A stretch of DNA of 64,000 nucleotides from Myxococcales bacterium. Its GTDB lineage: Bacteria > Myxococcota_A > Polyangia > Polyangiales > JAFGIB01. Positions within the stretch are counted from its first letter, which is position 1, and each line of letters starts with the position of its first letter. The notes beneath the pieces were generated by a model. That model saw only the letters and a list, made by a program, of their open reading frames with translations. It did no database searches and was not told the origin of the DNA. Below are positions 1 to 64,000 of this stretch, piece after piece. The stretch lies in contig JASFKR010000005.1 in assembly GCA_050118535.1 (NCBI GenBank), positions 5,199-69,198 of the forward strand. The letters are read 5' to 3'. A program made the translations under genes and the position numbers.

Positions 1-1145
1 ACCGGGAGATTGCGCGCCTGCATCCCGATGCCGGGGCCCTCGCTCGGCGGGGTGGTGCGCGCCAGCCCCACCGATGCGAACGCGAGCGAGGAGACCGCCG
101 CGGCATAGGCGAGCATCACGCGGGTCACCCGCACCGCCTGGACGCGCGGCGCCATTCGGCGAGCCAGGTCGCTGGCGAGCATGGGGGTCGCGAGCAGCAG
201 GAACCAGGGGAGAAAGCGCACCGAACCGAGCGCCATCCAGGCCAGCCCCAGCGCGCACAGCAGGCTGGCCCACCCGGCGGGGCCGGCGGCGAGCTGGCCT
301 CGCACGCCGAGGGCGAGCAGCGCCAGAAATGCCGCGGCGATGGCCATCATGGCGGCCGGATCGTCGGCGCTCCAGCCGCGCCACTCGCGAAAGAGCGACG
401 ACGCCTCACCCCCGCCCGCGTGGTGGACCGCTTCCGCGAGCAGCCCCCAGCCGAACGGCGTCACGCAACTGGCCGCGAGCTGGGCCACCCACAGCCCGAG
501 GAAGAAGTTGCGCATCCGGGGCCGCCGCAGGTGCGCCACGAGGTACGCGCCCGTGAGCATCAACCCCAGCAGGCTCGAGCCGTGCAAATTGATCCACACG
601 ATCTGGACGACGACCAGGCCGGCACCCCAGCGAAGCCGCGTGCGCGCGTCGTCGGTGGTGGCCACGCGGTGCAGCCCCAACAGCACGACGGCCGCGGCCA
701 ACAGGCCGAAGACGTGGGGCCGCGCCGACAGCCGGAATCGCACGGCCGGCACCGCCGCGATCGTCAGCAACGACCCCAGCGCCGGTCCCGGTGGTGGCCC
801 GGAACGCACCGCGGTCGTGCGCCACAACACCCATGCCAGCGCCGATAGCAGCACGAGCTTGAGGGCGAGCACTCCGTTGCCACCGCCCGTGACCAGCGCC
901 AGATACAACAACACCCCGCTCAACCAGTTGTGATTGTTCCAGGCTCTCGGCGACCCGCCATCGATGCCGAAGGTGTCGACGAGGGGCACACGGCCCAACT
1001 CGACGATCTGTCGGCCTGCCGCCAGGTGGCCGAAGGTGTCGATGTTGCTCACCGGAAAGAGCCCGGCCAGCACGAGCGTCAGCACCCAAATCAGAGCGGA
1101 CAGGCGGCGCAACGGTGAGCGAGGCTGGGAGGGGTTCGAACGCAT
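1..1145 (-). CDS. Polytopic membrane protein, 3'-truncated by window edge (possible GT-C/YfhO-like glycosyltransferase)
   Basis: Not in the ORF track because it runs off the window. My own minus-strand translation starts at ATG 1145: MRSNPSQPRSPLRRLSALIWVLTLVLAGLFPVSNIDTFGHLAAGRQIVELGRVPLVDTFGIDGGSPRAWNNHNWLSGVLLYLALV... The frame stays open to position 1, has many hydrophobic helices and G/C-ending codons. It is divergent from the YfhO-like gene at 1286. Confidence 0.55.
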   Translation of the reverse strand, partial: MRSNPSQPRSPLRRLSALIWVLTLVLAGLFPVSNIDTFGHLAAGRQIVELGRVPLVDTFGIDGGSPRAWNNHNWLSGVLLYLALVTGGGNGVLALKLVLLSALAWVLWRTTAVRSGPPPGPALGSLLTIAAVPAVRFRLSARPHVFGLLAAAVVLLGLHRVATTDDARTRLRWGAGLVVVQIVWINLHGSSLLGLMLTGAYLVAHLRRPRMRNFFLGLWVAQLAASCVTPFGWGLLAEAVHHAGGGEASSLFREWRGWSADDPAAMMAIAAAFLALLALGVRGQLAAGPAGWASLLCALGLAWMALGSVRFLPWFLLLATPMLASDLARRMAPRVQAVRVTRVMLAYAAAVSSLAFASVGLARTTPPSEGPGIGMQARNLP

Positions 1146-1285
1146 ACGGGCCGACGGATCGGTCGCGCTCGCAGCAGTGCGCCGTCGACCGTTGCCGTCG
1201 CACCTGCGCGCTTCTTGAATTCTCTCCCGCGGCCGATGGTAAAGTCAAAGAGCCCGCGGCTGCCGCTTCCGCCGCCGATGCGCCA

Positions 1286-3079
1286 ATGGCCGAGCACGAC
1301 TCCTCAGCGGCTTCTCCACGCCCGGCAACGCCGGATGCGGCCGCGATCGACTGGCGGCCATGGGCGCTGGCCCTGGCCTTCGCGGCGCTCTTCGCAAGCG
1401 GCTTGTTTTCCTGTCTCGACTGCCTCGGCATCGCGGACTGGGACTCGTTCACGGCGCACGCGCTGGTGAGCCGGCGCGCCGTGCTGGAATACGGCCAGCT
1501 CCCGACCTGGAATCCGTATCACTGCGGCGGCATGTCGATCGCCGCGAACTTTCAGAGCCGCACCTACTCGCCGAGCTTCCTGCTCGTGCTCGCGTTCGGG
1601 CCGGTGCTCGGGCTGCGGCTCTGGGTGGTGCTGCTACTCGCGCTGGGGTTCGAGGGCGGCCGACGTCTGGCGCTACGAACCGGAGCGAGCACATCCGGAA
1701 GCCTGCTCGTCGGCCTCGTGGCGGCGGGCAACGGGCACGTGATCATGCACATGGCCGCAGGACACCTGGCGCTGTTGACGGTGGTGCTCGCCCCCCTGTT
1801 CGCGATGGCGGTGCGGGACGCATGGGACACGCCCCGCAGGGGCCTCGCCTGCGCGGGACTCTGGGGCGGGCTCGTGCTGGCCGAGGGCGGACTGTATCCC
1901 TTCGTCTACATGGTCCTGCTCGCGGGACTCTGGTCCGCGCTGGAAGCGCTGCGGCGCCGCAAGGCGAGACCGCTCGTCGCCCCAGCCCTGGCGGCGGCGG
2001 GCGCGCTGTTGGTGTCGGCGGCAACCATGCTGCCATCGGTCATCTACCTGCTGGGTCGGGGGGCGCGCCCGATCGACCAGATGGAGACGCTGCCGGCGGG
2101 CGCGCTGGGCACGCTGCTGTTGGGCGTGGATCAGGGAATCGACGGTCGCATGAGGTTTCCGGGACAGGCCTGGTGGTGGCACGAATACGGAACCTACGTC
2201 GGCCCCCTCTTCCTGCTGCTGGTCGCGCTCGGGTCTTGGCGAGCGCCACGCAAGGCGCTGCCATGGGTGCTCCTGGGGGTGGCCTTCCTGCTGGTGGCCC
2301 TGGGCGACCATGGACCGTTGAGCCCCTGGCGCCTGCTGCACCACCTGCCCGTCTTCGACTCCATGCGCGTGCCCAGCCGCGCCCTGTATTTCACCGTGCT
2401 GTGCTGGGGGCTGGCCGCCGCCCGCGCCCTGGACGGCGTGGCGCTTCGCACGGGCGGGGTGGTCGTGGCACTGCTCGCGCTGAACCTGGCGGTGGTCTTG
2501 GTCCCGGTGGGATTCTCCGCGTTCGGAGTGCCGGTGGATCTGAGCCCGCACGATGGCCGCTTCCAACAGCGCGCGGGCCTGCAGCAGGTTCAGCGACTGG
2601 CGCGGGAAAACCGCACCACCCAAACCCTCGACGTGCTGCACGAGCGGGGTGACGTGGAGTGCTACGACCCCGTCGCGCCGCCGATTGGCGCACGTCAGCA
2701 GCCACCCGGTGTCGGGGAAGTGGAGTTGCTCGACGCCGAGGGGCGTCCGGCCGGTCGCGTCCGCACCCTCGCCTGGTCGCCTTCGCGCCTGGTCTACGCG
2801 GTCGACGTCCCGGACGACCCGCTCGCGCTCGTGGTGAACCAGAACTACGACGCGGGCTGGGTCCGCGCCGACGGCGTGCCGGTCCGTTCCGCGGGCGGTC
2901 GGCTGGCGACGGTGGTGGCGCCGGGCACCGAGCGCGTGGAGCTGGAGTACGCGCCGCTGGATCTCTACGTGGGACTGATCATCGGGCTGCTGTCGCTGGC
3001 CGTGTGCTTGCGTGAGCTACGGCGCTCCGCGGCGTCACGCGCGCACTCGGACTCGGCGTCGAGTACCCTCGGGGCATGA
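1286..3079 (+). CDS. YfhO-like polytopic membrane protein (putative GT-C glycosyltransferase)
   Basis: ORF 1115..3079. I prefer the ATG at 1286 (MAEHDSS...) because the upstream codons look non-coding. There are 10 or more hydrophobic helices. The C-terminal block VVNQNYDAGWVRADGVPVRSAGGRLATVVAPGTERVELEYAP plus a terminal TM resembles the YfhO-family C-terminus. Confidence 0.6.
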   Translation: MAEHDSSAASPRPATPDAAAIDWRPWALALAFAALFASGLFSCLDCLGIADWDSFTAHALVSRRAVLEYGQLPTWNPYHCGGMSIAANFQSRTYSPSFLLVLAFGPVLGLRLWVVLLLALGFEGGRRLALRTGASTSGSLLVGLVAAGNGHVIMHMAAGHLALLTVVLAPLFAMAVRDAWDTPRRGLACAGLWGGLVLAEGGLYPFVYMVLLAGLWSALEALRRRKARPLVAPALAAAGALLVSAATMLPSVIYLLGRGARPIDQMETLPAGALGTLLLGVDQGIDGRMRFPGQAWWWHEYGTYVGPLFLLLVALGSWRAPRKALPWVLLGVAFLLVALGDHGPLSPWRLLHHLPVFDSMRVPSRALYFTVLCWGLAAARALDGVALRTGGVVVALLALNLAVVLVPVGFSAFGVPVDLSPHDGRFQQRAGLQQVQRLARENRTTQTLDVLHERGDVECYDPVAPPIGARQQPPGVGEVELLDAEGRPAGRVRTLAWSPSRLVYAVDVPDDPLALVVNQNYDAGWVRADGVPVRSAGGRLATVVAPGTERVELEYAPLDLYVGLIIGLLSLAVCLRELRRSAASRAHSDSASSTLGA

Positions 3080-3957
3080 ACGAGCGTCCTCCCCCCTCCC
3101 GCAAGGCCCGGCTGCTCGGCGCCGCGCTGGCGATCTTGATGATCGGCGTCGTGGCTCTGGCGCTCACCCGCGTCACCATGACGCTGGACATGGATCAGGA
3201 CGTGAAAGTGACCCTGCAGGGGCGCCTTCCATTCCGCGCGCGCATCGACGAGGACATGCAGGTGGCACCGCAGCGAGACATCGAGGCCAGCGTACAGCTC
3301 GATCAGCGGCTGGAGGTGCCGATCGACGAGCGGATCATGGTGCCGCTCGACATCCGGCTGAAGCTGCCGATCGACGCCGAGGTGCTGATCGACGAAGAGC
3401 TGGAGGTGGATCTGACGGTCCCGGTGGACCTGACCCTCACCGAGCGCGAGCTGAAGCTGACCCAGGTGCGCGTGCCCCTCGACACGGAGGTCTTCGTGGA
3501 TGACGTCGTGAAGGTCGACACGGTGGTTCCGCTCGACACCGAGGTCTCCAGCGTGCTGGGCATCGACGTCCCCGTGAAGGCGGACCTGCCGGTGAAGCTG
3601 AGCGTCCCGATTCGCCAGAAGATGCGCATCAAGGACACGATGACGGTGCCCATCGAGGGACTGCGTGCGCCCCTGCACCTGGAGGTCCCGGTCAAGACAC
3701 GGATGCCGCTCAAGCAGAAGATCCGCGTGCGAGGCGAAGTGGACGTGCCCGTCCGCAAGACCATCCCGGTGCACATCAAACACGCGGTCGTGGCGCCGGT
3801 GGCCACGTCCATGCCCGTGCGCGTTCGGCTGCCGGAACACTTGCCGGTCAAGCTGGTCGCGGACATCAACGCCAGCGTGAACATCGACGAGCAGGTCCCC
3901 GTGCGGCTCGGGCAGGTCCGGCTGAAGGCCGAGGCGGTCGGGTTCGACGTGGAGTGA
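3076..3957 (+). CDS. N-terminally membrane-anchored protein made of short V-P-x-D / V-P-V-K beta-strand-like repeats (hypothetical)
   Basis: ATGA start/stop overlap with the YfhO-like gene. TM anchor LLGAALAILMIGVVALALT. The remaining 250 aa or so are quasi-periodic: LEVPIDERIMVPLDIRLKLPIDAEVLIDEELEVDLTVPVDL...VPLDTEV...VPVKADLPVKLSVPI... Confidence 0.6.
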   Translation: MNERPPPSRKARLLGAALAILMIGVVALALTRVTMTLDMDQDVKVTLQGRLPFRARIDEDMQVAPQRDIEASVQLDQRLEVPIDERIMVPLDIRLKLPIDAEVLIDEELEVDLTVPVDLTLTERELKLTQVRVPLDTEVFVDDVVKVDTVVPLDTEVSSVLGIDVPVKADLPVKLSVPIRQKMRIKDTMTVPIEGLRAPLHLEVPVKTRMPLKQKIRVRGEVDVPVRKTIPVHIKHAVVAPVATSMPVRVRLPEHLPVKLVADINASVNIDEQVPVRLGQVRLKAEAVGFDVE

Positions 3958-4000
3958 GCCCCAGCGGCGTGGAATGAGCCAGGCGCCGCGGGGCCGCGCC

Positions 4001-5167
4001 CTACTCTTCCTGGTCTTCCCCTTCGCCCTCGCCTTCCATGGCGGCCGCCTGCCGCAGGGCATCCTCGGTCTTCTGCTCGGCGGCTTGCTCGAGCTGCTCC
4101 TCCTTGGACAACGCCGGCTTCTCGGTCCAGGGCTGCTCGAAGGCCAGATGGGGCGACGCGCTGCCGTCCGCGAAGGCCGCGCCGATCATCGACAGGGTCC
4201 GCACCGCCAGGGTGTTGCCCTCGCCCGACACGATGGCTCCACAGGCCTTGGTGCCACACAGGGGCTTGAGCATCTCGGTTATCGGCGAGGGCGCAGCGAG
4301 CGCCTCGCGGGCACGGAACTGGAAGAGGGCTTCGGTGGCGGGGGGGCCCTCGAGCAGCTCCTTCTCCAGGTCGGTCTTGGCGATCCGGCCCTGGATGAAG
4401 TCCTCCTTCTTGCGGGCCAGCTCCGCCTTGCGCTTCGCCTCCTCTTCGGTGAGCTCCTCGCCTTCGATTCCGGCGCGGTAGAAGTTCACGTTGACCCCCT
4501 GGCCGGCCGCCAGCAGCTCGATCTTCAGCTCGCCGCCCTTGGCCACGTTCTCCTGCACGTAGGCGCAGCTTCCCGTCTGGGCGCCGCGGCAGGCGTCGTA
4601 GATGGCCTCCCAGGCCTTGGCGAATTCGTCCCACTGGCGCGGATCGACGCTGCCGATCTTCACCGTCTGCTCGGCGCGCGTCCGCGGCGTGATCACGAAG
4701 TTCTTGACCGTCATCCAGCCGGTCTCGGTCGCGGTGCCGGCCTTGCGCACGGCGAAGGCCACGTCGCGGAATCCGGCCTGCTTGGCCGTGGTCAGCACGC
4801 GCGCCAGGGTGTCGTAGGGCGTCGACGAGTGGACGTGCAGCACGAGCGTGCTCTTGGCAGGGCTCGCGAGCGCCGACTTCAACTCCCCGATGACCTCGCT
4901 GGAGCGCGCCGCCTCCGGCAGCTTGCCGCTCTCGAGCGTCATGATGGGTTTGTCATCGACGCGGATGCCGGCGGGCGTGATCTCCACCTTGCGCGCATCG
5001 CCCGGCTTGGGGTCGCCCGAGCGCAGGGAGATGGGCAGCTCCAGCACGCCCAGGGCCGGCACATCGGGTCCGGCGGCTTCGGTCGAAGCCTCCTTCTCCT
5101 CGTCGCTGCAGGCGATGAGCGAAGTCAGCAGGCACAGCGTGATTAGGGAGCGCAGGGCGTGATTCAT
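4001..5167 (-). CDS. Lipoprotein, hypothetical (weak ExbD/TolR-like segment, Lys/Glu coiled region, acidic tail)
   Basis: Only the 3' 1167 nt of track ORF 4001..7333 look coding. ATG at 5167 gives MNHALRSLITLCLLTSLIAC, a signal peptide plus lipobox. The segment STLVLHVHSSTPYDTLARVLTTAKQAGFRDVAFAV resembles an ExbD-type fold. The rest of the 1110-aa ORF is antisense to the aminotransferase and TPR genes. Confidence 0.6.
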   Translation of the reverse strand: MNHALRSLITLCLLTSLIACSDEEKEASTEAAGPDVPALGVLELPISLRSGDPKPGDARKVEITPAGIRVDDKPIMTLESGKLPEAARSSEVIGELKSALASPAKSTLVLHVHSSTPYDTLARVLTTAKQAGFRDVAFAVRKAGTATETGWMTVKNFVITPRTRAEQTVKIGSVDPRQWDEFAKAWEAIYDACRGAQTGSCAYVQENVAKGGELKIELLAAGQGVNVNFYRAGIEGEELTEEEAKRKAELARKKEDFIQGRIAKTDLEKELLEGPPATEALFQFRAREALAAPSPITEMLKPLCGTKACGAIVSGEGNTLAVRTLSMIGAAFADGSASPHLAFEQPWTEKPALSKEEQLEQAAEQKTEDALRQAAAMEGEGEGEDQEE

Positions 5168-5212
5168 GGTCGGCACTGTACCCCGCGACGCGGGCTGTAG
5201 TACACAGCCCCC

Positions 5213-6379
5213 ATGCCGCGATTCCCCTCGCTCGCTGGGAGCGCCGACGGCCTGTCCGATCGGGTCTTCGGGCAGCGCGCGCCCGGCGTGAAGCCCGCCG
5301 ACCACGTCTATCCGCTGAACGTGGGCGACACCTACCGTCAGCCCCCCGAGGTCGCGCGCGTGGAGCAGCTGCGTGCGGGTGAGCACCCGCGCCTCTACAA
5401 CTACTCGCCGGTGCAGGGCGAGCCGGCGCTGCTCGACGCCATCGTGGACAAGGTCGAACGCCGCAGCGGCGTCGAGCTGCAGCGCGACCACCTGCAGGTC
5501 ATGAATGGGGCCACCTCGGGACTCGGCGTGGTCTGCACGGCGCTGCTCGACCCGGGCGACGAGGTATTGCTGCCCTCGCCCTACTGGCCCCTGATCCGCG
5601 GCATCGTCCGATTCCGCGGCGCGGTGCCCGTGGAGGTGCCCCTGCTGACGCGGCTCGACGAGCCGGGCTTCGATCCCGTGGCGGCGCTGGAGGCGGCGAT
5701 CACGCCGCGCACCGCCGCGCTCTACCTCAACTCCCCGCACAACCCCACGGGTCGTGTCCTGCCCGACGCGCTGCTGTCGGGCATCGCCGACTTGGCCGCC
5801 CGCCACGACCTGTGGGTGATCTGTGACGAGGTCTACGAGGACCTTTGGTACGGACCGTCGCCGCCACCGTCGCCGTGGGCCCGCCGCGATTTGCGCGAGC
5901 GGGCGGTGGCCAGCCACAGCGTGTCGAAGGCCTACGGGCTGGCAGCCGCCCGCGTCGGATACACCCATGGTCCGGAGTCGGCCATGGAGGCGGTGCGCGG
6001 GGTGCAGACCTTCTTCACCTACTGCGCGCCCCGCCCGATGCAGCTGGGCGCCGCGCGCGCGCTCTCGGAGGGCGACGAGTGGCTCGCCGACGCCCGGCGC
6101 GACTATGCGCGCGCCGCCGCGGCCGCCTGCGAAGCCCTGGAGCTGCCCCGCCCCGAGGGCGGCACCTTCCTCTTCTTTCCCGCCGCGCCCTACCTGCGGC
6201 GGAGCGAGTCGACGGCCGATCTCCTGAACCGGTGTGCCGCCGGCGGCGTCATGCTCACGCCGGGGCGATCGTCGGGCCGCGATTACGACGACTGGCTGCG
6301 GCTGTGCTTCACGAGCGTGCCCCAGGTCGAGCTCGAGGCCGCCCTCGATCGCCTGCTGAAGGTGCTCCGCAAATCGTAA
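5213..6379 (+). CDS. Class I/II PLP-dependent aminotransferase
   Basis: 388 aa. Motifs NYSPVQGEP, NSPHNPTG and SVSKAYGLAAARVGY (PLP lysine) are typical of the AspC/aromatic aminotransferase fold type I. Confidence 0.8.
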   Translation: MPRFPSLAGSADGLSDRVFGQRAPGVKPADHVYPLNVGDTYRQPPEVARVEQLRAGEHPRLYNYSPVQGEPALLDAIVDKVERRSGVELQRDHLQVMNGATSGLGVVCTALLDPGDEVLLPSPYWPLIRGIVRFRGAVPVEVPLLTRLDEPGFDPVAALEAAITPRTAALYLNSPHNPTGRVLPDALLSGIADLAARHDLWVICDEVYEDLWYGPSPPPSPWARRDLRERAVASHSVSKAYGLAAARVGYTHGPESAMEAVRGVQTFFTYCAPRPMQLGAARALSEGDEWLADARRDYARAAAAACEALELPRPEGGTFLFFPAAPYLRRSESTADLLNRCAAGGVMLTPGRSSGRDYDDWLRLCFTSVPQVELEAALDRLLKVLRKS

Positions 6380-6604
6380 CCGGGCGCACGCCTCGCCGTG
6401 CTTTCCAGGACCTGCGCGAACGCGAATGCGCATGGATTTGCGCAACCCGGGCGGTGATCCCGGAAATCCGGGAACCCCCGCAAACCAGATGTGGGACCCC
6501 GCTGGACATTGCCCCCTAGCTACTTTAGACCGTCCCCAGTTCAATACGTCCCCGGGGCGCCACGATGGGCGCACCCAAGGCGGGACGGGACGGGGAAGCA
6601 GTAC

Positions 6605-7957
6605 ATGGGGGCCAGAGACATTCGCCAGTCCGCGCAGTCGGACCATTCCGGGCTCAAGCGCGTTCCCGCGCTGGCGGCCGACTACGCACCGGCGGTGGAC
6701 GAATACGCCACCGCCCTGATCGCGCGCATCCAGCGCGACCGCCACGACGAGGAGGCGGTGCTCGCGCTCAAGCAGCACTACGAGGTCCACCGCGACTTCC
6801 CGTCGCTGGCGAACCTGATGGAGGGCTGGGGCGACAACCTGCGCGACGACCCGCGGGCCGCCGCCGCCTACGTGACGGCCGGCGACGCGGTCATGTCGGG
6901 GACGGGCGACTTCGATCGCGCCCGGGCGCTGTACGAGCGCGCGCTGGCCCGCTATCCGGAGAGCGAAGAGGCCCTCTCCCGCATCGACGAGCTGCTGCGC
7001 GCGATGCACGACCACGCGGGCCTCGAGCGCGTGCTGTGCCAGCTCGTGGCCACCCTGCAGCACCGCATGGCGCCCGCCGGCCTCGTGGCCGGCGTGCACC
7101 ACCGGCTGGGCGAGCTCTACGAGCACCGCATGATGCTGCCCGGGCGCGCCATCGCGGCCTATCGTCGCGCGGTCGAGCTCGACGGCAGGCGCGTGCCTGC
7201 CATCGAGGCCGCCCGGCGCATCTACGAGGCGGCGGACAAGCACGAGGCCGTGGCGGACATGTACGAGCTGGAGATCGCCGCAGTCTCCGACCCGGACGAG
7301 CGTCACGAGCTGCTGCTCTCGCTCGCGATCCATCAGCGCGACTTCCTGGAGGACCTGGACGCGGCCGTGCGCGCGGCGCGGCGCGCGATCAAGCTCGCGC
7401 CGGGTCGCGCCGAGACCCTCGAGCTGCTGGCAGAGCTGCTGGTGGAGCGCGCCAGTCAGCAGCCCGAGGGCGCCGACGAGGCCGATCTGTGGCGTGCGGC
7501 GGAGCTATTTTACCAGGTGGCCCGCGCCGTGCCCCGTGGCAAGGCCCTCGCCCACCTGATGACCAGCCTTGCCCTGTGCCCCCAACACGAGCGCGCGCAG
7601 CGCATGGCCACCGAGCTCAAGGGCTACCGTCGGGCGCGCGACGAGCTCAGCGACGAGCAGGGCCCCGCCGAGGCCGAGGCATCGCAGGCCGAGGTGGATC
7701 GGCGCGAGACGGGCCGCTTCGCGCCGGCCGGCGCCGGCCATGCCACGCGTCCGACGGCGCCGCCCCCGCCCGGTCCCCGGAGCGAGGAGGTCGCCACCTG
7801 GCTGGGCGACGACGATCTGGAGCCGATCGAGGGATCCGTCGGCACCGAGGCCATGGTTCCGGTCACCGAACGCCCGCCGGCGCCCCGTTCGAGCGTCCCG
7901 CCCCTGGGCGACACGCTGCCCGCCCGCTTCCGCGCGGTCCCGCCACGCCGGCGCTGA
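6605..7957 (+). CDS. TPR-like repeat protein with Pro-rich C-terminus (hypothetical)
   Basis: ORF 6491..7957. ATG at 6605 is preferred (GGGGAAG upstream). Ala/Leu/Arg-rich helical repeats, e.g. FDRARALYERALARYPESEEALSRIDELL and GRAIAAYRRAVELD. Confidence 0.5.
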   Translation: MGARDIRQSAQSDHSGLKRVPALAADYAPAVDEYATALIARIQRDRHDEEAVLALKQHYEVHRDFPSLANLMEGWGDNLRDDPRAAAAYVTAGDAVMSGTGDFDRARALYERALARYPESEEALSRIDELLRAMHDHAGLERVLCQLVATLQHRMAPAGLVAGVHHRLGELYEHRMMLPGRAIAAYRRAVELDGRRVPAIEAARRIYEAADKHEAVADMYELEIAAVSDPDERHELLLSLAIHQRDFLEDLDAAVRAARRAIKLAPGRAETLELLAELLVERASQQPEGADEADLWRAAELFYQVARAVPRGKALAHLMTSLALCPQHERAQRMATELKGYRRARDELSDEQGPAEAEASQAEVDRRETGRFAPAGAGHATRPTAPPPPGPRSEEVATWLGDDDLEPIEGSVGTEAMVPVTERPPAPRSSVPPLGDTLPARFRAVPPRRR

Positions 7958-8038
7958 GCCTCTCGCGATCGCGGGCTCGTCGGAACGCGCCATCGCCGCG
8001 CGCACACGGCCACCCATCCGGGCTACCCTCGCCGCCCG

Positions 8039-8290
8039 ATGACCAAACGGCGGCTCTACACGCGGTCCCTGCTGCTGCTGCTGGTGACCGCGCCCTGGCC
8101 CTTCTTTGCGCCGGACCTGCGCGTGGTGTGGGGTCTGCCCCCGTGGGCGCTCTACAGCCTGGGGCTCACGCTGGTCTACGCGCTGCTGCTGCACCGCTCG
8201 CTGGTGCGCCACTGGGAGGTGTCGGCGGCGCCGCCCCCGGGAGCGAAGGAACGCGAACCGGACGAGGGGGGCGGGCGCGGGCATGCCTGA
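8039..8290 (+). CDS. Small two-helix membrane protein (DUF3311-like symporter accessory subunit)
   Basis: 83 aa, with hydrophobic LLLLLVTAPWPFFAP...WALYSLGLTLVYALLL. Its stop overlaps the start of the symporter (gcATGccTGA, 8283/8290). This size and position are typical of small subunits preceding SSS transporters. Confidence 0.45.
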   Translation: MTKRRLYTRSLLLLLVTAPWPFFAPDLRVVWGLPPWALYSLGLTLVYALLLHRSLVRHWEVSAAPPPGAKEREPDEGGGRGHA

Positions 8291-9767
8291 AGCCGAGCCG
8301 CTGCTCTCGGGCGACGGCTACGCCGTGGTCGCGTTGTACTTGCTGGTGCTGGTGAGCGTCGGCATCGCCGGACGGTTGGCACGGCGCGACGACTCCCTGT
8401 CGGACTTCTACCTGGGCGGTCGCAGCCTGGGGCCGCTGGTGCTCTTCCTCACCCTGTACGCGACCCAGTACAGCGGCCTGACCCTGGTCGGCTTCGCCGG
8501 CAACGCCTACCGCAGCGGCTTCTCGTTCCTCGTCGCCGTCACCTTCGGCTGCTCCATCATCGGCGGCTACTTGATCATCGCGCCCCGGCTGCAGGCCCTG
8601 TCGGCACGGCGCGGATACGTGACGGTGGGCGACTACGTCCAGGACCGCTACGGCAGCCGCGCGCTCACCTTCACCGCCACCGGCATCTTCGTCTTCGCCC
8701 TGGCCGCCTACATCCTCTCGAACCTCAAGGCCATCGGCTACGTGGTGCACGCCGCGACCGGCGGCGCCGTGGGCTTCGCCGAGGGCATCGTCGTGCTCTC
8801 GGTGTTGATGGTGGCCTACGAGACCCTGGGCGGGCTGCGCGCAGTCGCCTGGACCGACGTGGTGCAGGGGCTGATCCTGCTTCTGGGCTGCGTCGCCATC
8901 TTCGTGGCCGTCGGCATGCACTACGGCTCGCCGGCCGAAAACGCCGCGCTGCTGCTGTCCCACTCGCCCGCCAAGTGGCAGCCGCCCGATCTGGCCGGCA
9001 AGCTGGGCTGGGCCAGCACGCTGCTGCTCGTGTGCTTCGGCGTCTCCATCTATCCCCACGCCATCCAGCGGATCTACGCGGCGCGCGACGCCACCGTGCT
9101 GCGCCGCTCCCTGTCGCTGATGTTGCTGATGCCGTTCTTCACGACACTGCTGATGCTGCTGATCGGAATCCTGGGCGCGGCGCGGTTCCCGGGCCTGGGC
9201 AAGGACGACAGCGAGCAGATCGTGCTGCACGTGCTGTCCGACGTGGCCTCGACCCACGCCGCGGTCGGCGCGCTGGTGGTGGTGCTGGTGTGCGCCATGA
9301 TCGCGGCGATCATGTCCACGGTGGACTCGGCGCTGCTTGCGGTCGCCTCGCTGGTGACCGAAGACCTCTATGCCCACCTGCGACCGGGCACACCGCAGGC
9401 CCGGCTCACCCGCCTGGGCAAGCGCTTTTCCTGGGCGCTGATGGCGGCCATGGCCTGGCTGGCCATCGAGCTGCCGCAGACCCTGTGGCGGCTCACCGAG
9501 ATCAAGCTCGAGGTGCTCTGCCAGATGGCGCCGGCGATCTTTCTGGGGCTGCACACGCGCGAGGTCACCGCCGGCGCCGTGCTGCGTGGGCTGTGGGTGG
9601 GGCTGGGGCTGACGCTCGTGTTTCTACTCGGTGACATGCTGGGGCTGGGCCTGCCGCGCAAGCCGCTGGGCCTGCACGCGGGCGCCTGGGGGCTGCTCGC
9701 GAACTTCGCCACGGTGCTGCTCGCGACGTCCCGTCGTCGGGGCGCTATGATGAAGCAGCCACCATGA
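8283..9767 (+). CDS. Sodium:solute symporter (SSS) family transporter
   Basis: ORF 8106..9767. The start is reset to ATG 8283 (MPEAEPLLSGDGYAVVALYLLVLV...). About 13 TM helices. YLGGRSLGP and TQYSG-type SSS N-terminal motifs. Confidence 0.8.
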   Translation: MPEAEPLLSGDGYAVVALYLLVLVSVGIAGRLARRDDSLSDFYLGGRSLGPLVLFLTLYATQYSGLTLVGFAGNAYRSGFSFLVAVTFGCSIIGGYLIIAPRLQALSARRGYVTVGDYVQDRYGSRALTFTATGIFVFALAAYILSNLKAIGYVVHAATGGAVGFAEGIVVLSVLMVAYETLGGLRAVAWTDVVQGLILLLGCVAIFVAVGMHYGSPAENAALLLSHSPAKWQPPDLAGKLGWASTLLLVCFGVSIYPHAIQRIYAARDATVLRRSLSLMLLMPFFTTLLMLLIGILGAARFPGLGKDDSEQIVLHVLSDVASTHAAVGALVVVLVCAMIAAIMSTVDSALLAVASLVTEDLYAHLRPGTPQARLTRLGKRFSWALMAAMAWLAIELPQTLWRLTEIKLEVLCQMAPAIFLGLHTREVTAGAVLRGLWVGLGLTLVFLLGDMLGLGLPRKPLGLHAGAWGLLANFATVLLATSRRRGAMMKQPP

Positions 9768-11185
9768 CAGGTCTCAAGAACACCAAGATCCTCGCAACGC
9801 TCGGGCCGGCCACCGCCTCGGTGGAGCAAATCCGCGCCCTGATCCGCGCGGGCGCCGACGCCTTCCGGATCAACTTCTCCCACGGCGACGGCCCCACCCA
9901 GCAGCCGCTGATCGATGCGGCGCGCGCGGCGGCCAGCGCGGAGGGGCGGCACATCACGCTCCTGGCCGACATCCAGGGTCCCAAGCTGCGCATCGGGAAG
10001 CTGCCCTCCCAGGGGGTGATGCTCGAGGAGGACGCGGGCTTCACGCTGACCACGCGGCAGGTGGAGGGTGACGCCACCATCGTGCACACGCCCTATCGGT
10101 TTCTGACGCAGGATCTGGAGGCCGGCGCGCGGGTGCTCTTCGCCGATGGAACCATCGAGCTGCGGGTGGAGCGCATCGAGGGCGAGGACGTGCACTGCAA
10201 GGTGCTGGTCGGCGGCCGGCTGTACTCGCGCAAGGGACTCAACCTGCCCGGGCGCCCCCTCACCGTCGAGACCCTCACCGAGAAGGATCTGCGAGACCTG
10301 GCCTACATCGCCGACGCGGACGTGGACATCGTGGCCGTGTCCTTCGTGCGCTCACCGGCGGACCTGGAGCAGGCACGCGCCCTGGTCGGCAAGCGCAAGG
10401 TGCCCGTGATGGCAAAGCTGGAGCGACCCGAGGCACTGCTCGAGCTCGACGCGATCCTGGACACCTCCGACGGCGTCATGGTGGCCCGCGGCGACCTGGG
10501 CGTGGAGCTGCCCTTCGAGCGGGTGCCGCTGCTCCAGAAGAAGATCCTCGAGCGCGCCGCCCAGCGGGGCAAATGGGCGATCGTGGCCACGCAGCTGCTG
10601 GGCTCGATGACCACCGCCCCGCGCCCGACCCGCGCCGAGGCCTCGGACGTGGTCAACGCCGTGCTGGACGGCGCCGACGCGGTCATGCTCTCGGAAGAGA
10701 CCGCCGTGGGCGAGCACCCGGTGGAGGCGGTGCGGGCCATGGCCGCCCTCACCCGCGGCGGCGAGGGCTACCTGAGCGAGGGGCCGCAAGAGCCGGTCGC
10801 ATCCGACATCGTGAGCTTTGCTGCCGGAGCGGCTGGCGCGGCCGTGGCTGCCGCCGAGCGCCTCAAGGCCCGCGCGCTGGTGACCCTGGCCGGCTCGGGT
10901 CTGACGGCGCTGGCCATCTCCAAGCAGCGCCCGCGCATCCCCATCATCGCCCTGGGCTCCTGGCAGCCCACCCTCAACCGGCTCAACATCCTGCGCGGCG
11001 TCGTCCCGGTCGCGATCGAAAATCGCACCGAGCTCGAGGAGCAGCTGCTGGTCGCCGACCGCTGCCTGCTGCAGGCCGGCTGGGCCCAGCCCGGCGACAC
11101 CGTCGTCATGGCCGCGGCGGTGCCACTCGGGACAGGCAAGGAAACCAACACCATCCGGTTCCACCACGTCCGCGACCTGGGGTGA
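9764..11185 (+). CDS. pyk: Pyruvate kinase
   Basis: 473 aa. TKILATLGPAT, FRINFSHG, MAKLERPEA, MVARGDLGVE, VATQLLGSM. ATGA overlap with the symporter stop. Confidence 0.92.
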   Translation: MTGLKNTKILATLGPATASVEQIRALIRAGADAFRINFSHGDGPTQQPLIDAARAAASAEGRHITLLADIQGPKLRIGKLPSQGVMLEEDAGFTLTTRQVEGDATIVHTPYRFLTQDLEAGARVLFADGTIELRVERIEGEDVHCKVLVGGRLYSRKGLNLPGRPLTVETLTEKDLRDLAYIADADVDIVAVSFVRSPADLEQARALVGKRKVPVMAKLERPEALLELDAILDTSDGVMVARGDLGVELPFERVPLLQKKILERAAQRGKWAIVATQLLGSMTTAPRPTRAEASDVVNAVLDGADAVMLSEETAVGEHPVEAVRAMAALTRGGEGYLSEGPQEPVASDIVSFAAGAAGAAVAAAERLKARALVTLAGSGLTALAISKQRPRIPIIALGSWQPTLNRLNILRGVVPVAIENRTELEEQLLVADRCLLQAGWAQPGDTVVMAAAVPLGTGKETNTIRFHHVRDLG

Positions 11186-11230
11186 GGGGGGCGCGGACGA
11201 GCCAGGACGCACGAGCCAGGGGACGAGCGA

Positions 11231-11293
11231 GGGGACGGATCTCAGTAGCTCAGTGTAACTCAGAGAGTTACTGAGTTACTGAGATCCGTCCCC
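11231..11293. terminator. Perfect 17-bp inverted repeat (GGGGACGGATCTCAGTA ... TACTGAGATCCGTCCCC) with nested CTCAGT/ACTGAG repeats; probable bidirectional terminator
   Basis: Read directly from the sequence. It lies between convergent pyk (+) and the propeller lipoprotein gene (-) and is locally AT-richer than the surroundings. It is preceded (11190-11240) by a GAC-phased hexamer tract. Confidence 0.5.
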
Positions 11294-11399
11294 CCTATCT
11301 GCGTGCACGATGGATGTTTGCCACCGCCACGCCCGACGAGCATGCTGCGATTCACGGGCGGTCGGGTGGGGGTGTGGGAGGGGCGGAGGGCTGGCTCAA

Positions 11400-12878
<1,479 letters not shown>

Positions 12879-13060
12879 CTCACCCTTTCAGCCCGCCGTC
12901 CCGGGCAGACTCTCCATGTATCCGACCTCGAAAGAGATTCAAACCCCTGGTGCACCCGTAGAAGGCCCGCATTGACTGAATCCGCCAGCGCTGGCGCGGT
13001 CGGTGATCTGGTGCGCGCACATCTGCGCACTTCCATGCCCGAAAGCCCGCGACCGGGATC

Positions 13061-13100
13061 GGGCGCGGGCAGGGGCAGGGGCAGGGGCAGGGGCACGGGG
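13061..13100 (+). repeat. (GGCAGG)n G-run tract, G-quadruplex-type motif
   Basis: gggcgcgggcaGGGGcaGGGGcaGGGGcaGGGGcacGGGG. It lies in the 244-bp spacer between the ftsZ stop and the propeller lipoprotein start. Confidence 0.7.
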
Positions 13101-13122
13101 AGCCCTTGCCTGCTGGCGACGA

Positions 13123-14412
13123 CTAGCTGCGGGAGCGCCGGATGTACGCCGGGATGTCCAGCGTGGCCTCGTCGTGCATGGCGCCGGCGCCGAAGGCGCG
13201 CGAGGGGCGCGGCTCGGGGGCCTGCGTCTGCGCCGGCGGGACCTCCACCGAACGGCGCTGGGGCTGGGCGATCACGTCGCGGCGCGCGATGCGGGGCGCG
13301 CTGGACTGGGGCGGCGGCGCCGAGCCGCCGCGGGCCAGGGCCTGCTGCGAGGCGCTGCGCACCGCGGGCGCGACCATCCCGCTGGCGGTGCCGGCGGGCA
13401 TGCTCGACTGGCGCACGCGCGACAGGGGCCCGTCGGCGCTGGCAGGCTGCATGTCGAAGCCGGTGGCTATGACCGTGACCTTGACCACGTCGGCCATGTC
13501 GGGGTCGGTGACCAGGCCGAAGATGATGTTGGCGTCCTCGTGGGCCGCCTCCTGGATCAGGCTGGCGGCCTTGCTGATCTCGCGCGCCTTGATGTCGGGG
13601 CCCGCGGTGAAGTTGATCAGGATGCCGGTGGCGCCCTCGACCGAGATGTCGTCGAGCAGCGGCGAGTTGATCGCCACCTCGGCGGCCTCCAGCGCGCGGC
13701 TGTCGCCGCGGCCGTAGCCGGTGCCCATCAAGGCGCGGCCGGTGCAGCTCATGATCGTCTTCACGTCGGCGAAGTCCACGTTGATGGTGCCGGTGTGGAC
13801 GATCAGGTCGCTGATACCGCGCACGGCCTGCACCAGGACGTCGTCAGCGCGGCGGAAGGCGTCCAGCATCGACATGTCGTCGTCGGCCATGTCGAGGAGC
13901 TTCTCGTTGGGGATGGTGATGATCGTGTCGACCGACTCGGACAGCTCCTCGAGCCCCGAGAAGGCGTTGTTCATGCGCTTCTTGCCCTCGAACATGAAGG
14001 GCTTGGTCACGACCGCCACCGTCAGGGCGCCCTGATCGCGCGCAATCTGCGAGATGATCGGCGCGGCGCCGGTGCCGGTGCCGCCGCCCATGCCCGCGGT
14101 CACGAAGACCATGTCCGCGCCCTGCAGGTTCTCGGCGATGCGCTGCACGTCCTCGAGGGCGGCCTTGCGACCCACCTCGGGTTGCGCGCCGGCGCCCAGG
14201 CCCCGCGTCAGGCCGGAACCGAGCTGGATCTTCTCGGCGGCCAGGTTCTCGGAAAGGGCCTGCGTGTCGGTGTTGGCCGCGATGAACTCGACCCCCTCGA
14301 GGCCGGCCTCGATCATCGTGTTGAGGGCGTTGCCTCCGCCCCCGCCGACTCCGACAACCTTGATCTTGGCTTGCAGATCCGCGTCTTCAGCGAACTCGAT
14401 CGAAATTCCCAT
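13123..14412 (-). CDS. ftsZ: Cell division protein FtsZ
   Basis: VVGVGGGGGNALNTM tubulin signature, NTDTQAL, and the conserved C-terminal peptide LDIPAYIRR. Confidence 0.96.
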   Translation of the reverse strand: MGISIEFAEDADLQAKIKVVGVGGGGGNALNTMIEAGLEGVEFIAANTDTQALSENLAAEKIQLGSGLTRGLGAGAQPEVGRKAALEDVQRIAENLQGADMVFVTAGMGGGTGTGAAPIISQIARDQGALTVAVVTKPFMFEGKKRMNNAFSGLEELSESVDTIITIPNEKLLDMADDDMSMLDAFRRADDVLVQAVRGISDLIVHTGTINVDFADVKTIMSCTGRALMGTGYGRGDSRALEAAEVAINSPLLDDISVEGATGILINFTAGPDIKAREISKAASLIQEAAHEDANIIFGLVTDPDMADVVKVTVIATGFDMQPASADGPLSRVRQSSMPAGTASGMVAPAVRSASQQALARGGSAPPPQSSAPRIARRDVIAQPQRRSVEVPPAQTQAPEPRPSRAFGAGAMHDEATLDIPAYIRRSRS

Positions 14413-14493
14413 CGCCTGCCTCGTCTCTCTTTTCTTCTCCGCAGCGAGGACGCCCCCTCACGACGGAGATACTGGGTGGCAACGCCACCGGAT

Positions 14494-15723
<1,230 letters not shown>

Positions 15724-15819
15724 TGGCCTCGTTCGCTCCTCGGGCTCATGCCCTACTGGAGAGATACACAGGCCCCCGCGGCGTCCCAAAAAACTTGCGA
15801 ATTCATGTGGGTGCGGCGC

Positions 15820-16701
15820 TCACCGCAGGCGCACGGTGACCCGGTCGGGGCGCCGGACGTTGTCCAGGTAGACGTAGGCGGGGCGACTGTCCTGGTCCCG
15901 CAATTCGTCCAAAATCCCCCGTAATCTGCGCAATTTCCGCCGGAAGGGCCGATCGCCGAGGCGTACGAGGGTGGGCTCTGCGCCGATGTAGAGGCTGAAT
16001 CCGCCGCCGATCTCGACGTGAATTTCGGAGACCGGCTCGCGCCGCCACAGGCCCACGTCGCGGTAGTCGTGCAGCAAGGCCACGGCGTTGACCAGCAGGG
16101 ACTTGCGCAGGGCCAGATCGCTCCGGAAGCGCTCGGGGTCGACACCGGTAATGACGGGCAGGTCGGCCGGGTCGCCGTGCTCGAGGGGCTTGAAGACGGT
16201 GCCGTCGTCGCCCACCAGGTAGGGTCGCTCCAGCACCAGCACCGCCGCGGGCGTGCGCTCGCGCAGCTCGATCCGGTAGTGGCCGGGCAGCCTGCGGACG
16301 ACCGTGGCCTCGGCGACCCAGGGGTGCTCGAGCAGGAGCGCGCGGGCCTCCTCGGGGCTGACCTCGAAGACATTCTGCCCCAACGACAGCCCGGCCTGGG
16401 CCACGACCTGGTCGCGCTGCAGGCGCTCGGCGCCCTCGACCTCGATTTCGGTGGTCTCGAAGGCCGCGGCCGTGCGCACGTGCTGCTCGAGGAGCCGGCC
16501 CGCAGCGACCGCGCCCGCCGCCACCGCGGCCAGCACGATCAGCCGGCCGGTCCAGACGAAGACCGGCGTGTAGCGGGCCATGCGGGCACGCAGCAGCTCC
16601 CAGCGCACCCGCAGCCGGATGCCCTGCTTGCGGGCCGCCTGCTCCGTCGCCTCGCCTTCTGCCGGGCGGCTGCGCCTTCGGTTTCTACGGGGTCGCGCCA
16701 T
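15820..16701 (-). CDS. ftsQ: Cell division protein FtsQ
   Basis: Basic N-tail, single TM (VFVWTGRLIVLAAVAAGAVAA), POTRA-like FETTEIEVEGAERL. It sits at the ftsQ position between murC and ftsA and overlaps the murC 3' end by 17 nt. Confidence 0.8.
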   Translation of the reverse strand: MARPRRNRRRSRPAEGEATEQAARKQGIRLRVRWELLRARMARYTPVFVWTGRLIVLAAVAAGAVAAGRLLEQHVRTAAAFETTEIEVEGAERLQRDQVVAQAGLSLGQNVFEVSPEEARALLLEHPWVAEATVVRRLPGHYRIELRERTPAAVLVLERPYLVGDDGTVFKPLEHGDPADLPVITGVDPERFRSDLALRKSLLVNAVALLHDYRDVGLWRREPVSEIHVEIGGGFSLYIGAEPTLVRLGDRPFRRKLRRLRGILDELRDQDSRPAYVYLDNVRRPDRVTVRLR

Positions 16702-18085
16702 CGTCGGGGGAACGCTTCGCGAGGGCCCCGATCAGGTCGGGTCCGACGCGCGTGATGCTTCCGGCCCCCAGGGTAATGACGATGTCGCCCGAACGTGACC
16801 TTTTGAGCAATTCCGCCACCAGCTGGCCCTGTTCGGGGACGTGGGTGACGTCGCGGTGGCCGTGGGCGCGGATGGCCTCCACCAGGCTGGCCGAGTCCGC
16901 GCCCTCGATGGGCTTCTCGCCGGCCGGGTAGACGTCGGTGACGAGCAGCGCGTCGGCGCGATTGAAGGCGCGCGTGAGCTCGTCGAAGAGGTCGCGCGTG
17001 CGGGTGTAGCGGTGCGGCTGGAACGCCACGACGATGCGGCGGCCGTAGGCCCGCTGGGCCGCCTCCAGGGTGACTTCCACCTCGGCCGGGTGGTGGCCGT
17101 AGTCGTCGACCACGGTGATGCCGCCAGCCTCGCCCAGCACGGTGAAGCGCCGGTGGACGCCCTCGAAGCTGGCGAGCGACTCGCGGATGGTGGAGAGGGG
17201 CACCCCGAGCTCGTCGGCGACGGCGATGGTGGCCAGGGCGTTGAGCACGTTGTGGACACCCGGCATGCGCACCCGGCAGCGGCCCTCGGACTGGCCGCGG
17301 CGCAGCAGCTCGAAGCTGGTGGACAGGCCCTCGGTGCGCAGCTCGCGCGCGCAGTAGTCGGCCTGCGCGGCCAGCCCGTAGGTGGCCACGCGCTTGTCGA
17401 TGCGCGGGAGGATGTCCTGCACGTCGGGGTGGTCGAGGCACGCCACCACCAGCCCGTAGAAGGGCACGCGGTTGGCGAACTCCACGAAGGCCTGCTTGAC
17501 CCCCTCGTGATCGCCGTAGTGATCCAGGTGCTCCGGGTCGATGTTGGTGACCACGCTGATCACCGGCGTCAGGTGCAGAAAGGAGCCGTCCGACTCGTCG
17601 GCCTCGGCCACCAGCAGCTCACCCTCGCCGCGGGCACCGCCGGTGCCGAGCACGTTGAGCTTGCCCCCGATGATGACCGTCGGGTCGAGCTCCGCCGCCC
17701 GCAGCACGGTGGCGACCAGCGAGGTGGTGGTGGTCTTGCCGTGGCTGCCCGCGATGGCGATGCCGTCCTGCAGCCGCATCAGCTCGGCCAACATCTCGGC
17801 GCGGGGGATCACGGGCACGCCGCGCATCCGCGCCTCCACCAGCTCCGGGTTGTCGCGGGACACCGCCGAGGAGAAGACCACCACGTTGGCCCCCTCCACG
17901 TGCTCGGGGCGATGGCCCTGCCGCACGCGCGCGCCCAGCCCCTCGAGCCGCTCCACGGTCTCGCCCCGGGACAGGTCCGACCCGGTCACCTCGAAGCCGT
18001 GGGCCAGCAGCACCTCGGCGATACCGCTCATGCCGATTCCGCCGATCCCGACGAAGTGAATGGACCGGATCCGTCCGCGAAACAT
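16685..18085 (-). CDS. murC: UDP-N-acetylmuramate--L-alanine ligase
   Basis: HFVGIGGIGMSGIAEVL, GSHGKTTTTS, Mur ligase middle and C-terminal domains. Confidence 0.92.
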   Translation of the reverse strand: MFRGRIRSIHFVGIGGIGMSGIAEVLLAHGFEVTGSDLSRGETVERLEGLGARVRQGHRPEHVEGANVVVFSSAVSRDNPELVEARMRGVPVIPRAEMLAELMRLQDGIAIAGSHGKTTTTSLVATVLRAAELDPTVIIGGKLNVLGTGGARGEGELLVAEADESDGSFLHLTPVISVVTNIDPEHLDHYGDHEGVKQAFVEFANRVPFYGLVVACLDHPDVQDILPRIDKRVATYGLAAQADYCARELRTEGLSTSFELLRRGQSEGRCRVRMPGVHNVLNALATIAVADELGVPLSTIRESLASFEGVHRRFTVLGEAGGITVVDDYGHHPAEVEVTLEAAQRAYGRRIVVAFQPHRYTRTRDLFDELTRAFNRADALLVTDVYPAGEKPIEGADSASLVEAIRAHGHRDVTHVPEQGQLVAELLKRSRSGDIVITLGAGSITRVGPDLIGALAKRSPDDGATP

Positions 18086-18129
18086 GACGCCCTGTTTACA
18101 CCGACGATTGCATCACAACCACCCCTGGC

Positions 18130-18182
18130 CCCCTGCCCCTGCCCCTGCCCGCTCTCGACGCGGGCAAGGGCAGGGGCAGGGG
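18130..18182. repeat. 21-bp stem / 11-nt loop hairpin built from CCCCTG / GGCAGG hexamers, in the murG-murC spacer
   Basis: cccctgcccctgcccctgccc (18130-18150), loop gctctcgacgc, gggcaagggcaggggcagggg (18162-18182). One C.A mismatch. It ends 5 nt from the murG stop codon. Confidence 0.75.
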
Positions 18183-18187
18183 CACGT

Positions 18188-19480
18188 TCAGGGCGTCATC
18201 TGCACACGCGGCTCCGTCGGTTGCTCCAGAGGCGTGAGCCGCAGCTCGCGGCGCTTGACCCGCGCCCGCCGGCGCACCGGCACCACCGAGAGCGTCCCCA
18301 TGGCCGCCGCCGAGGGGCCGTGTCCCGTCGCCGCCTCGCCCAGGTCGTCGCCCTCGTCGGAGGCCGGGGCCGATGGCGCCGAGACGCCGAGCCAGCCGAA
18401 GAGATCGTCGACGATGGCGGCGGCGGCCTCCGGGCGACCGCGTCGGCGCGCGGCCTCGGCCATCCGCCGGCGCAGGTCGGTGTCGGTGAGCATCGTGCGG
18501 GCATGTTCCGCCAGCACGTCCACGGTCAGGTCCTCCTCCCGGATGGCCACGGCGGCGCCCGCACCCTCGAGGGCCAGGGCGTTCATGGCCTGGTGGTCCT
18601 GGGCGGCGTGGGGATAGGGCACCAGGATGCTGGGACGGCCCACGGCGCACAGCTCGGCCAGGGTGGTGGCGCCCGCTCGCGCGATCACCATCGAGGCGTT
18701 GGTGTAGGCGCGCGCCATGTCCTCGATGAAGGGCACCACGTCGGCCTTCAGGCCCAGGTCGCGGTAGCGCCGGTCCACCTCCTCGACCATCGACGGCCCC
18801 GTCTGGTGGACGATGCGGATGTCCATGGCCCCGACGCCGGCACGCCACAGGCCCTCTGGAACCTGCTGGTTGAGCGTGCGGGCGCCCTGGGATCCGCCGA
18901 GCACCAGCACCGTGCGCGAGCGCGCCTCGACGCCGGCCGGGTCGTGGCCGGCCATGCGCGCGGCGTCGACGAACGCGCGCCGCACGGGGTTGCCGAGCAC
19001 GCGCGCGCGCTCGTGGCCAAACTGCCCGGCGGTCTCCTCGAAGGTCAGGTAGGCGCGCCCCACGGTGCGCTTGAGCAGGCGGTTGGTCAGCCCCACGTGG
19101 GCGTTTTGCTCCAGCAGCGCGCACGGCACGCGCAGCGCGGAGGCGGCGAGCAGCACGGGGCCGGCGGCGTAGCCCCCGAGACCGATCGCCAGATCCGGAC
19201 GGAAGCTGCGCACGGTGGACAGGGCGTGGACCCCCGAGCGCGGCAACGACAGCACGTTGCGGGTGAGCTGCAGCGGGCTGCGTCCCATCAGTGGCTTGAC
19301 GTCGACCGCGCTGAAGCGCTCGCCGAGCCTGGGCAGCACGCGCGCCTCGATCCCCCGCTCGGTGCCCACGAAGAGCACGTCCAGATCCGGCAGCCTGCGC
19401 CGCATCTCCTCGACCACGGCGATGCCGGGGAAGAGATGGCCGCCGGTGCCACCACCCGCCACGAGTACCCTGCGAATCAT
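18188..19480 (-). CDS. murG: Lipid II glycosyltransferase MurG with a roughly 65-aa C-terminal extension
   Basis: ORF 18188..20188. ATG at 19480 gives MIRRVLVAGGGTGGHLFPGIAV. ATGA overlap with the ftsW stop. After the usual end (AAAAIVDDLFGWLG) the protein continues with a Pro/Ala/Arg-rich tail. Confidence 0.9.
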   Translation of the reverse strand: MIRRVLVAGGGTGGHLFPGIAVVEEMRRRLPDLDVLFVGTERGIEARVLPRLGERFSAVDVKPLMGRSPLQLTRNVLSLPRSGVHALSTVRSFRPDLAIGLGGYAAGPVLLAASALRVPCALLEQNAHVGLTNRLLKRTVGRAYLTFEETAGQFGHERARVLGNPVRRAFVDAARMAGHDPAGVEARSRTVLVLGGSQGARTLNQQVPEGLWRAGVGAMDIRIVHQTGPSMVEEVDRRYRDLGLKADVVPFIEDMARAYTNASMVIARAGATTLAELCAVGRPSILVPYPHAAQDHQAMNALALEGAGAAVAIREEDLTVDVLAEHARTMLTDTDLRRRMAEAARRRGRPEAAAAIVDDLFGWLGVSAPSAPASDEGDDLGEAATGHGPSAAAMGTLSVVPVRRRARVKRRELRLTPLEQPTEPRVQMTP

Positions 19481-20865
19481 GTCAGACCTCCCGCCTCGAC
19501 GAGGCGCGCGTTTTCGCGGCCCCGCTTTCGCTTCTTCTTGTCGTACGCCTGCGTGGGAGCGCCCTGCCGGGGGCGCGAAACGTTGAGCAACAGCCCGATG
19601 GCCGCGCAGTTGACGAGCAGCGCGGAGCCGCCGTAGCTGACGAACGGCAGGACCAGCCCCTTGGTGGGCACCAGCCCCACCGCCACCGCCAGGTTGGTGA
19701 AGGCCTGCATGCCCACGAACATGGTGATGCCGACCGCGAGATAGGTGCCGTAGTCGTCGGCCGCCAGGTAGGCAGCGCGCATGCCGCGGGCGACCACGAT
19801 CAGGTAGGCGATCACGAGCAGCGAGAAGCCCATGAAGCCCAGCTCCTCGCCGATGATGGCGCTGATGAAATCGGTGTGCGCCTCGGGCAAAAAGAATAGC
19901 TTCTGGCGGCTGTCGCCAATGCCGACGCCCGTCAGCCCGCCCGAGCCGAAGCTCATCAGCGACTCGGCGATCTGGTAGCCGGCGGTGTAGCGGTGCTCGA
20001 AGGGCGAAAGGAACGCCGTGATGCGCCGCATCCGGTATTCCGATCCGGCCACCAGGTAATACACCACGGGCAGCGCCAGCAGGCCCGCGCCCAGGATGTA
20101 GCCCAGTCGCGCGCCGGCGGTGAACAGCAGGACGAAGGTGATCAGCCCGATCATCACCGCGCTGCCGAAGTCCGGCTGCTTGAGGCACAGCAGCATCAGG
20201 AAGCCGGCCATCAGCACGTGGGGCAGAAAGCCCACCGAGAAGGTCCGGATGCGGTCGGACTTCTTGGACAGGGAGTAGGCCAGCCAGCAGATCATGGCGA
20301 CCTTCGCGATTTCGGCCGGCTGGATGTTGATCGGACCGACCGAAATCCAGCGCGAGGCGCCGCCGGCGCTTCGGCCCAGGCCGAAGGCGGTCAGACCCAG
20401 GAGCAGAGTGGCGAACCCCAGGAAGGGATAGGTGAGCGCGCGCAGCCGGTGGTAGTCGAAGCGCGCCAGGACGATCATGGTGGGCAGCGCGGCGGCCGCG
20501 AAGATGCTCTGGCGAATCAGGAAGTGCTGGCCGTTGTCGTAGCGGCTGTAGGCGAAGACGGCGCTGGCGCTGTAGACCATGACCACGCCCAGCGCCACCA
20601 GCGCCACGATCGTGCCGGTGAGCACGGCGTCGGCGGGGCCGATCACCTTGGGCCAGCTCGGCTGACCGCGGCCGACGTCGGTCCGCACCATGTCGCGCAC
20701 CCGGTCCCGGAACGAGACGCGGGGCGCCTCCGTCTCCTGCTCGGCGCGCGAGCGGCGGTTGCCCGACGCCGAGCTCTTGCCCTTGCCCGCGGCCGGCGCG
20801 CCCTTGCGCCGGGCGGTCTTCTCGGGCGCAGAAGCGCGCCCGCGGATCCGGTCGATCAGTCCCAC
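19477..20865 (-). CDS. ftsW: SEDS-family lipid II polymerase FtsW with basic N-terminal extension
   Basis: GTG start at 20865. About 70 basic residues precede the first TM. SEDS motifs PAEIAKV, LKQPDFGSA, FVSYGGSALL. Confidence 0.85.
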   Translation of the reverse strand: MGLIDRIRGRASAPEKTARRKGAPAAGKGKSSASGNRRSRAEQETEAPRVSFRDRVRDMVRTDVGRGQPSWPKVIGPADAVLTGTIVALVALGVVMVYSASAVFAYSRYDNGQHFLIRQSIFAAAALPTMIVLARFDYHRLRALTYPFLGFATLLLGLTAFGLGRSAGGASRWISVGPINIQPAEIAKVAMICWLAYSLSKKSDRIRTFSVGFLPHVLMAGFLMLLCLKQPDFGSAVMIGLITFVLLFTAGARLGYILGAGLLALPVVYYLVAGSEYRMRRITAFLSPFEHRYTAGYQIAESLMSFGSGGLTGVGIGDSRQKLFFLPEAHTDFISAIIGEELGFMGFSLLVIAYLIVVARGMRAAYLAADDYGTYLAVGITMFVGMQAFTNLAVAVGLVPTKGLVLPFVSYGGSALLVNCAAIGLLLNVSRPRQGAPTQAYDKKKRKRGRENARLVEAGGLT

Positions 20866-22232
20866 GACTCGCCCCTTTCCGTTAGGGCCTGCACGGCCCG
20901 CTGAAAGACCTCGCCGCGGTGGGCGTAGGAGCGGAACATGTCGAAGCTGGCGCAGGCCGGCGACAGCAGCACCGTATCGCCCGGCCGCGCGAGCTCCCGT
21001 GCGTGGGCGACGGCCGCCTCCAGGGAGTCGGCCCGTGCGACCGGCAGCGGCTCGCCCTTCAGGGCGGCGGCGATCAGCGGAGCGGCCTCACCCACGAGCA
21101 CGGCCGCACGTCCCACCCGGCGCAGGCGCTCGACCAGCGGCGCATAGCTGCCGCCCTTGTCCTTGCCGCCGGCGATCAGCACCACCTTGCCGTCGCCGCC
21201 CGAGAGACCGTCGAGGGCCGCGGCGGCCGCGCCCACGTTGGTGGCCTTGGAGTCGTCCAGGTAATGCACGCCATCGAGCGTGCGCACCCGCTGCATGCGG
21301 TGCGGCAGCCCGCGGAAGCCGCGCAGGGCGGCGGCGACGACGCCGACCTCGACCCCGGCCTCGCGCGCCAGGAGCATGGCCGCGCAGGCGTTGTCCAGGT
21401 TGTGGCGCCCGGCCAGACCGACCTCGGCGGCGGGAACCGAAAGCCCGCTGCCCAGGTCGTGCAGGGCGTCCCCCTCCACGCGAGCTTCGCCTTTCGCGCC
21501 CCCGAAACGCAGCAGTCGGCCGCGGCCGCGGCCTGCGAGCTGCTCGCACAGCACGTCACCGTCGGGCACCACCGCAGCATCCTCGGGCGTCTGGTTGTCG
21601 AAGATGTGGCCCTTGGCCTCGGCGTAGGCCTGGAAGCTGGGATAGCGGTCCAGGTGATCGTCGGTGACGTTGAGCAGCGCCGCGGCGTTGACCCGAAGAC
21701 GATCGACGCGCTCGAGCTGGAAACTCGACAGCTCCACCACGGTCACGCCACCGGGGCCCGCGGCGTCGGTGCCCACCACGTCGATGAGCGGCGTGCCCAG
21801 GTTGCCGCCCACGAAGGTGGGGCGCCCCGAGCGCTGGCACATCTCGCCCACGAGCGAGGTCACGGTGCTCTTGCCGTTGGTGCCGGTGATGCCGACGAGC
21901 GTGCCCTCGATGAAGGCGGAGGCCAGCTCGATCTCGCTGACGACGGGCACGCCCGCGCGCTCTGCGGCGTCGAGCGCGGGCAGTGGCGGCACTCCGGGAG
22001 AGACGACGATGCGGTCCACCGCCGTGAAGAGCGCCTCGTCGTGATGGCCCAGGGCCAGCTCGGCGCCCTGTTGCGAGAGCTCGCGCACGGCCGCGTCGAG
22101 CTCACCCAGGCTGCGGCGATCGTTGAGCACCACACGAGCGCCGCGCGACAGCAGCAGGCGCGCAGCCGCCACGCCGCTCTTGCCGAGCCCCACCACCAAT
22201 ACCTTGCTGCCCGCGAGCTCCACCGTCGTCAC
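20856..22232 (-). CDS. murD: UDP-N-acetylmuramoylalanine--D-glutamate ligase
   Basis: ORF 20856..23057. The GTG at 22232 overlaps the mraY TGA (aGGTGAcg) and gives VTTVELAGSKVLVVGLGKSGVAAARLL. GITGTNGKST. Confidence 0.9.
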   Translation of the reverse strand: MTTVELAGSKVLVVGLGKSGVAAARLLLSRGARVVLNDRRSLGELDAAVRELSQQGAELALGHHDEALFTAVDRIVVSPGVPPLPALDAAERAGVPVVSEIELASAFIEGTLVGITGTNGKSTVTSLVGEMCQRSGRPTFVGGNLGTPLIDVVGTDAAGPGGVTVVELSSFQLERVDRLRVNAAALLNVTDDHLDRYPSFQAYAEAKGHIFDNQTPEDAAVVPDGDVLCEQLAGRGRGRLLRFGGAKGEARVEGDALHDLGSGLSVPAAEVGLAGRHNLDNACAAMLLAREAGVEVGVVAAALRGFRGLPHRMQRVRTLDGVHYLDDSKATNVGAAAAALDGLSGGDGKVVLIAGGKDKGGSYAPLVERLRRVGRAAVLVGEAAPLIAAALKGEPLPVARADSLEAAVAHARELARPGDTVLLSPACASFDMFRSYAHRGEVFQRAVQALTERGESWD

Positions 22233-23352
22233 CTCAGCTTCAGACTCGAGAGGCTCGCGATGGCGAGCATGATGGAGATGATCCAGAAACGCACGATCAC
22301 CTTGGGCTCGGCCCAGCCCATCTTCTCGAAGTGGTGGTGGATCGGCGCCATCAGGAAGATGCGCTTGCCGAAGAGGCGGTAGGCGGCGACCTGGCCGATG
22401 ACGCTGACCGCCTCGACCACGAAGATCCCGCCGAGCAGCACGCTGAGCAGCTCGTTCTTGGTGGCCACGGCGATGCCGCCGAGCCCGCCGCCCAGCGCCA
22501 GGGCCCCCACGTCTCCCATGAACACCTGCGCGGGGTAGGTGTTGTACCAGAGGAAGCCCACGCCGGCGCCGATCATGGCGCCGCAGTAGATGGCCAGCTC
22601 GCTGGCGCTGCCGATGGACGGGATGTCCAGGTAGCGGGCCACGTCGTAGCCGAAGATCGTGACGCCAGCCAGGTAGCTCAGGATCATGTAGGTGCCGGCG
22701 TTGATCATCACCGGGCCGATGGCCAGACCGTCGAGCCCGTCGGTGAGATTGACCGCGTTGGAGGTCCCCACGATGACCACGGACGCGAAGGCGACGTAGG
22801 CCCAGCTCGGCAGCTGCATGGGGTGCTTCTCGAAAGCCACGAAGGGCACCGCGAGGCGGTCGCGCAACACGACCCAGTCCCCGGGCAGGCCGCCCTCGCC
22901 GTACCAGAGGTAGATGCACACACCGATGGCGATGGGGAACTGCAGCAGCAGCTTCCAGCGCATGGGCAGGCCGCCCGTGTGCTTGTGCTTGATCTTGAGC
23001 GCATCGTCGGCGTAGCCGATGGCTCCGTAGAGGGCGGTGATGGCGGTGACGACCCACACCATGGTGTTGCGTGGATCGACCCAGAGCACGGTGGCGCCGA
23101 TCAGGGCCAGCAGGATCAGGGAGCCGCCCATGGTCGGCGTGCCTGCCTTGGAGAAGTGGGTCTCGGGGCCGTCGTTGCGCACGACCTGCCCGATCTGTCG
23201 CTGCTGCAGCCGCCGGATGAACCAGGGCGTGAGCCCGAAGGTCAGCAGCATCGCGGTCATGGTGGCCGCGAGCACGCGGAAGGGCACGTAGCGCAGCACG
23301 TTGAGGAACGACAGGGACTCGTTCTCGCTGAGCGGGTACAGGAAGTAGTAGA

Positions 23353-23356
<4 letters not shown>
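22229..23356 (-). CDS. mraY: Phospho-N-acetylmuramoyl-pentapeptide transferase
   Basis: C-terminal part of track ORF 22229..25087. The GTG at 23356 overlaps the murF TGA and gives VIYYFLYPLSE.... KAGTPTMGG, NAVNLTDGLDGLA, APIHHHFE. Confidence 0.9.
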
Positions 23357-24779
<1,423 letters not shown>

Positions 24780-24780
<1 letters not shown>

Positions 24781-26279
24781 CAGACCCGCTCCTCCAGCGC
24801 GCGCTGCGCCTCCTCGCGGTCGTCGAAGTGCTCACGCCGCGTGCCGACGATCTGGTAGTCCTCGTGGCCCTTGCCCAGCAGCAGCACGGTGTCGTCCGGG
24901 CGGGCCGCGCGGATGGCGCGGCGGATGGCCTCGCGCCGGCCGGGGCAGACGTGGTAGCCGCGCTCGGCGTGGGACAGCGCGCTGGCCTCGAGCTCGGTGG
25001 CGCCGAGCCGGGCGATGCCCGCGACCACGTCGGCCAGGATCTTCTCGGGCGGCTCGGTGCGGGGGTTGTCGTCGGTGACGATGGCAAGGTCGGCGCCGCG
25101 CACGGCGGCCTGCCCCATCCGCGGGCGCTTGCCCCGATCCCGGTCGCCGCCGCAACCGAAGACGGCGATCAGCCGCCCGCGCGTGACCGGCCGCACGGCC
25201 GACAGCACGCGCTCCACCGCATCGGGGGTGTGGGCGTAGTCGACCAGCACCACCAACTCGTCGTGCTCGACGCGCTCCAGGCGCCCCGGCGCGCCCTTCG
25301 CTTCGGCCAGGGCCTGCAGCACGGTCGGCAGCGGGATCGACAGGGCCAGGCCGCAGCCCAGGGTCACGAGCAGGTTCTCCAGGTTGTGATCGCCGATCAG
25401 GGGGCTGCGCAGCTCGGCCTCCCCGTCGGGCGTGGCGACGCGCGCGCGGGTGCCGGTGGCGTCGACGCTCGACTCGATCACGCGCAGCTCGGCGTCCGGG
25501 CTTCCCTCGCGGGAACAGCGCAACACCCGGCCCCGCACCCGCCGCGCCAGGGACGCGCCGAGCTCGTCGTCCACGTTGATGACCGAGGTGCCGGGCGACA
25601 GCTCGAGAAACAGCCGCGACTTGGCGGCCGCGTAGTTGTCGAAGCTGCCGTGGTAGTCCAGGTGGTCCTGGGAGATGTTGGTGAAGGCGGCCACCTCGAA
25701 GCGCACGCCGTCGGCCCGGCGCATGGCGAGGGCGTGGCTGGAGACCTCGAGGACCAGGTGGGTGGCGCCCGTCTCCGCCGCCCAGCGCGACAGCCGCATC
25801 ATGTCGTCGGCCATGGGCGTGGTGTGCGTGGCCGCGCGCACCCCGCCGGGGCCGCGGAAGCTCACGGTGCCGATCACGGCGGGCGCGTGCCCGGCCCGGG
25901 CGATCACGGACTCGATCAGATAGGACACGGTGGTCTTGCCGTTGGTGCCGGTGACGCCCACGACGGCGAGCCCGGCGGTCGGGTCGTCGTAGAGACGGCG
26001 GGCAATGTCGGCCAGGGCGCGCAGGACGTCATCCGTCAGAGCCACCGGCACCCCGGCCTCCACGGGTCGATCGGAGAGCACGGCCACGGCACCGCGCGCC
26101 ACGGCGTCCGGCGCGAACTCGGCCCCGTGGCGGGTGATCCCCGGGATGGCCGCGAAGAGGTCGCCGGGCTCCACCGCACGCGAGTCGTGGCGGATGCCGT
26201 GGACGCACACCGACGCGTCACCGTCGATCCGCTCGACGAAGCCCGCCTCGAGCAGCCCCTGCAGGGTGAGCTCAGCCAC
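24780..26279 (-). CDS. murE: UDP-MurNAc-L-Ala-D-Glu--2,6-diaminopimelate ligase
   Basis: GTG at 26279. GVTGTNGKTT. The DNPR motif (VTDDNPRTE) indicates a meso-DAP-adding type. Confidence 0.9.
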
Positions 26280-28449
26280 CGGGACCTCCGGCGGCGGCGA
26301 CCTTCAGCTCGCCCGCGTTGGAGGGGCGGCCGTCCGCTTGCGCCTGTTGCGAACCGTCGCCCTGCTGCTCGTCGGGTTGCGCCTGGGGTTGCGCCTGGGT
26401 TTGCGCCTGGGTTTGCGCCTGGGTTTGCGCCTCGGGTTCGCGCACGTGGGGCGGTCGGTCGAGTTGCAGCTCGACGGCAGAGCCCACTTCCACGATGGCG
26501 TGGGCGCGCGGTCGCTGCCCGACGACCACGCCGCTGCCGTCGAGGCGCACCTGCAACTCCGCCTCCTGCACCGCGGCGATGGCGGCGCGGGCGGTGCGGC
26601 CGACCAGTTCCGGCACCAGGCGCTGGTGCTCGGCGAGATCGCCGACGAGCTCCGGCGGCTCCGGACGGGCCGCCTTTTCGGCGGCCTCTTCGGCGGCCTT
26701 TTGCCGAGCCCTGCGCGCCTTTCGTACCTTGCGACGCGCGACCGCGCCGTCGCCGCTGACCGTGCCCACCACGCCCAGGTGGCGGAGCGAAGCGTCCATC
26801 ACCCTCCGGAAGGTGGGCCCGGCGACGGTGCCGCCGTAGTGGGCGATCATGGGCTCGTCGATGACCACGGCCGTGACCAGCCGCGGCCGGCGCGCCGGGG
26901 CGTAGCCGACGAACGAGGACGTCCACTTGCCCTTGGCGTAGCCGCCGTGGACGTAGTCGGCTTTCTGGGCGGTGCCGGTCTTGCCGGCGACCAGGTGTTC
27001 GGGCAGGGCCGCCTCGGTGCCCGTCCCGCCCTCGCCGGTGACGGCGATCAGCATGTCGGAGACCTGCTGCGCGGCCCAACCCGGCACGACCTGGCGCCGC
27101 ACTCGCGGCAGGGCCTCCTCCACCACCTCTCCGCGGGCGTCCTCGACGCGCTTGACCAGGGTCGGCCGCATCAAACGACCGCGGTTGGCGAGGGCACCGG
27201 TGGCGACGGCGAGCTGGACGGCGGTGGCGCTCATGCCCTGGCCGAAGGCGACCGTGGCCGCGTCCATGTCGTACCACTTCTTGTAGTGACGCAGGATGCC
27301 GCCGGTTTCGCCGGGCAGGCGCACGCCGGTCTCTTCGCCGAAACCGAAGTCGCGCAACGTGCGATAGAGGCCGGCGCGCCCCATGGACATGCCGATCTTG
27401 GCGGTGCCGATGTTGCTCGAATAGGCGAGGATCTCGCCGGGCGTGAGCGACTCCCACTGGTGGGTGTCGTGAATCGTGTATTCGCCAACCTCCATCTCAC
27501 CGTCCTGGCAGTCGATCTGCTGACCGGGGCGTACGAAGCCGTGGGCCAGGGCGCCGGCGACGGTGAAGGGCTTGATCGTGGAGCCGGGCTCGAAACGGTC
27601 GGTGAGGGCGCGGTTGCGGCGGTGGCTGGCGTGGACGGCGCCCGGGTCATTGGGGTTGAAGGTGGGGTAGTTGGCGATGGCGAGCAGCTCGCCGGTGTTG
27701 GGGTCGTAGACCACGACCGAGCCACCCTTCGCCTCGAAGGTACGCACGGTCAGCTCCAGCTCGCGCTCGGCGATGTGCTGGATGGTCTTGTCGATGGTCA
27801 GCACCAGGTCGTCGCCCTGGGCAGCGCGGTCGTCGAGCAGTTGCTCCGAATAGACCACCACCCCGCGCCGGTCGCGAATGGCGGGCACCGGATCGGTCGA
27901 ACCGCGCAGGCGCTCCTCATAGGCGAGCTCGATGCCCTCGATCCCGCGACCGTCGATGTTGGCGAAGCCGAGCAGGTGCGCGGCGAGCTGACGGTTGGGG
28001 TAGAAGCGCCGCGACTCGCGCGTGCTCGCCACGCCGGGCAGGTCGACCGCGGCCACGGCCTTGGCCTCGCGCGGCGAGATGCGGCGCTTGACCCAGACGA
28101 AGTAGCGCCGGGATTTCAGCCGTCGCGTGAGCACCTCGGCGTCAACACCCAGCAGAGACGAAAGCTTCCGCGCCACCGCCACCGGGTCGCGACCCGACTT
28201 CTGCACGGCCCGCGGATTGGCGTAGATGCTGTCCACGTCCACGCTGACCGCGAGCTCGGCGCCGTTGCGGTCGTAGATGGTGCCGCGCTTGGGCGACAGC
28301 TCCACGTCCCGCAGGTACTGGGCCTGGGCCATTTCGCGCAGACGGTCGGCGTCGTGCACCTGGACGTCGAACGCGCGCCAGGTCACCGCCGAGGCCCCGC
28401 CGACCAGGAAGAGCGTCAGCAGCGCGATGCGCGCCTTCATCCAGCGCAT
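26272..28449 (-). CDS. ftsI: Peptidoglycan D,D-transpeptidase FtsI (PBP3) with C-terminal PASTA-like domain and Gln-rich tandem-repeat tail
   Basis: ORF 26272..28755. ATG at 28449 gives MRWMKARIALLTLFLVGG. STIKPF (SxxK), YSSNIG (SxN), KTGTA. The C-terminal LVPELVGRTARAAIAAVQEAELQVRLDGSGVVVGQRPRAHAIVEVGSAVELQL is PASTA-like, followed by EAQTQAQTQAQTQAQPQAQP. Confidence 0.87.
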   Translation of the reverse strand: MRWMKARIALLTLFLVGGASAVTWRAFDVQVHDADRLREMAQAQYLRDVELSPKRGTIYDRNGAELAVSVDVDSIYANPRAVQKSGRDPVAVARKLSSLLGVDAEVLTRRLKSRRYFVWVKRRISPREAKAVAAVDLPGVASTRESRRFYPNRQLAAHLLGFANIDGRGIEGIELAYEERLRGSTDPVPAIRDRRGVVVYSEQLLDDRAAQGDDLVLTIDKTIQHIAERELELTVRTFEAKGGSVVVYDPNTGELLAIANYPTFNPNDPGAVHASHRRNRALTDRFEPGSTIKPFTVAGALAHGFVRPGQQIDCQDGEMEVGEYTIHDTHQWESLTPGEILAYSSNIGTAKIGMSMGRAGLYRTLRDFGFGEETGVRLPGETGGILRHYKKWYDMDAATVAFGQGMSATAVQLAVATGALANRGRLMRPTLVKRVEDARGEVVEEALPRVRRQVVPGWAAQQVSDMLIAVTGEGGTGTEAALPEHLVAGKTGTAQKADYVHGGYAKGKWTSSFVGYAPARRPRLVTAVVIDEPMIAHYGGTVAGPTFRRVMDASLRHLGVVGTVSGDGAVARRKVRKARRARQKAAEEAAEKAARPEPPELVGDLAEHQRLVPELVGRTARAAIAAVQEAELQVRLDGSGVVVGQRPRAHAIVEVGSAVELQLDRPPHVREPEAQTQAQTQAQTQAQPQAQPDEQQGDGSQQAQADGRPSNAGELKVAAAGGPGG

Positions 28450-28469
28450 GCGCCGCTCGGGTAGGTTCC

Positions 28470-28778
28470 TCACTGGGCTCTCCCGGACAGCACCCGGCGC
28501 TCGCGTCCGTCGTCCATGGGGACGATCTGGGGCGACTCCGGCACGTCCATCTCGAAGGCGGTGCGCGCCACCGCCTCCACCCGATCGGGCTGGGACAGGG
28601 TCGCGGCCTCCAGCGACAGCAGGCGGCGATTTTCCAGGAGCTTGCGCTGCTCCCGACGCGCGTCGCCCACGTCGTAGCCGAGACGCACGGTCTCGAAGCG
28701 CAGGGTCAGGTGGACGATGAACGAAGCCGCCGTCGCCAGCACGGCGACCATCCACAGAGCCAGAAATCGGGCCTTCAT
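28470..28778 (-). CDS. ftsL: Cell division protein FtsL
   Basis: C-terminal 102 codons of track ORF 28470..29882. ATG at 28778 is preceded by GGAGGTGAACGC. Single TM (FLALWMVAVLATAASFIV) plus a coiled segment. Position between rsmH and ftsI. Confidence 0.65.
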   Translation of the reverse strand: MKARFLALWMVAVLATAASFIVHLTLRFETVRLGYDVGDARREQRKLLENRRLLSLEAATLSQPDRVEAVARTAFEMDVPESPQIVPMDDGRERRVLSGRAQ

Positions 28779-29680
28779 GCGTTCACCTCCGATGTGCGCG
28801 GCACGCGCCGGGCGGCGCGCAGCTTGGCGCTGCGGGCTCGCGGGTTTTCCGAGCGCTCCAGCTCGCCCGCCTGCAGTGGGCGCTTGGTGAGGGGGGAGAG
28901 ACGGTCGTCGCCGCGGAAGGCGCGCTTGACCATCCGGTCCTCGAGCGAGTGAAACGAGATGATCGCCGCGACGCCGTCGTCCTGCAGCAACTCGGGCAGC
29001 TCCGACAGCAGCTGCTCGAGCTGGTCGAGCTCGCGGTTGAGGGCGATGCGCAGGGCCTGGAAGGTGCGCGTGGCCGGGTCGACGCGCCCGCGCTTGGGCC
29101 CGAGCACGCGCACCACGGCCCGGCGCAGGTCGAGCGTGGTGCGCAGCTCCCCGGCGTCGCGGGCGCGCATGATCGAGCGTGCGACGGCGCGCGAGCGGCG
29201 CTCCTCGCCGTAGTGATAGAGGATGTCGGCCAGCTCCGCCTCGCCCACGCGATCGAGCAGCTCCGCCAGGGTCTCGCCCCCGGAGGTGTCCATGCGCATG
29301 TCGAGCGGGCCCTCGGCGGCGAAGGAAAAGCCGCGCTCGGCGTCGTCGAGCTGGGGAGAGCTGACGCCCAGGTCCGCGACCAGGCCGTCGACGCGCCCGG
29401 CGCCGTGCTGCCGCAGGATCGGACCCAGGTCGGCGTAGGCGCCGTGCACGACCACGGCCCGATCGCCGAAGGCCGCGAGTCGCGCGCGCGCCGCTTCCAC
29501 CGCGCGCGGGTCCCGGTCCACCGCCACCAGCCGGCCATCGGGCGCGCTGGCCTCCAGGATGGCCGCGGAGTGACCACCGCCGCCGGCCGTGGCGTCGGCG
29601 TAGAAGCCACCGGAGCGCGGGGCCAGGGCCTGCAGCGTCTCGCGGCACATCACCGATGCGTGATCGAAGGACTGCGTCAC
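28775..29680 (-). CDS. rsmH: 16S rRNA (cytosine1402-N4)-methyltransferase
   Basis: ORF 28775..29806. The GTG at 29680 overlaps the mraZ TGA. HASVMCRETLQAL, DATAGGGGHS, SFHSLEDR. Confidence 0.9.
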   Translation of the reverse strand: MTQSFDHASVMCRETLQALAPRSGGFYADATAGGGGHSAAILEASAPDGRLVAVDRDPRAVEAARARLAAFGDRAVVVHGAYADLGPILRQHGAGRVDGLVADLGVSSPQLDDAERGFSFAAEGPLDMRMDTSGGETLAELLDRVGEAELADILYHYGEERRSRAVARSIMRARDAGELRTTLDLRRAVVRVLGPKRGRVDPATRTFQALRIALNRELDQLEQLLSELPELLQDDGVAAIISFHSLEDRMVKRAFRGDDRLSPLTKRPLQAGELERSENPRARSAKLRAARRVPRTSEVNA

Positions 29681-30129
29681 AGGCCCAGCTCCGCCAGTCG
29701 CCGCGCCATGGCCTGGCGCTTTTCCGCGTCGTCGAGGACCGAGGTGCGCAGCTCCTCGAAGCGCGCCTTGTCCCAGAGCTCCACGTGGGTGCCCATGCCC
29801 GCCCACAGGGCCTCGCGGCTGAGGCCCGCGTGCTTGCGCAGGTTGGCCGGGATGAGCACGCGGCCGAGCTTGTCGAGGTCACACTCGACGGCCCCCGAGA
29901 CGTAGATGCGTCGCAGCATGCTCACCGACTCGTCGAACTGGGGCAGCGCGGCGAGGCGCTCCTCGAAGGCCACCCACTCCTGCAGCGGATAGGCCACCAG
30001 GCAGGGCTCGAGCCCCGTGGTGATCACGATCCGGGACTCGCCCGTGGCCCCCAGGACCTCCCGAAAACGTGAAGGCAGGGAGGTGCGGCCCTTACCATCG
30101 ATGGCGTGCTCGTAGCGTCCGCGGAACAC
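29677..30129 (-). CDS. mraZ: Transcriptional regulator MraZ
   Basis: 150 aa, GTG start. Duplicated SpoVT/AbrB-like halves with AIDGKGRTSLPSRFRE and LDKLGRVLIPANLR. Confidence 0.92.
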   Translation of the reverse strand: MFRGRYEHAIDGKGRTSLPSRFREVLGATGESRIVITTGLEPCLVAYPLQEWVAFEERLAALPQFDESVSMLRRIYVSGAVECDLDKLGRVLIPANLRKHAGLSREALWAGMGTHVELWDKARFEELRTSVLDDAEKRQAMARRLAELGL

Positions 30130-30175
30130 GGCGGCTTACCCCGTCTTTCCACGCGCCTCGACGCATTGGCACTGG

Positions 30176-30231
30176 TTACCACTTCTTACCACGGCGATCC
30201 GAAGCTACGGGGATCGCGAAGCTGGTGTCAA
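30176..30231 (-). promoter_or_regulatory. Putative dcw (mraZ) promoter TTGACA-N18-TAGCTT followed by two GTGGTAA direct repeats at exactly 10-bp spacing (MraZ-box-like)
   Basis: On the minus strand: TTGACA (30231-30226), TAGCTT (30207-30202), then GTGGTAAgaaGTGGTAA (30192-30176), 47-63 nt upstream of the mraZ GTG. MraZ proteins are known to bind short GTGG/TGGG direct repeats phased by one helical turn near their own promoter. Confidence 0.4.
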
Positions 30232-30516
30232 CTTCTTTCGCGGGCGGAAAAGTGCTGGAGATTCAATGGTTTTGGCCGCAACGGTCGGTCCGTGTGGGGT
30301 GGCATCCGACCCGGTCGGCCGGTGGTAGCCGTCACTGCGCCGGCGAAGGGGGACTCATCCGGCCACGAATGTTCAGCACTGAATGGATTATTAGCCTAAC
30401 CGACCAGCACAGGCCGCGGGGCCGAGGTGGGGCGGGGTCCGCGATTGCTCACCTTGCGGAGCGCGGCGCCGAACCTCTAAACTTTTTTTGTAATAACGGC
30501 CCGTTAGGGAGTCCGC

Positions 30517-31191
30517 GTGCAACTCGACTTCAAGGCCCGTGAGCTGACGGTCAAGCTGGTCTACTACGGCCCGGCGCTCAGCGGGAAAACCACGAATCTC
30601 CAGGCCATCCACCGACTCCTGAACCCGGAGGGGCGGGGACGGTTGATGACCCTGGAAACGCGGGACGACCGCACCCTTTTCTTCGACCTGCTGCCGTTGA
30701 GCTTCAACACGGAGTCGGGTCTGACGGTGCGCATCAAGCTCTTCACCGTCCCCGGCCAGGTCATCCACAACTCGACCCGCAAGCTGGTGCTGCAGGGGGC
30801 CGACGGCGTGGCGTTCATCGCCGACTCGCAAACCAACGAGGTCCGCGCCAACCAGGCCTCGTTCAAGGACCTGCGGCGCAACCTGCGCGAGAACGGGCTC
30901 GAGCCATCGAAGATGCCGCTGGTCATCCAGTACAACAAGCGCGACCTGCCGAACATCCGCAGCGAGGAAGAGATCAAGCGGATGGCGGCGCGCGGCAAGG
31001 AGCCCACGTTCCTGGCCACCGCGACCCACGGCACGGGTGTGGCCGAGACCTTCCTGGGGCTGGTCGAGATCACCTGGGACCGGCTGGAGGCCGAACACAG
31101 CCTCCAGGAGCGCTTCGGGCTCGACAAGAACGAGGTGGTCGGGCACCTGCGCAGCCGCTTCGGCGTGCCGGAGGGAGGAGCCGTGTCATGA
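30517..31191 (+). CDS. MglA-family Ras-like small GTPase (MglA paralogue with about 30-aa C-terminal extension)
   Basis: GTG start. KLVYYGPALSGKTTNL (P-loop), DDRTLFFD (intrinsic Arg-finger region), FTVPGQ (MglA-type G3 lacking Asp) and IQYNKRDL (G4) align closely with M. xanthus MglA as I recall it. Confidence 0.85.
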   Translation: MQLDFKARELTVKLVYYGPALSGKTTNLQAIHRLLNPEGRGRLMTLETRDDRTLFFDLLPLSFNTESGLTVRIKLFTVPGQVIHNSTRKLVLQGADGVAFIADSQTNEVRANQASFKDLRRNLRENGLEPSKMPLVIQYNKRDLPNIRSEEEIKRMAARGKEPTFLATATHGTGVAETFLGLVEITWDRLEAEHSLQERFGLDKNEVVGHLRSRFGVPEGGAVS

Positions 31192-32606
31192 GCGGGGATC
31201 CCAACACCGCGGATCTCCACCACGGCGAGATCGCCAACCTCGAGGACCTGATCGACCGCGAGTCCCTGCGGGAGGTCTGCCGGTCGTTTTTCGATCTCTT
31301 CGGGCTGTCGATCCGCGTCTTTTCGGCGCGGGGCAGCCTGCTGGCCAACGTGCACGAGGAGCGCAGCGTCTGTCGCTACGTCAACAGCCTGCCCAAGGGA
31401 CGCACCGCCTGCGCGACCACGGTGGGCGAAGTGCAGGTCCTGGTCCCCACGGAGGGCACCGTGGTGCATCCGTGCTTCACCGGCGCCGTCTATCACGTGG
31501 TGCCCATAGTCTACGACGACCGACAGCTCGGCCGCTTCGTGCTCGGCCCGTTCGTGCCCAGCGACGTGGACCAGGCGCCGCAGACCCTGCTGACCATCGA
31601 TCCGGGCGTCAAGCGCGACCGGGCGGAGGCCGCGCTGCGCGAGATGCCGCGCGTTCGGCCCGAGACCGCCGAGCGGATCGCCAGTCACCTGCGCGGGGTG
31701 CTCGACCTGATCCTCTTCTCGGGTCACCGCGCGCACCTGACCAGCGCGATGCACCTGGCCACGGTGCGAGAGAACTACCGCGAGCTCGCGGAGAAGAATG
31801 CACGACTGCAGGAGGCCTACGACAAGCTCAAGGAGCTCGATCGCCTCAAATCCAACTTCCTGGCCACCGTCAGCCACGAGCTGCGCACGCCCCTGACCTC
31901 GATCATCGGCTACTCCGAGATGCTGCAGGCCGGCATCGCCGGCGACATGACCGAGGAGCAGAACGGTTTCGTGGAGACCATCCGCACCAAGGGCGAGCTG
32001 CTGCTGAGCCTGATCACGAGCCTGCTCGATTTGAACAAGCTCGAGCGCGGCCAGCTCTCGGTGGATCCCGAACAGGTCGACCCCCGGGCGGTGCTGGCCG
32101 AGGTCAAGGAGACCTACCTGCCCGAGGCAGAGAAGAAGAAGATCACCCTGCAGGTGGAGTGCGGCGATGACGTGCCCTTCGTGCATGCCGACCCGGTGCG
32201 CCTGCGTCAGATCCTGATCAACCTGGCGGGCAACGCGATGAAGTTCACGCCCGACGGCGGTACGGTGAGCATGTCGGCGGTGGTCACCGAGATGACCATG
32301 AACGACGACGAGGACGAGGAAGAAGGCTTCGGCGCGGCCCTGATGATGGCGCCGGAGCCGGCGGTCGAGTTCAAGGTGCAGGACACGGGCATCGGCATGG
32401 CCGACGGCGAGCTCGAAAAGATCTTCGACGCCTTCTACCAGGTGGACGGAAGCTCCACGCGAGAGTTCGGTGGCGCGGGGCTGGGCCTGGCCATCGCCCG
32501 CAACCTGGTCGACGCCCACCACGGCATCCTGCGCGTGGAGAGCGAGCTGGGCAAGGGCACCAGCTTCTACGTGACCATCCCGCAGCAGGCGCCCGACGGC
32601 GAGTGA
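31188..32606 (+). CDS. Sensor histidine kinase with N-terminal PocR-type sensory domain
   Basis: ATGA overlap with the GTPase gene. PocR-like Cys pattern (SVCRYVNSLPKGRTACATT...VHPCFTGAVYHVVPIVYDDRQLGRFVLGPF). HisKA SHELRTPLTSIIGYSEML. HATPase_c N/G boxes (NLAGNAMKFT, DTGIGM, GGAGLGLAI). No obvious TM segment. Confidence 0.85.
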   Translation: MSGDPNTADLHHGEIANLEDLIDRESLREVCRSFFDLFGLSIRVFSARGSLLANVHEERSVCRYVNSLPKGRTACATTVGEVQVLVPTEGTVVHPCFTGAVYHVVPIVYDDRQLGRFVLGPFVPSDVDQAPQTLLTIDPGVKRDRAEAALREMPRVRPETAERIASHLRGVLDLILFSGHRAHLTSAMHLATVRENYRELAEKNARLQEAYDKLKELDRLKSNFLATVSHELRTPLTSIIGYSEMLQAGIAGDMTEEQNGFVETIRTKGELLLSLITSLLDLNKLERGQLSVDPEQVDPRAVLAEVKETYLPEAEKKKITLQVECGDDVPFVHADPVRLRQILINLAGNAMKFTPDGGTVSMSAVVTEMTMNDDEDEEEGFGAALMMAPEPAVEFKVQDTGIGMADGELEKIFDAFYQVDGSSTREFGGAGLGLAIARNLVDAHHGILRVESELGKGTSFYVTIPQQAPDGE

Positions 32607-32646
32607 GCCTGCTGGCAACCGCGGCTGCCGGCGGTAAGCTGGAGCC

Positions 32647-33591
32647 GTGGCTGGCGAGTTCGAACGCATCGCGGAAATCCGGCGGCGCTTGGGCGACGCG
32701 GGCGACGGGCTGCTGGTGGGCAACGGCGACGACGCGGCCGTGCTGGCCGCGAGCGCACACCCGACGGTGGTGAGCGTCGACACGGTCGTGCAGGGCGTGC
32801 ACTTCGATCTGGATCTGTGCGAGCCCGCCGACGTGGGCTACCGCGCCTTCGCCGGCGCCCTGAGCGACCTGGCCGCCATGGGAGCGAGCCCGCGCGCGGC
32901 GGTGGTGGCCCTGATCGCGCCAGCCGACATGGACGAGTCGGTGCTCTACGGCATCGCCGACGGTTTCGCCGCCGGACAGCGCGACTTCGGCGCGCCGGTG
33001 GTGGGCGGCAACCTGGCCTCGGGGGGCGAGCTGTCGGTGAGCACGACGGTGCTGGGCGAGCTTTCGGGTGAGGCCCTGCGGCGCGACGGCGTGCGGCCCG
33101 GCGATACCCTGTACGTCACGGGCGAGGTGGGAGCGGCCGCGGCCGGCCTGCAGGCGCTGCTCGCCGGCCGCCCCGAGCTGGGGCCCGAGTGCGTCGCGCG
33201 CTGGCGCCGACCCCGACCGCGGCTGCAGGTGGGGCTTTCGCTGCGTGGCCGGGCCACGGCGGCGGTGGACATCTCCGACGGGTTGCTGTCGGACCTGGGC
33301 CACCTGGCCGAGGCCTCCGGCGTGGGCTTCGAGGTGCAGGTGGAGCGGCTTCCGGTGGCGGGCTGCGCGCGGCGGGTGGCCGCGGCCCTCGGGCTCGATG
33401 CCCGGACCCTGTCGCTGACGGGCGGCGAGGACTACGAGCTGCTGTTCACGGCCGAGCAGTCGGTGGATCCGGCGCTGGGCACCCCCATCGGCCAGGCGGT
33501 GGCCGCGCCGGGGCTGCGCCTGCTCGACGCCGGGGGCCGACCGGTGCCCATGCCCGCGCGCGCCGGCTTCGACCACTTCAGGCGCGACTGA
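32647..33591 (+). CDS. thiL: Thiamine-monophosphate kinase
   Basis: GTG start. GDDAAVL, VVSVDTVVQGVHF, GGNL, DISDGLLSDLGHL, GGEDYELLFT. Confidence 0.85.
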   Translation: MAGEFERIAEIRRRLGDAGDGLLVGNGDDAAVLAASAHPTVVSVDTVVQGVHFDLDLCEPADVGYRAFAGALSDLAAMGASPRAAVVALIAPADMDESVLYGIADGFAAGQRDFGAPVVGGNLASGGELSVSTTVLGELSGEALRRDGVRPGDTLYVTGEVGAAAAGLQALLAGRPELGPECVARWRRPRPRLQVGLSLRGRATAAVDISDGLLSDLGHLAEASGVGFEVQVERLPVAGCARRVAAALGLDARTLSLTGGEDYELLFTAEQSVDPALGTPIGQAVAAPGLRLLDAGGRPVPMPARAGFDHFRRD

Positions 33592-33639
33592 GCACTTTCG
33601 CCGCGTCGCCTGCTGTCCTATGTATCTGCGAGAGGACCG

Positions 33640-34397
33640 GTGGACCCGAAATCGCTGAAATCACTGCTCGAGCGCGTCGCTCGCGGCGAGACCGACACGG
33701 ACGCGGCCCTTACGGAGCTGCGCGACCTGCCCTTCAAGGACCTGGGCTACGCGTCGGTGGATAACCACCGGGCCCTGCGCGTGGGCATCCCCGAGGTGGT
33801 CTTCGGGGCCGGCAAGACGCTGGCGCAGCTCGAGGGCATCGTGGGAGAGATCGACGGGCGCGGCCAGGACGTGCTGATTACGCGCCTGGGCGAGCCCGAG
33901 GGGCGCGCCCTGGAGGAGCGCTTCGAGGGACTGCGCTTCGACCCGGTCTCGCGCACGGCGACGCTCACCCGCAAGCCGCCACGGATCCGCGGGAGCGGCA
34001 CCATCGCCGTGGTCACCGGCGGCACCAGCGACATCCCCGTGGCCGAGGAGGCGGCGGTCACGGCCGCGATCCTGGGCAACGAGGTGAGCCGCCTGTACGA
34101 CGTGGGGGTCGCCGGCGTGCACCGGCTGCTGAGCCGCCGGGCCGTGCTCGACGCGGCGAGCGTGGTGATCGTGGTGGCCGGCATGGAGGGCGCGCTCGCC
34201 AGCGTGGTGGGCGGTTTGGTGGACAAGCCGGTGATCGCCGTGCCCACCTCGGTCGGCTACGGCGCGAGCCTGGGTGGGATCGCGGCGCTGCTGACCATGC
34301 TCAACAGCTGCGCGTCGGGCGTGACGGTGGTCAACATCGACAACGGCTTCGGGGCTGCCTACGCGGCGACGCTGATCAACCGGATGGGGATGGACTG

Positions 34398-34398
<1 letters not shown>
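33640..34398 (+). CDS. larB: Nickel-pincer cofactor biosynthesis protein LarB (PurE-like NaAD carboxylase/hydrolase)
   Basis: GTG start. N-terminal DxxRxxRxG-type segment VDNHRALRVGIPEVVFG. PurE-like VVTGGTSDIPVAEEA and VVAGMEGALASVVGG. Confidence 0.8.
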
Positions 34399-35708
<1,310 letters not shown>

Positions 35709-35789
35709 GCGGCTTCGCTCTGCTCGCAGCCACCCCTGTCCTGCCCTCCCCTCGCTTGCAGCCCGGCCCGGCCCGGCTAACATGGGTCA

Positions 35790-36449
35790 ATGACCGGGGG
35801 TGAGCGCGTCGAACGCGTCGGCCTGATCGGCGATGTGCACACCGAGCGAGACAGACTCGCGTTGGCGCTGCGCTTTTTGAGCACCCAGAACGTCGATCGC
35901 CTCCTGTGCACCGGCGATCTGGCCGACGGCCCGGGAGACGGGGCGGACGTGGACGAGTGCGTCGCGCTGCTCGAGTCCCACGATGTGCTGACCGTCAGCG
36001 GCAACCATGACCGCTGGATCCGCGACCACGAGATGCGCGATCTGTCGGACGCCACCGAGCCCGACGAGATCGAACCCGAGACGGGCGACTACCTGGACCG
36101 GCTGCCCCAGACCATCGAGCTGTCGACCCCGGCGGGCCCGGCCTTGCTGTGCCACGGCCTCGGCAACGACGACATGGCCCTGGTGCAGCCCCACGACCAC
36201 GGCCACGCGCTCAACGACAACGCGCGATTGCAGGAGCTGCTGCGGGAGGGGCGCTACAGGTACGTGCTCAACGGCCACAGCCACCGGCCGATGGTGCGCA
36301 CCATCGACGGGCTCACCATCGTCAACGCCGGCACGCTGTACACGGGCCAGCGGCCCTGCGTGCTGGTCGTCGACTTCGGCGAAAAGCGGGTGACCTTCTT
36401 CGACATGGAAAGCCCGGAGCCCATCGAGAGCCGCACCGAGCCACTCTAG
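35790..36449 (+). CDS. Calcineurin-like metallophosphoesterase (YfcE/MJ0936-like)
   Basis: GLIGDVHTE, CTGDLADG, VSGNHD, NGHSH metal-ligand motifs in canonical order. Confidence 0.8.
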   Translation: MTGGERVERVGLIGDVHTERDRLALALRFLSTQNVDRLLCTGDLADGPGDGADVDECVALLESHDVLTVSGNHDRWIRDHEMRDLSDATEPDEIEPETGDYLDRLPQTIELSTPAGPALLCHGLGNDDMALVQPHDHGHALNDNARLQELLREGRYRYVLNGHSHRPMVRTIDGLTIVNAGTLYTGQRPCVLVVDFGEKRVTFFDMESPEPIESRTEPL

Positions 36450-36481
36450 CGCGCATCGTGGCTGGCCACGATGCGCGCTAG
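36446..36481. terminator. Perfect 17-bp inverted repeat (CTAGCGCGCATCGTGGC tg GCCACGATGCGCGCTAG); bidirectional terminator between convergent genes
   Basis: Read directly from the sequence. It includes the TAG stop of the phosphoesterase gene and lies 38 nt from the stop of the giant minus-strand ORF. A second small hairpin GCGCCtttGGCGC follows. Confidence 0.55.
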
Positions 36482-36519
36482 CTCGCGCCTTTGGCGCTCG
36501 AACGGCCTACGGCCAGAGC

Positions 36520-45969
<9,450 letters not shown>

Positions 45970-46197
45970 CCCCGGAGGCGCACCGACCCGTGGCGCCCCG
46001 TAAAAGTGGGTTTCCCAGCTTGTCTAAATGACACCGCGCGGGCCCCAAGTAAAGACGCGACGACATTTGACCACACCCGGTCAAGCGCTAGGTTTTCGAG
46101 GCTTTTCCAGATCCTCGTCAGAGGCCGGCCTTTTCCCTGGCGCCCGACCCATGAACAGGTGCGCCAATGTGCGCCCTCGACCGACACCTCCCGGCGC

Positions 46198-49100
46198 TCA
46201 GTCGGGACGACCGCGTCGCGGATCCACCTCCAGCCGGCGGATCATCTTCTGCAGCCCGTAGCGCGAGACGCCCAGCATCCGCGCGGCCCGCGTCTGGTTG
46301 CCGGACGCCGCGTCGAGCGCCTCGCGGATCAGCCGCCGCTCCAGCCGGTCCACCTGCGCCTTCAGATCCAGCGAGTCACCCTCCCCCGCGTCCCCATCCT
46401 GGAGCGCCGCCGAAAGGTGCTCCAGCTCGATGCGCCCCTCGGCCATCACCAGCGCCCGCCGCAGCTCGTTTTCCAGCTGCCGCACATTGCCCGGCCACGG
46501 GTGCGCCCGCAGCGCCGCAAGCGCCCGCGGCGACAGCTCCACCGCCCGCCCCTCGCCGTGCTTGTCGAGCAGGTGCCGCGCGAGGGCCTCCACGTCCCCC
46601 GGCCGCTCGCGCAGGGGCGGCAGCTCCAGCACCACCACCGCCAACCGGTAGTACAGGTCCTCGCGAAACTCCCCCGCGCGCACCATCGCCTCCAGGTCGC
46701 GGTGCGTCGCGGCGATCACGCGCACGTCCACCGTGCGGCTGCTCTCGGCGCCCACCGGCCGCACCTCGCCGTCCTGCAGCACGCGCAGCAGCCGCGTCTG
46801 CATCGCCGGTGACATCTCGGCGATCTCGTCCAAAAACAGCGTGCCCCCGTCGGCCACCTCGAACAGCCCCTGGCGCCTGCGGTCCGCCCCGGTGAACGCC
46901 CCCCGCACGTGGCCGAAGAGCGTGCTCTCCAGCAGCGGCTCCGGGATCGCGCCACAGTTCTCGCCCACGAACGGCCCGCGCACGCGATCGCTGCGCGCGT
47001 GCAGCGCGCGCGCGATCAGCTCCTTGCCCGTGCCGCTCTCGCCGCGGATCAGCACCGGCACCGTCGCGGGCCCCACCTTCCGCACCATCCCCAGCACCCG
47101 CTGCATCGCCGCGCTCTCGCCCACGATCCCCTGCAGCCCCTCGTCCTGCTCACCCTGCACGCGCTTGAGGCTCTCGAGCTCCACCGCCTGCGCCTCGACC
47201 CGCCGCGCCAGCCGCTTGCGCGCCACCGACAGCCGCCGCGCCGCCCGCCGCTCCGCCCGCAGGCTCTCGGCCGAGTCCAGGGCGATGCCCGCCAGGTCCG
47301 AGAGATCCCCCACCAGCGAAAGCTCCAGCTCCCCGAAGGCGAACGGCCGCAGCCGGTCCTCCAGGTAGATCGCCCCCCGCACCTCCCCGCGAATCCGCAG
47401 CGGCACCGCCAGCACCGAGCGCAGCGACAGCGCGTGCACGCTGGCCACCCCCGACAGCCGCTCGTCCGCCGCGGCATCCACCGTGCTCAGGGGCCGGCCG
47501 CTGCCCAGCACGCGCGAGACGATCGACCGCGACAGGGCCATCTCCGGCCCGCGCAGCGCCTCCCGGCTGAGCCCGCGCCCGGCCCGCACCCGCGGCCGTC
47601 CGTCCGGCGCGCGCAGCACCAGGTAGCCACACTCCGCGCCCGACAGCTCGAGCGCCGCGTCGAGCACGATCTCGTGAATGCGCCCCGGCCGCCGCTCCGC
47701 GCCCAGCCGCTTGGCCGTGCCCGCAAGCTCCTGCCAGCGCCCGTCGACCCCCGCACCGCCCGCGGACCCCTGCGCGGGCTCGCCGGCCCGCGGCACCGCC
47801 TCGAACGCCGCCCGGTAGGCGTCGACCGCCCGCAGCCGCGCCCGATCGGCCGCGTCCAGGCTGCGCGCCGCCTCGTCGAGCAGCCCCCGCACACGCGACA
47901 AGTGCTCGCCCGCCCGCGCCGGCTCCCCCGCCGCCCGCGCCGCCCGCGCCGCCAGGAGCAGCGCCCGCAGGCGCCCGTCGAAGGTGCCCTCGTGCTCCGC
48001 CAGGGCCAGCGCCGCGGTGGCGGCCGACAGCCCCTCGCCCGTACGCCCCTGCGCCAGCTCGAACATCGCCCGCGCCAGGGCCTGCTCCAGCTCGGCGGGG
48101 CGGCTGTCGGCGGCCGCCAGCGCCCCGGCGCTCGCCTCGAGCCGGCGCCGCGCCGCGGCCGCCTTGCCCAGCCCGACCTCCACCGCGGCGGCTCGCCCCG
48201 CACAGGTCGCCGCCACCGCGGGCGGCAACGCATCGGGCCCCGGCAACTTCGCGAGCGCGCGCGCCGCGGCCTTGCGATCGCCCCGCGTCAGGGCCAGCTC
48301 CGCGCCCAGGCAGTCCAGGTACGCGAGGCCCACCGCGTCCCCCGCCGCCCCGCTCGCCGCCCGCGCCCGCGGCAGCGTGTCGGCCGCCAGCTCACCGCTG
48401 CCGATCAGGTGCGCGGCGTAGGCCAAGTTGTAGAGCACGCGCCCCACGTCCGCCTCGCGCCCCAGCCGCGACAGTCGCCGCGCCGCCTCGCGCAGGGCCG
48501 CGATCGCCGGCCCCGGCTCGCCGCAGTCCAGCCGTTGCGCGCCCACGTTGTGCAGGAAGCTGGCCGCCGCGTGCCGCTCGCCCGCCGCGTCGGCCAGCTC
48601 GAAGGCCCGGGCGAAGAGCCGCGCGGCGCCGTGCACGTCGCCGTCGGCGCGCGCCACCTGCGCCTGCAGCGAGCGCAGCCGCGCCTCGGCCGCCCGCTCG
48701 CCGTGCCGCGCCGCCCGCTCGCAGCCCTCGCGCAACAGCGCCGCCGCCGCGTCCCCCTCGCCACCGTACAGCGCGCACAGCGCGAGCAGCTCCGTCCCCC
48801 GCAGGGCGACCTCCGCCACCGGGGCCTCCGCCGCCACCCGCGCCAGCTCGCGCGCCGCCTGCAGCTCCCCCCGATCGAACGCCAACCGCGCGCGCACCGC
48901 CGCAGCCGCCGGACTGTCCTTCGCGGCGCGGGCGTCGGCGTCGGCCTGCTCGGCCCGCCCCGCGAGCCGGTGCAGCTCAGCACGCAAGGCCAGCGCCTCG
49001 GGCGTGCGCTCGCCCTCCAGCAGCGACAGCGCCTCCGGGTAGCGCCCCAGGGCGCGCAGGGCATCCGCCTGCGAAAGCAGCGACCCGTCGTCCTCGTCGT

Positions 49101-51027
49101 CGCCGAGCAGTGCCCGCGCCGCCACCGCCAGCGACAGCCGCCGCGCCTGCTGCCCCGCGCGCCGCAGCCGCTCCAGCTCGTCGGCCGCAAGCGCCCGCCC
49201 CCGCGCCACATCGCCCTCGGCCGCCGCCAGCGACACCCGAGCGCGCGCGTCGAGGGCGTCCTGACCCAGCCCGTGCGCGAGCTCGGTGAGCCGCGCCGCC
49301 GGCAGCGCATCCAGCACCGCGCTCCGCACATCGCTGCGCAGGGCCAGCGCCTCGCCCCGGGAGCTGGCGACCCCGGCCGAGAGCAGCGCCGCAGCGCCCG
49401 CCGCCGCCTCGGCGTCCGGCAAGAGCCCCGACACCTGCGCCCGCGTCAGCCCCTCGCCGTGCAGCGACAGCAGCTCCGAAAGCCGCGCCGCCTCCACCGT
49501 CAGGCCCGAAAGCTCCTGCTCGGCGGCGCCGGCGTGCTGCCGCAGGGCGCCGGCCTGCGCCGGATCGTCGCCCGCGCCCAGGCACGTGGACAGCAGCCGA
49601 CACAGGCGCCCGGCCAGCCCCCCGCTCACCTCCATCGCCTCGCGCAGCAGCCGCGGCGTCACGCGCACCCCCGGCAGCGCCCGCTCGAGCAGCTTGCGCA
49701 CCGCGCCCTCGGGCAGCGGCGAGAGCTCCACCGTGCGCTCCGGCGGCAACGGCGAGACCGGCGCCTCCACCACCAGCCACAGCGCCACGCCCTCCACCGC
49801 CGCGGCCTGCTGCACGGCCTCGAGCTGGGAGGGGTCCGGCGCGTCCGCCGCGGTCAGGTGCAGGATCGTGTCGACCCCCAGCGGCCCCTCGGGCAGACGC
49901 GTCACGCGCCGGTAGGTGGGCGGCCTGCGGTCGGCGCGGGCGCGGGCGAGCTGCAGGCGCAGCACCCCCTCCCGCGAAAGCCGCGTACGACCCGCGCCGG
50001 CCGGCCCCGCCACGGCCACCGCCCCCGGCTCCAGCAACAGCTCCCCGAGCCGCTCCAGCGCATCGGCCTGACCCGACAGGGGCAACGCCTCCACGGCGCG
50101 GGCGCGCTCGGTCGCGGTGGGCGAGTCATCGGCGCCCCCGCCCACCGAACCCGCCGCAAAGGAAAGCCCGCGCTCCTGAGCCATGGCCGTGAGCCGGGCC
50201 GCCACCTCGCCGGCGGCGGGACGCAGCGTCGGGTCCGGCTCGAGCATCGCCTCGACCAGGCGCGACAGGGCGCGCGGCGTGGCCTCCGGCAGCGGCTCGC
50301 GCTCCGACGGCGGCGACAGCGCCTGTTGCAAGAGCTCCCGAACCGAGCGGGTGCCCGAAGCCGGCGCGGGCCGACCCATCAGCAGGGCCCGCAGGGTCAT
50401 CCCCAGGGCGAAGACGTCCGCCTCGGGCCCACGCTCGCCGCGGTAGGCTTCGGGCGCCATGAAGCCGGGCGTCCCGGCAGCGACCGCCCGCCGCCCCGCG
50501 GCGGCCTCGGTGGCCAGCCCGAAATCGACCAGCTTCACGCCCTCGCCCGATTCGGAGACCACCAGGTTGTCGGGCTTGACGTCCCCGTGGGCCAGCCCGG
50601 CCCGGTGCAGCGCCCACAGGGCCGTCGCCGCCCCGGCGCCCACCCGCAACGTCAGATCCACGCGCGCCGAGTCGTCGCGCAGCGCCGCGGCCGCCAGCTC
50701 ACCGGCCGGACGCCCCTCCGCCAGCTCGCTGACCAGCGCGGCGCCGCCGGGCGGCACGTCGAAGCCGCCCACCGGCCCCTCCACCTGCAGCAGCTCGAAG
50801 ACCCGCGGCAGGGCCGGGTGGGAAAGGCGGGTGAGCACCCCCAGCTCCCAGCGAAGCCGGGCCGCCTCGGGCGCGGCCACCAGCTTGATCGCCCGGGGCG
50901 CGTCGCCCTCGGCCACGTCCCGGGCCAGCACCACGCGCCCGGCCGCCCCCCGCCCCAGCTCCCGCTCGAACCGGTAGCGCCCCGCGAGCAACGGCTCCCC
51001 TGCCAACGGAGTTGCCTCCCCTTCCAT
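46198..51027 (-). CDS. Multidomain regulator: Ser/Thr protein kinase - degenerate P-loop (STAND/AAA-like) - long TPR-like Ala-rich region - GAF - sigma54-interaction AAA+ - Fis-type HTH
   Basis: ORF 46198..51144. I prefer the ATG at 51027 (MEGEATPLAGEPLLAGRYRFEREL) because the 39 upstream codons are A/T-ending and atypical. Kinase: GRGAAGRV, AIKLV, HGDVKPDN, DFG, APE. GPAGAGRT at 49984-50007. GAF at about 47250-47680. GESGTGKE, GAFTGA (46885-46902), ESELFGH-like and RERPGD. HTH GNQTRAARMLGVSRYGLQKMIRRL. Confidence 0.85.
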   Translation of the reverse strand: MEGEATPLAGEPLLAGRYRFERELGRGAAGRVVLARDVAEGDAPRAIKLVAAPEAARLRWELGVLTRLSHPALPRVFELLQVEGPVGGFDVPPGGAALVSELAEGRPAGELAAAALRDDSARVDLTLRVGAGAATALWALHRAGLAHGDVKPDNLVVSESGEGVKLVDFGLATEAAAGRRAVAAGTPGFMAPEAYRGERGPEADVFALGMTLRALLMGRPAPASGTRSVRELLQQALSPPSEREPLPEATPRALSRLVEAMLEPDPTLRPAAGEVAARLTAMAQERGLSFAAGSVGGGADDSPTATERARAVEALPLSGQADALERLGELLLEPGAVAVAGPAGAGRTRLSREGVLRLQLARARADRRPPTYRRVTRLPEGPLGVDTILHLTAADAPDPSQLEAVQQAAAVEGVALWLVVEAPVSPLPPERTVELSPLPEGAVRKLLERALPGVRVTPRLLREAMEVSGGLAGRLCRLLSTCLGAGDDPAQAGALRQHAGAAEQELSGLTVEAARLSELLSLHGEGLTRAQVSGLLPDAEAAAGAAALLSAGVASSRGEALALRSDVRSAVLDALPAARLTELAHGLGQDALDARARVSLAAAEGDVARGRALAADELERLRRAGQQARRLSLAVAARALLGDDEDDGSLLSQADALRALGRYPEALSLLEGERTPEALALRAELHRLAGRAEQADADARAAKDSPAAAAVRARLAFDRGELQAARELARVAAEAPVAEVALRGTELLALCALYGGEGDAAAALLREGCERAARHGERAAEARLRSLQAQVARADGDVHGAARLFARAFELADAAGERHAAASFLHNVGAQRLDCGEPGPAIAALREAARRLSRLGREADVGRVLYNLAYAAHLIGSGELAADTLPRARAASGAAGDAVGLAYLDCLGAELALTRGDRKAAARALAKLPGPDALPPAVAATCAGRAAAVEVGLGKAAAARRRLEASAGALAAADSRPAELEQALARAMFELAQGRTGEGLSAATAALALAEHEGTFDGRLRALLLAARAARAAGEPARAGEHLSRVRGLLDEAARSLDAADRARLRAVDAYRAAFEAVPRAGEPAQGSAGGAGVDGRWQELAGTAKRLGAERRPGRIHEIVLDAALELSGAECGYLVLRAPDGRPRVRAGRGLSREALRGPEMALSRSIVSRVLGSGRPLSTVDAAADERLSGVASVHALSLRSVLAVPLRIRGEVRGAIYLEDRLRPFAFGELELSLVGDLSDLAGIALDSAESLRAERRAARRLSVARKRLARRVEAQAVELESLKRVQGEQDEGLQGIVGESAAMQRVLGMVRKVGPATVPVLIRGESGTGKELIARALHARSDRVRGPFVGENCGAIPEPLLESTLFGHVRGAFTGADRRRQGLFEVADGGTLFLDEIAEMSPAMQTRLLRVLQDGEVRPVGAESSRTVDVRVIAATHRDLEAMVRAGEFREDLYYRLAVVVLELPPLRERPGDVEALARHLLDKHGEGRAVELSPRALAALRAHPWPGNVRQLENELRRALVMAEGRIELEHLSAALQDGDAGEGDSLDLKAQVDRLERRLIREALDAASGNQTRAARMLGVSRYGLQKMIRRLEVDPRRGRPD

Positions 51028-51150
51028 CCCTTTTGTGTCGCACTGAGACAGCAATTTTTCCAGCCGAGGCAACAGAGTTGCGCGATTTTGTGCAGGCCGG
51101 CGCCGGCGCCCTGGCGGACCCGGCCGGGTTGATTTCCGCCCCATGGGGCG

Positions 51151-51199
51151 GTATTTTCGGAATAAAAACTATCAAATTTGGTATTTTTCATTGTTCGAG
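51151..51199. promoter_or_regulatory. AT-rich island (gtattttcggaataaaaactatcaaatttggtatttttcattgttcgag) upstream of the kinase-EBP gene; likely promoter, UP or architectural-protein site
   Basis: About 50 bp of roughly 30% GC in a roughly 70% GC background, located 125-170 nt upstream of the preferred start (51027). No confident -35/-10 assignment. Confidence 0.35.
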
Positions 51200-51295
51200 T
51201 GCCCCCACCTCGCCAGCCGGCGGCGAGGGCCGTCCCGATCGAGCGCGGCGTCGGGCGCGGGCGTCCCGAGCCTCGACGTCGGCGGAGCTGCGGAG

Positions 51296-52912
51296 CTACC
51301 GCGGAGGCGCGGCCCGGGGGCGGAAGCCGCGGAGCGAGCCGCGATGCTCACCGAGACGGTAGAGCCGTGGTCGCAGACTGGCGTCGGACGACAGCGCATC
51401 GAACCAGAAGAAGACACCGGGTGCGATCTCCGCGCAGATGCAGCTGCCCGGCACACACGGCCGCGGCCGCAGCTGCGGGTGGCCGACGTGGTAGGTGATC
51501 CCCCGCGCGCGAGCCTCCGCCACCGTCGCTTCCTTCAGATGCCCCGCCACCCGGACGCCCTCGTCCCCCACGTCCATGCGCGCGATGCGCCGGTCGTTGA
51601 GACCGAGCAGGTCCAGGGTGGGAGCGCGGGTCAGGTAGGCGATGACCCCCGCGGGGCGGATCGCGATCGACTCGCCCGGCTGGAGGTTGGCACCGAGCCA
51701 ACGTCCCACCATGGCGAACTGCGCCGTGTAACCCGCCTCCCGTTCCGGGCTGGTCAGCTCCGGACCGCCCGCGTAGGGGACGAGGATGGTGAAGGCATTG
51801 GCACCGATGACGAGGACCACCGCCGCACGCATCACCCGCCGTCGCGCGCGCTCCGTGTCGAGCCACCCGACCACGCGCTCGATCCCCGCCAGGGTCAGGT
51901 ACGCCCAGAACGGCAACACGTGGTCGACGAAGCGAAACTCGAAGTAGTCGCCACCGATGACCCACGCGTACAGGCAGGTCAGCCCCAGGGACAGGACGGC
52001 GAAGCGGCGCGGTCCGTGGAGCCCGGCGCCACGCAGGAAAGGCACGACGCCGAGCACGGTCAGCGCGCCGTAGACGAGCAGGTGGTTCGCGCGCACCAGC
52101 TCCCACAGGTAGTGCGCCCCGGCCTGCAGCCGCAGCCCGGGGACCTTCGCGTAGAAGGTATTCGGCAGCAGGTCGCCGTAGGTCAGGACGCGAAACGCCA
52201 GGTGCCCCCCCACCACTGCGATGCACGCCCCCAGATTCCAGAGCGCCGGTCGCAGTCGCGCGCCACGGGCGCCCGAGACCAGTCCCTCGAGCATGATCAT
52301 GCCGGCGAAGAGGTAGCCCTCGGGACGGCTGAGGGGCAGCAGCCCGGCCACCAGCCCCAGCCAGGGCAGCCGGCCCCCAAAGCCCCGCCGCACCCACACC
52401 CAGAAGGCCCCCGCCAGGACGGCGCCGAAGAGCTTGGTCTCCATCGGCTGCGCGGCCCACACACCAAAGGTCCGATTGGTCACCAGGAAGAGCACCGGAA
52501 ACCACGGAGCCAGGCGCGAGTGCGGGAACAGGGCGCGCGCCGTGTCCCAGACCAGGATCAGGGTGGCGACGCCGAAGAGCGCCGCCAGGACTTGCCCGAA
52601 GAGCGGCACGGGAAGCCCGGCCGCGAGCCCCGGTGCGAGCAGCAGCGTCCACAGGAAGCTGGAGTAGCCCTCCACGGCCTCACCGCCCGGGTTGTAGACC
52701 AGGCCGTGGCCGCGCACGAGGTTGTCCGCGTAGCGCAGGAAGATGAAGGCGTCATCGACCACGTAGGGCCCCACGCGGGCCAGGTGGTGCAACACGCTGG
52801 CGGCGAAGGCGCACAACAGCAGGCCCAGCCGCCAATCCAGGATCCGCTCGAGGCGCTGCGCCGGCGACCGGGACCCGCGCGCCTGCTCGCCTCGATGGGG
52901 GGGCGCCGACAT
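51296..52912 (-). CDS. Polytopic membrane protein, putative GT-C-fold glycosyl/arabinosyltransferase
   Basis: 538 aa, about 12 TM helices. N-terminal loop motif VVDDAFIFLRYADNLVRGHGLVYNPGGEAVEGYSSFLW is typical of GT-C-like enzymes with an Asp-Asp first loop. Overlapping plus-strand ORFs are artefacts. Confidence 0.65.
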   Translation of the reverse strand: MSAPPHRGEQARGSRSPAQRLERILDWRLGLLLCAFAASVLHHLARVGPYVVDDAFIFLRYADNLVRGHGLVYNPGGEAVEGYSSFLWTLLLAPGLAAGLPVPLFGQVLAALFGVATLILVWDTARALFPHSRLAPWFPVLFLVTNRTFGVWAAQPMETKLFGAVLAGAFWVWVRRGFGGRLPWLGLVAGLLPLSRPEGYLFAGMIMLEGLVSGARGARLRPALWNLGACIAVVGGHLAFRVLTYGDLLPNTFYAKVPGLRLQAGAHYLWELVRANHLLVYGALTVLGVVPFLRGAGLHGPRRFAVLSLGLTCLYAWVIGGDYFEFRFVDHVLPFWAYLTLAGIERVVGWLDTERARRRVMRAAVVLVIGANAFTILVPYAGGPELTSPEREAGYTAQFAMVGRWLGANLQPGESIAIRPAGVIAYLTRAPTLDLLGLNDRRIARMDVGDEGVRVAGHLKEATVAEARARGITYHVGHPQLRPRPCVPGSCICAEIAPGVFFWFDALSSDASLRPRLYRLGEHRGSLRGFRPRAAPPR

Positions 52913-53044
52913 GCCGACCCATTCTACGTGAGCGGGCCGGCGCCAGCCCAGCGAGCGGCGGACCCGCGCCCGGACCGGCGTCGATCCGCATGACCGCCAC
53001 CGGCTCGCCCCGGGCCCCGGGCCCGGGCGCCTCGCCGTTTCCGC

Positions 53045-54226
53045 TCAGTAAAGCAGGTGCTCCGCCCGCGCTTCGGCCCACTGCGCTGCCGCCTCGCGGT
53101 CGCGGGCCAGGTATTGGTCCAGGTCGCCGCCCGCGTCCACCAGCTCCCGGTATTCGGGCCCGCCCGTCAGCAGGTCGATCGCAGGGCGATCGCTGACGAA
53201 CTCGTAGGGCTCCGCGCGCCAGGCCATCGCCTCGCCGGCCACCCGGCGCGCACCCGCGATCAACTTCAGATACGCCGCGTAGGGCTCGAACGTGGCCTCG
53301 TCGGTCACGTGCACCTGCACGCCGCCGCAGCGCTCGCCCGCGTGCTTGTGGAACGTCGGCGAAAACGACAGCGGCCGCAGCGTGGCGCCCGGGATCTCCA
53401 CCTCGCGCGCCAGGGCCGCACCGTCCAGGTAGGGGGCGCCCCAGATCTCGAAGGGCCGCGTGCAACCGCGCCCCTCGCTCAGGTTCGTGCCCTCCAGCAG
53501 GCAGCCGCCCGGATACACGCGCGCCGTCTCGTAGGTGGGCATGTTGGGCGAGGGCAGCACCCAGGGCAGCCCGGTGTCCGGCTGCGTGCGCTCGCGACGC
53601 CAGCCGCGCACCGGCACCACCGCCAGGGCCTCCTCGTCGAGCCCATCCTGGGCGGCGGCCATGCGGCAGACCTCGCCCAGGGTCATGCCGTGGCGCACGG
53701 CCACGTCCCGCAGCCCCACGAACGAGCGGTAGCCCGGGCGCTGCGGCGCGCCCTCCACCCGCGAGCCGCCCAGGGGGTTGGGCCGGTCGAGCACGACCAC
53801 CTGCACGCCCGCCGCCGCGGCCCGCTCCAGCATGCAGACCGCCGTCCAGACGAAGGTGTAGTAGCGGCTGCCCACGTCCTGCAGATCGATCACCACCGCG
53901 TCGAGCCCCTGCAGCCACTCGGCGCGCGGCCACAGGTCCTCCTCGCAGTCGCCGTACAGCGAATACACCGGCGGGCCCGCCTGCGCGGCGGGCGGCGCGA
54001 CGCTGCCCACGGCGATCATGTCCTGGGCCTCGCCGCCGTAGCCGTGCTCCGGCCCGAAGAGCGCCGAGAGCTCGCACTCGGCCTCCTGCAACACCGCGCG
54101 GGCGTGCCGCAGCTCCCGGTCGACGCTGGCCGGGTGGGCGAGCAGGCCGAGCTTGCGCCCGCGCAGCAGCTGCAGCGCGCTGGGGTCGCCGCCGGCCACC
54201 CGGTCGAGTCCGCTCTCCACCGCCAT
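53045..54226 (-). CDS. DUF1343 / NamZ-family exo-beta-N-acetylmuramidase-like protein
   Basis: 393 aa. GLLAHPASVD, LFGPEHGYGGEAQD, VVIDLQDVGSRYYTFVWT, VLDRPNPLGG, FVGLRDVAVRHGMTLGE. Confidence 0.8.
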   Translation of the reverse strand: MAVESGLDRVAGGDPSALQLLRGRKLGLLAHPASVDRELRHARAVLQEAECELSALFGPEHGYGGEAQDMIAVGSVAPPAAQAGPPVYSLYGDCEEDLWPRAEWLQGLDAVVIDLQDVGSRYYTFVWTAVCMLERAAAAGVQVVVLDRPNPLGGSRVEGAPQRPGYRSFVGLRDVAVRHGMTLGEVCRMAAAQDGLDEEALAVVPVRGWRRERTQPDTGLPWVLPSPNMPTYETARVYPGGCLLEGTNLSEGRGCTRPFEIWGAPYLDGAALAREVEIPGATLRPLSFSPTFHKHAGERCGGVQVHVTDEATFEPYAAYLKLIAGARRVAGEAMAWRAEPYEFVSDRPAIDLLTGGPEYRELVDAGGDLDQYLARDREAAAQWAEARAEHLLY

Positions 54227-54235
54227 GGGTGCTCC

Positions 54236-55201
54236 TCAGCCTCCGTCCTGCGCCGCCTGGGCGGCGGTCTGGGCGCCCACCTGCTTGGCCAGCAGATACA
54301 GCACGGCCATGCGCACGGCCACGCCCGCCTCGACCTGGTCCAGGATCACGCTGCGCTCGCTGTCGGCCAGCGCCGGGTGGATCTCCACGCCCCGGTTCAT
54401 GGGCCCGGGGTGCATCACGATCGCCCGGTCGGAGGCCATTTCCAGGTGGCTCTGGTTCACGCCGAAGATGCGGCTGTACTCGCGCATGCTGGGCAGCAGC
54501 GGCCCCTCGAGGCGCTCGCGCTGGACGCGCAGCAGCATGATCACGTCCGCACCCTCGACCGCCTCTTCCAGGCGCGTGTAGACCTTCACTCCCAGCGACT
54601 CGGCGTGGGCGGGCATCAGCGTGCGCGGCGCGCAAAAGCGCACCTCGGAGCCGAAGAGGTTGAGCAGGTGCGCGTTGCTGCGCGCCACCCGCGAGTGGGA
54701 GACGTCACCGCAGATGGCCACCTTCAGGCCCTCCAGGGTGCCCAGCGACTGGCGGATCGCGAAGGCATCGAGCAGGGCCTGGGTCGGGTGCTCGTGGGCG
54801 CCGTCGCCGCCGTTGATCACGCTGCAGCCCAGGCGCCGGGCCACGAACTCGGGCGCGCCGGAAGCCCCGTGCCGGATCACCACGATGTCGGGGCGCATGG
54901 CGTTGACCGTGCGGCAGGTGTCCAGCAGCGACTCCCCCTTGGACAGGCTCGAGCCCGAGCCGCTGATGTTCACCACGTCTGCCGACAGCCGCTTGCCCGC
55001 CAGCTCGAAGGACGTGCGCGTCCGGGTCGACGCCTCGAAGAACATGTTGATCACGGTCTTGCCGCGCAAGGTCGGCACCTTGCGCACCGGCCTGCGCGAG
55101 ACCTCGATGAAGGCCGCCGCCGCGTCCAGGATCTGCGTCACGTCCTCGGCGTCGAGCTGGGCGATGGTCAGCAGGTGATCGTGTCGAAAGCCGGCGCTCA
55201 T
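54236..55201 (-). CDS. pyrB: Aspartate carbamoyltransferase catalytic subunit
   Basis: ORF 54236..55771. ATG at 55201 (ATGA overlap with pyrR). [35 protein letters not shown]. Confidence 0.92.
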
Positions 55202-55746
55202 GGGGCATCTCCAGCGGGGCGGATGACCGCACCGTCGCCGTCGCCGCCCTCCGCGGTGACCTCGAGCAGTTGGTCCTCCGGGACATCGAGCACGCGGCCG
55301 ACGAAGTCCGCCGCCACGGGCAACTCTCGGCCGCCGCGATCGCACAGCACCGCCAGCCAAATGCGGCGAGGCCGACCGTAGTCGAGCACGCAGTCGATGG
55401 CGGCGCGCACCGTGCGTCCGGTGTGCAGCACGTCGTCGACCAGCACCACCTCGCGACCGCGCAGGTCGAAGTCGATGCTGCTCGGGCCGATCTTCGGGTC
55501 CGGCAGCGCGATGGCGGCGTCGTCCCTGTAGAGGGAGATGTCCACGGCGCCCACCGGGACCTCCCTGCCCTCGGCGCGGGCGATTTCGGCGGCGATGCGC
55601 TCGGCGATGGGCACGCCCCCGCGCCGCACCCCGATCAGCCCCAGCTCGACCGTCCCCCGGGTCCGCTCGACGATCTCGTGGGCCACGCGACGGATGGAGC
55701 GGGCGACCGCATCCGCATCCAACACCTTCTGCTCGCCGCCAGCCAC
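55198..55746 (-). CDS. pyrR: Bifunctional pyr operon regulator / uracil phosphoribosyltransferase PyrR
   Basis: GTG start. 182 aa. PRPP motif [20 protein letters not shown]-terminal [11 protein letters not shown]. Confidence 0.88.
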
Positions 55747-55969
55747 TGCGCGCCGGTGTACGCCCGCCCACGCGCAGCGGTCAAGCGCAACAGACCCAAC
55801 TCATTCCGAAAGGAATAGATGGCCAACGACCGATTCCCGAAACCCGCCCTGCCGTCCGGGTGCGGTCAGGGGCGAGCGCCCCCGGAGCGGCTCTCGCATG
55901 TGTCGAAGGGCTACGTCGAGGATTGCCGCGAGGAGGTAAGCCGGCCCTGGCCGCATCCGGGCGGCAGGG

Positions 55970-56509
55970 TCAGCTTCCGAGGCCCGGGCTGGCCATTGGA
56001 TCCCCATGCGGCATCTCCTCACCCGCCGCCTTGCGCTGCTGCATCTCGTACTTGGAGGGGCAGCGGGGGATCACCTGGTTGGCCTGGAACTCGCCGTCCT
56101 CGGCCAGCTTGCCCTGCACCGTGACCTTCAGGCCCATGCCGTCCTTGAAGGTGTCCGGCACGATGCACTGTGGGAAGCTCACCGGCATCTCCTGGCCCTC
56201 GCTGGAGAGCACGAACCGGTATTCGCAGGGGTTTTCGCGGAATTGGATCGACCCCTGCTTGAGGTCGCCCTCCACCCGCAGCTCCCGACCGTGGAACTGG
56301 TCCGGGTCGGCCAGCACCTCGTCGACCAGCTTGGAGTAGACGAAGGCGTCGTCGGCGCTGGTGCTGAACCACAGCAGCGCCACGGCCCCGCCCAACATGG
56401 CGAAGACCACGCCCACCTTCACCAGCGGGCTCAGGCCTCCCTCGGCCTCGGCCGAAGCGTCATCCCGATCCTCGAGTACGACCGGCTCTGGGCTTTCGTC
56501 AGACTGCAT
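55970..56509 (-). CDS. ccmE: CcmE-like haem chaperone, Cys-variant (CxxxY)
   Basis: ORF 55970..56758. ATG at 56509 (MQSDESPEP). TM VGVVFAMLGGAVALLWF. OB-fold RELRVEGDLKQGSIQF...GMGLKVTVQGKL aligns with E. coli CcmE as I recall it. VIPRCPSKY occupies the position of LAKHDENY. Confidence 0.75.
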   Translation of the reverse strand: MQSDESPEPVVLEDRDDASAEAEGGLSPLVKVGVVFAMLGGAVALLWFSTSADDAFVYSKLVDEVLADPDQFHGRELRVEGDLKQGSIQFRENPCEYRFVLSSEGQEMPVSFPQCIVPDTFKDGMGLKVTVQGKLAEDGEFQANQVIPRCPSKYEMQQRKAAGEEMPHGDPMASPGLGS

Positions 56510-56562
56510 GCTCACCCCGTCAGTATGGGTCAGGCGACGGCCTCCGGCCAGGGGTCCGGAGC

Positions 56563-56991
56563 TCAGGAAGAGGCGGGGCCGGAGCCATCCGGATCGCCGT
56601 CGGCTTCCGGCTCGTCGGCGGGCATCACCAGGTGGTGCTCCCCCGAGCGCGACGCGCTCTTGTCGACGAACCGCTCGAAGGCGGCACCGCCCCGGCGGAA
56701 GGTCACGATACGCAGCCCCAGGCCCGCCAGGCCCTGGGCCGACCGGGGACGCGCCCAAGCCAGCTCCACGTCCGCCGTGGTGCCCAGCTCGTCGATCGTC
56801 ACCGTGAAGCCCGAGTCGGCCGGCGGCGGGCTCGAGGTGCGGACGAAGAGCCCGCGCTTGCTGATGTTCACCGTCTCCGCCAGGAGCGTGAAGCCGTCAC
56901 CCTCGCACCAGACCTTGAGCTGGGCTGCTACCCGTTTACTGCTGCGACGCTCTGACAACCGGAACCGACCACCCTCCCCACCTGGTGGCAT
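56563..56991 (-). CDS. PilZ domain protein
   Basis: RRSSKR...(RxxxR-like) and DISKRGLFV-type motif (NISKRGLFVRT), the c-di-GMP-binding PilZ signature. 142 aa with an acidic tail. Confidence 0.7.
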   Translation of the reverse strand: MPPGGEGGRFRLSERRSSKRVAAQLKVWCEGDGFTLLAETVNISKRGLFVRTSSPPPADSGFTVTIDELGTTADVELAWARPRSAQGLAGLGLRIVTFRRGGAAFERFVDKSASRSGEHHLVMPADEPEADGDPDGSGPASS

Positions 56992-57058
56992 TCATAACAC
57001 CAGCGAGGGGGGGCGGCCAAGGCCCGGCCATCAAATCGTGCGGCCCAAGGGCAGCGAG

Positions 57059-57391
57059 CTACTGAACGGGCGGGATGTTGCCCATCAGCATGATCGCGAC
57101 GACCAGGGCGTAGATCGCCAGCGACTCGATCAGCGCCAGGACCAGGATCATCGGCGTGAAGAGCTTGTCCGAGGCGTTGGGGTTGCGGGCGATGCCCTCG
57201 AGTGCCGCAGCGCCCGCACGACCCTGACCGAGACCGCAGCCCGCGGCCGCGATGCCAATCGCGAGGCCGGCAGCCAGGGCGGCCCAGCTACCCACGTCCG
57301 ACGCATTGGAAGCGGCCTGCTGGGCCAGGGCGGTGGAGGTCAGGCCGAGAGTCGCCATGAAGGACCAGAACCGAAGCCACATCTTGTTCAT
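57059..57391 (-). CDS. atpE: F0 ATP synthase subunit c, with about 25-aa signal-like N-terminal extension
   Basis: [19 protein letters not shown] loop and carboxylate helix [26 protein letters not shown] directly upstream of the ATG at 57391. Confidence 0.88.
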
Positions 57392-57474
57392 CGAAAGTCT
57401 CCTGTGCGCCCCTCTCCGGGCGCGTTGCTCGTACAGGCATCGCCTGACGATTTCAAATCTTCTTTTGGTTTTTT

Positions 57475-58281
57475 TCAGTGCTCGGCGTTCTCGATGGCCA
57501 TCGCGATGTAGACGGTCGACAGCAGGCAGAACACCAGCGTCTGCACCACCACCACCAGCGTACCCAGCAGGTAGACCGGCAGCGGCAGGGGCAGCCAGAA
57601 CAGGGCCGGGGCGGCGACGAAGCCCAGGAAGATGGTCAGCACCTTGTGGTCGGCCATCATGTTGGCCATCAGTCGGATGCCGAGCGAGGCCGGGCGGGCG
57701 ACGTGGCTGATGGACTCGATGAAGAACATCAGGATCATCAGCGGCAGCGCCAGCGGGTGGATGATCGGCCCGAAGAAGTGCTTGATGTGATTGAAGCCGT
57801 TCTCCCTCAGCCCGTAGATGTGCGTGGCGAAGAAGATGATCGTGCCGCAGGCCAGCGTCGTATTGAGGTTGTCGGTGGCCGGCAAGAAGCCTGGCACCAG
57901 CCCCAGGGCGTTGGAAAACAGGATGAAGAAGGCGCAGGTGCCGATCAGGGGCAGGAAGTAGCGAGCCGCCTTGGCGCCCATGATGCTGCTCATCATGTCG
58001 AGCGCCGTGCCCACGAAGAGCTCGGCGAAGTTGCGCAGCGTCAGCTTCCTGGCCGGCAGGATGTCGTCACCGGACTGGCGGATGCTGGTCTCGGTCACGA
58101 CCGCCAGGATCGCGATCAGAAAGAGCACGAAGATCGCAGCGTAGATGTGCTGGATCTGCGGCTCGGCGTGCGCAACCCAGGTCTTGCCGTCGTCGTTGAC
58201 GGGCTTGCCCAGGACGTGCGCCGCGTGCAGCAGGCGCTCGTGGAAGGGAAAGAGGCTGAACCAGGACTCACCGTGCGGCAT
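57475..58281 (-). CDS. atpB: F0 ATP synthase subunit a
   Basis: 268 aa. [13 protein letters not shown] (essential Arg), and the typical 5-6 TM pattern. Confidence 0.9.
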
Positions 58282-58660
58282 CGTGGCGTTCGCTCTGTTC
58301 GGGGGCGTTGAGAATCTGGACGAGGGAGCCCCCGATGGCTCCGACGACCAGGGTGCTCAGGCCGATCAAGAACGGCAGCGGCGAGACCACCTGAGCGCGA
58401 ATTAGAAGGAAGCACAGGGCCGCCAGGGCCCCCATCTTGAGCATGAGGACGAACATGAAGCCGGCCTGGCGCTGGACGCTGCCACCGACCACGCGGGCGA
58501 CGATGTAGCGCAGGGCGACCCAGTTGGCCACGCCCAGCACCGCGCCCACCAGGGTGCTGCGCGCCGCGGCCACGCCCCACAGCGGGATCATCCCGAGCGT
58601 GGTGACCAGCCCCAGGCCCGCGATGACCCAGGTCAAGCGTTCGGCGACCGCCCTATTCAT
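58268..58660 (-). CDS. atpI: ATP synthase protein I-like membrane protein
   Basis: 130 aa with four hydrophobic helices. Position between atpZ and atpB, overlapping both neighbours. Confidence 0.6.
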   Translation of the reverse strand: MNRAVAERLTWVIAGLGLVTTLGMIPLWGVAAARSTLVGAVLGVANWVALRYIVARVVGGSVQRQAGFMFVLMLKMGALAALCFLLIRAQVVSPLPFLIGLSTLVVGAIGGSLVQILNAPEQSERHDAAR

Positions 58661-58934
58661 CGTCCTTCCCGTTCCCTCGCTGCTTCGAATCGTGTTGCGA
58701 ATCTTGGTCGGAGCGCTGGGATTGCCTTCGGGCCGTTTGCACGAGGCTCTTGAACCCGGCGATGGAGCCCAGAATCAGTCCCAGGAGAGTCAGATACGGT
58801 GCGGTGTCGAGCTTGCCGTCGAGCCAGCGGCCACCGAGCAGACCGATCACGATCGACAGGGCCAGCTCGATGCCCAGCGATCCGATGCGCGCAAACGCTT
58901 TCCACTGTTTGCCGCTGTCGGGGCCGCCAAGCAC
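58653..58934 (-). CDS. atpZ: AtpZ/AtpI-family small membrane protein (putative F0F1 accessory subunit)
   Basis: 93 aa. FARIGSLGIELALSIVIGLLGGRWLDGKLDTAPYLTLLGLILGSIAGF matches the AtpZ family pattern. First gene of the atpZIBE unit. Confidence 0.65.
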   Translation of the reverse strand: MLGGPDSGKQWKAFARIGSLGIELALSIVIGLLGGRWLDGKLDTAPYLTLLGLILGSIAGFKSLVQTARRQSQRSDQDSQHDSKQRGNGKDDE

Positions 58935-59082
58935 TTTTCATCAGACGCTCCGGGGGCCGAAAGCGCGGCGCCCTAGTAGCACGGCCCCCCGGTAGGGTCA
59001 AGCGTGTCCGGGGGCAAGCGCTGGACGATAAAACTCAACAATTACGAATACTTGGGATGGAGGCGGTGGTAGTTCTGGGGGG

Positions 59083-59345
<263 letters not shown>

Positions 59346-59355
59346 GTCACGTCCC

Positions 59356-60639
59356 TCAGACCTTCTCGAACGCCGCCCGCACCGCCTTCCGCGTCCGCTC
59401 CAGAATCGCGTGGTCGTGGGCGGTCGAGATGAAGGCGGCCTCGAACTGGGAGCAGGGCCAGTAGATGCCGTGCTCGATCAGCCCGCGGTGGAAGCGGCCG
59501 AAGCGCTCCAGGTCCGAGGCGCTCGCGTCCTCGAAGGTCCGGACCGCGCCCTCCCTGAAATAGGGCGTGAGCATGGAGCCCACGCGCTGGACCGTGAGCG
59601 GCACGCCCTTTTCCCGCGCGGCCGCCTCCAGGATCGCCTGCACCTCCGCGCCCGCCCTCTCCAGGCCCTCGTAGGTGCCCGGCTCGGAGAGCAGCGACAG
59701 GGTGGAAAGGCCCGCGGCCATGGCCAGCGGGTTCCCGCTCAGGGTGCCCGCCTGATACACGGGCCCCAGGGGCGCCACCTTCTCCATCACGTCGCGGCGC
59801 CCGCCGTAGACGCCCACCGGCAGCCCGCCGCCCACGACCTTGCCGAAGGTGCTCAGGTCCGGCCGCACCCCGAAGCGCGCCTGGGCGCCGCCGCGGGCCA
59901 CGCGGAACCCGGTCATGACCTCGTCGAAGACCAGCAGCGCGCCGCAGCGATCACACAGCGCCCGCAGGCCCTCCAGGTAGCCCTCGGCCGGGGGCACGCA
60001 GCCCATGTTGCCCACCACCGGCTCCAGGATGATGGCCGCCAGCTCGTCGCCCCGCTCGGCCACCAGCTTCTCCACGGCGGTCAGATCATTAAAAGGCAGG
60101 ACCGTGGTGGTCGAGGCGATCGCCGCGGGCACGCCCGAGCTGTCGGGCTCGCCCAGGGTGGCCAGGCCGCTGCCGGCCTTCACCAGCAGGTAGTCGGCGC
60201 CGCCGTGGTAGCAGCCCTCGAATTTCAGCACCAGATCGCGCCCCGTGAAGCCCCGGGCGGCGCGCAGGGCGCCCATCACGGCCTCGGTGCCGCTGGAGAC
60301 CATGCGCATCATCTCCAGGGAGGGCACCGCCGCCTGCACCGCCTCGGCCAGCTCCACCTCGGCCGCGGTGGGGGCGCCGAAGCTGCTGCCCCGGGCCGCG
60401 GCGGACTGCACCGCCTGCACCACCCGCGGGTGGGCGTGGCCCACGATCATGGGGCCCCAGGAGCCGCAGTAGTCCACGTAGGCGGTGCCGTCGGCTCCCA
60501 CCAGCTCGGCGCCGCGGGCCGACTGGATGAAGATCGGCTCTCCGCCGACCGCGCGGAAGGCGCGCACCGGGGAATTCACGCCGCCGGGCAGGATTCGGCT
60601 GGCGCGCTGAAAGAGCTCACGGGAGACGGCGTCACTCAT
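59356..60639 (-). CDS. hemL: Glutamate-1-semialdehyde 2,1-aminomutase
   Basis: ORF 59356..61140. ATG at 60639 gives MSDAVSRELFQRASRILPGGVNSPVRAF. FDEVMTGFR, TFGKVVGGGLPVG (PLP Lys). Confidence 0.92.
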   Translation of the reverse strand: MSDAVSRELFQRASRILPGGVNSPVRAFRAVGGEPIFIQSARGAELVGADGTAYVDYCGSWGPMIVGHAHPRVVQAVQSAAARGSSFGAPTAAEVELAEAVQAAVPSLEMMRMVSSGTEAVMGALRAARGFTGRDLVLKFEGCYHGGADYLLVKAGSGLATLGEPDSSGVPAAIASTTTVLPFNDLTAVEKLVAERGDELAAIILEPVVGNMGCVPPAEGYLEGLRALCDRCGALLVFDEVMTGFRVARGGAQARFGVRPDLSTFGKVVGGGLPVGVYGGRRDVMEKVAPLGPVYQAGTLSGNPLAMAAGLSTLSLLSEPGTYEGLERAGAEVQAILEAAAREKGVPLTVQRVGSMLTPYFREGAVRTFEDASASDLERFGRFHRGLIEHGIYWPCSQFEAAFISTAHDHAILERTRKAVRAAFEKV

Positions 60640-60694
60640 GCAGCGCAGGGTGCCGGCTGACCACGCCCTGGGCAAGCACGGCCGTCGCATGCCC

Positions 60695-60755
60695 CCTTGC
60701 CCCGTGCCCTTGCCCGAACGCGCGGGGTCGTGGGGGGAGGGAGGGCAAGGGCAAG
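60695..60755. repeat. CCCTTGCCC / GGGCAAGGGCAAG inverted repeat with G-run-rich loop (third member of the GGCAGG/GGCAAG element family)
   Basis: tgcccttgccc (60705-60715) pairs with gggcaagggca (60743-60753). The loop and right arm contain GGGG, GGGGGG, GGG, GGG, GGG runs (60724-60751). It lies in the divergent hemL/moxR spacer. Confidence 0.65.
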
Positions 60756-60859
60756 TTGGCTCCGCTGAACCGACGCACAGGAAATACGCGTGCGCCGCCG
60801 CTTGTTGCCACGTTCGCGAGCGGCGTGCTAACCGCCGCCGCACGGAGGGAGAGGAGCGC

Positions 60860-61888
<1,029 letters not shown>

Positions 61889-61919
61889 TCCACACGCGAA
61901 AACCCACGGACGCGTCCCC

Positions 61920-62804
61920 ATGATCCCGCGCGACGTCGTCAAAAAGCTGCGCAAGATCGAGATTCACACGGCTCGACTCGCCAACGACCAGCTCGCTGGC
62001 AGCTACCACTCCGTCTTCAAGGGGCGGGGCATGGCCTTCAGCGAGGTGCGTCAATACCAGCCCGGTGACGACGTGCGCTTCATCGACTGGAACGTCAGCG
62101 CGCGCATGAACGACACCTACGTGAAGGTCTTCACGGAGGAGCGCGAGATGACGGTCATGCTCCTGGTCGACCTGTCGGCCAGCGAGCGCTTCGGGTCGGT
62201 GGCCCAGTCCAAGACCGAGACCGTCGCCGAGGTGGCGGCGCTGCTGGCCTTCAGCGCGATCAAGAACAACGACCGCGTCGGGCTGATCCTCTTCACCGAC
62301 CGCGTCGAGCGCTTCGTGCCGCCCAAGAAGGGCAAGGGGCACGTGATGCGCGTGATCGCCGAGATCTTGAACGCCCGCCCCGAGGGTCGCGGCACCGACA
62401 TCCGCTGCGCGCTCGACATGCTGGGACACGTGGCCAAGCGCAAAGCCGTCGTCTTCCTGCTCAGCGACTTCATCGCCGACGGCTACGAGCGCCCCCTGCG
62501 AATCGCCTCGGCGCGCCACGACCTGATCCCGATCCAGGTCAGCGACCCGCGCGAGGAGGAGCTGCCCGACCTGGGCAGCGTGCTGGTGGAGGACCTGGAG
62601 AGCGGCGAGATCTTCGAGGTGGACACCTCCAGCCGCGCCGCGCGGGAGGCCTACGCCAATCGCATCGCCAAGGAGCGCGTCAGCCGCGAGCAGCTCTTCT
62701 CCCGGCTCAAGCTCGACCGGGTCTCGGTGCGCACCGACCGCTCCTACGTCAAGCCCATCTCCGACCTCTTTCGGCTGCGGCAGAAACGGGAGCGGCACGG
62801 ATGA
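61920..62804 (+). CDS. DUF58 (vWA-like) protein, MoxR partner
   Basis: 294 aa. YQPGDDVRFIDWNVSARMNDTYVKVFTEERE, MLLVDLSASERFG. Confidence 0.85.
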   Translation: MIPRDVVKKLRKIEIHTARLANDQLAGSYHSVFKGRGMAFSEVRQYQPGDDVRFIDWNVSARMNDTYVKVFTEEREMTVMLLVDLSASERFGSVAQSKTETVAEVAALLAFSAIKNNDRVGLILFTDRVERFVPPKKGKGHVMRVIAEILNARPEGRGTDIRCALDMLGHVAKRKAVVFLLSDFIADGYERPLRIASARHDLIPIQVSDPREEELPDLGSVLVEDLESGEIFEVDTSSRAAREAYANRIAKERVSREQLFSRLKLDRVSVRTDRSYVKPISDLFRLRQKRERHG

Positions 62805-64000
62805 GCCGGTGCGTGCAGACAGCCATCCTGACGCTCTGGCTGCTCCCGTGGGGGGCGGGCGCCGCCCTGGCGCAGCCGCCCCCCCCCGACGCCGGCGCGC
62901 AGCCGCCCGCGGCGACCGACGCCGAGCCCGTGCGCGAGCTGCCCCCCGGACACCGGCCCGAGCTCGAATTCCGCCTGCAGCCCGAGTCGGGCGCGCACGT
63001 GGGCGACCTGCTCACGCTCACCATCACGGCCGACGTGCCCGAGGGCGACGACATCACCCTGCCCGACCAGTCGCTTGCGCCCTTCGAGTTGATCGACCAA
63101 CGCCTGCGCGTGAAGCCGCCCGAGGCCGGCAAGCAGCGCTACGTCTTCGAGCTCGACCTGCTGGCCCTGGAGGCGGGCCCGGTGGAGATCCCGGAGCTCA
63201 CCCTGCGGGTGGTGACCTCCGATGACCAGGTCGGCGAGACGACGCTGCCGCCGATCGCCTTTTCGGTCACCTCGCTCCTGCAAAACGAGCCCAACGCCGA
63301 GCCCAAGCCGCCGACCCAGCCCGTGGTGGTGATGCAGGACGACTACACGCTGCTCTACGTGCTCGGCGGGCTGCTGGGCGCGGCGCTCGTCGCCCTGATC
63401 ACCTGGCTGGTCATGCGCTGGTGGCAGCGCCGGGAAAAGCCCCTGCCGCCCCCACCGCCGCCGCGGCCCCCGTGGGAGGTGGCCGTCGAGAAGCTCGCCG
63501 ACCTGCGCAAGCGCAAGGGCGAGATGGTGGACGCCGGCCAGGGCGCGCTCTTCGTGGACGAGGTCAGCGACGTGGTGCGCGAATACCTGGGAGGTCGCTT
63601 CGGCTTCGAGGGCCTGGAGACCACCACCGACGAGATGCTGGCGCTGCTGCAGGGCAGCGGCGCCGGGGCGGGGCTGCGCGGCGAGGTGGCCGCCTATCTG
63701 CGGCGCTGCGACCTGGTGAAGTTCGCGCGGGTGGAGCCGGATCGGGACGAGGTGGATCTGGTCTTCGCCAAGGCGCAGGACATCGTGCAGTTCAGCGCGC
63801 CGAGCGTGGCCGGGAGGGCGGCGCAGGGCGGGGAAGGGCGCGCGCACGAGCACGCGCACGGACACGAGGACGAGGGCGCGCGCGAGGGCGCGCACGGGCG
63901 CGCACACGAGGACGCGCACGAGCACGAGCACGCGCACGAGCACGCGCACGAGCACGAGCACGCACACGAGCACGAGCACGAGCACGAGAGCGAGAGCGAG
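62801..64000 (+). CDS. BatD-like ectodomain + TM + DUF4381-like domain protein with (HE)n tail, 3'-truncated by window edge
   Basis: Not in the ORF track because it is open-ended. My own translation starts at ATG 62801 (ATGA overlap with DUF58): MSRCVQTAILTLWLLPWGAGAALAQ (signal), LTLTITADVPEGDDITLP...LLALEAGPVEIPELTLRVV (BatD-like), TM LLYVLGGLLGAALVALITWLVM. PPWEVAVEKLADLRKRK...REYLGGRFGFEGLETTTDEMLALL...LRRCDLVKFARVEP is DUF4381-like. It ends AHEHAHGHEDE...HEHEHAHEHAHEHEHAHEHEHEHESESE. No stop in 400 codons. Confidence 0.75.
   Translation, partial: MSRCVQTAILTLWLLPWGAGAALAQPPPPDAGAQPPAATDAEPVRELPPGHRPELEFRLQPESGAHVGDLLTLTITADVPEGDDITLPDQSLAPFELIDQRLRVKPPEAGKQRYVFELDLLALEAGPVEIPELTLRVVTSDDQVGETTLPPIAFSVTSLLQNEPNAEPKPPTQPVVVMQDDYTLLYVLGGLLGAALVALITWLVMRWWQRREKPLPPPPPPRPPWEVAVEKLADLRKRKGEMVDAGQGALFVDEVSDVVREYLGGRFGFEGLETTTDEMLALLQGSGAGAGLRGEVAAYLRRCDLVKFARVEPDRDEVDLVFAKAQDIVQFSAPSVAGRAAQGGEGRAHEHAHGHEDEGAREGAHGRAHEDAHEHEHAHEHAHEHEHAHEHEHEHESESE

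Follow-up and report, generated by a model that had tools for sequence, protein, structure and literature searches.

In the window analysed here, a 64-kb stretch of DNA from a Myxococcales bacterium, the gene for an MglA-family GTPase, probably of the SofG type, runs directly into a gene for a cytoplasmic sensor histidine kinase with a PocR domain. Polyangia and more distant relatives have inherited the two genes together, and both proteins keep all their catalytic residues. On balance the two would constitute a dedicated module, made from one coupled transcript, whose members most likely bind each other. That GTPase and kinase form a functional module is highly probable and, judged from sequence comparison, direct contact between them is likely, while a flow of control from the GTPase to the kinase is put forward tentatively, the domain order of natural fusions being the one reason for choosing that direction.

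Both open reading frames lie where the original prediction had put them (Table 1), and both have a GC3 of 0.92, typical of genuine genes in this window of 71% GC.

Table 1. Features of the GTPase-kinase locus, in window coordinates
Feature	Position	Strand	Remarks
MglA-family (SofG-type) small GTPase	30517..31191	+	224 aa; GTG start
GTPase P-loop GPALSGKT	30568-30591	+	aa 18-25
GTPase switch-I RTLFFD	30670-30687	+	aa 52-57; intrinsic Arg R52
GTPase G3 TVPGQ	30745-30759	+	aa 77-81; T77 (Thr replaces Ras Asp), catalytic Gln Q81
GTPase G4 NKRD	30934-30945	+	aa 140-143
GTPase C-terminal helical extension	31087-31188	+	aa 191-224; not present in 195-aa MglA
Soluble sensor histidine kinase	31188..32606	+	472 aa
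Kinase PocR domain	31245-31724	+	aa 20-179; 90.2 bits (cut-off 23.9); Cys C31, C62, C75, C96
Kinase signalling helix			within the kinase
Kinase HisKA	31872-31904 (H-box)	+	aa 221-288; H230; 69 bits
Kinase HATPase_c		+	aa 335-467; 89.5 bits
Kinase HATPase_c boxes	N 32220-32249, G1 32382-32399, F 32424-32447, G2 32469-32498	+
ATGA stop/start overlap (translational coupling)	31188..31191	+	kinase ATG 31188-31190, GTPase TGA 31189-31191; context tcATGAgc
Shine-Dalgarno-like run GGAGGGAGGA	31170..31179	+	within GTPase gene 3' end, 9-18 nt 5' of kinase ATG
Ribosome-binding region gttagggagt	30503..30512	+	5' of GTPase GTG start; related loci keep a TTAGGAG-like block there
Putative GTPase-kinase operon promoter	30454..30483	+	TTGCGG, 18-nt spacer, TAAACT; from conservation only
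thiL (thiamine-phosphate kinase)	32647..33591	+	third gene of conserved cluster; TIGR01379 264.9 bits (cut-off 184)
mraZ	29677..30129	-	first gene of divergent dcw cluster; Pfam MraZ; context only, outside module

The placing of the GTPase in the MglA family, made originally from its TVPGQ, RTLFFD and NKRD motifs, holds up, with all three present and MglA proteins the best-matching solved relatives. Closest are the MglA proteins of Myxococcus xanthus (E = 5e-52) and Thermus thermophilus (2e-50), with Arf at about 1e-4, and this similarity to solved MglA far above that to Arf or Ras is of the kind that defines family members of the Group 1 type. The motifs by which the family is recognized, TxPGQ with its Thr, the catalytic Gln, the switch-I Arg and a canonical NKxD, are all there. 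Among the orthologues aligned, motifs G1 to G4 do not vary, and neither do the Arg finger or the catalytic Gln; the fusion proteins considered below keep them too. The source annotations of the GTPase are MglA or gliding motility protein. In the AF2 model (pLDDT 82) the C-terminal extension is predicted to be helical.

The partner had been described from the letters as a soluble kinase with a Cys-containing PocR domain, HisKA and HATPase_c, and the Pfam domains, the four Cys and the lack of a transmembrane segment bear this out. The PocR match (PF10114) spans model positions 1-161 of 162 above the gathering score, and the four Cys within the domain (C31, C62, C75 and C96) are near-invariant. 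The boxes expected of a HisKA-type kinase are intact (SHELRTP with H230, NLAGNAMKF, DTGIGM, FDAFYQVD and GGAGLGL). No transmembrane segment was found in the kinase, the maximum Kyte-Doolittle mean over 19 residues being 1.25, and no HAMP domain. Residues 1-205 gave an AF2 model with a pLDDT of 89, and a Foldseek search with the PocR model returned GAF domains as the nearest solved folds, CodY first (E = 8e-5); M. xanthus MglB comes in only from rank 30 (E about 8e-3, with TM scores of 0.29 by query and 0.45 by target). The N-terminal domain was also considered as a Roadblock domain in disguise and rejected as such, with GAF outranking MglB and the resemblance being that of a shared alpha/beta fold class only.

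The 80 best-matching GTDB species genomes, all of them Polyangia MAGs with 61-88% identity, have the GTPase gene followed by the PocR-kinase gene without exception. The overlap of the GTPase TGA with the kinase ATG, seen originally as a sign of co-translation, is confirmed in the window and has counterparts in 75 of these 80 loci (4 nt in 64, 8 nt in five, 1 nt in five and 14 nt in one), and it persists although the C-termini of the GTPases diverge. Of 76 orthologous loci, 51 have a Shine-Dalgarno-like tetramer between -20 and -5 relative to the kinase start; among random 16-mers the share is 15%. The pair is also present in all five relatives examined from further away; the four of these whose neighbours are on record (48-52% identity) have it in unrelated surroundings. 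Loci with adjacency despite entirely different neighbours are L008, L090, L093, L094 and the place of P0248. With subfamily-specific patterns the pair is present in at least 243 species genomes. The gene-neighbourhood check suggested with the original prediction thus shows, from the 80 genomes and the four distant relatives, that the adjacency is no local accident.

The flanking genes vary. On the 3′ side of the kinase the window has thiL, larB and larC, and thiL directly follows the kinase gene on the same strand in 61 of the 80 loci, as it does in each of the four distant relatives whose neighbours are recorded. It is probably co-transcribed with the pair, and since it too is kept so often, conserved order alone is no proof of contact between GTPase and kinase. 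On the other side, 46 of the 80 loci have a divergent mraZ no more than 1.5 kb away, and 27 loci with sufficient upstream sequence lack it. With mraZ missing also from the distant relatives, the dcw linkage was rejected as part of the module, and the meaning that the neighbourhood of the dcw promoter region had been thought possibly to carry comes down to lineage-specific synteny. When the stretches between mraZ and the GTPase gene of seven loci are aligned, CTTG.G and TAAACT-like blocks stand out as conserved, and it is from these blocks, and nothing else, that a promoter is proposed; a consensus sigma-70 scan found none. No known RNA or riboswitch was found with Rfam in 29500-36700 at E <= 1, and the TPP riboswitch that thiL had brought under suspicion was dropped on this result.

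A Pfam scan of 27 window genes found neither Robl_LC7 nor Response_reg, and phmmer (E <= 10) with the exact M. xanthus MglB as query found no match among the six-frame open reading frames of the 64-kb window and 94 related loci. The absence of MglB or Roadblock from the window and of a response regulator beside the kinase, both remarked on originally, therefore stand. The search of flanking sequence, 1.5 Mb of it, found no Roadblock gene either. An mglB within four genes is typical of MglA-family members of the Group 1 type, 390 of 449 having one, and is not obligatory; it is missing from the window and the 94 loci. Missing as well is an adjacent cognate response regulator, which is common for such kinases and again not obligatory: a REC protein is encoded about 550 nt upstream in only three of 80 loci, and the search for a conserved response regulator was given up when an iterated REC search yielded five loci only.

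The phylogenetic placement proposed as a check sets the GTPase in a clade distinct from M. xanthus MglA. In a neighbour-joining tree the paired GTPases and P0255 form one clade apart from canonical MglA (bootstrap 95 of 100), with M. xanthus MglA outside it at a mean identity of 44%. P0255 has a G domain, a PocR-like domain, HisKA and HATPase_c in one chain of 665 aa whose junction contains neither a start nor a stop, and this PocR type of fusion is known from a single sequence of one MAG. Three further candidates (P0392, P0391 and P0465) are apparently ordinary pairs joined by an artefact, be it a frameshift, a deletion or read-through, and were not counted. There is also a type in which a G domain is fused to a GAF domain and kinase; it makes up at least 90 clusters, is from Acidobacteriota wherever the source names a phylum, and neighbours the paired-GTPase clade in the tree. 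One of these proteins, P0475, is encoded on six contigs, of which one is 3.2 Mb long. The G domain-GAF-HisKA-HATPase_c fusions resemble the pair in their MglA-like G domain, complete catalytic residues, cytoplasmic kinase and GAF-like class of sensor fold; in contrast to the pair they are single polypeptides, have GAF rather than PocR, belong to another phylum where labelled and are without a detectable extension motif. The C-terminal extension was tried as an adaptor motif common to the fusions and discarded, its HMM matching none of 93 fusions and seven of 19 members of the wider clade (E <= 0.1). The G domain of the fusions stands at the N-terminus, the usual slot of kinase input domains, and the PocR model, being GAF-like, is of the same fold class as their GAF domain.

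Among the known systems closest to the pair is SofG of M. xanthus (MXAN_6703). This GTPase is an orphan of the MglA family, Group 1, has an intrinsic Arg finger and is 239 aa long as against the 195 aa of MglA. On the same strand, sofG is directly succeeded by MXAN_6702, which codes for a histidine kinase of 502 aa, and next comes MXAN_6701, whose COG class, coenzyme metabolism, would fit thiL. SofG and the window GTPase are thus alike in family, intrinsic Arg, a length above that of MglA, the lack of an adjacent mglB and the kinase gene next door. The orphan status and the 224 aa of the window GTPase, with orthologues of 219-250 aa, fit the SofG group, and from locus resemblance only the clade is probably that group and the GTPase the counterpart of SofG. 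At one of the distant relatives, P0248 (237 aa), a divergent GNAT gene lies upstream, as MXAN_6704 does at sofG; sofG does not adjoin the dcw cluster, whereas the window locus does. Published tables have orphans of 220-242 aa beside canonical MglA/MglB pairs in Sorangium, Haliangium and Myxococcus, and in the first two a separate MglA of 195-196 aa is coupled to MglB. SofG interacts with the bactofilin BacP and is involved in the BacP-dependent polar positioning of PilB and PilT (PMC4085708), and MglB, encoded elsewhere, is reported to be its GAP. The open-access papers searched tie no kinase to SofG, the partners named being BacP, PilB/PilT and MglB, and searches of open-access full text found no account of a PocR-kinase/GTPase pairing, of an MglA-like-kinase fusion or of a link between SofG and a histidine kinase or MXAN_6702, keeping in mind that one may exist elsewhere.

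Other systems are related to the pair to different degrees. The MglA/MglB modules of M. xanthus and T. thermophilus have the same G-domain family, G3 Thr, intrinsic Arg and Gln, whereas the pair is without a Roadblock gene in the window and the 94 loci, belongs to a separate clade, has the C-terminal extension and is always formed with a kinase. Conservons, also called AGPS and restricted to Actinomycetota, consist of the kinase CvnA, the Roadblock protein CvnB, CvnC and the GTPase CvnD (PMC4316618, PMC12236503), with the GTPase proposed as the output. Like the window pair they encode an MglA-family GTPase together with a histidine-kinase-like protein and no response regulator. They differ in having four genes, Roadblock and CvnC included, rather than two with no Roadblock found, a membrane-bound kinase with HAMP rather than a soluble PocR kinase without it, Group 2 GTPases lacking the canonical NKxD and Arg finger rather than a Group 1-type GTPase with NKRD and R52, and hosts in Actinomycetota rather than Myxococcota, so that neither the four-gene unit nor the Group 2 G domain nor the membrane HAMP kinase of a conservon is found here. 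The neighbourhoods of Group 1 Rup GTPases (Wuichet and Sogaard-Andersen 2015) also have a small Ras-superfamily GTPase beside a signalling output protein, sometimes a histidine kinase. Rup is of a different family from the window GTPase and has no catalytic Gln, and its cluster, of four genes, includes OmpA-like and coiled-coil proteins as well as a kinase whose N-terminus has a conserved Gln. With conservons under study and Rup GTPases already linked to kinases (PMC4316618, PMC12236503), the lack of any characterised precedent was an overstatement in the original prediction.

It is very improbable that the GTPase is simply the canonical MglA polarity switch of the organism, with mglB moved elsewhere and the kinase an unrelated neighbour. 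Identity to M. xanthus MglA of about 50% across the aligned stretch and the annotation as MglA or gliding motility protein would agree with it, but M. xanthus MglA falls outside the clade of the GTPase (bootstrap 95; identity 44% on average), the extension of about 30 aa sets the GTPase apart, Sorangium and Haliangium have the 195-196-aa MglA with MglB in addition to orphans of 220-242 aa, and the kinase neighbour is invariant. Improbable, if not to that extent, is mere co-expression, whereby GTPase and kinase serve the same process or just share an old operon with thiL, have no contact, and the GTPase cycles with MglB and others encoded elsewhere. The retention of housekeeping thiL illustrates that operon order can persist without interaction, and no kinase is among the reported partners of SofG; set against this are the adjacency in 80 of 80 loci and in distant relatives while every other neighbour changes, the stop/start overlap in 75 of the 80 despite divergent C-termini, and the repeated, independent fusion of G domains to sensor kinases.

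The least unlikely of the alternatives, unlikely nonetheless, has the kinase upstream and the GTPase as output: the PocR/GAF-like N-terminal domain or the whole kinase would serve as a sensor-controlled GAP, GEF or scaffold, or would phosphorylate the GTPase, which would then act on polarity or pilus proteins as SofG does, in a conservon-like arrangement where a response regulator is dispensable. In keeping with it, no response regulator is conserved nearby (REC just upstream in three of 80 loci only), no Roadblock gene is found in the 1.5 Mb of flanking sequence, and conservons provide the precedent of a GTPase proposed as output. MglA-type GTPases are moreover slow at GTP hydrolysis unless a partner repositions the intrinsic Arg and the Gln (PMC4316618), and the PocR model weakly resembles the MglB fold of M. 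xanthus (Foldseek E about 8e-3, target TM 0.45). That resemblance, however, ranks far under GAF and is typical of a shared alpha/beta fold class, and MglB itself is reported to be the GAP of SofG. All residues for autophosphorylation and phosphotransfer are kept, though they would be superfluous in a pure GAP or GEF, and the N-terminal tethering of a fused G domain suits an input better than a diffusible output.

In the preferred reading, with the GTPase ahead of the kinase, the GTPase would be an input domain acting in trans, and its GTP/GDP state would set kinase autophosphorylation at H230, being read through the N-terminal PocR domain, the signalling helix or both. PocR, with its four conserved Cys, would add a small-molecule, metal or redox input, and the phosphoryl group would pass to a response regulator whose gene lies elsewhere. 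If M. xanthus SofG is a guide, the pathway probably has to do with cell polarity and type IV pili, and an MglB encoded elsewhere may assist GTP hydrolysis. The direct wiring of switch to kinase suggested originally is a reasonable inference given the natural fusions of MglA-like G domains and histidine kinases; the part in which the kinase N-terminal domain is needed as GAP is weakened by the use that SofG reportedly makes of an MglB encoded elsewhere. Somewhat doubtful is a bolder version, a G-protein-gated two-component system without Roadblock, in which the nucleotide state of the SofG-type GTPase would directly switch the soluble kinase via the PocR/GAF-like domain, which itself would be the dedicated GAP/GEF-like platform of the GTPase in place of Roadblock and would integrate a redox, metal or ligand signal that depends on the Cys.

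The two main types of switch in cell signalling are small Ras-like GTPases and two-component kinases; for bacteria, the sole documented case of a direct connection between them is that of the actinobacterial conservons, which are poorly understood. The pairing and the fusions point to an unstudied direct link of G-protein and two-component signalling. Encoded by two genes in at least 243 species genomes and as one protein in many more MAGs, it would be a simpler G protein-histidine kinase system. If the GTPase is the counterpart of SofG, MXAN_6702 becomes a concrete candidate partner of SofG in a genetically tractable organism. Should the G-protein-gated version be true, the Acidobacteriota-labelled G domain-GAF-kinase fusions would have its logic built into a single chain, a widespread and undescribed class of bacterial signalling would come into view, and the missing regulatory partner of SofG would have been identified.

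The GTPase and PocR kinase genes lie where the original prediction had placed them, with the kinase ATG (31188-31190) overlapping the GTPase TGA (31189-31191), and as a GC3 of 0.92, found in both ORFs, is a signature of genuine genes in this window (GC 71%), both are taken as real. Assignment of the GTPase to the MglA family stands, given its motifs (P-loop GPALSGKT, RTLFFD, TVPGQ and NKRD) and its matches to solved MglA from Myxococcus xanthus (E = 5e-52) and Thermus thermophilus (2e-50), with Arf proteins reached only at about 1e-4. The kinase was described as soluble, and Pfam gives the order PocR (90 bits), HisKA and HATPase_c with H, N, G1, F and G2 boxes all intact and no hydrophobic segment of membrane-helix length. 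Lack of a local MglB/Roadblock or receiver gene was likewise borne out: Pfam scans of 27 window genes yielded neither domain and, for Roadblock, the exact M. xanthus MglB sequence, verified against PDB 6h5b, had zero matches among six-frame ORFs of the window.

Features of the window and of related loci (L-handles)
Feature	Location	Strand	Basis
ftsI/PBP gene, longest ORF	window 26272-28755	-	ORF
MglA-family GTPase, 224 aa	window 30517-31191	+	ORF and motifs
PocR histidine kinase, 472 aa	window 31188-32606	+	ORF and Pfam domains
thiL (thiamine-phosphate kinase)	window 32647-33591	+	TIGR01379
larB and larC	window 33640-34398 and 34398-35708	+	NCBIfam equivalogs
Very long ORF, 3149 aa, GC3 0.93	window 36520-45969	-	
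1648-aa protein: Ser/Thr protein kinase, GAF, sigma-54 activator AAA+ and HTH_8 in one chain	window 46198-51144	-	
thiL after kinase	L090 8050-9030		
thiL after kinase	L093 7236-8363		
thiL after kinase	L094 7119-8036		
Receiver-domain protein	L025 4682-5659	GTPase strand	
Receiver-domain protein	L030 2160-3137	GTPase strand	
Receiver-domain protein	L057 1721-2680	GTPase strand	

Scanning one genome per GTDB species with patterns derived from aligned members of the GTPase subfamily gave 243 relatives, all from MAGs or metagenome contigs, of which the best 80 are all from Polyangia MAGs (Polyangiales, Sandaracinaceae and Polyangiaceae; 61-88% identity). Conservation of the adjacency, the check proposed with the original prediction, is complete in this set, a PocR kinase gene being directly 3′ of the GTPase gene in 80 of 80 loci. 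The overlap is 4 nt (ATGA or GTGA) in 64, 8 nt in five, 1 nt in another five and 14 nt in one, with a gap in only five, and a Shine-Dalgarno-like tetramer is present within the 3′ end of the GTPase gene in 51 of 76 loci against a background of 15%. More distant GTPases (P0250, P0247, P0248 and P0510; 48-52% identity) also precede a PocR kinase, in contexts unlike that of the window, with an M50 peptidase, a DinG-like helicase or Lon upstream. The flanks vary: 46 of the 80 loci have a divergent mraZ, larB and larC occur only in the closest relatives, and in one genome (L008) the neighbors are wholly different on both sides while the overlapping pair is retained. Since it persists amid such changing surroundings, the pair is a unit. 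Conserved blocks (GGCAC..CCACTTCTTACCAC and GTGTCAACTTCTT) upstream of mraZ at 30165-30240, seen across seven loci, are on the mraZ side of the intergenic region rather than the GTPase side, and are candidates for operator repeats of MraZ or for the dcw promoter. Three Polyangia loci without mraZ (L025, L030 and L057) have a receiver-domain protein of about 320 aa encoded some 550 nt upstream of the GTPase gene, possibly the cognate response regulator in that sub-lineage.

The window thiL scores 265 bits with TIGR01379 (cut-off 184). The gene comes directly 3′ of the kinase gene, in the same orientation, in 61 of 80 loci, as it does in each of the four distant relatives whose neighbors are on record, so that GTPase, kinase and thiL constitute an old three-gene cluster; Rfam gives no RNA there, TPP riboswitches included. 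Beyond it, larB and larC are genes of nickel-pincer cofactor synthesis, the LarC N-terminus being rich in His and Asp (HGHGHARAHDHDHDHDHDHE); neither larA nor larE is among the scanned window genes. The gene for the 1648-aa protein has a counterpart at the equal relative position in the related loci L003 and L005. Counterparts of the 3149-aa ORF in L001 (3088 aa) and L006 (4079 aa) have faint or weak MopE-like copper-binding matches, that of L006 also matching FGE-sulfatase. The longest ftsI/PBP ORF terminates in a low-complexity tail (AQTQAQTQAQTQAQPQAQP), and the PBPs of related loci are of about 700 aa with a PASTA domain; the true start of the window gene is probably further downstream than the one given.

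A neighbor-joining tree of 322 G domains, a sample selected by similarity to the query and including 81 GTPases encoded next to a kinase, 150 representatives of 50%-identity clusters, kinase fusions and M. xanthus MglA, unites the paired proteins and 19 others (mostly about 220-250 aa) in a clade that excludes MglA (mean identity 44%), with bootstrap support for the paired clade of 95/100 in a 93-sequence subsample of the alignment. Its members are longer than MglA by some 30 residues at the C-terminus, which AlphaFold predicts to form helices. Published tables for delta-proteobacteria list one MglA of 195-196 aa, coupled to MglB, alongside Group 1 orphans of 220-242 aa, among them Hoch_2556, sce0386 and M. 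xanthus SofG (239 aa). According to the supplementary tables of two transcriptome papers on M. xanthus, sofG has immediately 3′ of it, on its own strand, a gene for a 502-aa histidine kinase, MXAN_6702; MXAN_6701 is classed under coenzyme metabolism, and MXAN_6704, on the other side of sofG, is a GNAT. The P0248 locus has the order divergent GNAT, 237-aa GTPase, 500-aa PocR kinase and thiL-like gene. From locus resemblance, the window GTPase is likely to be the counterpart of SofG in Polyangia. Among the 150 best cluster representatives, about 125 (within P0259-P0390) are proteins of 260-660 aa with an N-terminal MglA-like G domain and a long C-terminal part; they are the nearest in the sample to M. 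xanthus MglA (up to 65% identity), their tails had no match to the window kinase by BLAST, and of seven scanned with Pfam one showed a sub-threshold match to an Extensin-like family.

Fusion of the same domain types in one chain also occurs. P0255 (665 aa), a single sequence from one MAG that clusters with the paired clade, runs from an MglA-like G domain through a region of weak resemblance to PocR to HisKA and HATPase_c, with neither start nor stop codon at the junction. A search with it retrieved a large set (P0393-P0509; loci L095-L097) in which an MglA-like G domain, GAF, HisKA and HATPase_c make up a chain of about 720 aa; the few with a source name are labeled Acidobacteriota, and the JGI name is "histidine kinase / SRP receptor subunit beta". 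Variants have no sensor domain (P0397), an added receiver (P0494), an unassigned middle region or, in the cluster representative P0352, GAF plus PAS. As P0475, of the GAF type, is on six contigs, one of 3.2 Mb, an assembly error is excluded as the source of its architecture; its neighborhood, the one examined among the fusions, has no adjoining gene for a Roadblock or receiver protein. The G domains of the GAF-type fusions keep all catalytic residues and are the nearest neighbors of the paired clade. P0392, P0391 and P0465, which look like PocR-pair-type fusions or a long-tailed GTPase, probably reflect frameshift, deletion or read-through at the overlapping junction; they were left out of the fusion evidence, and can mislead automated counts of domain architectures.

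AlphaFold predicts for kinase residues 1-205 (pLDDT 89) an alpha/beta domain joined to the DHp domain by a long helix. In a Foldseek search of the PDB GAF domains come top (CodY, E = 8e-5), and so, on the predicted structure, the PocR domain is a GAF-like sensor, like the GAF domain of the fusions. Its identity as a Roadblock was considered and rejected, as the likeness is of shared fold class only, M. xanthus MglB ranking 30 at best with low TM-scores. C31, C62, C75 and C96 (window 31278-31475) recur in 90% or more of the 49 kinases aligned, a pattern suggestive of a site that binds metal or Fe-S or senses redox state; all four are lost in P0255, the sole natural PocR-like fusion.

The original prediction saw no characterized precedent, which is too strong given the close known systems. 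SofG is probably of the same GTPase group; the open-access literature searched makes no link between it and the neighboring kinase. The MglA/MglB module shares the G-domain family, its Roadblock partner being a feature of its own, and actinobacterial conservons share the concept of GTPase plus kinase but have four genes, Roadblock, a membrane kinase and a Group 2 G domain (PMC4316618, PMC12236503). The two-gene GTPase-PocR kinase architecture and the fusion family do appear to be undescribed in the open-access literature, where no account of the GAF-type fusions was found. An earlier account held that MglB is not a GAP for SofG; later papers report that MglB, encoded elsewhere, does serve SofG as a GAP in M. 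xanthus, and the kinase therefore need not be one.

The pair is co-inherited and translationally coupled and, with catalytic residues kept in both proteins, each is predicted to be catalytically competent. That they are merely co-expressed is a minor alternative, to which the retention of thiL lends some weight as conserved gene order alone is no proof of contact; from the pairing and the fusions we infer that GTPase and kinase bind each other. The main rival concerns direction: the sensor kinase could control the GTPase as its output, as proposed for conservons, and conserved genes for a response regulator or Roadblock protein were not found near the pair in the related loci searched. However, the kinase retains everything needed for phosphorylating a response regulator, and in the fusions the N-terminal, input position is held by the G domain. 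Signaling from GTPase to kinase is favored on these grounds: the GTPase would be a trans-acting input to the kinase which, gated by it, would phosphorylate a response regulator.
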